Origin: an uncultured Candidatus Binatia bacterium
GTDB taxonomy: Bacteria > Desulfobacterota > Binatia > Bin18
Direction: 5' to 3'
Length of the DNA: 64,000 nt
NCBI GenBank assembly: GCA_965214605.1
Contig: OZ243961.1
Location: forward strand, 2,144,001-2,208,000
A program made the translations under genes and the position numbers. This document shows positions 1-64,000 of the stretch, one piece after another. Positions within the stretch are counted from its first letter, which is position 1; every line of letters begins with the position of its first letter. The notes beneath the pieces are model-generated. The model had not been told where the DNA came from. It saw only the letters and a list, made by a program, of their open reading frames with translations, and made no database searches.

Positions 1-838
1 GGCTGTCGGTGACTAACAGAAAGCCTCGGGCATCTAGCGATAAACCGCAGTCGCGGAACACCGGCGCTGCCACAGCTCCGCTCAACCAAACGGTCAACCG
101 GGCAGGCATCACCCCGCCGTCGTCCAACTCAACCCCATCAGAGTGGACCCGACACACGGACCGACCAACATGAACCGCAATCTTTTTGTGATGAAGAATC
201 CGCTCGGCTCGACGGCGAAAGGCGGCGGAGTACCCGTTCAGAACAGCGGACGAGGACTCAAACAACGATACCCGGCAGGAACGCCCGGCTCGCGCCAGCA
301 CGGCTTCAAGTGCGCACGCTATCTCACAACCGGCCGCTCCGCCGCCAACTACTGCAATATGACAAACGCTGTCGTTTTTTTCTCGGGCTAGAGCCTCGAC
401 GCGCCAACGTAGATGGACAGCTTGAGAGAAGGGTTTGAGCAGGACCGCGTGAGATTTGACCGCTTCGACCTCAGCCCCCACAACTTGGGAGCCAAGGTTG
501 AACGATACCAGATCGTATCTGATGGAATCCCTCTCAGCCAGCCGAACCGTCCGCCGGTTCGGGTCGAGTCCAATCACGCGGGCCTTTATGAAGCACCCGT
601 TCGCCCGCCGGGTCAGGGCGGCAACATCAATCCTGATCGCCTCTTGCGGGTATATCCCAGCCACATAGCCGGGGATCATGCCCGAATAATGCTGGTAGTC
701 ATCTAAGGAAGCAACGGTCAGCTTGACATTCGGCAGAGGGGTGAGGATGTACCGCCGCAGCACTTCGAGATGGGCGTGGCCGGCTCCGACGAGGACGAGG
801 TGGGTGGGGTCGGACTGTCGTAGGTAATCAGATTGAAT
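1..838 (-). CDS. FAD-dependent pyridine nucleotide-disulfide oxidoreductase (NADH dehydrogenase-like, SelD-N-terminal type); runs off the window start
   Basis: Manual minus-strand translation, not in the ORF track: HLVLVGAGHAHLEVL, YSGMIPGYVAG, YDLVSFNLGS, IAVVGGGAAGCEIA; open to position 1. No ATG/GTG/TTG before the FAD motif; ATT at 836-838 follows AAGGAGG. Confidence 0.85.
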   Translation of the reverse strand, partial: MQSDYLRQSDPTHLVLVGAGHAHLEVLRRYILTPLPNVKLTVASLDDYQHYSGMIPGYVAGIYPQEAIRIDVAALTRRANGCFIKARVIGLDPNRRTVRLAERDSIRYDLVSFNLGSQVVGAEVEAVKSHAVLLKPFSQAVHLRWRVEALAREKNDSVCHIAVVGGGAAGCEIACALEAVLARAGRSCRVSLFESSSAVLNGYSAAFRRRAERILHHKKIAVHVGRSVCRVHSDGVELDDGGVMPARLTVWLSGAVAAPVFRDCGLSLDARGFLLVTDS

Positions 839-934
839 GACTCCCTCCTTCGCGCACCACTAAGGAATTTGAGCCTCTCCTTGCGCCTCAGCATGGGACA
901 CTCGCCGAGCCATTTCTCGTGTCGTCGTGGTGAG

Positions 935-2029
935 TCAGCTCTTCGTCAACTCCAGACCCTCGAACCACGGCAACACCAACTCTTCATTGATACTCGACGT
1001 ATAGGCGTGCCCCCAGTCGGCCAGTTCTTTGTAGGTCGCGTTGTAGCCAATGTGGCTGAGCAGCTCAGAGCCCTGCCGAATCGTAGCCACCGGGAAAATA
1101 AAATCGTGCGCGCCATGCACGATGTAAATCGGCAGGTCCTTGCCCTGCTTACGGCGCAGCATAGGATCCATCATCGCGTGGAAATCGCCCGCAATCGGGG
1201 CAATGCCAGTAAACATGTCCGGGCGGCTCAGGCCGAACATGTAGGTGAAGGTTCCACCGTCAGACAGACCGGACAGGTAGACCCGACTCTTATCGACCGC
1301 ATAGGTCGCACACACTTCTTCGAACATCTTGGTGATCGACTCAACATCGAGCGGCGGTTGGAGGACCGACCAGGTGACATCTATGGACTTGGGGGACAGC
1401 AGCAAATAGCCTTTACTCTTGGCTGGCCGCAGCCAGGCCCAAATATAGTCCTCGCCGCGCCCATAGCCGCCGTGCAGACAGATGATCAAGGGCCACTCTT
1501 TGTGCGGGCTATAATTCTCAGGCACGTATAGGGAATAGGCTGCATGGGCGTCAGTGCGCTTGGTATGCATCAGGCCAACCGGCACCTTGGCGTCGGGCGC
1601 CGGTGTTTCAAGGGCGTCTCGCTTTGGCAACGCTTCCGGCAGCAACCAGTACTCTTGGAGGGTCGGAGTGGAGAGCCGGACCTCGTATAGGAGATTCATC
1701 GCCTTGCACAAGGCCCAGCGACTGTGCAGGAAAGATATTGAGAAATCTTTGCCAGCAGGCTTTAAAAATGCCTCCGCTGCGTTGCCACATTGAACCAAGG
1801 CAGCCTTAAAGGTCGTGTGAAACTCGGTCAGTGAGTCCGGGGGCGAAAGCGTGGTCACCTCTTCGACCAGGGTCGAGAACATGTCACCAGTGACGTCTTG
1901 GAGCTGGGCCTGGGAGTCACCGACTTTGCTGAAGTGGATATGCTCTTGAATCGACTCAAAAGTCCGTAGAAAAAGGAGCAGCTTCTTCTCAGCCGTGTGG
2001 ATACCCTGAAAGTAGTGTTCGTCTGTCAT
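935..2029 (-). CDS. Phospholipase/carboxylesterase-like alpha/beta hydrolase with helical N-terminal extension
   Basis: CLHGGYG, nucleophile motif GLSDGG, VHGAHD, GH; GGGAGAG upstream. Confidence 0.8.
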   Translation of the reverse strand: MTDEHYFQGIHTAEKKLLLFLRTFESIQEHIHFSKVGDSQAQLQDVTGDMFSTLVEEVTTLSPPDSLTEFHTTFKAALVQCGNAAEAFLKPAGKDFSISFLHSRWALCKAMNLLYEVRLSTPTLQEYWLLPEALPKRDALETPAPDAKVPVGLMHTKRTDAHAAYSLYVPENYSPHKEWPLIICLHGGYGRGEDYIWAWLRPAKSKGYLLLSPKSIDVTWSVLQPPLDVESITKMFEEVCATYAVDKSRVYLSGLSDGGTFTYMFGLSRPDMFTGIAPIAGDFHAMMDPMLRRKQGKDLPIYIVHGAHDFIFPVATIRQGSELLSHIGYNATYKELADWGHAYTSSINEELVLPWFEGLELTKS

Positions 2030-2118
2030 CTCGCTCTCCCTTATTACAGTTTGCAGACGGACCCTAGCAACTGGACAGGTCCGACCGCAAGAGTCCGCGC
2101 AGCCAATAGTGCGACCGC

Positions 2119-2253
2119 TTAGCGGCCGACTTCGTCACCCTCATCTTCCATCGCAGCCTGGACAGCACGGGCACGGTCGTAGAGACGCTCAATCGCGCTG
2201 TGAGGCGGCAGGGCGCTCAGATCTTGAGCCCCACAGATTATCGTTGGCTTCAT
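2119..2253 (-). CDS. Possible 44-aa small protein (MKPTIICGAQDLSALPPHSAIERLYDRARAVQAAMEDEGDEVGR)
   Basis: Short open frame, co-directional with its neighbours; no family recognised. Confidence 0.25.
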   Translation of the reverse strand: MKPTIICGAQDLSALPPHSAIERLYDRARAVQAAMEDEGDEVGR

Positions 2254-2663
2254 TCCGATCGCTCATCCGTAGCCCACCCACCATCCGAGAGGTGAGAATG
2301 ACCTCGTAGCGGTTAATCGGCCGCTCACTGACCCCTAGATCTCAAGGGGGTCGTCATCCCCACGCGTTTCCCCTTCAGATAGCGCTGACCCGCCGCCCAC
2401 AATAGGGAGGAAGGATAAACCCCTATAAGGCGAAGTACTGAGCTGGGGGACAGATGGGCTCCCAGCTAGGGGGGGATAGCGAAGACGGCAGGGAGCAGGG
2501 ACCGGAAAAAATCGGAGCCGGTCAGGATTATCGGTTGGGTGTCTGGAACAGTGCCACTCTCGTCAAACATGTGAGGACACCCACGGTGCCATTGTAGACT
2601 CCTGCCCCCAGCATGAAACAGGTTCTCGTTTCTCGTCTCCCGGAACGGTGGCTGACGCCAGGC

Positions 2664-3512
2664 TCAGCCAGCTTCCCCGGCTTTCTCTGTCTCAATCACT
2701 CTGACCTCCACCGCGTGCTGTCCATGGCGCCCCTGGGCAATCTCAAAGGCGACCCAGGCTCCCGGTCTCAGGCTACGATCGCCCTGACCCGGAATACCAC
2801 TAAAGTGGACAAAGATCTCCTCGCCTTGCTCCGAGTGTATCATTCCCCGCCCACCGGCGAACCACACCACCCGACCCCGTCCCCGTCCAACTCTCTGCCA
2901 CGGTTTGACCGCAGCTTGTCCGTCCCAATACACGGCCGGAACGCGCACTGCTTTCACCCCGGGTGTATCCCAGGCGGCGTGTGAATAATCGGTCAGCTGT
3001 GCCTTGAGAGCCCGTATATCACGACGCAGCTCTTCCACGCTCGGCCGCCCGACCAGCCACCAGCCGTTATACACGCTGTGGATGGTCAGCTCCGGAGCCA
3101 AACATAGGGTATGCGGAATGGCCACATTAGGGTATTCCCCGTCGGTGTTATCGACGATGTCCAGCTGCTGAATCGCCCGCCGCTCGTGATCGCTCAGAAA
3201 AGGAAAGCGGGCACCCAAACCTGCCCGATAGGCGGCGGTGACAGCTGGCGTATCGGTGCTGATCGCCACCACGCGAGTTTTATTAAGTTCGACCTCGGGA
3301 TAAAAAGAGACCAGCTGGCTGAGCTGGAGACGATCTCTGGGACAGAAAAATCCGCGATACACCACAACGATCAGCGGTTGGCCGTGATCAAAGCCGAGGT
3401 GCCGGTCGAATTCGTCCGGGGCAGTCAGCTGCGATAGGCTGACGCGTCGACCGGTGTGGTCGGGTAGGGACAGATCGGGAAACTGAGCACCGACGTAAAG
3501 CGATGTAGACAT
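2664..3512 (-). CDS. Redoxin/AhpC-TSA-like domain fused to a C-terminal cold-shock (OB-fold) domain
   Basis: GAQFPDLSLPD...YRGFFCPRD...FPFLSD (peroxiredoxin-like); C-terminal GRVVWF...GMI...EEIFVHFSGI...RSLRPG..VAFEI..G..GQHAVEV (CSD pattern). Confidence 0.8.
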   Translation of the reverse strand: MSTSLYVGAQFPDLSLPDHTGRRVSLSQLTAPDEFDRHLGFDHGQPLIVVVYRGFFCPRDRLQLSQLVSFYPEVELNKTRVVAISTDTPAVTAAYRAGLGARFPFLSDHERRAIQQLDIVDNTDGEYPNVAIPHTLCLAPELTIHSVYNGWWLVGRPSVEELRRDIRALKAQLTDYSHAAWDTPGVKAVRVPAVYWDGQAAVKPWQRVGRGRGRVVWFAGGRGMIHSEQGEEIFVHFSGIPGQGDRSLRPGAWVAFEIAQGRHGQHAVEVRVIETEKAGEAG

Positions 3513-3525
3513 GTGTGTCTCCGAG

Positions 3526-3571
3526 AATGTGGTTCATCTCAACCTTAGCAGGAAGGAAGAATGAACCATAA
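3526..3571 (-). repeat. Leader hairpin element copy 1 (ATGGTTCAT...GATGAACCACAT)
   Basis: Inverted arms 3528-3537/3561-3570; same arms recur at 11951, 16754 and 52237. Confidence 0.7.
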
Positions 3572-3574
3572 TTA

Positions 3575-5707
3575 TTAGACCAACACCCGCGGAAACTCTT
3601 CCAACCAGCGTCGGCTAAAGACCAAAGCGTCATTGTATGCGGCCTCTAGCTCAATCATGACAAGAAATGTTCCCGCCGTGCAACTCAGCTTGATCGTGCT
3701 GTCGATCACAATCTTCCAAGCCGTCCGTTCCCACTCCAGGTGACGGCGCATCTGGGCCGTACAGCTCAGGGGATCGTCGTCTCGGACAGACAGATCTTTC
3801 GTATTTGTCTCGGTCATGCTCAGCCCCTGTCCAGTCAAGAAACTCGTGCCGGCGACCCGGGTGCTGAGTGTCGTCGTACCATCGACCAGATTGTGCCGAA
3901 CGGTGCATGAGCGTTCACCGTCTTCTGAGCGGACGGGGGCGGCCGGCACCTCGGGCGGAGCAAAGACCGGCGTCGGCAGAGCTGGAGACTGGGCCGGGAT
4001 GACAGGCAGAACAAGCTGAGAAGGGCGAACCGTGCCGTAGTACAGCCTCAGGATTACCGGACGCGGGGACGGCCAGACCAGCGGCCAGTCGGCTCCGGCT
4101 ATACTCAGCCGGAGCCGACGGCCCGGGGCAAAAACGTGGCAGATGCTGCTCAGCTCAAGACGGACCGGGTAGATCCGACCGGGCACTAGTGGGGTCGGCT
4201 GAGCGCGACTGTCCCGATGGGCCAGATTGAGCACGCCGCGGGTCACGAGCAGGGAAGAGCCGTCCGGACCGACATCGCACAGTTTGACCGCGAGCTGAGC
4301 GATCGGTTCTGAGGCTGCAACATACAGCTCTAGCTGGGGAAACCCCAAAATCTCCAGCGGCTCGGAAAGGGGTGGGGTAGTGAACGTCAACGAGCACGCG
4401 TCATCACAGCGTTGGTCACGTGGTAGACCGCTGGGCCGCAGTCCGGTACACCAAAACGGGGCGGCCAGACCGGGGATTGGGGGGCCTTGCCAGGAAAGAT
4501 GCTGCTGATCTCTTTCAAAGAGATCCTCGCTCTCTTCCTGTGATGGGAATTGGTCATCGATGGTATCTTTGCCCGCCTGGCGATCGGCCATCAACGACCC
4601 CTTTTGGTCCGGGGGCGTGTCCACCAGCGGTTCTGAAGCAAACGTTCCGGCTGGCCCTAAATACCAGGTCTGATAGTCGGTCCGAGCCACCGGCCATTCG
4701 ATTTCAGATCGCCAGTGACCGGGCGTGGTCTCGCGATACGGAGCGGGTGAGCGCGAGCCCTGGACCCACACAGTCAGCTTGGGCTCGTCCATGACACCGT
4801 TCTGAATCCCCTTAAGCCAGTAGTCCCACCAGCGCAGTATCTCTCGGAGATGATCAATCTGGGGACCGGGCCGCGCGACGTGCGGCATGTCGTGCAGCCA
4901 CGGACCGATGAGGCCCTTGCACGGAACGCGCAGGTGCTGCAACAGCTGGAGCACAAAATCCCGATAGCTATCGGCCCAGCCGCCAATGGCGAACACTGGG
5001 CACTGAATCGCTTCCCAGTCCTCACACAACGAGCCGTTTTGCCAGTAAGCATCGTAGGTTTGGTGGCGGAGCCATTCAAACGGCCATTGTGGGGTGTGCT
5101 CAAGCCGCTCCCGCCAGCGTGCGCACCACTCTTCACCCACGATTTCCGGCAGCGGCGGCAGAGCGTTTAAGGCCACCATACGGCCCGCCCAGGCGACCGA
5201 TTCGTTGACCGGTAGACAGCCTCCGTGGTAGTGTACGTCTTGTCCGTAGCGATCGACTAGGGCGTGGAGGGCAACAATCGCCTTGAGTTGGGGCGGATCG
5301 TGCATAGCGGTCTGAATAGCGCTAATCCCCCCGTAGGATGAACCGTACATACCGAGCTGGCCGCTACACCAGGGCTGATCGGCCAGCCAAGCCAGCACTT
5401 GCAGACAGTCGAGCTGTTCCTGGCGGGTGTACTCATTCTCGGCAACGCCCTCCGAGGCTCCACTCCCCCTGATATCAAGCCGGACCCCTACATAGCCTTT
5501 GCGGGCCAAATAGCTGTGGGTCCGCCAATCACGCGCGATTTTGTTGTCATCTTTGCGATATGGGTGAGCTTCAACAACGGCCGGAAACGGGCCGTCGTTT
5601 GGAGCGTCCGGCATGTACAGAGTGATGCCAAGCTTGACCCCGTCCGGCATGGGGACGGCGAGCTGGGGGATGACGCGTATCGGATAGTCGTCCGTAGAGT
5701 TTTTCAT
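3575..5707 (-). CDS. CocE/NonD family hydrolase (peptidase S15 / X-Pro dipeptidyl-peptidase-like)
   Basis: VPMPDGVKL, HPYRKD, DIRGSGASEG, GSSYGG nucleophile, GGWADSY, GPWLH, C-terminal PepX_C-like region. Confidence 0.92.
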   Translation of the reverse strand: MKNSTDDYPIRVIPQLAVPMPDGVKLGITLYMPDAPNDGPFPAVVEAHPYRKDDNKIARDWRTHSYLARKGYVGVRLDIRGSGASEGVAENEYTRQEQLDCLQVLAWLADQPWCSGQLGMYGSSYGGISAIQTAMHDPPQLKAIVALHALVDRYGQDVHYHGGCLPVNESVAWAGRMVALNALPPLPEIVGEEWCARWRERLEHTPQWPFEWLRHQTYDAYWQNGSLCEDWEAIQCPVFAIGGWADSYRDFVLQLLQHLRVPCKGLIGPWLHDMPHVARPGPQIDHLREILRWWDYWLKGIQNGVMDEPKLTVWVQGSRSPAPYRETTPGHWRSEIEWPVARTDYQTWYLGPAGTFASEPLVDTPPDQKGSLMADRQAGKDTIDDQFPSQEESEDLFERDQQHLSWQGPPIPGLAAPFWCTGLRPSGLPRDQRCDDACSLTFTTPPLSEPLEILGFPQLELYVAASEPIAQLAVKLCDVGPDGSSLLVTRGVLNLAHRDSRAQPTPLVPGRIYPVRLELSSICHVFAPGRRLRLSIAGADWPLVWPSPRPVILRLYYGTVRPSQLVLPVIPAQSPALPTPVFAPPEVPAAPVRSEDGERSCTVRHNLVDGTTTLSTRVAGTSFLTGQGLSMTETNTKDLSVRDDDPLSCTAQMRRHLEWERTAWKIVIDSTIKLSCTAGTFLVMIELEAAYNDALVFSRRWLEEFPRVLV

Positions 5708-5816
5708 ACCACCGTCTCTCTTGCTGTCTGTTGCAAAAAAAAGCTATCGTTGACGAGAGGCTCCTCAGGTCCAAGTAGAGTAGGCAAGAGACGCCCAGCA
5801 AACAAGGAGTACCCCT

Positions 5817-6620
5817 ATGCCCCAGGCGCGTATCGACGCAAGCTTAACCCTGTACTATGAGCTTGACGATTATACAGCTCCATGGACCAGCCCAGAGACG
5901 ATTTTGCTCATCCACGGTGTAGCGGATACGAGCAAAGCCTGGTTTGCCTGGGTGCCACGTTTGGCCCGACAGTTTCGCCTGGTCCGGCCCGACCTCAGAG
6001 GCTTTGGCCAGTCCACCGTTCCGCCGGCCGATTATGCCTGGTCGCTCAGTGGCTTCGCCCAGGATCTTAAGGGCCTGCTTGACCACCTAGGCATGAGTCC
6101 CGTCCATGTTGTCGGCCAACGGATTGGCGGCAGCGTCGCCATGCAGTTTGCTCATGACTATCCCGCGTGTGTCAAAAGCCTGACCGTCATCGGTGCTCCG
6201 GCCACCTTAGCCACCACCTCCTTGAATCCCGACGCCTGGCTTGAACAGGTGGAAAAGGAAGGCGTGGAGAGCTGGGCGCGGACCACCATGGATCGGCGTT
6301 TGGGCGATGTCAGTCCGGCTATGCGGGAATGGTGGATTCAAGAGATGGGCAAAGCTCCAGCTCAGGTCATGACCGGCATCTTTGCCTATGTCGGCGGCAT
6401 GGACATCACCCATATTCTCCGCCATATCCAAGCTCCGACCTTGGTCATCACCAGCGATAGAGGGGTGCTGGCGGCTGTTGAGACGGTCCGGGAGTGGCAG
6501 ACCCAGATTCCAAACTCTCGCCTGCTAGTCTTGCCCAGCACCGCCTATCACCTCGCCGCGGCCCTGCCTGACGCCTGCGCCGATGCCGTCCTGTCTTTCA
6601 TCGGAGAGCTACACACGTGA
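5817..6620 (+). CDS. Alpha/beta fold hydrolase (atypical nucleophile position)
   Basis: LLIHGVA, PDLRGFGQS, GQRIGG at the GxSxG site; AAGGAG RBS. Confidence 0.85.
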   Translation: MPQARIDASLTLYYELDDYTAPWTSPETILLIHGVADTSKAWFAWVPRLARQFRLVRPDLRGFGQSTVPPADYAWSLSGFAQDLKGLLDHLGMSPVHVVGQRIGGSVAMQFAHDYPACVKSLTVIGAPATLATTSLNPDAWLEQVEKEGVESWARTTMDRRLGDVSPAMREWWIQEMGKAPAQVMTGIFAYVGGMDITHILRHIQAPTLVITSDRGVLAAVETVREWQTQIPNSRLLVLPSTAYHLAAALPDACADAVLSFIGELHT

Positions 6621-7915
6621 CAGCGACGCTGAGCGACACGCCAGACAGTTTGTGGCTGACCGAGCCGTCTCCGGCCGCTCCGCCGCTGCACGGCCGGGCA
6701 CGGGCCAACCTCGCTATTGTGGGCGGCGGTATAACAGGACTGAGCGCCGCTTACCATTTCAAGCAGCGCTATCCGAACAAGCATGTTGTGGTGCTTGAAG
6801 GGCAGCGGATCGGCTTTGGGGCAAGCGGGCGCAGCAGCGGATTTATCTCCCGGGAATATCACGGCTGGGACAGCCTCTTTTTTCGCAAGGGAGCGGCTGC
6901 TGTCGAACCCTACGCCCGGTACGCCGAGCGCGGCTATAGGCATCTGGTCCACACCATTAGACAGGAAGCGATTGAGTGCGACCTCCGGGAAAGCGGCGCG
7001 CTGCGGCTGGCCAAAAAAGACGCTGAGGTGCGGACGCTAGAGAAACAGGTGCAGGCCTACGCTCAGTTCGGCAAATCCGTTCAGCTGTGGCGGGGCCAAG
7101 ACTTAGCCGCAAAGATCCGCTCGGAGTTTTATCCGGCCGGAATTTTCCTGCCCCACTGGGCAACTCTGCATCCGGGCAAGCTCGTCCGGGGTCTCAGAAC
7201 CGCGGTCGAGAGGCTGGGCGTCCACATCTACGAGCACACTCCCATACAGCGGCTCCAGCAGGGCAAACCGGTCGCGCTGATCTGCCCAGACGGCCAGATC
7301 AGCGCCGACACGGCCATTGTCGCCACCAACGCCTACACGCCTCAGCTGGGCCTCTTCAAGCGTATTCTGATGCCCCTCCATCTCTACGTTATCGTGACCG
7401 AACCGGTGGACGAGACCGTCATTGGTCATGGCGCCTGGACGAGCCTGCCGGGTCGGTATGAAATGGACGCCAGCCATACCATTCGGCTCACCCCCGACGG
7501 GCGCCTGCTGATCAGAGGCGGCGCCCGTTACGACTACAACAGCCGGGTCACCTATCGTCACCAGCCCAGGGCGTACCAGCGCTTGGCCGAGCGACTCGTC
7601 GAACGCTATCCCTATCTGGGCAGCGTCCACGCCGCCCATAGCTGGAGCGGCGTGATGGCGCTCACCCGCGCCCACACACCGCTGCTGGGGCGGCTGCAAA
7701 ACGACAATAGTGTCCTGTTCAGCGTCGGCTACAACGGCTTCGGTCTAGTGAGTGGATTTTATGCCGGCAGGTTGATGTGCGAGCTGTACGCAGCTCAACC
7801 CAACCCGGATGTGGCCCTGATGTCCTCACCGACCAAGACCGGCTGGATCCCACCCGAGCCCCTGCGCTATGTGTCCATAAATCTGTCTCTGGCTCTCCGA
7901 CATCATCTTTTGTGA
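6617..7915 (+). CDS. FAD-dependent oxidoreductase, DAO/PuuB(OrdL)-like
   Basis: IVGGGITGLSAA, GFGASGRSSG, LHPGKL, ATNAY, GYNGFG; GTGA overlap with the upstream gene. Confidence 0.9.
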   Translation: MTATLSDTPDSLWLTEPSPAAPPLHGRARANLAIVGGGITGLSAAYHFKQRYPNKHVVVLEGQRIGFGASGRSSGFISREYHGWDSLFFRKGAAAVEPYARYAERGYRHLVHTIRQEAIECDLRESGALRLAKKDAEVRTLEKQVQAYAQFGKSVQLWRGQDLAAKIRSEFYPAGIFLPHWATLHPGKLVRGLRTAVERLGVHIYEHTPIQRLQQGKPVALICPDGQISADTAIVATNAYTPQLGLFKRILMPLHLYVIVTEPVDETVIGHGAWTSLPGRYEMDASHTIRLTPDGRLLIRGGARYDYNSRVTYRHQPRAYQRLAERLVERYPYLGSVHAAHSWSGVMALTRAHTPLLGRLQNDNSVLFSVGYNGFGLVSGFYAGRLMCELYAAQPNPDVALMSSPTKTGWIPPEPLRYVSINLSLALRHHLL

Positions 7916-8244
7916 GGAAGGCTAGGCACTCTCAATCGAAATCCAAAAGAGGAGAAACGCTGCTCTCTCAGAGCGTCTCTTCGGTCTTTCCTTTAACACT
8001 CCGGCTAGGAGCCGGCATTGTCCACAGCAATGCCCATCTCCAGTGCGACTTCTTCAGCGGTATACGGCTAGGACGCTCCGGTTCGGCAGACAGAATCAGA
8101 AGCTCGAGGACTCCTTGGTAGCAGGCAAAGTCTGCCGCCTGGCTGAAAGGCGTCGGTGTAACGGCTTACTGAGGAGGCGCATCCGTCAGCGTGGCACGAA
8201 CGCTGACAGATTCTCCGTCCCCTCATACGTACAGGAATCGCTGG

Positions 8245-8277
8245 TAAGAAGGGGGAGACTCAGGCTGCCTCTTCTTA
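8245..8277 (-). terminator. Hairpin directly after the NIPSNAP stop, probable terminator
   Basis: TAAGAAGGGG / CCTCTTCTTA inverted arms. Confidence 0.4.
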
Positions 8278-8280
8278 GAT

Positions 8281-8592
8281 TTACTGCAAAGGCGAAAAAC
8301 CAGCCGGTGTCAGAATCTTGTTGTACTGGCTGACAATCATCGCCTGAGCGCGGGGCCGGAAGGTCTGAAGGGCGGGGTCATTGCCCTGAGCGGCCCGGGC
8401 TTGGGCGCGGTGGTTCAGGTCTTCATAAGCCCAGATATGGACCACCTCGTTGAGCGGCCCGACCTCGGTCGACCACCAGCCTATCAGCTTGGAGTATTTG
8501 CTGATGACGGGCAGGGCTTCCTGCTCTATCAGGGCTTGAAACTCCGGGACCTTGCCCGGCTGTAAGGTGTACACTCGCATTTCGTAGATCAT
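8281..8592 (-). CDS. NIPSNAP family protein
   Basis: IYEMRVYTLQPG...TEVGPLNEVVHIWAYEDLNHR...SPLQ; AAGGAGG RBS. Confidence 0.93.
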   Translation of the reverse strand: MIYEMRVYTLQPGKVPEFQALIEQEALPVISKYSKLIGWWSTEVGPLNEVVHIWAYEDLNHRAQARAAQGNDPALQTFRPRAQAMIVSQYNKILTPAGFSPLQ

Positions 8593-8628
8593 ACGACATC
8601 CCTCCTTTGGATAGTGGTTTACTGCTGG

Positions 8629-10557
8629 CTAAAAGCGCAGGATCAAACGGCCTTGGACGCCGGAGTCCATCCCCCCCTCGTGCGTCAGGGTGGTCTCTCC
8701 ACTGACCTGGGCGACTAGGTGTGCACCAACCCCGAACTCAATGCCGCCGCCAAAGACTGCGTCCGGCTCGTTGTCGGCCACCTTGCCGGAGACGGTTTGG
8801 CCGGAGCCAAGCCTTCCCCTGACCTGCTCTTCATCGCCAAAGTCGTGCTCGCCGGCGATGCGCAGATGCGGCGCGACCCACACGTCGCCAAACTGCAGCA
8901 GGCTGGACATCTGGCCGCCGATAAAGCCGACCCAGCTTTCGTGAACGCTGCTTCGAACCGACAAGGCAAGCGGGCCGGCGTTTTCCCGGTAGCCGTCAAG
9001 TTGAGATTCGGTCCAGCGGCCGCCAATGATCGGTCCGAAGATTGTGTTGCCATATTGGAAGTTATAGCCGCCGCTCAGGAGGGCGAACCAGGTTGATCCT
9101 TTCGGGTCGGCTGAGGCGTTGGGGCGCGGGCTAAAGCCGGTTGGCCGCGAGAAGCGGTAGTCGTCCGCAGCATAGCCGACGGCCGCGTCAATATACACCA
9201 CCCGGTTGCTCACCGTGCCGTAGATGGTTCCGAACCAGCTCTCCAGGTCGGCCCGGCCTCGTCCTTCGTCCAACTCCAGATCGGCCTCGCTGTAACCAAA
9301 CCCAGCCCCGAGCATCGCCAACTGATGGAACCGCCAGTCTAACCCGAGCATCCCGGTAGTCGTGTCATAATCAAAGCGGCGCTGGCCAGCGCCGCCGTCC
9401 CGGTCGCCCATACCGAAGTCGCCAGTGAGATGCAGGGAGAACTTTCCCACCGCAACCTCGGTGCCTGTGCCGAACCCGGAACGCGCGGACAGCAAGCGGG
9501 CTTCCATCAGGCGCTGTTGCGAGCGCGACGACAGCAGGCCCAGCATAGAACGGGCAGTTATGTCTGCCCCGGCGTTGGCCTTCATGGCGAGATAGGCGGC
9601 AACGTATTGGCCAGCAAGCTGGTGCGTCCGGGCGGTCGGATGGATACCGTCGTAGAATATGCCGGCGTCGGTCATCTCCGGAGTCGCACAGCTACGCACC
9701 TCAGAGCTGGACACTTCCGTATAGAAACAGGGCCGCTTTGTATAGGTAAAGCCGTAGAGAGCCGGGTTATCCAGCATATCAGCGAACAAATCGTCCATTG
9801 CCACAAGCGTGATGTCAAGGCTACGGACGGATTCAAGCGTGGTCACAGCTGTGAGCAGGGCGGTATTGTGGGCAGCGGTCAACTGGCTGAGGCTGGCTGA
9901 GAGCGCCGGGCCGAGGACTGTAGCGCGTGGCGTACTGCCCATATCTGGCAGGTTCAGAACGGCAAACCTTTTCTGACCGGCCTGAGCCAGCCTGCCGATG
10001 CCGGTGGCGATATTGCCGACGACCGTGCCGACAAGGGCTTGAGGATTGGGCACGCCGGTGGCAACCCGGTCAGCATAGTCTTGAGCTCCGACGAAGTAGA
10101 CGGCGAGGCTGTTCGGACCAGTCACTCCTCCCTCGATCGCTCTGCCGACCTGATCGAGCGCGTCAACATTCAGCAGGTTGAGCAACGCGGCAACAGACGG
10201 GTTTGGAGAGAAGTTCGTCTCTCCCGACTCCGCACCTGCAAAGGCGAAGTTAAAGACGGCTGACTCAGGGACATCGAGCAAGCTGGGCAGCGCCTCGGCA
10301 TATGTTGGGCCGTTGGAGAACCGGCCCGGGTAATACGGCGGACTAGGCGGCTGTACCGGCACCAGGAGGGGATACTGTGCGTTCAGGGCGGCGGTTGCCC
10401 GGTGCAGGTTGCCGTTGTCGGTCAGGCTGTCGCCGATGAAGAACAGGCTGTCCTGGGCCATAGCCGGCCGGCAGGTCAGCACGCCAGCCACCAGCAGCCC
10501 TACAGCGAGACTGTAGCGGACAAACCGCTGACTCTCTCCTGTGGTCTGTAATGTCAA
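8629..10557 (-). CDS. GDSL/SGNH esterase autotransporter (EstA-like)
   Basis: Signal peptide, FIGDSLTDNGN, GRFSNG, NFAFAGA, DGIHPT, C-terminal beta-barrel ending in F. Confidence 0.9.
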   Translation of the reverse strand: MTLQTTGESQRFVRYSLAVGLLVAGVLTCRPAMAQDSLFFIGDSLTDNGNLHRATAALNAQYPLLVPVQPPSPPYYPGRFSNGPTYAEALPSLLDVPESAVFNFAFAGAESGETNFSPNPSVAALLNLLNVDALDQVGRAIEGGVTGPNSLAVYFVGAQDYADRVATGVPNPQALVGTVVGNIATGIGRLAQAGQKRFAVLNLPDMGSTPRATVLGPALSASLSQLTAAHNTALLTAVTTLESVRSLDITLVAMDDLFADMLDNPALYGFTYTKRPCFYTEVSSSEVRSCATPEMTDAGIFYDGIHPTARTHQLAGQYVAAYLAMKANAGADITARSMLGLLSSRSQQRLMEARLLSARSGFGTGTEVAVGKFSLHLTGDFGMGDRDGGAGQRRFDYDTTTGMLGLDWRFHQLAMLGAGFGYSEADLELDEGRGRADLESWFGTIYGTVSNRVVYIDAAVGYAADDYRFSRPTGFSPRPNASADPKGSTWFALLSGGYNFQYGNTIFGPIIGGRWTESQLDGYRENAGPLALSVRSSVHESWVGFIGGQMSSLLQFGDVWVAPHLRIAGEHDFGDEEQVRGRLGSGQTVSGKVADNEPDAVFGGGIEFGVGAHLVAQVSGETTLTHEGGMDSGVQGRLILRF

Positions 10558-10607
10558 TACCGTACTCTCCTTGTCCTCAAGAGTCTCCGTGTCGGATGAA
10601 GGGGTGT

Positions 10608-11816
10608 CTAGGCATCGGTGAAGGCCGGTGCAACCTTGGTCGCAAACAGCTCAATGTCTTCTATCAGCTGCGCTTGCGGCTCCAAGCCGTTATAGGCCAC
10701 CAGCGAAAAATACTCGAACGGAATCTCACTATAGATCTCGTCGATCTGGTGTTTTACCTCGTCCACTGTGCCAGCCACAATCAGGCCGGTATTCATCACC
10801 CGCTCCAACATTGAGCCCTGTCCTTCGGACAGCAGCACGGGGAAAAAATGGACAGCAAACTGTGAGAAGAATGGCACGATCGTCCTGTCTACTTTCTCAT
10901 ACGCCTCTTGGCGCGTTTTGCCAACAAACAGGAAGCGCAGCAAGCCCTGACCCTGGCCCTGGCTGAGGGTTTTTCCTGCCTGGGCCGCACCCTCACGATA
11001 GGCGAGGTCCTGCTTTCGGGCGCCCTGCATGGGCGCGAAATAACAGCAGGTGAATCCCTCTTGTCCCGACCAATAGGCGGACTCGGCACTGCCCGACGAG
11101 CTGATGAACACCGGCGGGTGCGGTTTTTGATACGGGGCCGGGACTACGCTGATCTGACGCACCCGGTTCTGTTCGTCGATCTCGCCCGGCGCGCCGTACT
11201 CTTGGGCGCAGGGGTAGGCCGGATAGTGCTCAATGCCGGCGTACGGGTAAGGCACTTGGAAATACTCCCCGTCGTGGGCAAAGCTCTGCTGTGTCCAGGC
11301 TTTCTTCACAATCGCGACCATTTCGCGAAAGATCTGCTGGTTGTTCTCATCGGCCTCAGCCTGCTCGGGTGATTCCCGGTGCGACAGAGTGGGGAGCGAT
11401 TGGTAGGCCTGGCCCAAGGTCCGGACCCATCGTGCCTGGTAACCACGGGCAAACCCGACAAAAAAGCGGCCTTTCAGAATATGATCCAACAGTGCGGTCT
11501 CTTCAGCCACCCGCAGCGGGTTATGCGTGCCCATCACATAGCCTAGTTGGCCCATCCGCATGCGCTTGGCATACGGCCCGAGCCAGGCGTTCATGATGCC
11601 CGGACAGGGGAGCATCTCAAACCCCTCGGAATGAAAATGGTGCTCAATAAAACTCATTCCCCAATAGCCCAGCTCATCGGCCGCTCTGACAATGTCGACC
11701 ATGCCATCAATGATCTCGGCATACTTTTCAACGTTCCGTCCAACCGGCCTCAGCCGTTTGCGCTCAGCGTTAGAACTGACCGGCATAGACGGGACTATCT
11801 GAATCATTGTCTTCAC
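10608..11816 (-). CDS. LLM-class (luciferase-like) flavin-dependent oxidoreductase
   Basis: EHHF, NPLRVAEE.ALLD..L.GR...G.ARGY, PYQKPHPP, GTVDEV. Confidence 0.9.
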   Translation of the reverse strand: MKTMIQIVPSMPVSSNAERKRLRPVGRNVEKYAEIIDGMVDIVRAADELGYWGMSFIEHHFHSEGFEMLPCPGIMNAWLGPYAKRMRMGQLGYVMGTHNPLRVAEETALLDHILKGRFFVGFARGYQARWVRTLGQAYQSLPTLSHRESPEQAEADENNQQIFREMVAIVKKAWTQQSFAHDGEYFQVPYPYAGIEHYPAYPCAQEYGAPGEIDEQNRVRQISVVPAPYQKPHPPVFISSSGSAESAYWSGQEGFTCCYFAPMQGARKQDLAYREGAAQAGKTLSQGQGQGLLRFLFVGKTRQEAYEKVDRTIVPFFSQFAVHFFPVLLSEGQGSMLERVMNTGLIVAGTVDEVKHQIDEIYSEIPFEYFSLVAYNGLEPQAQLIEDIELFATKVAPAFTDA

Positions 11817-11950
11817 CCATGTCCTCCTTGCTGTGCCTCTTAAACCTGCTCAGTCTCACAGCGTCAAGACCGCCCATATCTGTTTTTCTCTCTTCCTAAC
11901 TTGCATCCATGTCCGAGGTTTTATATAGCTCCGGCCAGACACGCCGTACA

Positions 11951-12003
11951 ATACGGTTTACCCTCTCTTCTCTTCCTGATCCAAAGGCCAGGATAAACCA
12001 CAT
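11951..12003 (+). repeat. Leader hairpin element copy 2
   Basis: ATACGGTTTACCCT...AGGATAAACCACAT, just before AAGGAGG and the ATG at 12023. Confidence 0.65.
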
Positions 12004-12022
12004 CGACGCAAGGAGGAAGCAT

Positions 12023-13159
12023 ATGGGGCTGGCTGACCTACGTGATTGCGCGTGTATCGTCGGAGTCGGCGATACTCCGCAAGGCTCGGTGCCAGAAAAA
12101 ACAGGCGATGAGCTGGCCATTGACGCCGCTAGGGCCGCCCTTGATGACTGTGGGCTCAACAAAGACGATATCGAGGGTTTGTTTGTCCAACCTAGCTATG
12201 GGCGTCAGGGTGATTACCTCAAAGTCGGGCTGATGCTCGGCCTGAATCCCAAGGTCGGTGGCGCGGTTGAGGCGTCAGGCGCAACAGGCTGTTACATGAT
12301 TCAGCATGCCGCCCTGCTGCTCAACGCTGGGATGGCCAATTATATTTTGCTAGTCTATGGCACCAACCAGAAAACCACCCGCAACCGCTTTGGCGCAGCG
12401 TTGCTTGAAGAGCACGCTCCTTACGGCGGTTTTAATCCCTCCGGGCCGTTTGCATTCGCCTTTCGTCGCCACATGTACCTGTACGGTACGACTGAGGAAC
12501 AGCTAGCGACGATTGCGATTAACCAGCGCACGCACGCCAGGCTCAACCCCAAAGCTGTACAAAAAACGCTCCTGACGCTCGACACCTATATGAACGCCCG
12601 CTACATTGTCCGGCCGCTGCGCCTGTTTGACTACTGCTACATCACCGATGGTGGCCACGCGTTTATTCTCACCACCCCCGAACGCGCCAACAACCTCAAG
12701 AAACCTCCGGTGTCTATCTGTGGCATGGGTCGTCAAGAAGCCTTTCGGGCCTATGAAACGCCCGATCTGGTCATGCAGAGCTTTCAGCAGGAAGCCGTGG
12801 CCAAGATGGTCTTTGACATGGCCGATATGAGCGTGCGAGACATCCAAGCTCTGTACGTGCAAGACGCCTATAGCCCAGCCGTGATCGCCGCTCTGGAAAA
12901 TTATGGCTTTTGCCCGCGCGGCGAAGCCGGCCGCTGGATTCAGGACGGGCGGATCGGCCTAGGTGGGGAGCTGCCGCTCAACGTCAATGGCGGCCAGCTA
13001 TCCGAGACCTACATGGTTGGCTGGCAGAACACCTGCGACGCGGTGCGCCAGCTGCGGGGCGAGTGTGGCCTCCGTCAAATCCACGACGTCGAACGGATCA
13101 TGTGTACCTACACTGGCGGATTGCGCGAGCACGCTGGCGCCCTCATTCTACGGAGATAA
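12023..13159 (+). CDS. Thiolase-superfamily protein (SCP-x/Ltp2-like)
   Basis: CIVGVG, HARLNPKA, PLRLFDYC..TDGG, GELPLNVNGGQLSE, VRQLRG; start moved to the ATG after AAGGAGG. Confidence 0.9.
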   Translation: MGLADLRDCACIVGVGDTPQGSVPEKTGDELAIDAARAALDDCGLNKDDIEGLFVQPSYGRQGDYLKVGLMLGLNPKVGGAVEASGATGCYMIQHAALLLNAGMANYILLVYGTNQKTTRNRFGAALLEEHAPYGGFNPSGPFAFAFRRHMYLYGTTEEQLATIAINQRTHARLNPKAVQKTLLTLDTYMNARYIVRPLRLFDYCYITDGGHAFILTTPERANNLKKPPVSICGMGRQEAFRAYETPDLVMQSFQQEAVAKMVFDMADMSVRDIQALYVQDAYSPAVIAALENYGFCPRGEAGRWIQDGRIGLGGELPLNVNGGQLSETYMVGWQNTCDAVRQLRGECGLRQIHDVERIMCTYTGGLREHAGALILRR

Positions 13160-13163
13160 ACCC

Positions 13164-13574
13164 GTGGCCGCCTATAAAAAACCCCTCCCCGCTATTGAAA
13201 AATGGAACGCGCCCTACTGGCAGGCGGCCAAGCGGCATGAGTTTGTGGCTCAAAGGTGTCGGAGCTGCGACTATATTCATCTCCCGCCCGGTCCGGTGTG
13301 CACCAACTGTCTGAGTGCCGACCAAGACTGGGTGCCGCTGAGCGGCAGAGGTACGATCTATTCCTACGGCGTGTATTATCAACGCTGGCACGAGGGCTTT
13401 GCCGATGACATTCCCTACAACGTTGCCCTTATCGACCTGAAAGAAGGACCACAGATCGTTAGCCAGATCATAGGGTGTGAGAACGACGAATTAGACTGCG
13501 GCCTGGCTGTCGAAGTGGTGTTCGACGATGTCACCCCTGATGTGAGCCTGCCGAAGTTTCGCCTAATGCAATAA
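13164..13574 (+). CDS. DUF35 Zn-ribbon/OB-fold acyl-CoA-binding partner
   Basis: QRCRSC..IHLPPGPVCTNC, SGRGTIYSY, PYNVALIDLKEG, LPKF; GTG start after GGAG. Confidence 0.92.
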   Translation: MAAYKKPLPAIEKWNAPYWQAAKRHEFVAQRCRSCDYIHLPPGPVCTNCLSADQDWVPLSGRGTIYSYGVYYQRWHEGFADDIPYNVALIDLKEGPQIVSQIIGCENDELDCGLAVEVVFDDVTPDVSLPKFRLMQ

Positions 13575-13584
13575 GGAGGACAGT

Positions 13585-14484
13585 ATGAAGATCGGATTTA
13601 TTGGACTCGGAAATATGGGTGGTCCCATGGCCTCCCACATCCTTGCCGCTGGTCATTCGGTGACCGTGTACGATATCCGTAAAGAAGCCGCCGCCCCACA
13701 GCTTGATCACGGCGCCCGGTGGGCCGACAGCCCGCGCGCCGTGGCAGCGACGAGTGAGATTGTCCTCACCTCGCTGCCCGGCCCCAAGCAGGTCGAAGAG
13801 GTCGCCCTGGGAGAGGGCGGCGTCCTACAGGGGGCGGAGTCGGACAGTGTGTATATTGACCTGTCAACCAGCTCTCCAACTCTGATTCGTGAGATCTGCG
13901 CCACCTTTCAGGAAAAAAATGTTCACGTGTTAGACGCACCGGTCAGCGGCGGGCCGATCGGCGCCCAAGCCGCCACACTGGCGGTGATGGTTGGAGGAGA
14001 CAGAACCGTGTACGATCGGGTCAAACCGGTGTTAGACGTGATTGGCGACAAGGTCTCTTATGTGGGTGGTATAGGCTGCGGAGAAATTGCCAAAATCGTC
14101 CACAATATGATCGGTATTTGTAGTCTCTCCCTGTTAGCCGAGGGTTTAACGCTGGGCGTCAAAGCCGGGGTTGATCCGCAAGCTCTCCTCCAAGCCATTC
14201 AAGACGGCGCGGTGGGTCAGGGTTTGATGCTGAACTACATGGTGCCGGAAGTCGTCTTCAAGGGCGATTTTGACACCGCCCGCTTTGCCCTGCGCTGGGC
14301 GCGCAAGGATATTGGCCTTGCCACCGAGCTGGGACGTGAGTTTGAGGTGCCGCTCAAGGTGGCCAATGTGATTGAACAGGAGTTTGTTGAAGCCATGGCC
14401 CGGGGCTGGGGTGAGCGGGATTCCAGCGCACCGTTTGCTCTCCAGGAAGAGCGGGCCAAGGTGACGGTTCGCGTGGCTGAGTGA
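13585..14484 (+). CDS. NAD(P)-dependent beta-hydroxyacid dehydrogenase (3-hydroxyisobutyrate dehydrogenase family)
   Basis: IGFIGLGNMG, DAPVSGG, KIVHN, KDIGLA. Confidence 0.93.
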   Translation: MKIGFIGLGNMGGPMASHILAAGHSVTVYDIRKEAAAPQLDHGARWADSPRAVAATSEIVLTSLPGPKQVEEVALGEGGVLQGAESDSVYIDLSTSSPTLIREICATFQEKNVHVLDAPVSGGPIGAQAATLAVMVGGDRTVYDRVKPVLDVIGDKVSYVGGIGCGEIAKIVHNMIGICSLSLLAEGLTLGVKAGVDPQALLQAIQDGAVGQGLMLNYMVPEVVFKGDFDTARFALRWARKDIGLATELGREFEVPLKVANVIEQEFVEAMARGWGERDSSAPFALQEERAKVTVRVAE

Positions 14485-14503
14485 GGGCGTCTCGCTCCGG
14501 CGT

Positions 14504-15004
14504 CTACTGCGCCGCAATCGCGTCCAGCCCAGCCTGTGCGGCCTCGATATCTTCGGCCTCCGTCCCTCCGCTGGCGCCAATTCCACCCAGGAGCTTGCCA
14601 CTAACCATGATAGGTAAGCCGCCGCCCGCTGGCAGCAAGGGCTCGCCTATCAGCTTTTGGACGCTTTTAAATAGTTGGGGGCGACCCGTGGCCAACTCTT
14701 CAACGGAGGCTGACGGGCGGCTGAAGGTAGCCGAGGTCAGGGCTTTGCTGTAGGCCACCTTCGGCGTCATCCAACGCGCGCCATCCATACGGACCATGGC
14801 TACCGGACGACCAAAATTATCGACCACGGCAAAGCTCATTGCCCAGCCTGCTTGTTCGGCTTTGGCTTTGGCCGCGGCAATAATCGACTCGGCCATGGCC
14901 AGACTCACCAGAGACGGGGCGTCGGCTTCTTGGGCCCGTACCGAAGGTGAGCTGAGGACGAGGCTGACAATGACCCACAGGCCAACGATAGATATCTTTT
15001 TCAT
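14504..15004 (-). CDS. GlcG/HbpS-family heme-binding protein with signal peptide
   Basis: AVVD..G....RMDGA, KALTS, GGGLPI...G..LGGIGASGG; start reassigned to MKKISIV. Confidence 0.88.
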   Translation of the reverse strand: MKKISIVGLWVIVSLVLSSPSVRAQEADAPSLVSLAMAESIIAAAKAKAEQAGWAMSFAVVDNFGRPVAMVRMDGARWMTPKVAYSKALTSATFSRPSASVEELATGRPQLFKSVQKLIGEPLLPAGGGLPIMVSGKLLGGIGASGGTEAEDIEAAQAGLDAIAAQ

Positions 15005-15053
15005 ACCGTTTCTCTCCCTATTACAATCGACACGATACTCCACCGAGAGGGCT

Positions 15054-16733
15054 TTAGGCGGCGGCCCGCAGCACCTGTCCGGGCAGCACTCCGGTGTGTT
15101 GCTGCTCGGCATATAAGACTTGACCGTTGACAACCGTGTACTGCACGCCCCGGGCTGGCATGACTAAGCGGCGACCGCCGCCCGGGAGATCGTGGCGCAT
15201 CTCCGGCCGACGTCCAGAGCCAATCGTCTGGTAATCAAAAATCGCGAGATCAGCGGCCAGTCCCACAGCCAAGCGGCCCCTGTCCTGAATGCCGAAGAAA
15301 TGAGCTGGCTCTGTGGTCAGCCGCTGGACGGCTCGTTCAAGCGTCATGACCTGCTTGTCACGTACCCAAGTGCCGAGCAGGTAGGTGCAGTAGCCTGCGT
15401 CGCATAGCATATCAACGTGCGCCCCACCGTCGGATAGGCCGATCATGGCGCGGGGATCGGTGATCAGATCGGGAATCAGGTCCTCATTCGCGTTGAACAG
15501 GACAATGGTGTACTGCAGCCGCAGCTCATCTTCGAGGGCTAGGTCCAGAAAGGTATCCAGCCCATCCTTACCCCGCTCGGCCGCAATGTCGGCCACTGTC
15601 CTCCCTTCCAGCGGCCTCATGGTTGGATTGGTGACTTCTTTGACCTCCAACCGCTCCCACTTCCCGGAAAAAATACGCGGAGTTTCTAGCTCCGTGCGAA
15701 AGGCTTGGCGGAAGTCGGGGTCGCGGTAGACCTGCATCTGCTCTTCGACTGAGCGGTTAAAGACCGGGTTCCAGGACGGATGGTTAGCAAAGATGAACGG
15801 ATTACGCAGATCAATCTGAATTACAAACGGCCGACAGGTGACCTGTGGTACGCCGCCGCGCTTAATGAGCGGCTCGGCCTTACTCAGCATGTCTAGTCCA
15901 GCAGTCGGCTTGTCATCGCGACTAATCACCCCCAGCCAAGTCACCGGCCGGCCGCTTTCGGTCAGCAGAAAATCGACCAGATCGTACTCCTCGTCCGAGA
16001 TCTCGCCGGCGGTTGCTGTAAGCGCGAGTTCCATGGTACCTCGGCCAAGCCCTTTGAGCACATTGGCATAGGCTTTCAGTTCGTCGCGGCTGGCTTGGCG
16101 GCAGGCCAGAGGACGTGCCTGATAGCCGATGTGTTGAGGAATCGCGGTGGTAGTTATGCCTAAGGCTCCAGCCAACATAGCTTCCTTGAGCAAGGCTTTA
16201 ATCTGCCCAATTTCATCCGGGGCAGCAGCTCGGTCCATTGAGTCTTCGCCCATCACAAAGTGACGAAACGGGGTGAGCGGCGCCAGAAATCCGAGGTTAA
16301 TCCCTGAGCCTCGTTTTTGTGCGGCCTGCATATACTCGGGAAAGCTGACCCAGTCCCAGGTAATGCCTTTGCTCAGAACTTCGATGGGAATGGCCTCAAC
16401 ATTCACCAGGTCCCAGGCTGCGACTTCTTGGACCTCGGGCCGACAAGGAGCCAGACCAACTCCGCAATTGCCCATAACCACGCTGGTCACACCGTGCCAA
16501 CTCGAGCAGCTGATGAGCGGGTCCCAACAAATCTGGGCGTCATAATGGGTGTGGGGATCAATAAAGCCTGGTGAGACAATCAGGTCCGAGGCGTCAATAA
16601 CCTGCTGAGCTGCGTCTTTGATCTTGCCGATCTCGACAATCCGGCCATCCGCAATAGCAACGTCTGCCTGAAAACGTGGCCCGCCTGTTCCATCCACAAC
16701 AGTACCGTTCCGAATCAATACATCGTAGGCCAT
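15054..16733 (-). CDS. N-acyl-D-amino-acid deacylase-like amidohydrolase
   Basis: GTVVDGTG, PGFIDPHTHYD, GNCG, SDGGAH. Confidence 0.92.
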   Translation of the reverse strand: MAYDVLIRNGTVVDGTGGPRFQADVAIADGRIVEIGKIKDAAQQVIDASDLIVSPGFIDPHTHYDAQICWDPLISCSSWHGVTSVVMGNCGVGLAPCRPEVQEVAAWDLVNVEAIPIEVLSKGITWDWVSFPEYMQAAQKRGSGINLGFLAPLTPFRHFVMGEDSMDRAAAPDEIGQIKALLKEAMLAGALGITTTAIPQHIGYQARPLACRQASRDELKAYANVLKGLGRGTMELALTATAGEISDEEYDLVDFLLTESGRPVTWLGVISRDDKPTAGLDMLSKAEPLIKRGGVPQVTCRPFVIQIDLRNPFIFANHPSWNPVFNRSVEEQMQVYRDPDFRQAFRTELETPRIFSGKWERLEVKEVTNPTMRPLEGRTVADIAAERGKDGLDTFLDLALEDELRLQYTIVLFNANEDLIPDLITDPRAMIGLSDGGAHVDMLCDAGYCTYLLGTWVRDKQVMTLERAVQRLTTEPAHFFGIQDRGRLAVGLAADLAIFDYQTIGSGRRPEMRHDLPGGGRRLVMPARGVQYTVVNGQVLYAEQQHTGVLPGQVLRAAA

Positions 16734-16753
16734 GACATCCTCACTTGTGTAAA

Positions 16754-16792
16754 ATGTGGTTCATCCTGACTCTTGGGGCAGGATGGACCGCA
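16754..16792 (-). repeat. Leader hairpin element copy 3
   Basis: TGTGGTTCATCCTG / CAGGATGGACCGCA arms, about 20 nt upstream of the 16733 start. Confidence 0.7.
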
Positions 16793-17185
16793 CCGGTGCT
16801 ACCAACACTAGCCTATCTCGAAAGCTTTCGTCAAGCGCGAGACTCCGTCCAGATCATCGTTCTGAGGCGTCTCCTAGGCGAGAGATCCCTCGTAGCAACC
16901 GCAGGCAACGCTGAGGAGCGGAAAACTCAAGGGCGGCAACTGCCCCACTCGATAATGAGCGATTGCAACCAACACGCCGGCACGCTCGCCGCCGGCGTGA
17001 GGTTTCGTTTATGACTAAGCCCAGTAACGGCCTCGGGGTCAGGACGGCACCAAGGCCGAATTGTCTGACTTAAGGGTTTGCCATACCAACATGAGGTGTC
17101 TTGCCTTTCGGTCTAGGCAGTGTAATGCCTGACGTGCTAAGAGGGCACGAGCGTCTGATCCAACAGAACACGAGGAGGACACAAC

Positions 17186-17728
17186 GTGGCAGACGACCAT
17201 CCTCATGGCCACCATCACGGTCCAGGTTTCCGTTTCTGTCCCAGATGCGGGGGGCGGCTGGAACGCAAAAAAGTCAAGGCCAATGAGCCCGAGCGGCGCG
17301 TGTGTGGTCGCTGTGCGTTTATCTCCTACGAAGATCCCAAAATCGCGGCCTGCACCATCCCGGTCATCGACAATAAGATCGTTCTGCTCAAACGCGGTAT
17401 CGAGCCCAGCCATGGCAAGTGGGTCTTTCCTGGCGGATTTATGGATCGGGGCGAACGGGTGGAGGACGCGGCCATTCGGGAAACCTGGGAAGAGGTCAAT
17501 CTCAAAGTCGAAATCGACCGGCTGCTCAACATCTACTCGTATACCGGTTACCCGGTCGTTATCGTGGTCTATCTGGTCAATGTCGTGGGCGGAGAGCTCA
17601 AAGCCATGGACGAAACCCTCGAGACGATGATCGTTGCTCCAGACGAGATCCCGTGGGATGAGCTGGCCTTTGACAGTACCCGGGACGCGCTGCGGGAGTA
17701 TGTGGCCTTAGTGACCACTTCGTCCTAG
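17186..17728 (+). CDS. NUDIX hydrolase with N-terminal Zn ribbon
   Basis: FCPRCG...CGRC; Nudix box GGFMDRGERVEDAAIRETWEEVNL. Confidence 0.93.
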   Translation: MADDHPHGHHHGPGFRFCPRCGGRLERKKVKANEPERRVCGRCAFISYEDPKIAACTIPVIDNKIVLLKRGIEPSHGKWVFPGGFMDRGERVEDAAIRETWEEVNLKVEIDRLLNIYSYTGYPVVIVVYLVNVVGGELKAMDETLETMIVAPDEIPWDELAFDSTRDALREYVALVTTSS

Positions 17729-17757
17729 GGACGATCGGCGAACCGTCCTCCACGCCT

Positions 17758-18573
17758 TTAGTCCAACCACTCGCGCTGACCCTTAATAAAGCCGGTCACA
17801 CTATCTACCGTTGTCTGCGGCCGCTCAATATTGAACAGATGGCTGGCGTTGGACAGGATGAGAAGCTCGGCATTTGGAATCCGGCGCGATAACACCACCG
17901 AGTTCTCAGGGGGGACTAAACCGTCCTGCTTGCCGGTAATGACCAAGCTGGGGACGTTGATCTGGGGCAGGCGCGCATAGGTATCGTGGCCCTGGATGGC
18001 TGCCATTTGGCTGACCATACCGTGCTTGGGTGTCGGATGGACTGCCGACAGCCGATTTAACTCAAGCAGAGAATCCATATGTTTCTGCATGAACCACGGC
18101 GTCACCGCCACCTTGGTCATAGCTAGGGCAGCTTCTTCGACGCTCACCGATTCAATATGCTCCAACATATGTAGCACCTCAGGGTCGTTGGAGAGCATCG
18201 TGTGCTCACCCCCGCAGTTTGTACAGCCAAGGGTCAGGCTTTTCACCCGCTCGGGATGGCGTAGAGCGAGTTCCTGGGCAATCATCCCGCCCATCGAAAT
18301 GCCGAAAATATGGGCGCTGTCGATGTCTAAGCCGTCCAGAAGCCCCGCCGTGTCGTCTGCGAACATCGGCATTGAGTACGGTTCATCCGGCTTATCACTC
18401 TGGCCCACGCCCCGGTTATCGAACGCAATCGTCCGAAAAGATTGGGCAAAGAGCGGGATATTCCAGCGCCAGCCGATAGAGCTGACGGTAAAGCCCATGA
18501 TCAGAATCAACGGCTCGCCACTGCCGTGTTCTTCATAGTATAGCGAAATTCCGTTGGATTGGAGATGCGGCAT
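17758..18573 (-). CDS. Alpha/beta hydrolase (3-oxoadipate enol-lactonase-like)
   Basis: FDNRGVGQSD, GISMGG, GKQD, ASH. Confidence 0.92.
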   Translation of the reverse strand: MPHLQSNGISLYYEEHGSGEPLILIMGFTVSSIGWRWNIPLFAQSFRTIAFDNRGVGQSDKPDEPYSMPMFADDTAGLLDGLDIDSAHIFGISMGGMIAQELALRHPERVKSLTLGCTNCGGEHTMLSNDPEVLHMLEHIESVSVEEAALAMTKVAVTPWFMQKHMDSLLELNRLSAVHPTPKHGMVSQMAAIQGHDTYARLPQINVPSLVITGKQDGLVPPENSVVLSRRIPNAELLILSNASHLFNIERPQTTVDSVTGFIKGQREWLD

Positions 18574-18588
18574 AGCTTAACCCCTCCT

Positions 18589-18858
18589 TTACAGATAGGG
18601 AATAAAATTCTTCATCGCCGACAGCAGAGCTTCGAGGTCGGCGTAGCCTTCCAACTCGTCGTATAGGAAATAATACTGGCTGCGGACCTCGTTCTCGTCT
18701 TGTTCGTTCTCGTCCACCGATACCGCGGCCTCAAATTCTTTGAGCATGGCTTGAGTCTGGAGTTTTGTCTCAACTGGAATCGTATCGTCGGTCGCAATCA
18801 CCAGACGCGTCTGATGGATCAGGCGGCCAACGATATAGGCATTACTGTGTTCGGTCAT
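18589..18858 (-). CDS. Small acidic hypothetical protein (MTEHSNAY..., 89 aa)
   Basis: GAGGTG before the ATG; co-directional with neighbours; its 5' part is duplicated at 20984-21104. Confidence 0.75.
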   Translation of the reverse strand: MTEHSNAYIVGRLIHQTRLVIATDDTIPVETKLQTQAMLKEFEAAVSVDENEQDENEVRSQYYFLYDELEGYADLEALLSAMKNFIPYL

Positions 18859-18923
18859 ATACACCTCGGTCAGACGTTTACGAGCTCTCACCCAGCTTTT
18901 TCTCTTTCAACTCCCGCTTCCAG
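18664..18923. repeat. Direct repeat, left copy (260 bp): 5' part of the small gene + 3' end of the TPR gene
   Basis: Matches 20984-21169 apart from a 74-bp deletion (equivalent to 18761-18834) and 3 substitutions. Confidence 0.92.
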
Positions 18924-21088
18924 CTGTCCTTGCCGTCCTCCGGCGTGGGCTCTGGTGGCGACAGGGCGTCGAGATTGAAACTTGCCTCCCATGACTTGTC
19001 CTCGCCGGGAGTGAACCCGCCGGTCAACTGACCGGTGGTGATACTGGCGATCTCGTAATCGGGCAGATCGACGGTCACCATGCACGCGCCGCGGAACGCG
19101 AGGCCGGACTCCTCGTAGAAGTCGAAGGTACGGGACTCGAACCCGTGGGCCGCGCGATCTTCGGCAAGGGCATCCGGATCGACGGGCGTGATGTTCAGGA
19201 AGAACGCCCCCCTTCTGTCCTTCGCGCGACACGGTTCCTTGACGTAGGCCAAGGTGCTGGCGCCGGTGCCATCGGACTGGAGATACACGTCGAAGTGCGA
19301 GCGACTCACGGGCTCGTCGGACCGGACCGACTGGTACGCTGACCAGGACGCCTCGATCAGGCTGGCCGAGTCGTACAGAAACATCACCCGGTTGTCCGGG
19401 GTGAGCGTGGGGCCTCCCGCGGCGTAGTCGCGTGTGAGCAGGAAGTCGGCGCGATCGAGATTGCCATTGTATACAATGAGGCTTCCGGACAGATAGTAGT
19501 GCAGCGCGTGGCGCGCGCCGGCGAACCGGACGACCACCCCGGAGTCGTATTGCGTCGCGACGACGACGCTCCTGCCCGCCACCGTTTCCCGGATGACTTC
19601 GAAGTCGGCAACGAGCGCCTTCTGGAAATCCGCCGTCCCCCCGCCGTGATTGATCTGGACTATCTCGTAGGCGGAAAAAACGAAAACCAGTAGCGCGGCG
19701 CCGGCCAGGCCGATGAGCGCGGCGCCGCCGGCCAAGCGGCGCACGCCCAGTAGAACGAGCGAGAACAGGACCAGCGGAATACCGAGATAGAACAGACCCT
19801 CATAGGCGTGGAAGGCAGTGTTGTAGCGTAGGGGCAGCGACCAGCAGAAGCCGGATAGCACCAGGGCCGCCGGCGGAAGCCGCTGGCGGAGCCGGCGGAC
19901 AAGCATCAGGCCGATCAGGGACGCTCCGAACATGACGTAGCCACCGGTGGCGCTCTGCGGTCCCCACGGCGTGGTCGAGTATATCGCCGCGGCATCATTG
20001 ACACGCCGCGCCATGGAGACGGGAAGCGAGCTACCGCCGCCGATGCGCGAGAACTGCTCCTCCAGGAATGACGGCCAGTCCAAGCCACCGTAGGCGTGGT
20101 AGGCCGTATCCACTCCGACGCGCTTCAGCATCGACTGGAAGGACGGCAATTCCGTCAGTGTGTGCTGACTCAGTGCGCGCCATTCATTGGCAAAATTGAA
20201 GGTCAGGAGCGACACGCCGATAAGCAACGCCACCGCGCCGAGCGTCAGGTAGCGACCGAGAAGTGGCGCGGCGGTCGAAGCCGTCAAGTGCTTCCGGTTG
20301 CCGTGAGCGGGACCCGCCGAACGCACACGGACAAGTTCGCTAACCACGCCGAGCGCAATGAATGCCGCCAGCAGCCCGAAGACGTGCCAGCCCAGCAGCA
20401 GCGACACCAGAGTCTTGACCAGCAACTGCCGGAAGCGGCCCTCTTGGACGAAGACGACCAGGCCGTGAAAGGTCAACATGATGCCGAACAGATCCATGCT
20501 CGTCTTGGGGTGGATCATGTCGTTGTAATACAGGCAATAGGGCGAGGAGAACGCCAGGAGCGTGGCCGTCAGGGCGATCCACCGGTTGGATGGGGAATCA
20601 ATGAGCCTGAGGACCGCAAGGTACGCCAGAACCGCAGCGGCGGCGAAAAACAACAGCATCACCATCCTGGCGGCGTAGATCGTCGCCGACAGACCGCCGC
20701 CGAAGGGCAGGGTGGCCAGCTTCAAGAGCGCGTAACCACCCATCGGAAAGCGGTTGTACGGGGCATAGCCGACAGGGAACCCCGGATTTGGAAACTGTCG
20801 CTGGAACATCAGAAGACCGTGTTCGGGAGAGAGGTTCACGGCGACCGCAAGGTGCTCCGACGACACCCAGTTGTGGTCGCCGGGCCGGTAGAAATACCCC
20901 CGGTCGCCGCCGAAGACGAAGACGGTCGACAGCGCCAGCAACAGCAGACCCAAAGGAAGGAACGACCGGCTGGTCGGATCCCTTAGGAAATAATACTGGC
21001 TGCGGACCTCGTTCTCGTCTTGTTCGTTCTCGTCCACCGATACCGCGGCCTCAAATTCTTTGAGCATGGCTTGAGTCTGGATAGGCAT
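18878..21088 (-). CDS. Multi-TM membrane protein copy A (GT-C/ArnT-PMT-like by inference), chimeric at both ends
   Basis: Core 18924-20983 near-identical to 21601-23660; N-terminus comes from the small acidic gene, C-terminal WKRELKEKKLGESS from the TPR gene. Confidence 0.7.
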   Translation of the reverse strand: MPIQTQAMLKEFEAAVSVDENEQDENEVRSQYYFLRDPTSRSFLPLGLLLLALSTVFVFGGDRGYFYRPGDHNWVSSEHLAVAVNLSPEHGLLMFQRQFPNPGFPVGYAPYNRFPMGGYALLKLATLPFGGGLSATIYAARMVMLLFFAAAAVLAYLAVLRLIDSPSNRWIALTATLLAFSSPYCLYYNDMIHPKTSMDLFGIMLTFHGLVVFVQEGRFRQLLVKTLVSLLLGWHVFGLLAAFIALGVVSELVRVRSAGPAHGNRKHLTASTAAPLLGRYLTLGAVALLIGVSLLTFNFANEWRALSQHTLTELPSFQSMLKRVGVDTAYHAYGGLDWPSFLEEQFSRIGGGSSLPVSMARRVNDAAAIYSTTPWGPQSATGGYVMFGASLIGLMLVRRLRQRLPPAALVLSGFCWSLPLRYNTAFHAYEGLFYLGIPLVLFSLVLLGVRRLAGGAALIGLAGAALLVFVFSAYEIVQINHGGGTADFQKALVADFEVIRETVAGRSVVVATQYDSGVVVRFAGARHALHYYLSGSLIVYNGNLDRADFLLTRDYAAGGPTLTPDNRVMFLYDSASLIEASWSAYQSVRSDEPVSRSHFDVYLQSDGTGASTLAYVKEPCRAKDRRGAFFLNITPVDPDALAEDRAAHGFESRTFDFYEESGLAFRGACMVTVDLPDYEIASITTGQLTGGFTPGEDKSWEASFNLDALSPPEPTPEDGKDSWKRELKEKKLGESS

Positions 21089-21169
21089 TACTGTGTTCGG
21101 CCATATCCACCTCGGTCAGACGCTTACGAGCTCTCACCCAGCTTTTTCTCTTTCAACTCCCGCTTCCAG
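20984..21169. repeat. Direct repeat, right copy (186 bp, internally deleted)
   Basis: Counterpart of 18664-18923. Confidence 0.92.
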
Positions 21170-21474
21170 TCGAGCACGCGGGCCTTGGCCGCCTCAGCCT
21201 CAGCCTCAGAAATCATACCCTTCTGCTGATAGAAGCGAGACAAGATGGTAAACCCCATGGCATCATCCGGGGTCAGGGCGATTAGCCGTTTGGCCGTCTC
21301 AATCGCTTCATCGAGCATGTCCTTATCGGCATACGCGTGGGCTAGATCGTGCACGGCATCGACGTAGGTGGGATCGATGTCGAGAATTGCTGTGTAGGTC
21401 TCAATCGCCCTGTCGGCTTCCCCGTCACACAGCAGATCGTAGGCTCGATCGTACAGTTCTTCGATAGACAGCAT
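21124..21474 (-). CDS. Small tetratricopeptide-repeat protein
   Basis: AIETYTAILDIDPTYVDAVHDLAHAY, LTPDDAMGFTILSRFY; GAGGAG RBS. Confidence 0.88.
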   Translation of the reverse strand: MLSIEELYDRAYDLLCDGEADRAIETYTAILDIDPTYVDAVHDLAHAYADKDMLDEAIETAKRLIALTPDDAMGFTILSRFYQQKGMISEAEAEAAKARVLDWKRELKEKKLGESS

Positions 21475-21593
21475 GAATGACTCTCCTCAAATAAGAATCC
21501 TGCCGTGTTCTTGGCACGACTAGAGGTCCTCACCTCCTCCATGTGCGGTGAGAGGTGCTGGGGTGCATATTGCTCCCGGTGAACACTTGCCTC

Positions 21594-23675
21594 TCACGTT
21601 CTGTCCTTGCCGTCCTCCGGCGTGGGCTCTGGTGGCGACAGGGCGTCGAGATTGAAACTTGCCTCCCATGACTTGTCCTCGCCGGGAGTGAACCCGCCGG
21701 TCAACTGACCGGTGGTGATACTGGCGATCTCGTAATCGGGCAGATCGACGGTCACCATGCACGCGCCGCGGAACGCGAGGCCGGACTCCTCGTAGAAGTC
21801 GAAGGTACGGGACTCGAACCCGTGGGCCGCGCGATCTTCGGCAAGGGCATCCGGATCGACGGGCGTGATGTTCAGGAAGAACGCCCCCCTTCTGTCCTTC
21901 GCGCGACACGGTTCCTTGACGTAGGCCAAGGTGCTGGCGCCGGTGCCATCGGACTGGAGATACACGTCGAAGTGCGAGCGACTCACGGGCTCGTCGGACC
22001 GGACCGACTGGTACGCTGACCAGGACGCCTCGATCAGGCTGGCCGAGTCGTACAGAAACATCACCCGGTTGTCCGGGGTGAGCGTGGGGCCTCCCGCGGC
22101 GTAGTCGCGTGTGAGCAGGAAGTCGGCGCGATCGAGATTGCCATTGTATACAATGAGGCTTCCGGACAGATAGTAGTGCAGCGCGTGGCGCGCGCCGGCG
22201 AACCGGACGACCACCCCGGAGTCGTATTGCGTCGCGACGACGACGCTCCTGCCCGCCACCGTTTCCCGGATGACTTCGAAGTCGGCAACGAGCGCCTTCT
22301 GGAAATCCGCCGTCCCCCCGCCGTGATTGATCTGGACTATCTCGTAGGCGGAAAAAACGAAAACCAGTAGCGCGGCGCCGGCCAGGCCGATGAGCGCGGC
22401 GCCGCCGGCCAAGCGGCGCACGCCCAGTAGAACGAGCGAGAACAGGACCAGCGGAATACCGAGATAGAACAGACCCTCATAGGCGTGGAAGGCAGTGTTG
22501 TAGCGTAGGGGCAGCGACCAGCAGAAGCCGGATAGCACCAGGGCCGCCGGCGGAAGCCGCTGGCGGAGCCGGCGGACAAGCATCAGGCCGATCAGGGACG
22601 CTCCGAACATGACGTAGCCACCGGTGGCGCTCTGCGGTCCCCACGGCGTGGTCGAGTATATCGCCGCGGCATCATTGACACGCCGCGCCATGGAGACGGG
22701 AAGCGAGCTACCGCCGCCGATGCGCGAGAACTGCTCCTCCAGGAATGACGGCCAGTCCAAGCCACCGTAGGCGTGGTAGGCCGTATCCACTCCGACGCGC
22801 TTCAGCATCGACTGGAAGGACGGCAATTCCGTCAGTGTGTGCTGACTCAGTGCGCGCCATTCATTGGCAAAATTGAAGGTCAGGAGCGACACGCCGATAA
22901 GCAACGCCACCGCGCCGAGCGTCAGGTAGCGACCGAGAAGTGGCGCGGCGGTCGAAGCCGTCAAGTGCTTCCGGTTGCCGTGAGCGGGACCCGCCGAACG
23001 CACACGGACAAGTTCGCTAACCACGCCGAGCGCAATGAATGCCGCCAGCAGCCCGAAGACGTGCCAGCCCAGCAGCAGCGACACCAGAGTCTTGACCAGC
23101 AACTGCCGGAAGCGGCCCTCTTGGACGAAGACGACCAGGCCGTGAAAGGTCAACATGATGCCGAACAGATCCATGCTCGTCTTGGGGTGGATCATGTCGT
23201 TGTAATACAGGCAATAGGGCGAGGAGAACGCCAGGAGCGTGGCCGTCAGGGCGATCCACCGGTTGGATGGGGAATCAATGAGCCTGAGGACCGCAAGGTA
23301 CGCCAGAACCGCAGCGGCGGCGAAAAACAACAGCATCACCATCCTGGCGGCGTAGATCGTCGCCGACAGACCGCCGCCGAAGGGCAGGGTGGCCAGCTTC
23401 AAGAGCGCGTAACCACCCATCGGAAAGCGGTTGTACGGGTCGTAGCCGACAATGCCCCCCGGATTCGGAAACTGTCGCTGGAACATCAAAAGACCGTGTT
23501 CGGGAGAGAGGTTCACGGCGATCGCAAGCTGCTCCGACGACATCCAGTTGTGGTCACCGGGCCGGTAGAAATACCCCCGGTCGCCGCCGAAGACGAAGAC
23601 GGTCGACAGCGCCAGCAACAGCAGGCCCAAGGGGAGGAACGACCGGCTGATCGGATCCCTCTGGTGCTTGTCCAT
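21594..23675 (-). CDS. Multi-TM membrane protein copy B (most complete), with Cys-containing soluble C-terminal domain
   Basis: Many hydrophobic segments, then FDVYL..LAYVKEPC...FFLNITP.D...C....LPDY.I.SI.TGQ; likely ATG at 23675 after GAAGGG. Confidence 0.8.
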   Translation of the reverse strand: MDKHQRDPISRSFLPLGLLLLALSTVFVFGGDRGYFYRPGDHNWMSSEQLAIAVNLSPEHGLLMFQRQFPNPGGIVGYDPYNRFPMGGYALLKLATLPFGGGLSATIYAARMVMLLFFAAAAVLAYLAVLRLIDSPSNRWIALTATLLAFSSPYCLYYNDMIHPKTSMDLFGIMLTFHGLVVFVQEGRFRQLLVKTLVSLLLGWHVFGLLAAFIALGVVSELVRVRSAGPAHGNRKHLTASTAAPLLGRYLTLGAVALLIGVSLLTFNFANEWRALSQHTLTELPSFQSMLKRVGVDTAYHAYGGLDWPSFLEEQFSRIGGGSSLPVSMARRVNDAAAIYSTTPWGPQSATGGYVMFGASLIGLMLVRRLRQRLPPAALVLSGFCWSLPLRYNTAFHAYEGLFYLGIPLVLFSLVLLGVRRLAGGAALIGLAGAALLVFVFSAYEIVQINHGGGTADFQKALVADFEVIRETVAGRSVVVATQYDSGVVVRFAGARHALHYYLSGSLIVYNGNLDRADFLLTRDYAAGGPTLTPDNRVMFLYDSASLIEASWSAYQSVRSDEPVSRSHFDVYLQSDGTGASTLAYVKEPCRAKDRRGAFFLNITPVDPDALAEDRAAHGFESRTFDFYEESGLAFRGACMVTVDLPDYEIASITTGQLTGGFTPGEDKSWEASFNLDALSPPEPTPEDGKDRT

Positions 23676-24002
23676 CCCTTCACTACCTGACCTGGTTACC
23701 TTGATATCCAAGTAGCGCTTATGACCGCATTGTGTCGTCGTGTAATTCTCTGATAGAAAAGGATATTTTCCATGTCATACAACCCTATGCAGGGGGCTGG
23801 TCATCCTGCTTTACAAATTGCCGAGAACGTCCTGCTTTTAGTATCTTTGCTTTCATCCAACAGCCTCACTCAGATTTGACTCTGAAATCCTCCAGAAAAT
23901 ATTCCAGCTTTACCCCTGCCACCCTAGCAAACTTGGAGGCGTCCAACATCCCCCTCTGGTCAACCCGGAATGCCTCTCCTCACGGCGCTGATGTGTGGAC
24001 CA

Positions 24003-25822
24003 CAAATAAGAATCCTGCCGTGTTCTTGGCACGACTAGAGGTCCTCACCTCCTCCATGTGCGGTGAGAGGTGCTGGGGTGCATATTGCTCCCGGTGAACA
24101 CTTGCCTCTCACGTTCTGTCCTTGCCGTCCTCCGGCGTGGGCTCTGGTGGCGACAGGGCGTCGAGATTGAAACTTGCCTCCCATGACTTGTCCTCGCCGG
24201 GAGTGAACCCGCCGGTCAACTGACCGGTGGTGATACTGGCGATCTCGTAATCGGGCAGATCGACGGTCACCATGCACGCGCCGCGGAACGCGAGGCCGGA
24301 CTCCTCGTAGAAGTCGAAGGTACGGGACTCGAACCCGTGGGCCGCGCGATCTTCGGCAAGGGCATCCGGATCGACGGGCGTGATGTTCAGGAAGAACGCC
24401 CCCCTTCTGTCCTTCGCGCGACACGGTTCCTTGACGTAGGCCAAGGTGCTGGCGCCGGTGCCATCGGACTGGAGATACACGTCGAAGTGCGAGCGACTCA
24501 CGGGCTCGTCGGACCGGACCGACTGGTACGCTGACCAGGACGCCTCGATCAGGCTGGCCGAGTCGTACAGAAACATCACCCGGTTGTCCGGGGTGAGCGT
24601 GGGGCCTCCCGCGGCGTAGTCGCGTGTGAGCAGGAAGTCGGCGCGATCGAGATTGCCATTGTATACAATGAGGCTTCCGGACAGATAGTAGTGCAGCGCG
24701 TGGCGCGCGCCGGCGAACCGGACGACCACCCCGGAGTCGTATTGCGTCGCGACGACGACGCTCCTGCCCGCCACCGTTTCCCGGATGACTTCGAAGTCGG
24801 CAACGAGCGCCTTCTGGAAATCCGCCGTCCCCCCGCCGTGATTGATCTGGACTATCTCGTAGGCGGAAAAAACGAAAACCAGTAGCGCGGCGCCGGCCAG
24901 GCCGATGAGCGCGGCGCCGCCGGCCAAGCGGCGCACGCCCAGTAGAACGAGCGAGAACAGGACCAGCGGAATACCGAGATAGAACAGACCCTCGTCGGTG
25001 TGCATGTGAGTGTTGTGGCGTAGGGGCAGCGACCAGCAGAAGCCGGATAGCACCAGGGCCGCCGGCGGAAGCCGCTGGCGGAGCCGGCGGACAAGCATCA
25101 GGCCGATCAGGGACGCTCCGGACATGACGTAGCCACCGGTGGCGCTCTGCGGTCCCCACGGCGTGGTCGAGTATATCGCCGCGGCATCATTGACACGCCG
25201 CGCCATGGAGACGGGAAGCGAGCTACCGCCGCCGATGCGCGAGAACTGCTCCTCCAGGAATGACGGCCAGTCCAAGCCACCGTAGGCGTGGTAGGCCGTA
25301 CTCACTCCGATGCGCTTCAGCATCGACTGGAAGGACGGCAATTCCGTCAGTGTGTGCTGACGGATACGGTTCAGGGCGCGCCATTCATTGGCAAAATTGA
25401 AGGTCAGGAGCGACACGCCGATAAGCAACGCCACCGCGCCGAGCGTCAGGTAGCGACCGAGAAGTGGCGCGGCGGTCGAAGCCGTCAAGTGCTTCCGGTT
25501 GCCATGATCGGGACCCGCCGAACGCACACGGACAAGTTCGCTAACCACGCCGAGCGCAATGAATGCCGCCAGCAGCCCGAAGACGTGCCAGCCCAGCAGC
25601 AGCGACACCAGAGTCTTGACCAGCAACTGCCGGAAGCGGCCCTCTTGGACGAAGACGACCAGGCCGTGAAAGGTCAACATGATGCCGAACAGATCCATGC
25701 TCGTCTTGGGGTGGATCATGTCGTTGTAATACAGGCAATAGGGCGAGGAGAACGCCAGGAGCGTGGCCGTCAGGGCGATCCACCGGTTGGATGGGGAATC
25801 AATGAGCCTGAGGACCGCAAGG
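24003..25822. repeat. Tandem duplicate of the 21488-based segment (offset 2515), including 113 bp of shared flank
   Basis: CAAATAAGAATCCTGCC... at 21488 and 24003; identity ends at ...GACCGCAAGG 25822. Confidence 0.92.
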
Positions 25823-25848
25823 GAATTTCCCACCTCTTCTCCCAACAC
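24109..25848 (-). CDS. Multi-TM membrane protein copy C, 5'-truncated, with a new short N-terminus
   Basis: Lacks roughly the first 120 codons of copy B; in frame with GTG/TTG after GGAG in the flank. Confidence 0.65.
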   Translation of the reverse strand: MLGEEVGNSLAVLRLIDSPSNRWIALTATLLAFSSPYCLYYNDMIHPKTSMDLFGIMLTFHGLVVFVQEGRFRQLLVKTLVSLLLGWHVFGLLAAFIALGVVSELVRVRSAGPDHGNRKHLTASTAAPLLGRYLTLGAVALLIGVSLLTFNFANEWRALNRIRQHTLTELPSFQSMLKRIGVSTAYHAYGGLDWPSFLEEQFSRIGGGSSLPVSMARRVNDAAAIYSTTPWGPQSATGGYVMSGASLIGLMLVRRLRQRLPPAALVLSGFCWSLPLRHNTHMHTDEGLFYLGIPLVLFSLVLLGVRRLAGGAALIGLAGAALLVFVFSAYEIVQINHGGGTADFQKALVADFEVIRETVAGRSVVVATQYDSGVVVRFAGARHALHYYLSGSLIVYNGNLDRADFLLTRDYAAGGPTLTPDNRVMFLYDSASLIEASWSAYQSVRSDEPVSRSHFDVYLQSDGTGASTLAYVKEPCRAKDRRGAFFLNITPVDPDALAEDRAAHGFESRTFDFYEESGLAFRGACMVTVDLPDYEIASITTGQLTGGFTPGEDKSWEASFNLDALSPPEPTPEDGKDRT

Positions 25849-26202
25849 ATACTCCGGTTGAGAACAGCCCCACCTACGGAAAACGAGCGAGTTGATATGG
25901 ACAAAGCTTTCTCCCGTCTTTGGGCAACAGCTCCCTGTGGGGTCTGGAGTGTTGGTTCTCTTTCCTCCAATACCAACCTATGCTGGAGCTTTCTGATAGG
26001 GCATAACTTCTCCTCGTGTCTCGCCTTCCGACACTCCTTATAGGCGATTCTCCCAGATTCTTGCGTAGCGTGATCAGCATAACCGCCTCGCTCTTCAGCT
26101 TGCTGTCTAGAGGAATGTTCGCTGCGCTCATGGCCGCCTTTTCCCGGAGTGTTGCGATGAGCCTATTTACACCATACGACCAAGCCCGGTACAGTTTGCC
26201 GT

Positions 26203-27291
26203 ATGGCCGAAATGGGTGTTGAAACGGACGTACTCAATTTTATTGCCGTCCCTGAGGGCAGAGATTTTAACGCGTTGGCGCTAACCGTTTTTGCTCATCA
26301 GTTCGAGCGCAACAAGCCGTATCAACGCTTTTGCGTCGCCCGGGGCGCCAACCCTGATCGCGTCACCCGCTGGCAGGATATCCCGGCTGTGCCGACCGTT
26401 GCATTTAAAGAGTTGGATCTCAGCTGTGGTCCACCCCAAAAGATTTTTCGGACCAGCGGCACCACCCGCGGCCAGGACAAACGGGGCCGTCATCTGGTCC
26501 CCGACCTACGTCTGTATCACGCCTCGGCCCTGGCCCATTTCGATCAGTGTGTCGTGCCCGACGGTAGGCAGCTGCGGGTATTGGCCCTTATTCCTTCCCT
26601 GTCCGTCCGCCCGGATTCCTCGCTCAGCCAGATGGCAGAGTGGATTATCGCTGAACGAGGTGAACCGGGCAGCCAATTTTTTATTGACTCCACTGGTATT
26701 CAGCTCGAGTCCTTTGCCGCCGCCCTAACCCAGGCCCAAGCCGAGGGCAGCCCAGTCTGTATTCTGGCCATCACCGCTGCTCTGGTGGCCTTCTTCGACT
26801 GGTGTGCCCGCCAGCAGACCGCCTTCGCCTTGCCCGCCAGCAGCCGCGTCATGGACACCGGCGGCGATAAAGGTCAGCGACGACCGCTGTCTCGGAAGGG
26901 GCTTTTTCACGCCTGCTGGAAGTATCTGAAAGTCGCCGGCTACTCCTGTATCAATGAATATGGCATGACCGAGATGGCCTCACAGTTTTATGACAATGTG
27001 TTGTATAACCGATTTTATCACGGGAACGAGCCACGCTATAAAATCGGGCCGGCCTGGACCCGCACCCTCGTGGTCGACCCGGACAGCCTCCAAGCAGTCC
27101 CGCTGGGTCAGCCCGGCGTCCTCCGCCACTTTGACCTGGCCAACTGTGGATCGGTCATGGCGATTCAGACCGATGATGTCGGCCATCTGACGCGAGCCGG
27201 ATTCGAGTTGAACGGCCGCATCCCGGGCACTGAGGCACGCGGGTGTGCCTTGGCCTTGGACGAGTTTTTAGCCACGCTGGACAAGAGCTAA
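26203..27291 (+). CDS. LuxE/PaaK-like acyl-protein synthetase (long-chain fatty acid ligase)
   Basis: IPAVPTVAFK, FRTSGTT, MDTGGDKG, NEYGMTEMASQFY, IQTDDVG, GR....EARGC. Confidence 0.9.
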   Translation: MAEMGVETDVLNFIAVPEGRDFNALALTVFAHQFERNKPYQRFCVARGANPDRVTRWQDIPAVPTVAFKELDLSCGPPQKIFRTSGTTRGQDKRGRHLVPDLRLYHASALAHFDQCVVPDGRQLRVLALIPSLSVRPDSSLSQMAEWIIAERGEPGSQFFIDSTGIQLESFAAALTQAQAEGSPVCILAITAALVAFFDWCARQQTAFALPASSRVMDTGGDKGQRRPLSRKGLFHACWKYLKVAGYSCINEYGMTEMASQFYDNVLYNRFYHGNEPRYKIGPAWTRTLVVDPDSLQAVPLGQPGVLRHFDLANCGSVMAIQTDDVGHLTRAGFELNGRIPGTEARGCALALDEFLATLDKS

Positions 27292-27326
27292 CACAACCAA
27301 GCCGCCGCTGTGGCGTTTGACTGCCT

Positions 27327-28619
27327 ATGGCCGCCCTCACGCCCGACTCCCTACGTACCATTATCAACGGCCTGTTAGCCGCCCGAGAACGCTCCCTCGT
27401 CCGGCGTCCGGTCCACGAGATCCTAACCAGTATTGACGCGCTTGCGGCTAGCTTTCTTGACCCCAACTCAAGCGAACGCCGACATGCCGAGGCGCTCCTG
27501 TCCGCAGAAAGCGGACTCTCGCCGAAGATGGCCCGGCATAGCCTGCCGCTTATTTTCCAGGAGTATCGGTCCGAGCGTTTACACGGTCTTTTGGCCGCTG
27601 AACTCGGCACCAGCGCCGTCCTCGACCGGGTTGAGAACGGTCTCCGAGCCTGGGGACCGCGCTTGATGACCCACGTCCTAGCAGGCAATCTTCCCGGTGC
27701 AGGCCTGGATAACATCGTCTTCTCGCTGTTGGTGAAATCAGCCACGTTAGCGAAAGCCGCCTCCTCAGGCGCCGGCTTGCAACGGCTGTTCGCCCACATT
27801 TTGCGTCAGCATGATCCCGAGCTCGGCGCCTGTCTAGCCCTGGTCAGCTGGCCAGGCGGCAAGGCAGAGCTTGAGAATATTGCGTTTTCCGAGGCTGGGC
27901 TGGTTGTGGCCTCGGGTTCGGACGAAAGTTTGGCAGCGATTCGTCAGCGCGTTTCAGGGCGATTCATCGGTTACGGCCATAAACTGAGCCTGAGTCTCAT
28001 CACCCACGACGCCCTCGATCAGTCTCAAAAGTCGGCCGAGCGGGCGGCCTACGATGTGGTGCTGTTTGACCAACGCGGCTGTCTGTCCCCCCAGGTAGTG
28101 TATGTTGAAGACCACGGAGCGGTCTCACCAAAGGTGTTTGCTACGCTGTTGGCAGAAGCGCTCGCAGACTGGCAGACTCGCTTACCCCGGGGGCGGATCA
28201 GTCCGGCGGTCAGCACCCAGATACGGCGAGTGCGAGACGAGGCCGAATGGCAGGCTCTGAGTGGCAAAGACGTTGTCCTCCACTCCAGCCCACGGGGAAC
28301 GGAGTGGACGGTGATCTATGAGGCCGATCCGACGTTTGCACCTGGACCGCTCTACCGAACGGTTCGGGTCAAACCGCTCGTCGGGCTCGAGCAGCTCGCC
28401 ACGCTGCTCGAGCCGTGGCGGCCGTATCTCGAAGCGGTCGGGACTGTCGTGCCGAGCGAGGTCCGTCGCCGCCAGACGCTGCTGGAGGTCCTGGCCAACA
28501 GCGGGGTGAGTCGCATCTGTCCGCTCGGCACAATGCAGATTCCGCCGCTCAGCTGGCGACACGGTGGCCGACCCCGGCTGGCTGAGCTGGTCCGCTGGAT
28601 GACAAGCGATCTGGGCTGA
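27327..28619 (+). CDS. LuxC-like acyl-CoA/acyl-protein reductase
   Basis: HVLAGNLPG, GYGHKLS, FDQRGCLSP (catalytic Cys), GVSRICPLGTMQ.PP..W.HGG. Confidence 0.9.
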   Translation: MAALTPDSLRTIINGLLAARERSLVRRPVHEILTSIDALAASFLDPNSSERRHAEALLSAESGLSPKMARHSLPLIFQEYRSERLHGLLAAELGTSAVLDRVENGLRAWGPRLMTHVLAGNLPGAGLDNIVFSLLVKSATLAKAASSGAGLQRLFAHILRQHDPELGACLALVSWPGGKAELENIAFSEAGLVVASGSDESLAAIRQRVSGRFIGYGHKLSLSLITHDALDQSQKSAERAAYDVVLFDQRGCLSPQVVYVEDHGAVSPKVFATLLAEALADWQTRLPRGRISPAVSTQIRRVRDEAEWQALSGKDVVLHSSPRGTEWTVIYEADPTFAPGPLYRTVRVKPLVGLEQLATLLEPWRPYLEAVGTVVPSEVRRRQTLLEVLANSGVSRICPLGTMQIPPLSWRHGGRPRLAELVRWMTSDLG

Positions 28620-28670
28620 GGCAGACGCCCTATTTGCCCACGCCATACGCCTGATCTATGCTTTGCCCCT

Positions 28671-29879
28671 ATGAGCACCCTAAGTGACGATTTCCTGCGT
28701 TTTGTGTGTCAAACCTCGCCCGAACCTATGGGTATCGAGGTCGCCTCAGCCCACGGCTGCGTGGTAGTCGACACAACTGGCCGCGAGTATCTGGACCTGC
28801 TGTCCGGCATCGGTGTTGCCAGTATCGGTCATACTCATCCGGCCGTGGTACAGGCTGTCCAAGACCAGGCCGCCCATTATCTGCATACCATGGTCTACGG
28901 AGAATACATCCAGGAGCCCCAGGTACGGCTGGCGGGTCGCTTGGCCGAGATTGCGCCTGACTCGCTGTCGGTCTCCTATTTTACCAACAGTGGAACCGAA
29001 GCAGTGGAAGGCGCTCTCAAAACCGCCCGCAAATATACCAGCCGTTCACACCTCGTCAGTTTTGTAGGCAGCTTCCACGGCGATACCCTCGGCTCAGTCT
29101 CCGTGGGCGGCAATCCAACGTACCGCGTCCCGTTTGAACCGCTGCTCCCGACGGTGACGTTTTTAGCTTTTAACGATAGGCAGGCGCTCAGCGCGATTGA
29201 CGACAGCGTCGCTGCCGTCATTATCGAACCGATTCAGGGCGAAGGCGGCGTACAGATTCCGGATACCGCATTTCTGCCGGCCCTGCGTCAACGCTGCTCC
29301 GAGGTCGGCGCAGTGCTGATCTTCGACGAAGTCATCACCGGTTTTGGACGGACAGGAAAAGTCTTTGCCGCCGAACACTGGCAGGTCAGCCCCGATATCC
29401 TGGTGTTGGCCAAAGCGTTAGGAGGAGGCATGCCGCTCGGAGCATTTATGAGTAGACCGGAGATCTTGCAAACCCTGTCGACCGATCCACCCCTGGCCCA
29501 CGTGACAACATTCGGCGGACATCCGGTGTGCTGTGCGGCCGGACTGGCTGCTCTGGACGTCATGTTTGCAGAGCGGCTTCCCCAGCGGGCCCAGGAAAAA
29601 GGACACGAGTTCGTGGCGAAACTGCACGCCCTGGTTGGTCGCGGCGGGCTGACCGGAGTCCGGGGCCGGGGCTTACTCATCGGACTTGACTTTAGCGATC
29701 CCGGGACAACGCGACGTTTCGTCAAGCGGTGTTTTACCGACGGTCTGGTGCTAGGTTGGACGCTGCACGACGATAGCGTCGTGCGCTTAGCTCCACCATT
29801 AATCATCTCGTCGGCCGAGATTACTCAGGCGATTGAGGTCATGGGTAGAGCGCTTGATGGCGGCTCAAGGTCATTATAA
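28671..29879 (+). CDS. Class III PLP aminotransferase (acetylornithine/putrescine aminotransferase-like)
   Basis: YLDLLSGIGV..IGH, NSGTEAVEGA, FHG, EPIQGEGG, DEVITGFGRTG, AKALGGG, TTFGG. Confidence 0.93.
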   Translation: MSTLSDDFLRFVCQTSPEPMGIEVASAHGCVVVDTTGREYLDLLSGIGVASIGHTHPAVVQAVQDQAAHYLHTMVYGEYIQEPQVRLAGRLAEIAPDSLSVSYFTNSGTEAVEGALKTARKYTSRSHLVSFVGSFHGDTLGSVSVGGNPTYRVPFEPLLPTVTFLAFNDRQALSAIDDSVAAVIIEPIQGEGGVQIPDTAFLPALRQRCSEVGAVLIFDEVITGFGRTGKVFAAEHWQVSPDILVLAKALGGGMPLGAFMSRPEILQTLSTDPPLAHVTTFGGHPVCCAAGLAALDVMFAERLPQRAQEKGHEFVAKLHALVGRGGLTGVRGRGLLIGLDFSDPGTTRRFVKRCFTDGLVLGWTLHDDSVVRLAPPLIISSAEITQAIEVMGRALDGGSRSL

Positions 29880-29884
29880 CCCGG

Positions 29885-30325
29885 TCATGGCTCAATTTTC
29901 CCCCAGGCATTCACCTTGGTGGGGGTAATGCGCACCATATCGTTGCGCTCAATGCGCAGGTCCATCGCTCGGTACTGCGGGTAGCGCTCACGCAGTAAGG
30001 CGAGGGCCTGGTCGTATTCGGTTCGCTCCTCAACCATGGCGGCCGTACCCCGTACCATCACATACGCTAGCCGGGTCCAGTCATCGGCGTAATCGTCAAC
30101 CACCAGCGCTACCCTGGGATTCTCCAACATATTCTGAATTCGCTTGAGCGGTTTCCCTGTGTGGCGCTTCGGCTTTTGATCGACCACAAAGTAGAAGTGT
30201 TGGCCGTTATAGGCATAACAAAACGGGATCACGTGTGGCTCACCATCCTGACCGGCCGTTGCCAGCCGCGCTACCTTGTGGGCGTCAAGAAAGCGCCGTA
30301 CGGGTTCTGCAATCAGCTGGGACAT
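29885..30325 (-). CDS. PPOX-class F420-dependent oxidoreductase (pyridoxamine 5'-phosphate oxidase-like)
   Basis: VARLAT....PHVIP, VDQKPK...LKRIQN..NPRVALVVDDY.DDW. Confidence 0.88.
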   Translation of the reverse strand: MSQLIAEPVRRFLDAHKVARLATAGQDGEPHVIPFCYAYNGQHFYFVVDQKPKRHTGKPLKRIQNMLENPRVALVVDDYADDWTRLAYVMVRGTAAMVEERTEYDQALALLRERYPQYRAMDLRIERNDMVRITPTKVNAWGKIEP

Positions 30326-30326
30326 A

Positions 30327-31397
30327 TTAGACTGCCACGTCGGGCCCTGGGGTCAACGAGGGCGTTGACCGCTTCTGAGACGGGGAGCGATCGTTACCGA
30401 CATTGGTGTGGCCCTCAAACGTCTCCTGGGCTTCCCGATAGAGGACCTCGGCTTGGCCCGAGTAGCGGGAGGAAAAGTGAAAGACGACCAGCTTCTTGAC
30501 CTGTGCCGCTCGCCCTAGCAGACCGGCCTGGTGGGCTGTCAGATGGTGGCGTCGGGTTGCCTGCCCGTGGTCGGCATTCAGAAAGGGCGCCTCGCAGAAA
30601 AACACATCCGCCCCACGGACCAAGTCAGTAATACGGGCCACGTTGTCCGGGCTGTACAGCGTATCAACCACGTAGGCGAGCTTGTGTCCCGGGCTCTGTT
30701 TGACCAAACGGCCACGCAGCTCTCCGAGCACGAAAGTCCGTCCATACTGGCGTCCGTCCTGCCGCCACTCAGCTTGAATGCAAAAATCGTCCGGCCGCTC
30801 GGCGCGCACCGCGCGTTTCAGCTCAGACAGCCACGGCCCAGGGCCGACTCCGAGTTCGGCCAAAACAGCGGTATCCACATTCAGGTGGGTTTCTTCCTCT
30901 AGAGCGAAGGCCAAAGAGGCGATCCGGTGATCGAGGTGCGTGGTCCGTACGCAAAATCCGGTTTCCTCCACGAGTGTCCCGGCAAACGGCAGCGCAGGCA
31001 GCGGCCGAGGGATAAAACCCGTCGCTGCTTCAAAACGTGCTCGCTGCATGGTCTGCTGTCCGACTTCCGTCACTTCGAGGGTAAAATCGTAACCATCGGT
31101 CAGGTTCCAGGTATAGCCCCGTAGTTTCCCGGCCACACACGTCAGAACTCCCGGTGGCCCAAACAGGTGGAGTGTCTTCTTCCGAGATAAACACACTCGC
31201 AAAAGACGATCAAAGCCAATGAAGTGATCCATGTGACAGTGAGAGACAAACACATGGCTCAGCCGCAGTACTTCGGCGGTCGCTAGGGCGTCATTATGGC
31301 CCAGGTCAAACACCACCGCCCGCCCCTGCAAAGGCAGATGAATATAGAGGCCGGGGTCACCAAACGGTCCATTCACAAGGCGTGCAATGGGGCTCAT
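30327..31397 (-). CDS. Ribonuclease Z-like metallo-beta-lactamase
   Basis: LVNGPFGDPGLY, SHCHMDH, LDH, EAPF...HLTA, HFSSRY; start reassigned to MSPIARL. Confidence 0.88.
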   Translation of the reverse strand: MSPIARLVNGPFGDPGLYIHLPLQGRAVVFDLGHNDALATAEVLRLSHVFVSHCHMDHFIGFDRLLRVCLSRKKTLHLFGPPGVLTCVAGKLRGYTWNLTDGYDFTLEVTEVGQQTMQRARFEAATGFIPRPLPALPFAGTLVEETGFCVRTTHLDHRIASLAFALEEETHLNVDTAVLAELGVGPGPWLSELKRAVRAERPDDFCIQAEWRQDGRQYGRTFVLGELRGRLVKQSPGHKLAYVVDTLYSPDNVARITDLVRGADVFFCEAPFLNADHGQATRRHHLTAHQAGLLGRAAQVKKLVVFHFSSRYSGQAEVLYREAQETFEGHTNVGNDRSPSQKRSTPSLTPGPDVAV

Positions 31398-31547
31398 GAC
31401 CAGAACATTATCCCGGCTCCCCAATCTCTTTGCAAGACGGTCTTTGGCAGTGCATGGGCAGGGACATTGACAGCACGGCGCGGGAACGCTAGCCAAGAGC
31501 ATATACAGGGGTCCTCTGTGTGAGAACCCGAGGGGGAGAACGTAGCT

Positions 31548-32375
31548 ATGGCCACCATGATTACTAGTGACTGCATTAACTGCGGAGCCTGTGAGCCAGA
31601 ATGCCCCAACACCGCCATCTACCAAGGCGGGGTTGACTGGGAGTTGAACGGCGCAGTCAGCTCCGCCATCTCAGACGACATCTTCTACATTGTCCCTCAG
31701 AAGTGCACCGAGTGTGTCGGCTTTTTTGACCAGGAAGCCTGTGCCGCGGTCTGTCCGGTCGACTGCTGCATTCCCAACCCGGATATTCCAGAAACGGAAG
31801 CGGTCTTGATCGCCCGTGCCAAAGAGCTCCACCCGGAAGAAAGCTTTGGGGACGATTTTCCGTCCCGCTTCAAAGGTGATCACTCCGCTGAACCAGTTGC
31901 CAAGCCAACCTCAGCTGTCGAGTCAGCCCCAGCTGCCGCTCCGCCACCCGTAGCCCCTGTCCCCGTCCCGGCGGCAGGCGCAGAGGCTTCAACACTCACC
32001 ATTCCCGAGGTTGACAACTGGGAGGTCCCACTCAGCTGCTACAAGTGCGAGCAAGAATATTCGCTGGCTTTCGAACACTTTCGGATCGGCACCGTGTTGA
32101 ACTGCCCCAACCCCTATTGTACAGCCAGCCTCATTGTCACCTCAACAATGTATAAAAACGTGGCCAACGCCCTGGACGCCTTTCACGCCCACTGGAACGC
32201 AGATTTTGACGCCTTCCGGGAAAAACGGCGCCAAGAGCTGGAAGCGTTTGAGGCCGCGAAGCAGGTCGAGTTAGAAAATTTTACCGATACCCTCAGAAAA
32301 GCCGTCTCCGACGTCAAACCGGCCGGCAAGCCATGGCGGCGCCTGTCGATGTTCGGCTTTCAGCGCGTGGGATAA
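31548..32375 (+). CDS. YfhL-type 2[4Fe-4S] ferredoxin with long C-terminal extension
   Basis: CINCGACEPECPN and CTECVG....CAAVCPVDCC; Pro/Ala linker; CYKC...CPNPYC; charged helix. Confidence 0.85.
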   Translation: MATMITSDCINCGACEPECPNTAIYQGGVDWELNGAVSSAISDDIFYIVPQKCTECVGFFDQEACAAVCPVDCCIPNPDIPETEAVLIARAKELHPEESFGDDFPSRFKGDHSAEPVAKPTSAVESAPAAAPPPVAPVPVPAAGAEASTLTIPEVDNWEVPLSCYKCEQEYSLAFEHFRIGTVLNCPNPYCTASLIVTSTMYKNVANALDAFHAHWNADFDAFREKRRQELEAFEAAKQVELENFTDTLRKAVSDVKPAGKPWRRLSMFGFQRVG

Positions 32376-32393
32376 AAAATGCAGCGCGACCAT

Positions 32394-32423
32394 CGCTGAA
32401 CGGCGGAAGCGCGCCGTTCAGCG
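32394..32423. terminator. Perfect 12-bp hairpin between convergent genes
   Basis: CGCTGAACGGCG-gaagcg-CGCCGTTCAGCG. Confidence 0.7.
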
Positions 32424-32425
32424 GT

Positions 32426-33265
32426 TTATACGTACTTCTTGCCAATCTCCATAGCTTCGGGTACGCCTAGCAGATTGGTCATTTCCTCAAAACAGCTCCA
32501 GCCCGCATCGGTGGTGATCTGGCCGGTGGTCTTGAGCTCTCGCATGGCATCTCGCATGCGAACATAAGCTGCCATTAGCGTGGCAGAGTAAATGGTGAGT
32601 TTGAAGCCGAATTTTTGGATTTCTTGGACCGATAGCAGCTGTCCATTGTAAAGCAGCGGCAGGTCGCTCAGCTCCTTGGCATAACGCTGAATATCGCTCA
32701 GCGTCCGGATACCGTCGACAAAGATCAGATCGGCTCCAGCCTCTCGGTAGGCGTGGCCGCGAGCAACAACGTCCTCCCAACCGTTGACCGCCAGGGCGTC
32801 GGTTCGGGCAATAATCACGAAATTGTCACTGCGCCGGGCATCGCACGCTGCCCGCACCTTGGGCACCATGTCGTCCATAGGGATGACCTGTTTGCCGGCC
32901 AGAAAGCCGCAGCGTTTGGGCCACACCTGGTCTTCAAGGTGCAAAGCCGCCGCGCCGGCCGCCTCATACTCACGCACTGTTCGATACACATTGACCGGAT
33001 TGCCATAGCCAGTGTCGGCATCACAGATCAGCGGAATCTCGATCGCGTTGGCGATATAGCGGACGTTCTGCACCATCTCGGCCATAGTCAACAGCCCAAC
33101 ATCGGGAAATCCGCGGGCTGCAGCCGTACCAAAACCGGTCATATACACGGCTCCAAAACCTGCAGCTTGGGCAATCCGGGCCTGGAAGGCATCGAACACA
33201 AACGGAGCGACGACCATGTCGGGACCATCGAGCAGCTGACGCAGACGGGTCGCTGTAGTGGGCAT
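32426..33265 (-). CDS. Isocitrate lyase/PEP mutase superfamily enzyme (PrpB/dimethylmalate lyase-like)
   Basis: YMTGFG, PDVG, DADTGYG, EDQVWPKRCG, IARTDA. Confidence 0.92.
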   Translation of the reverse strand: MPTTATRLRQLLDGPDMVVAPFVFDAFQARIAQAAGFGAVYMTGFGTAAARGFPDVGLLTMAEMVQNVRYIANAIEIPLICDADTGYGNPVNVYRTVREYEAAGAAALHLEDQVWPKRCGFLAGKQVIPMDDMVPKVRAACDARRSDNFVIIARTDALAVNGWEDVVARGHAYREAGADLIFVDGIRTLSDIQRYAKELSDLPLLYNGQLLSVQEIQKFGFKLTIYSATLMAAYVRMRDAMRELKTTGQITTDAGWSCFEEMTNLLGVPEAMEIGKKYV

Positions 33266-33309
33266 ACAGTCCTCCTTTGGATTGCAGTGAATCTTGATCT
33301 TTTCCGACC

Positions 33310-33725
33310 ATAGCCTTCCGTCCTGAGGTTACCGGCAGATCTCAATCTGCTTGGTGGGCAAGTCCAGCGGTCATACTTCGAGGATACTGTAACGGGTATG
33401 CAGAAGAATCTTCATTGCGCGCGCATATCGGACGTTTGTGGCTGAGACTTCAATGGGAAGCACATCTTGTGACGAAGGATGAGAGGTCCGGTGGACATCG
33501 TCTCTTAGACGTACCATGACACAATCGGGCTGAAGTTCCGAATGCCCGCCGAGGCGAGACAAGAACCAACCTTGAAAATGTCCTGTTCAGTCTAGCGTTG
33601 GGGTGAATGACTTTTCCCTCCTGGTCGCCGCCTATGGGAGCCGTATCAATCAGCCTGTCCTCAATCAACTCAAACCGATCCTCGCGATCAAAGATGCCGG
33701 CTCCGCCCATCTTGTAAGAGTCGTC
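33310..33725 (-). pseudogene. Degraded Uma2 (DUF820) family endonuclease
   Basis: YKMGGAGIF..EDRFELIE..LID.APIG, then in another frame HSELQPD...HP...VL.IEVS...RY, then a stop. Confidence 0.8.
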
Positions 33726-33756
33726 CCTCCCAGCGGTTGCCGTGGAGTTCCCTCCA

Positions 33757-34575
33757 CTAGTCCAATGAGTGGAGAAACTTGAGCAGCGCCGCGACACATT
33801 CCTCAGCAGCATCAACGTAGATCTCATGCCCATTGCCCTCAATCACCGCCATCCGCGCCCCAGGGATACCATCACGGATCGCTAACTGCTCGCTCAAGGG
33901 CGTGAGCGGGCTGTTGGCCGGAGCTACGATCAAGGTCGGCACGCTGACCTGGGGAAGTATCGGCTCCACATCGACGCTCGGCACTAAACGGCACAGTCCT
34001 TGGAGCACATGAGTCGGGGTTTTGGCCCACTCATCAAGCATCCATAGCAAACGGGGCGAATCGCCCACCGTCAGCCCTGCCCCCTGTTCGATCAGAGCTT
34101 TGGCCCAGCCACCGGAACCGAGCGCGCCGAGGGCGGCTGGCCAGTCCTCATAGCCTAGGGCAAAGATCTTTTGCATATGCGGTCGAATAGACGTCGGTGA
34201 GGCGCACAGCGTCAGGCTCTTGAACCGCTCAGGCCACTTGGCGGCAAACGCAATGCCCAGAATGCCACCCAGCGATTCGCCTACATAGTGTACGGCATCA
34301 ATCTCTAAGGTGTCCAGAAAGCCTTTCATGTCGCCTAGCAGGTCATCGATCGACCACACGTAGTCTGGTCCCGGATCGGCCGACCGCCCGTGGCCCCGCA
34401 TATCCCGGCGTAGCACGCAGTACTGGCCGGCCAAGAGCGGTATCCAATGGGACCAAAAGTTGAGGTTACGGCCAAAGCCGTGCTGAATCCAGATCGTTTC
34501 GGACGTGTTCCATGGGTCGGTGAAGTCATCGATCTGGTAGTGCATGGTGTAGCTATTGGCCGTCAGCTGTGGCAT
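33757..34575 (-). CDS. Alpha/beta hydrolase (paralogue of 5817-6620)
   Basis: DDFTDPW, QHGFGR, DMRGHGRS, GESLGG; AAGGAGG before the ATG at 34575. Confidence 0.9.
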   Translation of the reverse strand: MPQLTANSYTMHYQIDDFTDPWNTSETIWIQHGFGRNLNFWSHWIPLLAGQYCVLRRDMRGHGRSADPGPDYVWSIDDLLGDMKGFLDTLEIDAVHYVGESLGGILGIAFAAKWPERFKSLTLCASPTSIRPHMQKIFALGYEDWPAALGALGSGGWAKALIEQGAGLTVGDSPRLLWMLDEWAKTPTHVLQGLCRLVPSVDVEPILPQVSVPTLIVAPANSPLTPLSEQLAIRDGIPGARMAVIEGNGHEIYVDAAEECVAALLKFLHSLD

Positions 34576-34606
34576 GCAGTTTCCCCTCCTTAAGCGGCCG
34601 AGCGTC

Positions 34607-35506
34607 TCACCACTCCGTGCGGGCGGGCGGCAGTGCTCCATCGGGACGCGGAGCCTGAACAATTTCCTCGTTGCTGACGATGTCTTTCTGTAAATACTTC
34701 TCAAGCAGCTTGACCGCATGCCGCAGCAGTTCAGCCTTACCGTCAAACACCTCTTCATGCATCCACTCGCCCTGAATCCAGCAGTCAAACGAGGCTTCGT
34801 CAATAAAATTGAACTCGAGCAGTCGCTCATACATCGGCGTTCCGGTGATAATAGCCCGCAGCGACAGGCCGGAATCGATCAGCACGGCGCAGACATTGCG
34901 AGGAATCGGCAGCTCGCTCTTGATCTGTTCAATCTCTCGGGGTGAACAACACTCTTCGACGAGTGAGCAATAGGCCCACTCACCCGGGTTGGGGTCTGCC
35001 TTTTGGATCAATTTGATGTTGGAATTGATGAGCCACTCCCGCGCTTCCTCTTGATCGTAGTTCTCAAAACTCCGAAAGAATCCCGCTCCGGCAGGTTCGC
35101 GCTGGTTCTCGGGCTGCTCACCCGAGCTCCCGAACCTCAGCCCGGAGCGCACCCCGGCGGACCTGTCTTCAGGCTCCCTCCACTCCTCGACTTTCGGCTC
35201 GGGGCGGGCGGGACGCAGTGCCTCTCTGGTTGCCGACCTCTTGCGGGATGAGGGAGAATGACGTTTAGCTGGGGACCCAGCCTGCAATTTGGCCGCTTTT
35301 CTGCTCTGCCCGTGCGAAACTTTTGCCCGGCCTCGGTCGGTCCGAGCCAAGGAACTGTCTGCCTTTGTGGCCCGGCCCTCCTGGACGCGCGATGTACTCT
35401 CCTGGAAACGATTCCGGCCCCGATTTCTGGACCGGCTGCGTGTACGTCTTTTACGGCGTTCCTCTCCGTTGGATGGCTCAGCCACTTTTTTCTCATCGTC
35501 CGGCAT
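34607..35506 (-). CDS. Hypothetical protein with Arg/Ser-rich disordered N-terminus and acidic globular C-terminus
   Basis: 299-aa ORF starting 3 nt after the upstream stop, GGAGG RBS. Confidence 0.65.
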   Translation of the reverse strand: MPDDEKKVAEPSNGEERRKRRTRSRSRNRGRNRFQESTSRVQEGRATKADSSLARTDRGRAKVSHGQSRKAAKLQAGSPAKRHSPSSRKRSATREALRPARPEPKVEEWREPEDRSAGVRSGLRFGSSGEQPENQREPAGAGFFRSFENYDQEEAREWLINSNIKLIQKADPNPGEWAYCSLVEECCSPREIEQIKSELPIPRNVCAVLIDSGLSLRAIITGTPMYERLLEFNFIDEASFDCWIQGEWMHEEVFDGKAELLRHAVKLLEKYLQKDIVSNEEIVQAPRPDGALPPARTEW

Positions 35507-35509
35507 GTC

Positions 35510-36211
35510 CTACCTCCGAGGGAAAAAGTACGAAAAGCCGGCTAAGAAAGAGTGAGAGTTCCTACCGTCATTTTCGTCATAGAGGCTGGCGTTTGACGAA
35601 TGCCGGAAACGATAGCCCAGACTCAGGGAGACATTATTGTCCAGAAAGTACGACAGGCCGGCTCCAGCCATCTCGGTGAAACTAAAGCCCCCGCCCAGGT
35701 CATAGCCCTGGTAGTCCTGGTACAGGACTCCTAGACCGCCCTCAATATACGGAGACAGCCGGGCACCTAGGTCAAAATGGTAGCTTAAGACCGGGAGCAT
35801 CAGACCAGCTTCAATTGAGGCGTTCCGCTTTCTCCCGCGCCTTACCGGCTTTGAGTCTCTCTCCTCTTCGTCGGTTCCCTGGAAGGTGCTATGCCGCGGA
35901 CCCTCTTCTGCGTTCGGGATGCTACTCCCCTCTCTCTGGTTGGAGTGGCGCGTCACCGCAGACAAGAAGGGCTCGGTCGCAATCTCAAACACGCCTTCAG
36001 GAAAGATCCATGGTTTTCCTTTAAAGAGAACATAGCCGATATGAAAGTTGAGCGGCACGCTATCTATATTCCGTTCACTAACAGAATAGCCCGAGCGCAG
36101 GCCGATATTCCACGAACCCTCGGCAGGCCCCGTCTTTTGGGCCTGGACGGCGCTCACTCCCAACAGGAGCACTCCCAGCAGGCAACCGGCTATGCGCATA
36201 GCCTTTTTCAT
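35510..36211 (-). CDS. Acyloxyacyl hydrolase / PagL-like outer-membrane beta-barrel
   Basis: Signal peptide, PYIEGGLG, F...AGAG, YRFRHSSNA...N.G.N. Confidence 0.8.
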   Translation of the reverse strand: MKKAMRIAGCLLGVLLLGVSAVQAQKTGPAEGSWNIGLRSGYSVSERNIDSVPLNFHIGYVLFKGKPWIFPEGVFEIATEPFLSAVTRHSNQREGSSIPNAEEGPRHSTFQGTDEEERDSKPVRRGRKRNASIEAGLMLPVLSYHFDLGARLSPYIEGGLGVLYQDYQGYDLGGGFSFTEMAGAGLSYFLDNNVSLSLGYRFRHSSNASLYDENDGRNSHSFLAGFSYFFPRR

Positions 36212-36332
36212 TATCTCCTCCTCGTGTCTATCCGTATTGACGCCTCGCTCCTATCCTACCAGTCTGGCTTGTGCAAGTCGCTGAACACCAAGGTGAACGC
36301 TGAGGACCTCCTTATCAGAAAGAAAGTATCGT

Positions 36333-36797
36333 TCACTTTGTCTCGATGCTCAGTTCGGTCTCAACAAAGTCTTGCTGCGCCTCATCCCACAGAAAAGCTT
36401 TGATCCTGCGCACCTCGCGGTCGTAGATTGAGACTACGAGATAGACCGTGTCTGGATAGGACGGCTCATCCCCAAACATGGCCTGGTATTTGTCCTCGGC
36501 CGAGAAATACGCGTCGTGATTCGGGTGCGAATGGTAAAAGGCGGTCAGCTGGGCGGTGCCGCTATCGGCCTCTTGCATCACAGCCAATAGCTGTTTTGGC
36601 TGCATGAAATACGCAGTGGTGGCATCACGCGGATAGGTCTCCGCGTCCTTGTCCTGCATGGCGTTCTGAATATTGTCAATGCGCCGTACCTCGGCCTTGC
36701 CGTCCCGGGTTAGGATTGCCCCACAGCATTCGTCGGGAAACGCGTCTTGGGCATGTTGACAGAGAGTTTTCCATGTTGCGGCATCGAGATGAATCAT
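36333..36797 (-). CDS. JAB/MPN (M67) metallopeptidase
   Basis: AFPDECCG, YHSHPNHDAYFSAED. Confidence 0.9.
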   Translation of the reverse strand: MIHLDAATWKTLCQHAQDAFPDECCGAILTRDGKAEVRRIDNIQNAMQDKDAETYPRDATTAYFMQPKQLLAVMQEADSGTAQLTAFYHSHPNHDAYFSAEDKYQAMFGDEPSYPDTVYLVVSIYDREVRRIKAFLWDEAQQDFVETELSIETK

Positions 36798-36846
36798 ACC
36801 GAACAGCCTCCTGCTAGATGTAGTCGTGCTCCAGTCTACGCCACCT

Positions 36847-37863
36847 CTAGTCTGCCTTCCGCGCCAATACCAGACCGGTGAAGGCCGGCGGCGGTAGGCT
36901 TGTCTTCTGCCCATCGACAAAGCCCGCATCGTGTAGCCAGCCCATGATCTCTTCGCCCGGATAAGCCTCCCCATCGGGAAAGACCAGCATCATAAACAGC
37001 GAGAAGACCGCTGGTTGAACTGGCTCTATCAGATTTGGCTCGGGCATAATGCCGTGAATGAGGATCCGACCGCCGGCCTCCAAGGCATCGAAGGCTTTAC
37101 CGAGTACCATCTTGCAGGTCTCGCGGCCCTCGGTTTGGAGCATATTAGACAGCAAAATCGTGTCATAGCCGTGGCCAAAGTCATCGCTGAAATAGTTGCC
37201 CTCCTGAACCCGGACCCGAGTGGCCATTCCCTCCCGCGCAATAATTTCTCGGGTGCGTCGCAAAATAGGTGGCAGGTCAAACACCGTGGCGGCGAGCTGT
37301 GGAAACGCTTGGCAGAAGCGAATCGAGTACACTCCCGACCCGCCCGCGACGTCGAGCAGGCGGCGAGACTGCTGCAAATCCACTAGGCTGCTGATCCGCT
37401 CAGCCAGGCCTTTGCCCAACTCAAACAGCCCGTGCACATAATTATCCAGCACTTCAACTGGAGCGTGCTCAAGCGCTGTGCCGGTCAAGGACAAGACGGG
37501 CCTATCAGTGCGAACGGCCTCGGCCAGTTTTCCCCAGGCCTGGTAACGGTCGCTTGTCTGTTTGAGCATATTCCCCACGTAACCCGGCCTGTCTTTGACC
37601 AGAAAGGCAGCGGCTAGTGGCGAGTTGCGGTAACGCTCTGCCTCTTTGGTTACAAATCCCAGCGCCGCGGTAGCGTTGAGCAGACGTGCGACACCGCGTA
37701 GGGGCAGGCCGGTGTGGGCGGCTAGCTCGGCGGCCGTCATCGGTCCGCTAGCCAGCGGAGAGAACAGGTCTAACTGTGCAGCCCCTAAAACAATCGCCGC
37801 CTGCTCAAATCCATTCACAATCTTCATGAAGTCCGGCATCTCGGCCGGGAGCGGTTCAACCAT
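36847..37863 (-). CDS. SAM-dependent O-methyltransferase (Methyltransf_2 with dimerisation domain)
   Basis: LDLFSPL, LDVAGGSG, FDLP, GNYF; GGGAGG-like RBS before 37863. Confidence 0.9.
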   Translation of the reverse strand: MVEPLPAEMPDFMKIVNGFEQAAIVLGAAQLDLFSPLASGPMTAAELAAHTGLPLRGVARLLNATAALGFVTKEAERYRNSPLAAAFLVKDRPGYVGNMLKQTSDRYQAWGKLAEAVRTDRPVLSLTGTALEHAPVEVLDNYVHGLFELGKGLAERISSLVDLQQSRRLLDVAGGSGVYSIRFCQAFPQLAATVFDLPPILRRTREIIAREGMATRVRVQEGNYFSDDFGHGYDTILLSNMLQTEGRETCKMVLGKAFDALEAGGRILIHGIMPEPNLIEPVQPAVFSLFMMLVFPDGEAYPGEEIMGWLHDAGFVDGQKTSLPPPAFTGLVLARKAD

Positions 37864-37959
37864 AACTTCCCTCCTGCCTCTGCACTTCTCGCCAGCCTCC
37901 ATTGCACTCGCTGACAGCGTCGTTATAGTGACACGAAATCCGCAAAGGAGTCTAGGCTG

Positions 37960-38286
37960 ATGATTAGTATTGAGGAATTTGGCCATGTTGAGCTGAGGGT
38001 GGCGACCATCATAGCGGCCGACCCCCACCCCAACGCCGATCGCCTGTTGATTCTCAAGGTTGATCTAGGCGACGAACAACGTCAGCTTGTCGCCGGACTT
38101 CGCACCCACTACACGACGGAGGAATTGGTCGGCAAACAGATCGTTGTGGTAACCAATCTTCAGCCAGCAAACCTGCGTGGCATTGAGAGTCAGGGGATGC
38201 TTCTAGCCACAAGCGACACCAATACCGGCGGTGTGATCATCTTAAGCCCGGAAAAACAGGTTGCCCCGGGCTCCAAAGTGTCATAA
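37960..38286 (+). CDS. Stand-alone tRNA-binding OB domain (MetRS beta subunit / CsaA-like)
   Basis: ELRVATI....HPNADRLL.LKVDLG, NLQPA.LRGIESQGMLLA. Confidence 0.9.
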   Translation: MISIEEFGHVELRVATIIAADPHPNADRLLILKVDLGDEQRQLVAGLRTHYTTEELVGKQIVVVTNLQPANLRGIESQGMLLATSDTNTGGVIILSPEKQVAPGSKVS

Positions 38287-38299
38287 TCACGACCATTCA

Positions 38300-39830
38300 T
38301 CTGGAACCTGAACTGTTCTCCCATAAATAGCCCGTACTCAGACGACGTCAGCGAGCAGGGGGCTAAGCAAGAACATTAGGAAGCGATTCGAGTGATGCCT
38401 TCGATGAGGCCGAGACGGGCATTGTTGCCTCCCTCCGGGAGAACATGCCAGCGAGTGAGACGTCGTCATTCAGGCGTTGTTGGAAAGGGTGAGGTTGCTC
38501 GCTTAGTTTCAATTCCAAACGGACCTCAGTACGGACTCCGCTTAGCGACGCGCCGGTTTTCACTCGGCAGGTCGGACAGTTGACCAAACCCCGCCATCCA
38601 GAGGACTTGCTTTGCATTGACGAGTGGTTCGATCAGCCTTGTTGACGCTGCTCTTGAGGGTGCAGGTTTGTTTCATGTCCTAGGCAGATATTCTTCATTG
38701 TACCTGTCGAGAAAGACCTCCCTCAATTCATCGTTCTCCGTATCTGTATTTCTCAAATTCCAGGAAAAGCCTCTCACAAAGCTACCCCATTCTTGTCGAG
38801 AACGCCTTCGACCGACTCCGTACCCTTTTCGAGAATCGACTTCGTGAAGCGATCGAGGAACTGCTTCGTGAGCGCGGAGTTGGTTGTCAGCGGACATCGT
38901 TCACTGCTGTTCATCCAACACGAAATGACGGGCCGCCACGAGAGCGACTCACCTTGGGTCAAATGCTCCGAGCACACTGCTCCTTCTACGCCTCAAGGGC
39001 GTCGATGATCTGAGTGTCCGTGTTCTCATTAGTGCATCTCAAGTGCCGAGGCCGGGCACGGTTTGAGAGCGCCGTCCATCATCTTTGATGCAGTATCAGA
39101 TCGTGCGCAACGGCCGCATGAGGTGCTTCGCCCGGTCTGCATCCTGGGCCCGAGCTTGTCTTTCCCGACCCGCATCTCAGACAGCTCGACGAACTGCCTG
39201 CGGATCTTCTGCGTGGTGATGGCGTAGGCTGGGCTTGATGAACTTCCGCATGTGGTTCTCCATCTCCGCGCGCCTTGCCCGCTTGGCGTGGTCAGAACGG
39301 ACGGTCACAATAGGCGTCGAGAGCACCTGTTCGAGGGTGGGCGCGATTTCGACGACCTGATACGGGCTCATGATCCAAGAGCAGCGTTGCGTGGGTCCGA
39401 TACGGAGCGGTCGGGGTAGCGACCGAGGCGGGTGCGTTCAGCCTTTTTGTCGGACAACAGAGCAACGTTCTTAGCAGTCATTTTATAGTGCTCCTTGGCA
39501 GCAAAACTACAGCAGACATGCACCGTACGATGTTGCAAGCTCTCGCGCGGAAATCGAAATTGTCGAGGAATACCAGGAACTTTTCAGGATTCAGGCCGAG
39601 AGAATTCGATAGGCAAATCTCAATCGCGAGCTTGTCTGCACGGCTCGAACATGGGCCGAAATACTCCAAGAGCACTTCTCTATCGGCCTTGATGAGTCTG
39701 CTGGCAACGTCGCACTTCGCTGTTATAGGCTCTTACTCTGTCTGTTGCTCAGAGGTGGAAAGAGAGGCTTTTCTGAGCACCGTCAACTGTGCCCTCAATC
39801 AAGAAAAGGCACCGGCACCCTGGTCGCTCT
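38300..39830. other. Non-coding/decayed segment with fragmented minus-strand ORFs
   Basis: No long protein-like ORF; broken frames; partly lower GC by eye. Confidence 0.45.
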
Positions 39831-39890
39831 TCACCAAGCCCCTCGTCAAACGCTTGGGGGGAGCCTTCACCGGTTCGGGGTGGGGCCGGC

Positions 39891-40274
39891 CTACTCCTTG
39901 CTGGCGAACCGATCAATGCTGATCACTGCCCGTTCGTGCGTGCCTTCCCCAATTTTAGTGCCGTCCTCGTTGTAGGCTTTGACCGTGAACTTGAGACGCC
40001 GGCCTTTGATTTCAGTCAGAGTGACCTTGCCGGTGACTTTCTGGCCGATCGGGGTCGGAGCCAAGTGTCTGACATCAATGTGAAAGCCGACCGTCTGCTC
40101 GCCGGCGTCCATGTGAGGCGTCAGGAACTCGACACAGGTGCCCTCCATAAGCTGGATCATAGCCGGAGTTGAATACATCTGCGGAGCGTCCGGCCCAAGG
40201 TGGACAATACCCATGTCTGGAGTGGTGGTGATCGTCCGTTCTGAGGCCATACCGGTTTTGAGCGAGTCTTTCAT
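39891..40274 (-). CDS. FlK-like hotdog-fold thioesterase
   Basis: YSTPAMIQLME, TVG..IDVRHLAPTPIG, IGEGTHERAVI. Confidence 0.92.
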   Translation of the reverse strand: MKDSLKTGMASERTITTTPDMGIVHLGPDAPQMYSTPAMIQLMEGTCVEFLTPHMDAGEQTVGFHIDVRHLAPTPIGQKVTGKVTLTEIKGRRLKFTVKAYNEDGTKIGEGTHERAVISIDRFASKE

Positions 40275-40292
40275 GCGCGCTTCCTCTTTTGG

Positions 40293-41375
40293 TTATGGGA
40301 CCAGGGCGGCCCGAGTAATCTCCTTGCGGTCGGACTTGTCCATTGCTTCGGCCGCATTCTTCAGGGGAAACTCGGCGTCAACCAGTTCATGATATGGGTA
40401 TTGGTCAATATGCTCGGCCAAAAACTGCAAGGCTCTGTGGAGATAGTGGGGGTTATAGGTGGCTACCCCAACAACCGAGATGGATTTGAAGGTGATCAGC
40501 GATGGTGAGATTGTCGCTTGCAGACCCATGGAAATGTTGCCCAGCTCGGCAATCCGTCCGCCGCTCCGAACCAGCTGAATGGCCTCCTCAAAAGCAGCCG
40601 GTACCCCGGCTACTTCCAGGACCACGTCCGGTCCAAGCCCATCGGTCAGTTCCCGGACCCGCACCGTACGGTCTTTGACGGAGGGATATTCGCGCAGGTC
40701 AATCACCTCATCGGCCCCAAACGTCTTAGCCCGCTGTAAACGCAGATCAACCCCATCAATGGCGATCACCCGCGCTCCACGAGCCTTGGCCACTGCCATG
40801 GCGTGCAACCCCAGGCCACCTGCTCCCTGGACCACTAGGGTCTCATCGTAGCGCAAGTTGATCCGGTCGAGGCTAAAAAATACCTGTGACAAGGCGCAGT
40901 TAGCCGATGACGCGGCGTGGTCAGGCACATTATCGGGGACTTTGTAGACATGCTGACCAGGGTGGATGTAGTAGTGGGTCGCCCACGGGGTATGAAAATG
41001 CGGCGCTTCATCGGGAATCAGCCGTTTGGCGCGGATGCTCAGCCCGGTACAGGCCGCAGCATTGCCCTCCCGGCAGTTGACACATAGGCCACACACCCGG
41101 TAGTAGACCGGGGCCACCCGGTCGCCCTCCTTGAGCGGCTGGCCAGCGGTATCACTCGTTACGCCCTTGCCCAGACTATGCACCCGGCCGACCATTTCAT
41201 GCCCAGGCATAGCACCCCGTCTGCCAAACTCTCCCCGCCACATGTGGACCTCGGAGCCGCACACATTGGTCCGTGTCACCTCAGCCAGCAGTGCTCCAGG
41301 CTCGGGCTGGGGGACATCGTACTCGTAAAAGTCAATTTTTCGGGCTTCAGGAATAAAGCTGACCGTACCTTTCAC
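40293..41375 (-). CDS. Zinc-binding alcohol dehydrogenase family protein
   Basis: VCGSEVH, GHEMVG, CGLCVNC...C, QGAGGLG. Confidence 0.92.
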   Translation of the reverse strand: MKGTVSFIPEARKIDFYEYDVPQPEPGALLAEVTRTNVCGSEVHMWRGEFGRRGAMPGHEMVGRVHSLGKGVTSDTAGQPLKEGDRVAPVYYRVCGLCVNCREGNAAACTGLSIRAKRLIPDEAPHFHTPWATHYYIHPGQHVYKVPDNVPDHAASSANCALSQVFFSLDRINLRYDETLVVQGAGGLGLHAMAVAKARGARVIAIDGVDLRLQRAKTFGADEVIDLREYPSVKDRTVRVRELTDGLGPDVVLEVAGVPAAFEEAIQLVRSGGRIAELGNISMGLQATISPSLITFKSISVVGVATYNPHYLHRALQFLAEHIDQYPYHELVDAEFPLKNAAEAMDKSDRKEITRAALVP

Positions 41376-41390
41376 AACTTCTTCTCCTTA

Positions 41391-43055
41391 TCAGATGAAC
41401 GACGGAGCCCGATACTCACCAAAGACATTCCGTAATCGGTCAGAAATCTCTCCCAGAGTGGCATACACGCGTACCGCGCCAATCAGCACCGGCATCAGAT
41501 TGCCTCCATCGCGGGCGGTCGATTCGACTTTATCCAAAGCCGCTTGGACGGCGGCCTGGTTTCGTTCGGCCCGCACTGCGGCGAGTTTTTCCTGTTGGCG
41601 CTTTTCGAGACGCAGATCGATTTTGAGCAACTCGTCACCGGACCCTTCTTCGACGGTGAAGTCGTTCACTCCGACGATAATTTGGTCCTTGCACTCAATT
41701 GCCTGGTGGGCGTGGAAAGCCGCGTCGTGAATCTCGCGCTGCTGATACCCGGCCTCAATGGCTTCGACAGCACCGCCTAGCTTATCGATATGCTCAATAT
41801 ACTCGACTGCTTGAGCTTCTAACTCGTTGGTCAGTGATTCCACGTAGTAAGAGCCGGCGAGCGGATCAATCGTATCGGCCGCGCCCGATTCATGCGCAAT
41901 GACCTGTTGGGTGCGCAGGGCAATCCGCACCGCGTCCTCGGTCGGCAGAGCTAAGGCTTCGTCTTTTGAGTTCGTATGCAAGGAGTTCGTGCCACCCAAC
42001 ACGCCGGCTAGGGCCTGAAGCGTCACCCGGATGATGTTATTGTCCGGCTGCTGAGCGGTTAAGGTAGAGCCTGCGGTTTGGGCGTGGGTGCGTAACATCC
42101 ATGAACGAGGGTTTTTGGCTCCGAAGCGTTCTTTCATAATGGTCGCCCACAGACGGCGGGCAGCCCTGAATTTGGCCACTTCCTCAAAGATATTGTTATG
42201 TACGTTAAAGAAAAAAGATAAGCGCCCGGCAAATGTATCTACGTCTAAGTCGACCGACAGCGCGGCATCGACATAGGCAATGGCATCGGCTAGGGTAAAG
42301 GCAATTTCCTGGGCGGCGGTCGAACCGGCCTCACGGATGTGGTACCCTGAGATGGAGATCGTATTCCAGTTCGGAACATGATCGGCGCAGAAGGCAAAAA
42401 TGTCCGTGATAATCCGTAGCGACGGACCCGGTGGATAGATATACGTCCCCCGGGCAATATACTCTTTGAGCAGATCATTCTGGACTGTTCCGTTGACCTT
42501 GTCCCAGGCGACACCCTGTTTTTCGGCTACGACCAGGTAGAGGGCCAGCAGAATGGCCGCGGTCGAGTTAATCGTCATCGCCGTGCTGACCTTATCAAGC
42601 GGAATGTCGTTCAGCAGGGTTTCCATATCGGCCAGCGAATCAATCGCCACTCCAGCTCGACCGACCTCGCCGGCGGCCAGCACATGGTCTGAATCGCGAC
42701 CCATTTGAGTCGGTAGATCAAAGGCGACCGATAAGCCAGTCTGGCCTTGGTCCAACAAATAGCGATAGCGCTCGTTCGACTTTTCAGCCGTGCCAAAGCC
42801 GGCGTACTGGCGCATGGTCCAGAACCGTCCACGATACATGGTCGGCTGAACGCCACGGGTGAAAGGGTATTGGCCTGGAAAGCCGAGGGCCTCCTGGTAG
42901 TTGTGAGCGGCCGTATCAGCAGCGGTATACAACCGTTTGATGGGAACGCCGGACGAGGTCTGGAAGGTGCCTTTGCGTTCCGGTGCTCTGGACAGGGCTT
43001 TTTTCAGTGTCGAATCTTCCCATTCTTGGTATGCCTTAGCAAGGGGTGTACTCAT
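41391..43055 (-). CDS. Methylmalonyl-CoA mutase, substrate-binding (large) subunit
   Basis: WTMRQYAGF (Tyr) and KEYIARGTY (Arg) match MCM specificity residues; [11 protein letters not shown]; no B12-binding domain. Confidence 0.93.
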
Positions 43056-43155
43056 AGTGCCTCTCACATGCGACGAAAGGGGGGAGGTTTTCCACCTACC
43101 CATCCTCAAATTGGCGCGCCTCTTGCCTACCCCAAATCTTGCACCGAGACAAGTG

Positions 43156-43539
43156 TCAGGATGAGGCGGACGATGCCTGAAAACTCACCCGGAGCAGCGT
43201 GGTGGACGCTTGGGGAGCGGTGTTTTCTTCTGCAGAGTAGATTGTTCCGAGTGCGGTCAGCTTATCCCGCAGTTCGGACAGAAGTGGGGTCGGCAGGGAG
43301 ATAACGAGGAGACCGTCTTGGGCTTTGACCAGCACAACGCCGGCCATCTGGGTCACCGTCGCCTTGGCTCGGGAGTGCAGGGCAACCGGGTCGCTTCCAG
43401 ACAGCTGCCAGCTGCGCGTTTGAATAATGCTTGAGCTGCCCTCAGGATAGACCGACTCCTCGGCCCAGCTAAAAGCGCCGGCCGTCAGAATGTCTATGGT
43501 CAAGCAGAGATAGATAAACGTTTGGAACAATGCACACAT
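43156..43539 (-). CDS. Hypothetical exported/membrane-anchored protein
   Basis: Hydrophobic N-terminus, AGGAG RBS, co-directional with the operon. Confidence 0.55.
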
Positions 43540-44224
43540 GTCAAGCTCCTATCCAAAATTCACGCCAATATATAATTGGCGGGCACCGTCGCGTCCAGTT
43601 TTTCTGCAGCACGGCGGCGCCCCCCAGTTCTCGTCCAAGACCAGCAGCGTGGGGCTCAGATACTGAACCCTACGCTGGGTGAGTTCCGGAAACCCATAGC
43701 CGACCATGGCCAGATTCAACCTATGTCCGCAGGCGGTCTCGCGCACCCCGAGAGTCAAGCATTGAACTTTTCCGCTCCCTCGAACGTTCGAGTAGTCTTG
43801 AGAATGACACTCGCGGTCTGCTCGGGGAAGCGACAACATCCCGACCGATTCTGCCCGCCAATAGGCCGGGCCGATCCAGCCAATGGAGGCCAACAGCATA
43901 GGCGGCGGGAGCGGCTTATAGGCATCAATCACAAACGGAAACCCCACCCGACCAGACTCCGTCCGGTCGGTTTGTAGGCTCTGTCCTTCAATCCCGCCTC
44001 CACGCGCTTCGTCCATCAGCAAACACACCGCCTCACCACGAACCAGAGACGGATGGAGGCGACAGCGGACTCTGACCGGTCAACATCGGCAGGTGGAATC
44101 GTACGGGGACCAGTCAGCGGGTCGTTCGACAGGCGTATGCCTGAGCGGAGAATCTGCATAACCTCGGTCAGAGCCGATCTGGAGTCCGGCACCTCGACCC
44201 GCGGGGGCGGCATGGGAATCTCCT

Positions 44225-46057
44225 CTAAGCGCTCACTCGGCTGCTCAAAGAGTCTGAAGAGGAGTCCGGAAAGGGGTAGTTCCGCTCAAGTTGCTTGATA
44301 ATATCCCCGACCACCCCCAGGAGGCTTGGCATGTCGCCCTCAGCCGTCCCCAGTGCAAAACGCACCTGCTCACACACGGCGAGGACCTCAGCGATCCGCT
44401 GCACACAGTCGGTCGACACCCCACGCGCAGCAACTGTCTGAACCTCAATCCGGCCCGGCGGTAGATCAAGCTTGGCCGCTAGGTATTCTTGCAGGGTGCG
44501 CGACACCAGCTCATAAAACGCGGCTGGGTCGGGCTGGGCAAGCGTCTTCTCAGCCGCCCTCAGCTCGTGGCGCGCCCGCTTCCCGGCCCGCGCAAAACGC
44601 GCGTAGCGAGCATCCCCTCTGAGACGCCGACGATGGCGGTCGTACCATACGGCCGCGCCAAACAGGCCGAGCGGCACGATATGCCACAGCAAAAAAGCCG
44701 GACTCCGATACCAGACCCGACTGCGGCTGTGTAAGGAGCCAGGCTCGTCTTTAATATACAGAATATCCTGCCCTAGCTGTTCCGTTTGAGCTGACAGCCC
44801 GCCCACTACGCCACCCTGCTGTTGATCGTTGGGTGCGGGACGCAGCGAGAGACCAATCGGTTCGCTAGTGAGTGTCCGGTATTGGGTTGCCTCGGGATCA
44901 AAATAGCTAAAGTGAACTTCTGGAATAGCTTCAAGTGTCTCGTCCTGGGGAATGAGGACCTGCTCAAAGACCGTCGTATCTAGGGCGGATTGATCCATCT
45001 GGGGGGTATAGATCCGAAAACCGTCGGTCTTGACCAAACTCGGCGGTTGGGCGTCGGTCACTTTCCCGTTGCCACTCAGAAGCATGCGCAGGGTAATCGG
45101 GTCGCCAACCTGCAACTGGGTTGGCGCGGCCGTCACATCCATCCTGAACTGTCCAACCACTCCGGAAAACGTGGCTGGTCGGCCATCTTCCGGCAAGGCG
45201 GCAACACGCAGGCTGAGCGTGTTGGAGCGCAGCGTCCGGGGCCAGCGCTCTGTCCCAAAAAAGGAATCGGAAAAAAACCGATCAAACAGATCACGCGAGC
45301 CGTGTGGAGCCCGGCGTATCACGCTCAGTTGGAGCGAGGCCGGACCCAGTTCAATCGTGCCCGCGCGGAGTGGCATGAGCGTCGTCCGAAAGCGCAAGAG
45401 CCGAAACAGCTCGCCCTGGACAGGGTGCCGTTGTCTGACTGGCTCCTCAAATGGCTCAAGCGACACACCGTCTCCGGTCAGAAGCGGATACTGGGCATCG
45501 GCAACGCGCACGCTGCCAACGTATAAGATTACCTCAAGTGGGATGCTCTGGTGCAGAAAGACCTCGTGCTTGGGAGTACTGATCTCAAGCCATATATCCT
45601 CCCCCCTACGGTTTGACTGATTGCTCAGGTCCTGATCTGGTGAGGGCGGTCTGGCGACCGGGCGGCCAGAACGAATATCGACCTCGACTGTTCCCGTCTG
45701 ATACTCCCGCCCCTGGTGTTCGAGGCGAAACGGCCCCAGTGTGAAACGACCCTCTTTGCGCGCCCGCAGCGTGTAGCGATGCCGTACCGAGGCGCTATAC
45801 TGATTGTTGACAATCGACATCTGGGTTGAGGGACCGACATAGCTGGTATCGAACCCGTCGAGCCCGCTCAGCGCGGGCGGCTCAACGTCTTGCGCGCCCT
45901 GGACCTCAATCACTAGCGTCAGTGGCTCTCCCAGCTCGGCCTGTCGGGGTGTAATTTCTACCTCAACCCGAATATCCGCTCGCACCCACGAGACTCCCAG
46001 GCCGAGCAGTAGGACGACCAGCCAGACTCCAGCCGTCCATCGAGTGTGGTTACCCAT
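44225..46057 (-). CDS. batD: BatD family protein
   Basis: Signal peptide, repeated Ig-like segments, FSGVVGQF, GDPITL, FSYFDP, DILYIK + TM; operon context. Confidence 0.85.
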   Translation of the reverse strand: MGNHTRWTAGVWLVVLLLGLGVSWVRADIRVEVEITPRQAELGEPLTLVIEVQGAQDVEPPALSGLDGFDTSYVGPSTQMSIVNNQYSASVRHRYTLRARKEGRFTLGPFRLEHQGREYQTGTVEVDIRSGRPVARPPSPDQDLSNQSNRRGEDIWLEISTPKHEVFLHQSIPLEVILYVGSVRVADAQYPLLTGDGVSLEPFEEPVRQRHPVQGELFRLLRFRTTLMPLRAGTIELGPASLQLSVIRRAPHGSRDLFDRFFSDSFFGTERWPRTLRSNTLSLRVAALPEDGRPATFSGVVGQFRMDVTAAPTQLQVGDPITLRMLLSGNGKVTDAQPPSLVKTDGFRIYTPQMDQSALDTTVFEQVLIPQDETLEAIPEVHFSYFDPEATQYRTLTSEPIGLSLRPAPNDQQQGGVVGGLSAQTEQLGQDILYIKDEPGSLHSRSRVWYRSPAFLLWHIVPLGLFGAAVWYDRHRRRLRGDARYARFARAGKRARHELRAAEKTLAQPDPAAFYELVSRTLQEYLAAKLDLPPGRIEVQTVAARGVSTDCVQRIAEVLAVCEQVRFALGTAEGDMPSLLGVVGDIIKQLERNYPFPDSSSDSLSSRVSA

Positions 46058-46896
46058 TACCAATCCTCCAAAGGCTCGGTCACAACTCCATCCTGCGCTT
46101 GACGGATAAATTCCTCGGCACGCAGCTCTTCGCTTTTTGCAGTGTCGATCAGGGCCGAGGCTTCCTCTTCCGACATGTCAGACTCGTCCGACTGCTGCGG
46201 CGCGCTGCTGCGGCTCTGCTCCCGCCCGGGGGCGGGTTCTTGACGACGGTCGATCAGGGCCGACGGCTGGTCTTGCCGTTGGTCTTGATTGTCGGGCTGG
46301 GCAGGCTGCCTCTCGGGCTGGTGGTGGCCCTGATTCGGCTGTGGCCGGCCGGGCTGGTGGTATTGCAGCTGATTCTGCTGCTGCATCTGGTCTTTGAGCT
46401 GTTCAATTTTTTTGGCCACCACCTCATAGTTGAACTTGGCGTCCTCGTCACTGGGATTAAGGCCGAGCGCCCGGCGATAGGCGCTCAAAGCCGAGGTGTA
46501 GGCTTTGAGCGCGGCCTGGGGCTGAGCGGCTTCCGTCGCCGCTCCAATTTGATACTGAGTATTGCCTAGATTATAGGCCGTCCGGGCGGCGCGGGGCGGC
46601 GCGTCATCCTGGCTGGGCACTCGGGCAAAAGAGGACAGGGCCGCGTCGTAGTTGCCGGCTTTGTAATGTGCAGCCCCCATATTGAAGTTGACCAAGGGAG
46701 AGTCTGGATCATCGACCAAGAGTTCACCGTAACGCGTCAACGCCTCCTCGAACTGTCCGGCCTGAAACAAACGGTTGCCCTCTTCCAGCGCGTCACGTAC
46801 CGGGTCGAGCCAGGCTATGTTACCGACCGCCAGGAGCACAACAAGGGCGTGGGTCACGCCCCTCAGCCCGAGAGCGTATCCGGCGTGTCTCTTCAT
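46057..46896 (-). CDS. batC: BatC-like TPR protein with Gln-rich tail
   Basis: EGNRLF, FNMGAAHYK, YNLGNT.Y, DAKFNYE, Q-rich linker, C-terminal EDW. Confidence 0.85.
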   Translation of the reverse strand: MKRHAGYALGLRGVTHALVVLLAVGNIAWLDPVRDALEEGNRLFQAGQFEEALTRYGELLVDDPDSPLVNFNMGAAHYKAGNYDAALSSFARVPSQDDAPPRAARTAYNLGNTQYQIGAATEAAQPQAALKAYTSALSAYRRALGLNPSDEDAKFNYEVVAKKIEQLKDQMQQQNQLQYHQPGRPQPNQGHHQPERQPAQPDNQDQRQDQPSALIDRRQEPAPGREQSRSSAPQQSDESDMSEEEASALIDTAKSEELRAEEFIRQAQDGVVTEPLEDW

Positions 46897-46909
46897 GTAT
46901 GGCTGCACT

Positions 46910-47953
46910 TCAGTCTCCTTGGGCGGGCGAACCACGGCGACTCACTCCGGGTCTGACTAGAGGGAGCACGGCTTCGAGTCCGAGCAGCACCAAGGCACCG
47001 AATAGCGGCCACTGAAAACGCTGCTGAAAGCGTCGCTCCACGGTACTTGCAAACGCACGCCCTTCGAGGCGATCGACATAACGTCGATACACCTCATCCA
47101 AGCCCAAATTTTGGCTGGCAGCATAAATGTATGCCCCGCCGGTCGTAATGGCTATATCCTGCAGACCCTTGGCATTAAGGCGCGATTTTACAATCCGACC
47201 GTGGCGATCTTTCAAAAACGAGGACTGCCCGTCCTCGCTCACTGCGATCAGCTCTCCTTCTAGAGTACCAATCCCAATCGTATAAATCCGAATCCCCTTG
47301 TCACGCGCCTGTTGGGCGGCAAGCTCGACTCGACCCTCATGATCCTCACCATCTGTTATAATCAGGAGCACGGCGTCCTCGCCGTAGCGGCCCTCAAAGG
47401 CCTCAATTCCGGTCTGAATAGCGGCCGCCAGCGAGGTCCCGCCTTGCGGAATAATCCCGACCTCAAGGGCGTGTAAATTTTCGGCAAACGCCCCATAGTC
47501 CAGGGTCAGGGGGCATTGCACAAAGCCCGAACCAGCAAAGGGCACCAGACCAACCCGATCACCGCGCAGCTGTTGGAGCAGATCCTGGACCGCCAACTTG
47601 GCACGCGCCAGCCGGTTGGGTTTGATATCCTCGGCCAACATGCTGCGGGAAGTGTCGAATGCAATCACAATATCCACCCCGCGTCGCTCAAGGGTTTCCC
47701 AGTAAAACCCCCATTGCGGGCCGGCCAGGGTGACGAGCAGTAGGAACACGACCCCAAGTATCAGACCGGCCCGCCACAGCTGGCGACGATTATCTAGGCT
47801 GGGGGAAAGATCCGGCACTATGGTCTCTAACAGGTGGGCCTGGGCAAAACGCAGTAGCGCACGGCGGCGTTGGAGCAACGCCCACCACAGGCCCGCGCCG
47901 AGCAGTGGCACGAGCGTCAGTAACCATAAAAAATGCGGCGCGCGCCAGTTCAT
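46910..47953 (-). CDS. batB: BatB-like VWA domain protein
   Basis: GPQWG, DTSRSMLAEDIKPNRL, CPLTLDY, TDGEDH. Confidence 0.88.
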   Translation of the reverse strand: MNWRAPHFLWLLTLVPLLGAGLWWALLQRRRALLRFAQAHLLETIVPDLSPSLDNRRQLWRAGLILGVVFLLLVTLAGPQWGFYWETLERRGVDIVIAFDTSRSMLAEDIKPNRLARAKLAVQDLLQQLRGDRVGLVPFAGSGFVQCPLTLDYGAFAENLHALEVGIIPQGGTSLAAAIQTGIEAFEGRYGEDAVLLIITDGEDHEGRVELAAQQARDKGIRIYTIGIGTLEGELIAVSEDGQSSFLKDRHGRIVKSRLNAKGLQDIAITTGGAYIYAASQNLGLDEVYRRYVDRLEGRAFASTVERRFQQRFQWPLFGALVLLGLEAVLPLVRPGVSRRGSPAQGD

Positions 47954-48948
47954 CAGGGCAGCTTTCGTAACAGGCTATGCCGCAGGCCAAGCTCAAGGCC
48001 GAGCAGCATCACGGCCGGGGCCACTAGCCAGGGGTAGAGTTCGTCATAGTCAAGGTAACGGGGGACGTCAAACTCGGAGCGTTCGAGCTGATCGATCGTC
48101 TGGTAGATGTCTTTGAGGCTCGCGGTGTCGGTCGCTCGGAAATACTGGCCCTCGGTCGTATCGGCAATCTGGCGTAAGGTCCGCTCGTCGATATCAACCT
48201 GGATAGGACGGTAGACGAGATTCCCAAAGGCATCTCGGGTCGGATACGGAGCCATACCCTGCGTACCGGCTCCGATGGTATAGACTTTGACGCCGAGCGC
48301 GCGAGCAGCTTCGGCCGCGGTCAGTGGAGAGATTTTCCCGGCGTTGTTCTGGCCATCGGTCAACAAAATAACCACCGCACTCTTAGCCGCCGAATGTTCG
48401 AGACGACCGATCGCGGCTGCCAGGGCCGAGCCGATCGCCGTGCCATCTTCAATCATACCGATCCGAGTCCGCTCAAGATTCTGCAATAGCCAGCCGTGGT
48501 CCAGAGTCAGCGGACACTGGGTATAGGGCCGGGCGCTGAACAAGACCAGGCCAATCCGGTCATCCGGGCGCTCGGTCACAAAATCCCTTACCACCGACTT
48601 GACTACGTCGAGTCGACTGGCGCGACGTCCCTCCAGACGAAAATCCTCAGATCGCATGCTCCCCGAGATGTCGACACTCAGCACGATATCGATTCCGGCC
48701 CCGACATGTCGACTCTCGGCTTTGCCGAGCTGGGGTCGGGCCAAGGCCAGGCTCAGCAGGACGAGCACCAGGCCACGCGTGACCGGCAATACCCAGCGCC
48801 AGCGCTGGCGGCTGCCCAGGGGCAGGCTACGGAGCAGGCCGAGACTCGGATAGCGAACGGCCGCTTGGTAGATTCCCCGGCGGCGCCAGGCAACGATGAG
48901 GGGGAGCAGGGCCAGCAGAACCAGGGCCCATGGATCATGGAAGCGCAT
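47953..48948 (-). CDS. batA: BatA-like VWA domain protein
   Basis: LARPQ, DISGSM, GTAIGSAL, LTDGQNN, YFRAT. Confidence 0.9.
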   Translation of the reverse strand: MRFHDPWALVLLALLPLIVAWRRRGIYQAAVRYPSLGLLRSLPLGSRQRWRWVLPVTRGLVLVLLSLALARPQLGKAESRHVGAGIDIVLSVDISGSMRSEDFRLEGRRASRLDVVKSVVRDFVTERPDDRIGLVLFSARPYTQCPLTLDHGWLLQNLERTRIGMIEDGTAIGSALAAAIGRLEHSAAKSAVVILLTDGQNNAGKISPLTAAEAARALGVKVYTIGAGTQGMAPYPTRDAFGNLVYRPIQVDIDERTLRQIADTTEGQYFRATDTASLKDIYQTIDQLERSEFDVPRYLDYDELYPWLVAPAVMLLGLELGLRHSLLRKLP

Positions 48949-50008
48949 CCGACGCCTCGGTCGCGGCTGCCACAGGGGGGTGAGCGGTCTGATCCTGCGG
49001 GTTTTGCTGATTTTGATAATCTTGGCGGGGGCGGGTCTCTTCGATAAAATGCCGGGCGGCCTGGTAGGCGGCTTCGCTTTCGTCTAACCCCGGACGGTGC
49101 CGGGCAAATTTCACCAAATCGGCCCGGGATAAAAACTCAGCCAACCGGCCCTGCTGCGCGGCGCTGAGTTGGCTGTCACGGGCGGCGGCAGACAGGAACT
49201 CTTCGCTTGTCATTTCTGGCGCTCGGATCCTGAAGCCATCTTCCAGGTACTCCCGCACAATGGCGGACAAGCTCACGTAATACATCTCAAACTGCTCCTT
49301 TTCAATCAAGCCCCGGGCACGTAATCGGCGCAGAGCTTCTAAAGCCACCTGATAGGCATCAGGAGCGGGCGAGGCTACTGCCGGGGAGGGACGCCTGAGA
49401 TAAAAAAACAGCCCGCCGCCGAATCCGGCCAGAACCAAGACAGCAAGCGCCACCAGTCCGTATGGTCGCCAATCAAAGGGCGGGACTTCTGGGGGCTTGA
49501 TATCCCGGATCGTCGTATTTTGGTCGGCTTGGGCCAGCAGACTCATAACCGTGATCAAGACATCATTGCCGTCAATCCGATGATACTGCTCCTGAGTGGA
49601 CTGCCGATAGCGGACTGTCGGACCGGGCAGCAGGTATTGGCCAGTCTGAAAAATAGTCAGCCGAAACCACCGACTCGTCACCACCCGGTCGACTTCGGTC
49701 CGGAGCGGCAGATCACCAAAATCAAGAACTGTAAAATCTCCCAGTTGCTTGCCCAGCAGCGGGATTTCGACCTCAACGCCGGCCGGAGCTGTCACGCTGA
49801 TAGTATAGTGGATACGATCACCAATCGTCACCTCGTCCCGATCGACGCTGGCGCTGACGGTCACGACTGGAACCTCAGCCTGCTCAGCCGCGGCCGGGCC
49901 AAGTACTGATCCCCAGACAGACAAGAGAAGCAGGCCGAACAAGAATACACGGTTACCCAAACGGAACCACGCCTCTTGCCTCCTGTCTTTCCACGGTCTC
50001 AGCTTCAC
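48935..50008 (-). CDS. Bat-operon conserved membrane-anchored protein
   Basis: IGD.I.Y, IRDIK, TM, LS.IVREYLE..F.I.APEMTS, ADLVKFA. Confidence 0.8.
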   Translation of the reverse strand: MKLRPWKDRRQEAWFRLGNRVFLFGLLLLSVWGSVLGPAAAEQAEVPVVTVSASVDRDEVTIGDRIHYTISVTAPAGVEVEIPLLGKQLGDFTVLDFGDLPLRTEVDRVVTSRWFRLTIFQTGQYLLPGPTVRYRQSTQEQYHRIDGNDVLITVMSLLAQADQNTTIRDIKPPEVPPFDWRPYGLVALAVLVLAGFGGGLFFYLRRPSPAVASPAPDAYQVALEALRRLRARGLIEKEQFEMYYVSLSAIVREYLEDGFRIRAPEMTSEEFLSAAARDSQLSAAQQGRLAEFLSRADLVKFARHRPGLDESEAAYQAARHFIEETRPRQDYQNQQNPQDQTAHPPVAAATEASDALP

Positions 50009-50021
50009 CTATCCCTCATCA

Positions 50022-50897
50022 CTAGTGGCGCTGCTCACGCAGACTAAAGAAGCGCAGCAGCGCCTCAACATACGGGCGGTCTGTGCGAACGGCGATCGTA
50101 TCAATATCCACACCACGCAGCAGATGGGCGCGTTGGCGTCTGGCTTCCTCAGCCCGCTGCTCAAACGCCTGACGGACGCGCTGACTCCCCGTATCAACCG
50201 TCAGCCGCTCACCGGTCTCGGCGTCCTGAAAGACCATCAGACCAACGTCCGGCAGCGCCCACTCGCGCGGATCGTCCAGCACCACCCCGATTACATCATG
50301 GCGGCGATTGGCGATCTTGAGCGCCGGACCGGCCCCGACGTCCAGAAAATCGGAAATCAAAAACACTATCCCACGCCTTTTGCTGACATGATTGAGGTGC
50401 TCAAGCGCGGCGGCAATATTCGTGCCCGTTTGTTGGGCCCGAAAAGATAAGACCTCACGAATGACGCGCAGGACATGGCGGGTGCCCTTCTTCGGCGCCA
50501 GGCTCAGCTCAACCCGGTCACTAAAAATTACCAGGCCAACCTTGTCATTATTGCTGATTGCCGAAAAGGCAAACAAGGCCGCCATCTCGGCCGCCATCTC
50601 ACTCTTGAGCTGAGAGACCGTACCAAACCGGGTCGAAGCGCTGGCATCGACCACAAGCATCACCGTCAGCTCGCGCTCTTCGATAAAGCGTTTGACGTGC
50701 GGTATCCCAGTCCGGGCGGTAACATTCCAGTCGATCGCCCGGATGTCATCGCCCGGTAGATAGTGGCGAACTTCGGAAAACTCCATGCCCTGGCCTTTAA
50801 ACGCGCTCTGGTACTGGCCAGCAAACAGATCGCTGACTAAGTGGCTCGTCCGCACATGGATCTTGCGAACGGTTTTGAGCTGTTCGGCACTCAGCAT
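50022..50897 (-). CDS. DUF58 domain protein
   Basis: GQGMEFSEVRHY.PGDDIRAIDWNVTAR, EERE, ISDF. Confidence 0.93.
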   Translation of the reverse strand: MLSAEQLKTVRKIHVRTSHLVSDLFAGQYQSAFKGQGMEFSEVRHYLPGDDIRAIDWNVTARTGIPHVKRFIEERELTVMLVVDASASTRFGTVSQLKSEMAAEMAALFAFSAISNNDKVGLVIFSDRVELSLAPKKGTRHVLRVIREVLSFRAQQTGTNIAAALEHLNHVSKRRGIVFLISDFLDVGAGPALKIANRRHDVIGVVLDDPREWALPDVGLMVFQDAETGERLTVDTGSQRVRQAFEQRAEEARRQRAHLLRGVDIDTIAVRTDRPYVEALLRFFSLREQRH

Positions 50898-50932
50898 GAC
50901 AGCCCTGTTCGATCTTCGCCCGCGTGTCTGTC

Positions 50933-51955
50933 CTAGGGCACGGGCACGCCGTCCAAAATGCGCTCTACAATGCGATCCGAGCTAATGTCTTCGGCCTCGG
51001 CCTCATAGGTCACAATTACTCGGTGGCGCAACACATCCGGGGCGAGCGATTTCACGTCTTGAGGGGTTACATAGCCACGCCCATTCAACAGGGCGTGGGC
51101 CTTGGCGGCAAGCGTCAGATACAGAGTCGCTCGTGGCGATGCGCCGTACTGAATGAAACGTTGCAAGTCGAGCTTATAGGCAGTCGGTTCCCGAGTGGCA
51201 AAGACCAGGTCAAGAATATAGTCCTTGATCTTGTTGTCGAGGTAGATGTGATCGACCAAACGCCGCAGCCGGATGACATCATCCATCTTGAGCACGGTCC
51301 GAGCGCCAGGATGGTCTGCGGTTGAGGCCATCAAATCCAGAATGTGGCGTTCTTCCTCTTTTGACGGATAGCTGACCCATACTTTCAACATAAAGCGATC
51401 GACCTGGGCCTCGGGCAACGGGTAGGTGCCTTCTTGTTCGATCGGATTTTGGGTCGCCAAGACCAGAAATGGCGTGGGCAGCGGGTAGGTTTCTTCACCG
51501 ATGGTCACCTGTCGTTCCTGCATAGCTTCGAGCAAGGCACTCTGCACCTTTGCTGGCGCGCGGTTGATTTCGTCGGCCAGCACAATATTGGCAAAAATGG
51601 GGCCTTTCTTAGTGGTAAAGCTACCGTCGCGCGGACTGTACACCAACGTCCCGATCAAATCGGCCGGCAGCAGATCTGGGGTGAATTGCAGCCGCTGGAA
51701 GCTGGCGCTCAAAGTCTGGGCCAGGGTCTTGACCGACAGGGTCTTGGCTAATCCCGGCACGCCTTCGAGCAGAACGTGGCCGTTAGCTAACAGCCCGATC
51801 AGAAGCCGATCGATAAGCACGTGTTGGCCAACGATTACCCGACCGATTTCTTCCCGCAAACGGGTGAGCGTGGGCGCTTGGGCATGCACCTGCTCGTTGA
51901 GTGCGGTAATGCCAACCGCCCCTTGTGTCTGTTCGACAGCCCGATCATCATCCAT
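50933..51955 (-). CDS. moxR: MoxR family AAA+ ATPase
   Basis: HVLLEGVPGLAKT, QFTPDLLPAD, DEINRAPAKVQSALLEAM, LPEAQVDRF. Confidence 0.95.
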   Translation of the reverse strand: MDDDRAVEQTQGAVGITALNEQVHAQAPTLTRLREEIGRVIVGQHVLIDRLLIGLLANGHVLLEGVPGLAKTLSVKTLAQTLSASFQRLQFTPDLLPADLIGTLVYSPRDGSFTTKKGPIFANIVLADEINRAPAKVQSALLEAMQERQVTIGEETYPLPTPFLVLATQNPIEQEGTYPLPEAQVDRFMLKVWVSYPSKEEERHILDLMASTADHPGARTVLKMDDVIRLRRLVDHIYLDNKIKDYILDLVFATREPTAYKLDLQRFIQYGASPRATLYLTLAAKAHALLNGRGYVTPQDVKSLAPDVLRHRVIVTYEAEAEDISSDRIVERILDGVPVP

Positions 51956-52236
51956 AGCGTGTGACGTTCCTCTGCTCACTGACCAGTCTTCGACCGTTCC
52001 ATGCCGCACCGCGCGGACGGAACCAACATGGAATTTCTGTATGTTCCGCCCTCATCCTCGGCCCTCCGCCCGCCCGTCTTGTGCCGGATAATGGACAGAA
52101 AAGTGTCCACGAGCAGGGGGCGCGACAGGCTTTTCAATAATGCCTGAACGACCGTATCTCAACCAAATTAAGGGATGTATGCCCATTCTTCAATCTCCTT
52201 GGTCACGAGGAGCCGCTCGCCTATGCGTTATCCGGC

Positions 52237-52286
52237 AAAGTGGCCCATCCTCTCTTTCTCTTGTGAGGGGCGGGATGAACCATTTT
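52237..52286 (+). repeat. Leader hairpin element copy 4
   Basis: AAAGTGGCCCATCC / GGATGAACCATTTT arms around a CT-rich loop. Confidence 0.55.
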
Positions 52287-52900
52287 GTCTTACTAGCCGC
52301 TCTGTGCTTGGGTTGGGTCCTGCTGGGGAACGTCTTTCCAGGCACAGGCGGCAAAGGTACAGATAAAACTCCTGTTCTTTTCCTAGTAAGATCGCTCCCT
52401 GGGCATGATCGGTTGTCGAGAGTGCTCAACAGGTAAAAGGCCCGCCCTCGTCAATATTTCGACCAAACACAAACCCGAGCCACGTTCTCAACGTCGGCGT
52501 CCGTTTCTCCCTCTCCCCCGCCCATTTGGCCTGGGCGCTCCGTTCGAAGCATCTCTTCGGCGGTTTGGTCCCAGATTGCCCGTCCCCAGGCGAACAACGC
52601 AGCGTGAGGTCTGGTCTTATTATCAGCCAGAACGGCTCTATCGCCACCAACAATCACGTCATCGACGGGACAGAGACCATCATCGTCCGTATGTCTGATG
52701 AGGAAGAGTATGAAGCCACAAAGATCGGGGCAGACGAATGAAGGATGATTCAAGTCGTCACCCCAGACCGGCAGAACCAAAGGCACCCTGGGTACCGAGG
52801 TGACACATAACAGTCCGGCCCACAGAGTGAGCCTAGAGCGGGGAGATATTATTATCGCCTCTCACGAGACCGAGATTGCCGCTTCGCGTGCACAGACCCC
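52275..52900 (+). pseudogene. Decayed DegP/HtrA serine protease
   Basis: Signal-like MNHFVLLAALCLG, PALVNIST, then SGLIISQNG.IATNNHVIDG...I.VR.SD..EYEA..IG.D; spread over several frames with stops. Confidence 0.8.
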
Positions 52901-53074
52901 GGTTGGCGGACAAAAGTCGGCGTCTTACGCTCTGAGTGAACTTAAGGACGAGCCGCAGACCCCAATAGCCACCTGCTGAGATTGGACGATGTCGCTCCCC
53001 CCGATCGGCCATAACCCAACAACTCTGGATCAGAACTTCCCGGTATTGTGTAGCATCGAACCGGATACGGAACT

Positions 53075-53188
53075 ACTGCAGAAACCCATTATCGACACAC
53101 TGCTCCTGTCGACGTGCTCCGTCTCAGCTTCCCGCCCGAGGGCAGCTTTCAACTGCAGAAACCCATTATCGACACACTGCTCCTGTCG
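53075..53188. repeat. 37-bp exact direct repeat pair separated by 40 bp
   Basis: ACTGCAGAAACCCATTATCGACACACTGCTCCTGTCG at 53075-53111 and 53152-53188. Confidence 0.9.
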
Positions 53189-54297
53189 TCACCGGCTCTC
53201 CCATAATCCCTCTCACTGTCACTGAGCACCATCTTGACCGTGCGCTCCGGTCAAACAGTTGCCACACTACTCCAAGTCCCTTGCCTTCTGCGCCGCAAGC
53301 GACGGACGTTCACTGCAACGAGCCATTGTTATAGTCCTATGAAGGACCACTCGCTACCCGGACCTCTTTTGCCCACCGGCGGAGAAACGTTCCTTTGTTT
53401 ACAGCTTTCGGCCCTGGTCCGCTCCATCAGACACCCAGCTGCTGACCCTGTTTATTAAGCTGCGACAAACCCTGTCGGGTGGACAATCGTAGAAAGAAAA
53501 CCGGCTCTGCCGCCGTCGCCATCTACGGGCTGGTGACCTCACCCGAACGGGGGGCAGAGCTTGAGCAAGTTCGGCGGGTATGACCGTTCAGTATGCTAGT
53601 GCTGTGCCGCAATCAGCGTGCCGCTCTCACCCTGCGGAAGCGCCTGAAGAACCTGCTAGGCTGGAAAGGGAAATTATCGTACAAACTTTCCACTGCTCGG
53701 CTCTCCGTCTGACCGGCATCAGCCTGAACCTCGATAACGGTATCCGAATTGCCGACGACCAGAGACAGGAGAAACTGCCCGGCGGATTCCAGCACATCCT
53801 GCCATAGGCAAATATTAGGACCTTGATCAACAGTGGTATAACAGAACCTCTCCCATTGTCGGTCGGCCTCCGAGTGATAGCGAAGAAAAACTCAGGGGTT
53901 TGGCAGCGGACGATGCTGACCCAGAGCATTGATGGTTTTTGTTAGGCTCATATCAAATACATTCGGCAGTTTGAGCAGAATTACCAGGCGAAACTCCACG
54001 AACCGCTACAAAACCACCGCTTGACCACCCTATCATCAACGGCCAACAGCCTGATCGTCTACAACCGGGGTCGGATGGAGACCGATCAGGAAATCGGCAT
54101 CGAATAACGCGCGGAAAGGTGCTGAACAGATTTGATGCGGTTGATAGAGACAAGGGCCAGATTCTTGCCTGCTGCAACATCCCCTCCCAGGCTCTGGCCG
54201 TGGGCCGGGAACTCCACCCAGCCGACACCGCTGTGGCCTGCTCTGGAGTGGAAGACTACGCCATTTTTCCCGCCGCGGTAAACGATGTGGCAGGTTT

Positions 54298-56595
54298 TCA
54301 CTCTACTTCTTCCTGACTTTTCTCCAGGATCACTTCGGAGGGCGGCTCGAGCGGCAGGACAATCCGCATCTCGGTAAAGGCCCCTTCCTCGGTGTCGAGA
54401 TGGATGGCCCCTCCGTGGCGGGTGAGGATATCCGTGGTCAGGGACAGGCCGAGCCCCGTACCCTCACCCGGCTTCTTGGTAGTCACGAAGGGTTCAAAGA
54501 TCTGCTCGCGCATCTTCTCTGGAATGCCAGGGCCGTTATCACGGATGTAGAACTCGGCGTGCTCTTCAAGACGACGGCTGGCGATACGTAACTCTGGCTC
54601 ATAGTCTCCGTTCGACTGCTGGCGTTTTTCTTCGATTGCCTGGTAGGCGTTGGTGGCTAGGTTGAGGAACACCCGACCGAGGTCCTGGGGAATGACAGCG
54701 AAGGTACCCATCTTGGGGTCAAGGTCCTCGGTCAGTGTCACATTGAAGTCTGTGTTGTGGGCCCGCATAGCATGGTAGGCGAGGTCAATGTATTGCTTGA
54801 GCAGGGCGTTCATATCAATCTCGCGCCACTCGCCCGGAGTAGCCCGAGAATGGTCGAGCATACTGCGCACGATGCCGTCGGCGCGCTGGCCGTGCTCTTT
54901 GACCTTCTGGAGGTTGAGTCGCAGGTCTGAGAGGATGGAGCTGATTTCTTCGGACAGGTCGAGCTGATCCTCTTTGGCTTCTTCCATCACCTCTTCAATC
55001 TCATCGATAAGTTCGACCGAAACATCCGAGAAGTTGTTGACAAAGTTGAGCGGGTTCTTGATTTCGTGGGCCACACCGGCGGTGAGCTGGCCGAGTGAGG
55101 CGAGCTTTTTCTCAGCGACGATTTGTTCCTGAGCATGCTTGAGGTTGTCCAGGGTCTGCTCCAGGGTGTGGTTTTTGGCGTCCAGCTCTTCGGCCAGCTT
55201 CTCAACAAGATTCAGCCGCTGCACCTCAAGTGCATAGCGGCGAAAGACTTCTAGCGCCTTGGCCATGTCGGTCACTTCGTCATTGCCCTTGACCTCGACT
55301 GGAACTTCCAGGTCGCCGCCGGCCATAGAGCGCATGGCCGCGGCCAGCCCGACGAGGCGGCGGACGAGGTGGCGGCCGACGAACAGCCAGCCAATGAGGA
55401 AAGCGCCGGTAATGCTCATGATGTTGAGGAGCACCAGGAGCAGCAGCCCAGTCTGGGCGGCAGATCGCGAGGCGCTGCTGGCGGTGATGGCATCATTGTT
55501 GATCCCTTCCACCAACTTATTCACTTCGGCCAGCAGCAGACCGGACGCGGTGCGGCCTTTCGCCAGCGCTTCCTGTTCCCGCTCCAGCCGCAGCAGGGCT
55601 TCACGGCGGAGCGGAATGATCCCTTCGTCGAATTCCCTAATCTGGCCGGGGCGTTTCGGGGAGCCCGCCCGCTTTGGGTCTATCTCATTGACCACCTCTT
55701 CAGATTCTCCGATCTGAGCGAGGCGTTCCAGGTCCCTGCCAAGAAGACTGTCTGGAGTGCGAGCCGACAGCCCCGCATAAGCGCGGCGGAAGTTCTGGAC
55801 AGCCCCGCGGAAGCGCTCCAGCAGGGGTGGAAGGAGCCCCCGGTCGGACAGGATGAAGGCTTCGTCCAGGAACAACACGGCCAAGTTGGCCTGATAGTTC
55901 ACCTCGATCAGGTCCCGATAGTAGGCCAGTTCGGCCCCGGAGGCCCGCTCACCGACCGGACTAGGTTGATCTGTCAGGCGGCGCATCCCCTCCACTAGGT
56001 AAAAACCCTGGTCGTCGAGGGCGGCCCCGAGATGGCGTTCAATGCGCCGGCTGGTTTCGGTGAGTTCTCCCTTGAGGCGCTCCAGGATATCGGCGATGAC
56101 AAGCCGACGGGCGGCCGACCCTTGGATCTCTTTCATGTGGACGCCAAGTTCGTTTAGATGCTCTTTGATCAGCCGGGTCCGCTCGCCGAAAGCAGAGCGG
56201 GATTCAAGCTCGTCGATAAGCGCGCCGAGAGCACTGCGCTCGCCGGCAACCGCATTGGCCACGGCCTCGTGCTGCTCGGGCGAAGAGGCAGAGATGAGGC
56301 GCAGTGCACCATTAACTACCGCGGCGCTCTGGCGAGCCGTGTCTATGGCACTGCTTAGATTGGGGATGCTGTAGTCGGCAAGCCGGGCTTCGTAGTAGAG
56401 GATCTGGCGGAAGGAAAAATAGGCCACCAAACTGGCAACCAGGGTGAGGAGGACACCACCTGTCAAGCCGATGTACAGTTGTGGACCAATTCCGATCCAG
56501 CGGTTCTTGTCTGGATCTGATCTGTCCACGGACATGACAGGCCGTGCTGCAAGTGAGCTGCTCGCACTAGCGATGGGACGGTTGGTGTTGCTCAC
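54298..56595 (-). CDS. Sensor histidine kinase (TorS-like periplasmic helical sensor, HAMP, HisKA, HATPase)
   Basis: Two TMs, GNDEVTDMAKAL, AGVAHEIKNPLNF, DNGPGIP, FEPF.TTK..G.GTGLGL. Confidence 0.93.
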   Translation of the reverse strand: MSNTNRPIASASSSLAARPVMSVDRSDPDKNRWIGIGPQLYIGLTGGVLLTLVASLVAYFSFRQILYYEARLADYSIPNLSSAIDTARQSAAVVNGALRLISASSPEQHEAVANAVAGERSALGALIDELESRSAFGERTRLIKEHLNELGVHMKEIQGSAARRLVIADILERLKGELTETSRRIERHLGAALDDQGFYLVEGMRRLTDQPSPVGERASGAELAYYRDLIEVNYQANLAVLFLDEAFILSDRGLLPPLLERFRGAVQNFRRAYAGLSARTPDSLLGRDLERLAQIGESEEVVNEIDPKRAGSPKRPGQIREFDEGIIPLRREALLRLEREQEALAKGRTASGLLLAEVNKLVEGINNDAITASSASRSAAQTGLLLLVLLNIMSITGAFLIGWLFVGRHLVRRLVGLAAAMRSMAGGDLEVPVEVKGNDEVTDMAKALEVFRRYALEVQRLNLVEKLAEELDAKNHTLEQTLDNLKHAQEQIVAEKKLASLGQLTAGVAHEIKNPLNFVNNFSDVSVELIDEIEEVMEEAKEDQLDLSEEISSILSDLRLNLQKVKEHGQRADGIVRSMLDHSRATPGEWREIDMNALLKQYIDLAYHAMRAHNTDFNVTLTEDLDPKMGTFAVIPQDLGRVFLNLATNAYQAIEEKRQQSNGDYEPELRIASRRLEEHAEFYIRDNGPGIPEKMREQIFEPFVTTKKPGEGTGLGLSLTTDILTRHGGAIHLDTEEGAFTEMRIVLPLEPPSEVILEKSQEEVE

Positions 56596-57743
56596 CGTGG
56601 CACCATTCTGCGCACCGGCCGAAAATCTCCCCCTTCGTCGATGACCGTTAGGTAGACTCGATCGGAACCCTGGTTGTCGGTCGGGCCGTAACGCAGGGGA
56701 AAGCCGCCGAGGTCGATGGTCTCAGCTTCTTGCAGAGCCTGTAGAAATCGCTCCCTTGTTGGCTTCAGTCCGGCTAGACGGAGCCCCTCTATCACTAGGC
56801 GGCCAGCCAGATAGCCTTCCAGCGACACAAAACCCGGCACACTCTCAGGGTCCAGGGCGGCCAGGGACTGCCGATATTCCGTCACCACAGAAAGGCGGTC
56901 GTCGGTGGGAAAAGGAACGACCTGGGTGACGTACACTCCGGCCCCGTCAGGGCCGAGTTCCTTGGCTAGGGCCGAACTGCCGACAAAGGAGATGTTAACG
57001 AAGTAAGGGTTGAATTGAATCCGTTGCGCCCAGCGAATCAGGACCGCTGCCGGCTTGTAGGCCCCGATAATGACAACGGCCTCGGGATGGGAGCGGCGCA
57101 GGTCAAGCAGGGCGATCTTCACCGCCTCGGTGTTACGCCGATAGTCCGCCTCAGCAATAATGGGCAGACGGCGACGGGCGAGGGCGCGGCGTAACCCGGC
57201 CAGTCCGGCACGTCCATAGGAGTCGTTCTGGTACAGAATGCCGATACGTTGGACGCCCAGGTCCTCAGTGAGGCGTGCCACTATCTCTTCGGTTTCCTGG
57301 TAGTACGAGGCCCGTACGTTGATCACGTTCGGGTGCAGCCAGGCGTCGCGCAGAAACTCAGCCCCGGTAAAGGGGGCGATGTAGGGTACCCCTGCCTCGT
57401 TGGCGATGGGCTGGGCGGCCGTGGAGGTGGGGGTGCCGACAGCACCAACGAGGGCGAAGACGCCGCGTTTGTCGATGAGCTCACGAGTGTTGGCGATAGC
57501 CGCCTCGGGTTCATAGGCATCGTCCAAGGACTCAAGGATAAGACGTTGCCCGTGTACCCCACCCTGTTGATTGATCCATTCAAAGGCCGCTAGTAGGCCG
57601 AGGCGTATCCCCTGCCCGAGTTCGCGCGCCGGCCCACTCAGGGCGGCGGACTGGCCGAAGACGATCTGTCCCTCTGCCCGAGTCTCCGCTGACGCCACCG
57701 CGAGCAGGGTCGTGAGGAGCAGCGCTGTGCGAAAAAGGGCCAT
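56592..57743 (-). CDS. Periplasmic binding protein type 1 (branched-chain amino-acid-binding family)
   Basis: GQSAALSGPA, DDAYEP, VGTPT, NVRASY, YQNDSYG. Confidence 0.92.
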   Translation of the reverse strand: MALFRTALLLTTLLAVASAETRAEGQIVFGQSAALSGPARELGQGIRLGLLAAFEWINQQGGVHGQRLILESLDDAYEPEAAIANTRELIDKRGVFALVGAVGTPTSTAAQPIANEAGVPYIAPFTGAEFLRDAWLHPNVINVRASYYQETEEIVARLTEDLGVQRIGILYQNDSYGRAGLAGLRRALARRRLPIIAEADYRRNTEAVKIALLDLRRSHPEAVVIIGAYKPAAVLIRWAQRIQFNPYFVNISFVGSSALAKELGPDGAGVYVTQVVPFPTDDRLSVVTEYRQSLAALDPESVPGFVSLEGYLAGRLVIEGLRLAGLKPTRERFLQALQEAETIDLGGFPLRYGPTDNQGSDRVYLTVIDEGGDFRPVRRMVPR

Positions 57744-57746
57744 GTC

Positions 57747-58970
57747 TTAGGCCCTGTTGCCGACCTGGGAAGAAAGGGGGGAGTTGAAACGCATGGCTAC
57801 GCAGGTGATATCGTCCGATTGCGGGGCGTCACCGGCAAATGTCTGCACGGCCCCAACGACCTCGGCTACAACTTCGTCGGTGTTCGCCTTCCCTAGGCTG
57901 GCGAGTTTCTGGTCGAGCCGCTCTTCTCCGAACTCCTCCTGGCTGGGGTTCTGGGCCTCGGTGACTCCGTCAGTGTACAGGAAGAGCGTGTCACCGGGCG
58001 TGAGCTGGATCTCAGCGTTGGTATAGTCGTGCCCGGCGGCTATCCCCAGAACGAGGTTGCCGGTGGGCGGCAGCTCTTCAACCTGGGAACCGTCTCGCAC
58101 CAGACGGGGCGGATTGTGGCCGCCGTTACAGTATTGCAGGCTGCCGCTGTGCAGGTCGAGCACCGCGTAAAACAGGGTGGTGAAAATGCACGCCTCGTTA
58201 TCCTCAGCCAGCAGATTGTTCACTCTGCTCAGGCACTCAGCAGGCGACAGAGAGCTTTTGGCCACGCTCTTAAGAAGGGTTCGTGTCACCATTGTGAACA
58301 GCGCCGCAGGAACTCCTTTGCCCGAAACATCGGCGATGACCACCCCGACCAGATTGCCATCAAGACTGAAAAAATCGTAGAAATCCCCGCCGATCTCACG
58401 GGCCGGGATCATCTGCGCCCGGATAGTGTGGGTCTCAAGGCTCGGCGGGGACTTGGGCAGGACAGACATCTGGACTTCCTTGGCCACTTCGAGTTCCCGC
58501 GTGATGGCAACCAGCCGGTCGCGCGAGCGCAGCGCGCTCTGTAGAGCTTGTATATGTTTAAGAGTCTTCTCAACAGTAATTTCGAGATCGTGAAAATCAA
58601 TTGGCTTGGTGACAAAATCAAAAGCTCCTCGATTCATGGCGGTGCGAATGTTTTTCATGTCCCCATAGGCGGAAATGATGATCGCCCGCACGTCAGGTTT
58701 GACGTCTTCGAGTTGACTCAGCAACGTGAGCCCGTCCATTACAGGCATATTGATATCTGAGAGCACAAGGTGGATGTCGGGATACTCGACGAGCTTTTCG
58801 AGCGCATCCTTGCCATTACGGGCGAAGACGAACTCGAGTTCGCCGCGGCGGATACGCCGGCGGAACTTCTGGCGGACGAGCAGTTCGAGGTCTTCTTCGT
58901 CGTCTACCATCAGAATCCGGATGGGTGCCGTTGGCACGACTGAGTCCCCCCTTTCGGAATGCGTGGTCAC
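57747..58970 (-). CDS. Receiver-PP2C phosphatase (RsbU/SpoIIE-like)
   Basis: VDDE, SDINMP.MDG, KP; IGGDFYD, DVSGKG, YTDGVTEA, SDDIT. Confidence 0.94.
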   Translation of the reverse strand: MTTHSERGDSVVPTAPIRILMVDDEEDLELLVRQKFRRRIRRGELEFVFARNGKDALEKLVEYPDIHLVLSDINMPVMDGLTLLSQLEDVKPDVRAIIISAYGDMKNIRTAMNRGAFDFVTKPIDFHDLEITVEKTLKHIQALQSALRSRDRLVAITRELEVAKEVQMSVLPKSPPSLETHTIRAQMIPAREIGGDFYDFFSLDGNLVGVVIADVSGKGVPAALFTMVTRTLLKSVAKSSLSPAECLSRVNNLLAEDNEACIFTTLFYAVLDLHSGSLQYCNGGHNPPRLVRDGSQVEELPPTGNLVLGIAAGHDYTNAEIQLTPGDTLFLYTDGVTEAQNPSQEEFGEERLDQKLASLGKANTDEVVAEVVGAVQTFAGDAPQSDDITCVAMRFNSPLSSQVGNRA

Positions 58971-59018
58971 AGGCTGCCCAAGGTGGAAAATCCTGACCGT
59001 TTCATCAAGACAAGAGCA

Positions 59019-59384
59019 TCACCCACCTTGCAAGGCATCGTCGCGGCTATCGTATACCGCTAGGATACTGCTGAAACCGCTGATTTCAAAGATATGCGCA
59101 ATAGACTCGGACAGCCCGCAGAAGCGGGTCGTGCCCCCTTCCGCCTGCAGGCGACGGGCCGTCACCAGGAGCACCCGCAGGCCAGCACTACTGACGTAGT
59201 TCAGGCCAGCAAGATCGAACACAAGGCTCTTTTCGCCCGCTTCTATTTGTTCCCGGACGGCGCATTCCAGGATTTCGACATTGCTCCCGTCGACCCGCCC
59301 TACGGGACAGACGATCACGGCCTCGTCATTGCGCTCGGTTTGCACCGACAGCGTATTCTCACTCCTCACTGCATTTTCCCCCAA
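59019..59384 (-). CDS. STAS anti-anti-sigma factor (RsbV/SpoIIAA-like)
   Basis: GRVD, DLAGLNYVSSAGLRVLL, FEISGF. Confidence 0.92.
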   Translation of the reverse strand: MGENAVRSENTLSVQTERNDEAVIVCPVGRVDGSNVEILECAVREQIEAGEKSLVFDLAGLNYVSSAGLRVLLVTARRLQAEGGTTRFCGLSESIAHIFEISGFSSILAVYDSRDDALQGG

Positions 59385-59838
59385 TCACGATCTGCAAGGT
59401 AATACGATTCCGGTTGTCGACACGCTCATAGGCGCTGCTGTCGGCGAGTTGCTTGACCAGAAAGACCCCTAGCCCCCCGGTCGGTCGCTCCTCCAGCTCC
59501 AGACTGGTGTCTGGCTCCGGGGCTTCCTCAAAAGGGTTGAAGGCAACGCCGTTGTCCTCAAGCTGGGCCACCACGACCCCCCGGTCAAGAACTATACGCA
59601 AACGGAGCTCGGGCTCGGTTATCTCCGACAGAGCATAGCTGACGCTGTTTGTTACGAGCTCGTCCAGAACCAAGTTTAAGCGATTCTGGAGGTCTGCGTT
59701 CAGGGCGTGCGCTGCCCCGAATTCCTGAACGACCTGAGCTAGCCTGACCAGAGCCGACAGGTCGGGGCTGAGGGAGATGGCGACAGTGTCGTCGCCCGGA
59801 GGACATTGGCACGGGTGCATCGGCTTCACCACGCTCAT
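59359..59838 (-). CDS. Anti-sigma factor Ser/Thr kinase (RsbW-like)
   Basis: LDELVTNSVSYA, EDNG.AFNP, GGLGVFLVK. Confidence 0.92.
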   Translation of the reverse strand: MSVVKPMHPCQCPPGDDTVAISLSPDLSALVRLAQVVQEFGAAHALNADLQNRLNLVLDELVTNSVSYALSEITEPELRLRIVLDRGVVVAQLEDNGVAFNPFEEAPEPDTSLELEERPTGGLGVFLVKQLADSSAYERVDNRNRITLQIVIGGKCSEE

Positions 59839-60806
59839 GAAACGGGTCTGGCTTCGGCCGGATAGGACACGTAGGTCCGTTCCAGGGCTTCATGAAACTG
59901 TCGGCACAGGACAATAAACTCGCTCAGTTCCTCTATGCCCCCTCCACCGTTGGCAGGGTCGGTCGTACAGCGCGATAGAGCGGCGTCTAGACGAGCAACG
60001 ATTTCGTGCGGCTCCGTGAGAGAGCGATCCGGGGCCGGCGGATCGATCACCTCCAGACTGCTGTGGATCCGGTTCACCGCAAAACGCAGCGAATAAGGCA
60101 GCTCGGGGTCGTCTACCAGAAAGCTCGCGACCTGTTCACCGCGAATCTGGGCACCATGCAAATGGCAGTAGGCTTCAAAGGCGTTGCAGCTACGCAGAAG
60201 CCCGGCCCAGTCACCTTCCTCCCCGCTCACGGCGCGATACGCGCTGAGCTGGGAGCCAACAAGCTGGGAGCGCTCAACGAACCGCCCCAAACGCATGAAG
60301 TGCCAGCCAGCATCGCGGCGCATCGAACTTGCGCATACCCCGTCAAAAAGCTGCACCGCCTCGACAATACCCCGGTACAGTCCGACGGGTTCCCCTGCCC
60401 AGACGTCGACGAGAGCCGTGGACCGGAGGCGGAGGTACTCGCGGTTGAGGCTGGACCAGATTGCGTTGCTGATGGAGTCGCGGACTTGGCGGGCGTTCTC
60501 CCGGGCCGCGGTTAAACAAAACATGATGGAGGCGGGATTATCGACCTCGAAGGTTAGATGGTCAGTCAAGGTGTAGCCGTCGGCAAAGAAGAAGTCGTCC
60601 TCGTCCTCTGCACCGCCATAGCTATCCGCGCCCGGTGGGCGGGTGTCGAGACTGCGGAAGAGCCGGTGCCAGCCTGCGGCAATTTCCTGGGCCGGGCTAG
60701 CGGGTAGGCGCTCCAACTGCAGGCCGAGGAGGCGAGCGGTGTGCTCGACCCGCTCCAGGTAACGGTTCATCCAGTAGAAAGAATCGGCAACACGGGCTAG
60801 TAGCAC
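59835..60806 (-). CDS. Alpha-E domain protein (DUF403)
   Basis: LARVADSFYWMNRYLERVEHTARLL, ARENARQVR, LGRFVERS, PYSL.F. Confidence 0.93.
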   Translation of the reverse strand: MLLARVADSFYWMNRYLERVEHTARLLGLQLERLPASPAQEIAAGWHRLFRSLDTRPPGADSYGGAEDEDDFFFADGYTLTDHLTFEVDNPASIMFCLTAARENARQVRDSISNAIWSSLNREYLRLRSTALVDVWAGEPVGLYRGIVEAVQLFDGVCASSMRRDAGWHFMRLGRFVERSQLVGSQLSAYRAVSGEEGDWAGLLRSCNAFEAYCHLHGAQIRGEQVASFLVDDPELPYSLRFAVNRIHSSLEVIDPPAPDRSLTEPHEIVARLDAALSRCTTDPANGGGGIEELSEFIVLCRQFHEALERTYVSYPAEARPVS

Positions 60807-62293
60807 TATGCATCCTGTTCGATAATCCAGGCATCTTTGGACCCACCGCCCTGGCTAGAGTTTACCACCAGGCTGCCTTTACGCAGGGCCACCCGGCACA
60901 GCCCACCCGGCACTAGCCTGGTGTCCGGTCCGTGGAGAACGAAGGGCCGCAAGTCGACGTGACGCGCTTCAAGCCGCCCGTCAATGAGACAGGGGGCCCG
61001 CGACAGGGCCAGGGTGGGCTGGGATATGTAGTTGTCGGGTCGGGCGCGGAGTCTTGCCGCAAACTCCTCACGCTCTGCCTGGCTGGCGTGCGGCCCGACC
61101 AGCATACCGTACCCGCCCGACTCGCCGACCTCTTTCACCACTAGTTGATCAAGGTGCTCCAGGGTATAAGCCAGCTCATCTGCTGTCCGGCACAGGTGGG
61201 TTTCTACATTGTCCAGAATCGGTTCCTGATCGAGGTAATAGCGGATCATGTGCGGCACATAAGCATACACCGCCTTGTCGTCCGCAACCCCGGTGCCGGG
61301 GGCGTTGGCCAGAGCGAGGTTACCGGCGCGATAGACCTCAAACAGCCCGGGAACACCTAGGCAGGAATCCGGGCGGAAGACCTGTGGATCAATGAAATCG
61401 TCGTCGAGCCGTCGGTACAGGACATCCACAGGCCGGAAACCGCCGATTGTGCGCATATACAGCCGCTTACCCTGTACCAGCAGGTCATCGCCCTTGACGA
61501 GTTCAATGCCCATTTCCCGAGCCAGAAACGCGTGTTCGTAGTAGGCTGAGTTATAGACTCCCGGGGTGAGCAGAGCGATGCTCGGCTCCTCGTCCTGTCG
61601 GGGGGCGAGGGAGCGCAGGACCTGCAAGAGTTCCCGGCCGTAGTGCTCAACCGAGCGGACTCGGTAGCGCCGGAAAAGACGCGGGAAGGCTCGCCGTAGC
61701 GCGTCTCGACAGGCCAACATGTACGACACCCCGGACGGGACCCGGAGGTTGTCTTCCAACACCCTGAAACCGTCCTTAGTCCGTACAATGTCGCTCCCGC
61801 ATACCGATACATAGGCCCCGAGCGGAACCTCTACTCCCTCCATTTCGGGCCGATAGTTGGGACAGTTGTGCACCAGTTCACGCGGCACGATGCCATCGGC
61901 AAGGATGTGGCCGGCGCCGTAGATATCGGCCAGAAAGAGGTTCAAGGTCTGTACGCGTTGGATGAGGCCGCGTTCAAGGTGCTCCCACTCCCGGGCAGGC
62001 AACAGGCGGGGAATGCAGTCAATGGGGAAGACCCGTTCGATGGATTCCTCGTCCCCGTACACGGTGAAGGTAATTCCCTCGTGCAGAAAGGAGCGGGCCA
62101 CGCGGTCCTGGAGCCGCTCCACCTCCTCCCGGGGCATCCGCTGTATTTCGTCAATCAGCATCCGGTAGTGGGAGCGCGGCTGTCCTTCGGACTCAAAAGT
62201 CTCATCAAAAAAATGGCTGTCGATCTCGTAGTGCCCAAAGAGCGGGCGCGTCGCATCAGCATGGCTCAATTCGGACAGATCGTCTGAGGTCAT
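60806..62293 (-). CDS. Circularly permuted type 2 ATP-grasp protein
   Basis: GITFTVYG, VLEDNLRVPSGVSY, TPGVYNSAYYEH, YRRLDD, GVADDK, VVNSSQGGGSKD. Confidence 0.95.
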   Translation of the reverse strand: MTSDDLSELSHADATRPLFGHYEIDSHFFDETFESEGQPRSHYRMLIDEIQRMPREEVERLQDRVARSFLHEGITFTVYGDEESIERVFPIDCIPRLLPAREWEHLERGLIQRVQTLNLFLADIYGAGHILADGIVPRELVHNCPNYRPEMEGVEVPLGAYVSVCGSDIVRTKDGFRVLEDNLRVPSGVSYMLACRDALRRAFPRLFRRYRVRSVEHYGRELLQVLRSLAPRQDEEPSIALLTPGVYNSAYYEHAFLAREMGIELVKGDDLLVQGKRLYMRTIGGFRPVDVLYRRLDDDFIDPQVFRPDSCLGVPGLFEVYRAGNLALANAPGTGVADDKAVYAYVPHMIRYYLDQEPILDNVETHLCRTADELAYTLEHLDQLVVKEVGESGGYGMLVGPHASQAEREEFAARLRARPDNYISQPTLALSRAPCLIDGRLEARHVDLRPFVLHGPDTRLVPGGLCRVALRKGSLVVNSSQGGGSKDAWIIEQDA

Positions 62294-62321
62294 GTGTTTG
62301 GTATCACCCTTTCTGTCTCCC

Positions 62322-62436
62322 GTGTCAATCCTTGAATATGAGGGGCTTGTGACTAGCCCGCGCAGCCATTTTTCCTGAGGCGGTCGGCCGACGACGATGT
62401 GTCAATCCTTAAATATGAGGGGCTTGTGACTTAGCC
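62322..62436. repeat. ~37-bp direct repeat pair separated by 40 bp (CRISPR-repeat-like)
   Basis: GTGTCAATCCTTRAATATGAGGGGCTTGTGACT(T)AGCC at 62322-62358 and 62399-62436. Confidence 0.85.
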
Positions 62437-62503
62437 GCCAGGTAGAGACACGGAGCCGGCCTCTGCGGGCCGGTGAGGCGCGTATCGCCTGCCTCGGACG
62501 ACC

Positions 62504-63535
62504 TCATTCCTCATCCGCAAAATCCCGCACCAGCCATGGCGTCATACGTGAACGTGAGCCTGGGGATACCGCCATTCTGGCCAGCCAAGTTGCACGAATG
62601 GCGAATTTCTTTTGCGAGACAATGCCCCTGTCCATGAGCAAGATCTTGAGTGCGGTCAGCCAGCACTCGTAATACGTCGGCCTCGTATCAGGAGCCTGTC
62701 GGTCGGCAGCCGCAATCTGAGTAATCAACTGCGCCTGGAAATCAGCCCAGACATAGTGTCTCTGCTCGCACAGGGCGATGGCCATGGCAAAGGCAATACC
62801 CTCCCACGGGTCTTGGAAGATCAACTCGCCGCTCTGCCGGGGGAGAGCAGCCTGCTCCGGCATATCGGCAATTCGACGGTCAGCACTGGTTTTCCCGGGT
62901 TTCGTATCAAGTCCGATCTCGGCTACGCCTATCATGGCATCCCGGGTGACCAGTCCTCTCAGTTCGTCTTCGCCCATATGTCCTGTGCCGGCTGGGCGTT
63001 GGGGGAGCACCATATACCGGGTCTGGGCACTACTATTCCAGACCAGAATTTCCCGCTCTGGGCCGATTTCCAGACCAAACTCGCTCAGCACTTCGCGCGG
63101 TCGACCGCCTATCCGCGCGCGGTAGGCTTGACTCTTGTACCAGAATGGCGGCAAACCTAGGAGCGGCCACGGATAACATGAGCACAAGGTACACACGACC
63201 ACGTTGTGAACCTTGGGTGTGTTTTCTACCACCATCAAATGCTCGCCCTGCAATCCGCCAAAACCCAGCTCGGCAGCCGCCTCGGTACCGTTTTGCAGCA
63301 GCCGTTTTTTATAGACCGGATCGACCCAGGCCCGGACAACCACTCCGGCCCCATTCAGGGGTCCAATGTCGTTTTCATATGCGTTCAGGACGGCGTCGAG
63401 ATCTTCGGACGTGAGAAGCCCATCCTCTTCCAGGATAGATTCAAGCGCTTTGGCCTCGACCTCACGAGCCTTGTTTTCCGCTCGACTGAGTTGCCTTTGA
63501 GTATAGGCCGGCGTGGGACCGTGGTGATCGCTCAT
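62504..63535 (-). CDS. Cobalt-type nitrile hydratase alpha subunit fused to a nitrile hydratase accessory (beta-N-terminal-like) domain
   Basis: [40 protein letters not shown], then in frame F..PWE..AFA.A.AL...W..F...L...YYE.WL.AL. Confidence 0.85.
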
Positions 63536-64000
63536 GGGCCGCACGCTACTGCCGGCCGGATGGTGAGTCAAGCGACTGGTCCTGCGCAAAGAGATCATGC
63601 CCGGCCTCGTGGAGCAGCATTGCGACGGGGCGTCCTTCTCCGGCATCCGGATGGTCGGGCGGGAGGCCGGATCAAAAAAGCCCTGGATTTGCTTCTTCCC
63701 CGCCTGCCTCTTGGACGTTCCCGCCCGGTGACGCTCCCGCACCTCACCGGGGGTATGGGTCTCCCCGGCGGCAGCCCCTAAGCTTTCAGGATTAAGCTCT
63801 GATCTTTTTGCTTTCAGCGGGTTGCGTCGTGCTGATGGCCGGAATGAGAATGACGCCTCTGCTTGTAAAGATTTCCGACCTTCTGGGGCGGCGTTACCCT
63901 CGGGCTCTCGTCTTCAAGGGCGGTTCGCCCGTCGCTGGGCCCATGACGATAAGCCCCCCGCGGCGGTCCAAACCGTGGGGAAGAACGTTGACCGCGAGTT

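Follow-up and report, generated by a model that had tools for sequence, protein, structure and literature searches.

Three tandem paralogous genes for GT-C arabinosyltransferases make up the mycobacterial embCAB locus; these paralogues arose long ago, have diverged, serve distinct functions and are all still intact. Gene conversion from silent cassettes is the mode of action of the pilE/pilS system, and the attC sites of integrons carry the core sequences RYYYAAC/GTTRRRY. For the GT-C enzymes, passages of PMC11127046 place the proposed catalytic Asp after the first transmembrane helix. The locus described here had been put forward, in a sequence-only reading, as an undescribed system; that view was not retained, as tandem paralogous GT-C genes are an arrangement already known from embCAB.

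In the window, that is the whole 64-kb stretch of DNA analysed, a coding unit of about 2.06 kb was present in three copies, in direct orientation on the minus strand and 98.6-99.2% identical. Repeat search and self-BLASTN both recovered the triplication that the sequence-only reading had reported, with copy A at 18924-20983, copy B at 21601-23660 and copy C at 24116-25822, and all three ORFs were uninterrupted, as it had stated. A and B matched along 2060 nt (99.2%, 16 mismatches, gap-free), B 21485-23298 matched C 24000-25822 (98.6%, 3 gap openings) and A 18924-20621 matched C 24116-25822, giving repeat periods of 2677 and 2515 nt in the array. It is clear from these alignments that the end points of the A/B and B/C pairs differed at both sides. 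The shared 3' end (18924/21601/24116) was determined by copy A only; the identity between B and C ran 116 nt past it (21485-21600 = 24000-24115, minus strand), and this 116-nt 3' flank, found after B and again after C, was missing after A and showed no unusual fold (z -1.38). The upstream region proper to B (23661..23999, minus strand; repeat search and BLASTN) together with codons 1-126 formed a 701-nt spacer within the 2515-nt period. G+C reached the maximum of the window in the unit (0.63-0.65), with 0.54-0.59 in the immediate flanks. Taken as a whole, the copies lay head to tail and carried flanking and neighbour-gene sequence, novel junctions and mosaic tracts of identity, as in tandem segmental duplication.

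Copy B was the intact gene (21594..23675, minus strand, 693 aa). In the ORF, which spans 21594..23711, ATG 23675 is the likely start codon, preceded by a Shine-Dalgarno-like GAAGGG; the translation reads MDKHQ...KDRT followed by a stop, in agreement with the termini given earlier. A promoter search returned no promoter-like site on the minus strand. We regard copy B as probably active.

Copy A turned out to be a chimeric ORF (18878..21088, minus strand, 736 aa) in which 35 foreign N-terminal residues precede the unit (20983->18924, beginning at B codon 6, RDP...) and 15 residues follow it. The proposal that both termini of A are borrowed was confirmed. At the C-terminus, the first of the 15 residues was the junction codon (Ser) and the last 14, WKRELKEKKLGESS before the stop, exactly matched the tail of a TPR-repeat gene (21124..21474, minus strand, 116 aa; TPR_19, TPR_2 and others in Pfam, E 1e-10), which lies between B and A and whose final 46 nt were duplicated at 18878-18923. 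At the N-terminus, residues 4-35 were traced by tblastn to a partial copy of a small ORF (18589..18891, minus strand; 100 aa from GTG or ~89 aa from ATG 18858), which is itself intact downstream of A and had no family match in Pfam or NCBIfam. Repeat search and BLASTN showed how these pieces were arranged: a complete 260-nt copy of a local segment (18664..18923, minus strand), made of the TPR-gene tail and the start of the small ORF, lay downstream of A; from this copy A takes its stop codon, and the small ORF its intact start. Upstream lay a partial, 186-nt duplicate of the same segment (20984..21169, minus strand; also seen by tblastn), which ran through the TPR-gene tail, a 19-nt spacer, the small-ORF start and small-ORF codons ~46-77, contained an internal 74-nt deletion (1-nt ambiguity) that caused a frameshift, and provided the start codon of A at 21088. 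The putative catalytic core was wholly kept in copy A, which may work if it is translated.

Copy C was a 5'-truncated ORF (24109..25848, minus strand, 579 aa) that opens, as had been claimed, at a GTG in the flank. Since its homology to A and B begins only at 25822, corresponding to residue 127 of the 693-aa protein, it lacks the first transmembrane helix (TM1), the D32-bearing first periplasmic loop and the greater part of the helix after it. Its sequence also differed by a 9-nt insertion (25362-25370) and by 7 substitutions crowded into a 22-nt patch, which changed YNTAFHAYE to HNTHMHTDE and kept the invariant R391, H397 and E400. The unrelated flank at 25823..26202, which extends to a divergent LuxE-like gene, retained nothing of the lost 5' part. 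With the catalytic loop missing, copy C is most likely a pseudogene.

The distribution of the differences between the copies was very uneven. A and B were identical throughout 18924-20762 (1839 nt), and all 16 mismatches were confined to 20763-20983 (221 of 2060 nt, P 3e-16), where they gave 7 synonymous and 7 non-synonymous codon changes mapping to the first periplasmic loop region. Between B and C, all 15 substitutions and the 9-nt indel fell within the first 829 of 1707 aligned nt, and the 3' ~880 nt were identical in all three copies. Such strong clustering indicates gene conversion. When outgroups were compared at the 16 A/B sites, A and B each had some states absent from the outgroups and the other sites were mixed; A and B shared derived states against C at 4 sites.

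Together, these data lead us to consider the locus, with good though not complete confidence, as a young local birth-and-death array of one GT-C-fold gene, made by segmental duplication. The suggestion of a local amplification was thus upheld by the repeat geometry and by the local origin of the flanks and termini of A. The B/C pair fits a simple 2515-bp tandem duplication that took in the gene together with the upstream region of B and 116 nt of 3' flank; the upstream copy would later have shed its first ~126 codons. Copy A fits a second duplication, with one end at B codon 6 and the other past the TPR gene, near codon 78 of the small ORF. Its present form could then be due either to two further deletions, one of 431 bp that would fuse A in frame to the TPR tail and another that would take 74 bp out of the partial small ORF upstream, or to a single multi-switch replication event, and gene conversion would later homogenise long tracts among the copies. 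All junctions showed a microhomology of 0-1 nt, and the recombination would therefore have been illegitimate and not site-specific.

Some points count against this history. The scheme of two duplications requires at least 3 extra deletions; and the 5' 221 nt of A differ from B by 7%, directly beside a duplicated small-ORF piece that is 100% identical to its partner, which a simple duplication of a single age does not predict. A third donor copy, not seen here, may lie at another place in the genome.

In terms of sequence, the protein belonged to no described family: A, B and C matched 0 families in Pfam and NCBIfam, and GT-C sequence models hit 0 of 51 family members at E<=0.01, the best being PMT with an E of 0.26 in one member. 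A PDB profile search gave a single RND transporter match (E 0.0013), judged spurious, and found no GT-C model. The fold gave a different picture. The AF2 model of copy B (pLDDT 77.5, pTM 0.80) was searched against the PDB with Foldseek, and all 33 matches with E<=1e-3 were GT-C enzymes, including PglB, ArnT, STT3 and Emb; the best was PglB (6gxc_A, E 9e-7), with TM-scores to solved GT-C structures of only 0.31-0.43. About 11-12 long helices were modelled between residues 14 and 473, and 8 Kyte-Doolittle peaks were seen, some broad enough for two helices, in keeping with the about 7-13 transmembrane helices of GT-C enzymes. D32 and R33, immediately after helix 14-30, were conserved in at least 90% of the 51 sequences, and the position of D32 agrees with the proposed catalytic Asp site described in passages of PMC11127046. 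The label GT-C-like given earlier therefore holds at the level of the fold, on the Foldseek matches and the conserved Asp after TM1. The C-terminal domain contained an invariant pair, C590 and C639, which would fit a periplasmic disulfide; a single ~130-aa module with these two Cys is present here and several are present in longer relatives, and the only fold matches of the module were weak and Ig/FN3-like (E>=7e-3). The nearest ESM-Atlas clusters included a PMT_2 cluster and an 'RgtA/B/C/D-like' cluster, and clustering at 50% identity left about 2,900 representatives of the family. On the basis of its model, copy B is predicted to be a polytopic inner-membrane glycosyltransferase of GT-C fold whose C-terminus forms a beta-rich domain in the periplasm; what is new here is the sequence family and not the mechanism.

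For comparison, 18 related loci were fetched. Tandem copies were present at 4 of them, with 2 copies in L006, 6 in L007, 2 in L015 and, in L010, 7 complete copies with partial copies at both ends. These arrays were lineage-specific, held 2 to at least 9 copies, and belonged to other phyla (Nitrospirota, Latescibacterota and Chloroflexota among the 18 loci); in a quick ML tree each array formed its own clade, the three copies of the window included (SH-aLRT 94-100). In the large arrays the genes were complete and about 30 nt apart, and the L010 and L007 paralogues were most variable in blocks 31-45, 226-240, 301-345, 481-495 and parts of 556-630. A truncated or frame-broken copy was found at 5 of the 18 loci (L001, L002, L007, L011 and L016). 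The gene of the window resembled those of Gammaproteobacteria/Pseudomonadales MAGs (L001 and L002, 88-89% nucleotide identity) and of a Nitrospirales MAG (L003, 84%), with the similarity ending at the gene borders; L003 nested in the gammaproteobacterial clade, away from the other Nitrospirales copies.

This movement of the family between phyla, with matches of 84-89% cut at gene borders and L003 in a gammaproteobacterial clade, is what would speak for three insertions of a mobile coding cassette, whether integron-like or of some unknown type, and so would the peak in G+C and the presence of copies amid unrelated housekeeping genes, such as the ribonucleotide reductase pair on either side of the L016 copy. 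We nevertheless regard a cassette as very unlikely. The sequence-only reading had pictured one with a fixed 3' end and a variable 5' end, but the ends of the repeat pairs vary on both sides, and A is bracketed by the 260-nt local segment and its 186-nt partial duplicate, with no short target duplication. Its remark that no transposase or integrase is nearby was correct: no such domain was detected when window ORFs of at least 90 aa were scanned (13 proteins, then 46; E<=1e-5 to 0.01), so that a recombinase is absent from the 64 kb, and none occurred within +-4.5 kb at 12 other loci (E<=1e-8); a single rve integrase was located 5 kb from the L001 copy. Terminal inverted repeats were lacking, as 0 of 13 short inverted pairs lay at both unit ends, and no GTTRRRY core site occurred at the junctions, the 87 sites in the window against 89.6 expected being at the level of chance. 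The structure of the 3' flank was unremarkable, and no homologue was present among 72,556 plasmid or 50,697 phage records. An integron gene cassette (no integrase domain, no GTTRRRY at the junctions, 3' flank z -1.38) and an insertion sequence or transposon (no transposase, terminal inverted repeats or short target-site duplication) were likewise rejected.

The patchiness of the differences could instead suggest a programmed variation locus, with B as the expressed gene and C and A as donor cassettes that vary its specificity loops by gene conversion. The patch of 7 substitutions sparing R391, H397 and E400, the A/B differences in the first periplasmic loop region, the blocks of variability in the L010 and L007 paralogues and the recurrence of 5'-truncated copies among relatives would all agree with it. 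However, there are three copies only, with about 30 differences in total, and ordinary decay with ectopic conversion yields the same patterns; the large arrays elsewhere, being of complete genes ~30 nt apart, look like co-expressed paralogues and not like silent cassettes. We hold such a locus to be unlikely. Near-identical 2-kb repeats are also prone to assembly error, and one gene or its strain variants might have been laid out as three copies; but every copy is marked by substitutions or indels of its own and joins distinct flanks at unique junctions, the gene is on a contig of 4,312,128 nt, which suggests long-read data, and tandem arrays of the family were seen in four independent assemblies, making an artefact highly improbable. 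Segmental duplication with birth and death of copies is thus the reading that we keep.

As such, the triplication is a textbook case of gene birth and death, its main use being the clean view that it gives of the origin of in-frame chimeras and beheaded copies. Wider interest attaches to the family, with its GT-C fold, no Pfam or NCBIfam model, arrays in three phyla besides the window, and 84% nucleotide identity of a Nitrospirales against a gammaproteobacterial-type copy. In the periplasm, copy B would move sugar from a polyprenyl-phosphate-linked donor to an envelope glycan or a protein; D32, which follows TM1, would serve as catalytic base, and the C-terminal module would help to hold the acceptor. 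No GT2 polyprenyl-phosphate sugar synthase or flippase adjoined the gene in the window or at 12 of 12 further loci (+-4.5 kb), so the donor and acceptor are guesses; a GT2 gene follows the homologue at L001 only, where an LPG_synthase_TM-family membrane protein follows it too. If the acceptor were found, a new GT-C family would be added, and it could help to explain envelope tailoring by co-living bacteria. A bolder and rather improbable idea is that an unclassified GT-C family is exchanged across habitat-sharing phyla and, in each new host, repeatedly expands into tandem arrays, in which conversion among intact, chimeric and truncated copies reshuffles the periplasmic specificity loops, so that the array serves as a built-in source of envelope-glycan diversity; if that were true, the window would hold the earliest stage of such an array.

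Compared with the described GT-C enzymes, whose donors are lipid-linked (ArnT, PglB/STT3, PMT, EmbA/B/C, AftA/B/D and GT136 ORF12), the protein has the same polytopic helical membrane domain and the same first periplasmic loop after TM1 with a conserved Asp (D32 here), but Pfam, NCBIfam and PDB sequence models do not detect its family and the TM-scores stay at 0.31-0.43. Its C-terminal extracytoplasmic beta-rich domain resembles the modules with which Emb, AftD and ORF12 bind carbohydrate, as passages of PMC11127046 describe them. As in three-component systems of periplasmic glycan modification (GtrA/GtrB/Gtr-type GT-C; GT136), a stand-alone GT-C enzyme would decorate an envelope glycan; unlike in these, the gene has no GT2 synthase or flippase beside it, in the window or at 12 of 12 loci, and no phage context. 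The full-length copy beside a 5'-truncated one, the patchy differences and the conversion-like identical tracts recall pilE/pilS, but here there is one truncated copy and not a cassette library, and the product is an enzyme and not a surface antigen. With embCAB the locus shares three head-to-tail GT-C genes, C-terminal periplasmic domains and an origin by local duplication; it differs in that its copies are 98.6-99.2% identical, one of them beheaded and one chimeric with neighbouring genes.

The three copies (A, B and C) of the roughly 2.06-kb membrane-protein coding unit were compared with each other by a repeat search and by self-BLASTN, in which positions 17000-28000 were queried against the whole window. 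By both methods, A (18924-20983) and B (21601-23660) matched over 2060 nt without gaps, at 99.2% identity and with 16 mismatches. B 21485-23298 and C 24000-25822 were likewise direct repeats, of 98.6% identity, and A 18924-20621 paired with C 24116-25822. The copies are spaced 2677 and 2515 nt from start to start, and the minus-strand frames of all three are open. The ORF of A (18878..21088, minus strand) encodes 736 aa; that of B (21594..23711, minus strand) has its likely start at ATG 23675 behind a GAAGGG site, giving a 693-aa protein (P0006) that was also present in the searched protein collection; and that of C (24109..25848, minus strand) yields 579 aa from a GTG start taken from the flank. 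These direct copies and their open frames bear out the triplication proposed in the sequence-only reading, and, judged by sequence, it appears to be real, young and local. Nowhere in the window is G+C higher than in the repeated unit. The promoter and terminator scan of the minus strand gave nothing useful, the three "terminators" all lying inside the coding repeat.

The make-up of copy A is explained by two short extra repeats, found by repeat search and BLASTN: 18664-18761 equals 20984-21081 in 98 of 98 nt, and 18835-18923 matches 21081-21169 in 86 of 89 nt. The order along the minus strand is B, a 116-nt 3′ flank, a TPR gene (21474..21124), a 186-nt piece, the A unit, and the 260-nt original of the 186-nt piece. 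In this original, the final 46 nt of the TPR gene are followed by a 19-nt spacer and then by ~78 codons from the start of a small ORF (18589..18891); 74 nt are missing from its 186-nt upstream copy, where the position of the break is ambiguous by 1 nt. The 74-nt loss shifts the frame, so that the small ORF's own ATG (21104) meets a stop after 17 codons, and ATG 21088 opens a frame running on into A. The protein of A begins with MPI and residues 46-77 of the small ORF, fused in frame to codon 6 of B (RDP...), and ends in ...EDGKD-S-WKRELKEKKLGESS*, where WKRELKEKKLGESS represents the last 14 residues of the TPR protein. The 116 nt past the stop codon of B are common to B and C and missing from A. 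The homology of C ends at 25822, within helix 103-132 of the structural model, and C therefore lacks residues 1-126. Microhomology at every junction was 0-1 nt. These relationships among the repeats were directly observed.

The unit had previously been suspected of being a mobile cassette, and the geometry of the repeats bears on this: the A/B and B/C pairs have differing end points on both sides, and they share no common cassette. By Pfam, no transposase, integrase or recombinase was detected in the window ORFs of ≥90 aa (13 and 46 proteins in two scans), in agreement with the transposase and integrase absence noted earlier, and none of 13 short inverted-repeat pairs around B lay at both unit ends. 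An IS or transposon was rejected on the repeat geometry, the lack of a transposase by Pfam and the lack of terminal inverted repeats. An integron cassette was rejected as well, since no integrase domain was found, the core motif, absent from every junction, was at chance level in the window (87 occurrences against an expected 89.6), and the shared 116-nt 3′ flank folded no better than shuffles (z -1.38). Plasmid or phage carriage found no match, as tblastn returned no homologues from either collection, and an RNA element or tRNA integration site was discarded with no tRNA genes or Rfam families in the window. With no common ends, recombinase, terminal inverted repeats or core-site junctions, the mobile-cassette reading found no support. 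The reading as an undescribed system was not supported either; the finding is a local triplication, which on sequence grounds would have arisen through segmental duplication of the illegitimate kind, together with deletion and gene conversion.

For the succession and mechanism of the duplications and deletions, we infer the following. The B/C pair is arranged as U-S-U, where U is 1814 nt and S is 701 nt (the upstream region of B plus codons 1-126), and may have originated as a 2515-bp tandem duplication whose upstream copy then lost the S part. Copy A would derive from a second duplication, of 2060+431+260 nt, an origin that fits its flanking by the local 260-nt segment and the 186-nt partial duplicate. 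Subsequently, the downstream copy would have dropped the 116-nt flank, a 10-nt spacer and the greater part of the TPR gene, 431 nt in all, and the upstream copy 74 nt. For A, one replication event in which the template was switched several times would lead to the same structure.

The differences between the copies were unevenly placed. All 16 A/B mismatches fell in 20763-20983, a stretch of 221 nt at the 5′ end of the unit, and over the remaining 1839 nt the two copies are identical (placement probability 3e-16); the mismatches made seven synonymous and seven non-synonymous codon changes. B and C differed by 15 substitutions and a 9-nt insertion, all confined to the first 829 nt of a 1707-nt alignment; the final ~880 nt, at the 3′ end, showed no differences, nor did the 116-nt flank. 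Seven of these substitutions are packed in 22 nt (YNTAFHAYE -> HNTHMHTDE), a patch which spares the family-invariant R391, H397 and E400. When polarised with four outgroup genes from other MAGs (loci L001-L004), A and B each held, at the 16 A/B sites, some states absent from all outgroups, the rest being mixed; derived states common to A and B, not C, were found at four sites (positions 728, 916, 1106 and 1233). The polarised differences suggest that the copies are not all equally young and that long tracts have been homogenised since. The small-ORF piece 18664-18761 is 100% identical to 20984-21081, yet the adjoining 221 nt of A are 7% off B, and the A duplication appears to be made up of parts that differ in age or conversion history.

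Relatives of the gene are numerous. Of 8000 candidates scored in a word-indexed protein search, 1031 were relatives at E≤0.001, all without a name, and an exhaustive profile search of 1.84 billion gave 2896 representatives at E≤1e-3, of which 1166 reached E≤1e-30. The genome scan returned 18 loci, in MAGs of Gammaproteobacteria/Pseudomonadales, Nitrospirales, Binatia, Vicinamibacterales, Dehalococcoidia/Chloroflexota, Caldilineaceae and Latescibacterota. Tandem family copies were seen at four of the 18: two copies 93% identical (L006), six copies 60-87% identical (L007), two copies in divergent orientation and 65% identical (L015), and a head-to-tail array of at least nine genes at L010 (OZ242010.1, 1-18741), seven of them complete, ~30 nt apart and 77-84% identical, with partials at both ends of the fetched stretch, past which the array may reach. 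Truncated or frame-broken copies occurred at five of the 18 loci (L001, L002, L007, L011 and L016); at L016 (OY729430.1, 6611-13213) a copy with internal stops lies between the genes of the large and small ribonucleotide reductase subunits.

In a quick maximum-likelihood tree of 28 rows, which left out the copies of L004, L011, L013, L014, L016 and L017 (no ORF ≥450 aa aligning over 350 residues), every array formed its own clade, the three copies of the window included (SH-aLRT 94-100). The Nitrospirales copy L003 fell within the gammaproteobacterial-type clade with Pseudomonadales L002, apart from the Nitrospirales arrays L006 and L007. Compared with the window gene, L003 (OZ244060.1, 9911-12028, aligning with window 21613-23633) was 84% identical in nucleotides and L001 and L002 were 88-89% identical, the similarity stopping at the gene borders. 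The L003 copy looks like a cross-phylum transfer of the bare gene; the gene evidently crossed phylum boundaries and tends to amplify in place after arrival. Neighbour genes differ at each locus and are mostly housekeeping, and no conserved neighbours pointing to a donor or acceptor were found across 12 loci. L001 (OZ243976.1, 12006-14329) is the one locus with a GT2 gene after the homologue, and an LPG_synthase_TM-family membrane protein also follows there and nowhere else; the two may serve as a pair for donor supply. An rve integrase is located 5 kb upstream of that homologue.

Several other genes of the window deserve mention. Divergent from C, 26203-29879 (plus strand) carries in a row a LuxE-like acyl-protein synthetase, a LuxC-like acyl-CoA reductase and a class-III aminotransferase, which may form a fatty aldehyde/amine pathway. 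On the minus strand, 2664-3512 joins an AhpC/TSA peroxiredoxin and a C-terminal cold-shock DNA-binding domain in one ORF, an unusual fusion, though this long ORF may represent two merged genes instead; 62504-63742 carries nitrile hydratase alpha-chain and beta-subunit N-terminal domains within one 412-aa ORF and may encode a fused enzyme. The minus-strand row at 44225-52009 (BatD, TPR, VWA, VWA/BatA, an unnamed ORF with no Pfam match, DUF58 and MoxR AAA genes) is a classic Bat/MoxR aerotolerance-type operon, and that at 54298-59838 (HAMP histidine kinase, periplasmic binding protein, response-regulator-SpoIIE phosphatase, STAS protein and HATPase_c_2 anti-sigma-type kinase) is a partner-switching module. 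A GDSL lipase fused with an autotransporter beta-domain (8629-10557, minus strand) and PagL (35510-36211) indicate a diderm (Gram-negative) host.

Naming the protein by sequence failed: A, B and C matched no Pfam or NCBIfam family, a PDB profile search gave one spurious match and nothing usable, and among 51 family members the only GT-C model hit by Pfam at E≤1 was PMT, at E 0.26 in one member. A full-text literature search returned no paper on this GT-C-fold family, an absence that is not proof of the family being unpublished. The AlphaFold2 model of the B protein, built from a 51-sequence alignment (pLDDT 77.5, pTM 0.80), has a helical membrane domain spanning residues 14-473, a beta-hairpin and short helices in the loop that follows the first helix, and a beta-rich C-terminal domain. 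All 33 Foldseek matches to the PDB at E≤1e-3 were GT-C glycosyltransferases (PglB, ArnT, STT3/AglB, AftA/B/D, EmbA/B/C, ALG9/12, DPY19 and Pmt4), at modest TM-scores of 0.31-0.43, and among the ESM-Atlas neighbours are a PMT_2 cluster and one labelled "RgtA/B/C/D-like".

At least 90% of the 51 sequences carry D32 and R33 just past TM1, and together with the Foldseek matches these residues support at fold level the earlier "GT-C-like" description; the gene is thus predicted to encode an unclassified GT-C-fold glycosyltransferase. B looks functional, A is an in-frame chimera retaining the predicted catalytic core, and C, which is missing the predicted catalytic loop, is probably dead. Two Cys are invariant in the C-terminal module of ~130 aa, which is present once in the window protein and up to several times in longer relatives; modelled alone from 17 sequences (pLDDT 69.5), the domain gave weak, generic Ig/FN3-like Foldseek matches (E≥7e-3). 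In GT-C enzymes, according to an excerpt of a published account (PMC11127046), a proposed catalytic Asp follows the first TM helix, and several of these enzymes carry C-terminal carbohydrate-binding modules.
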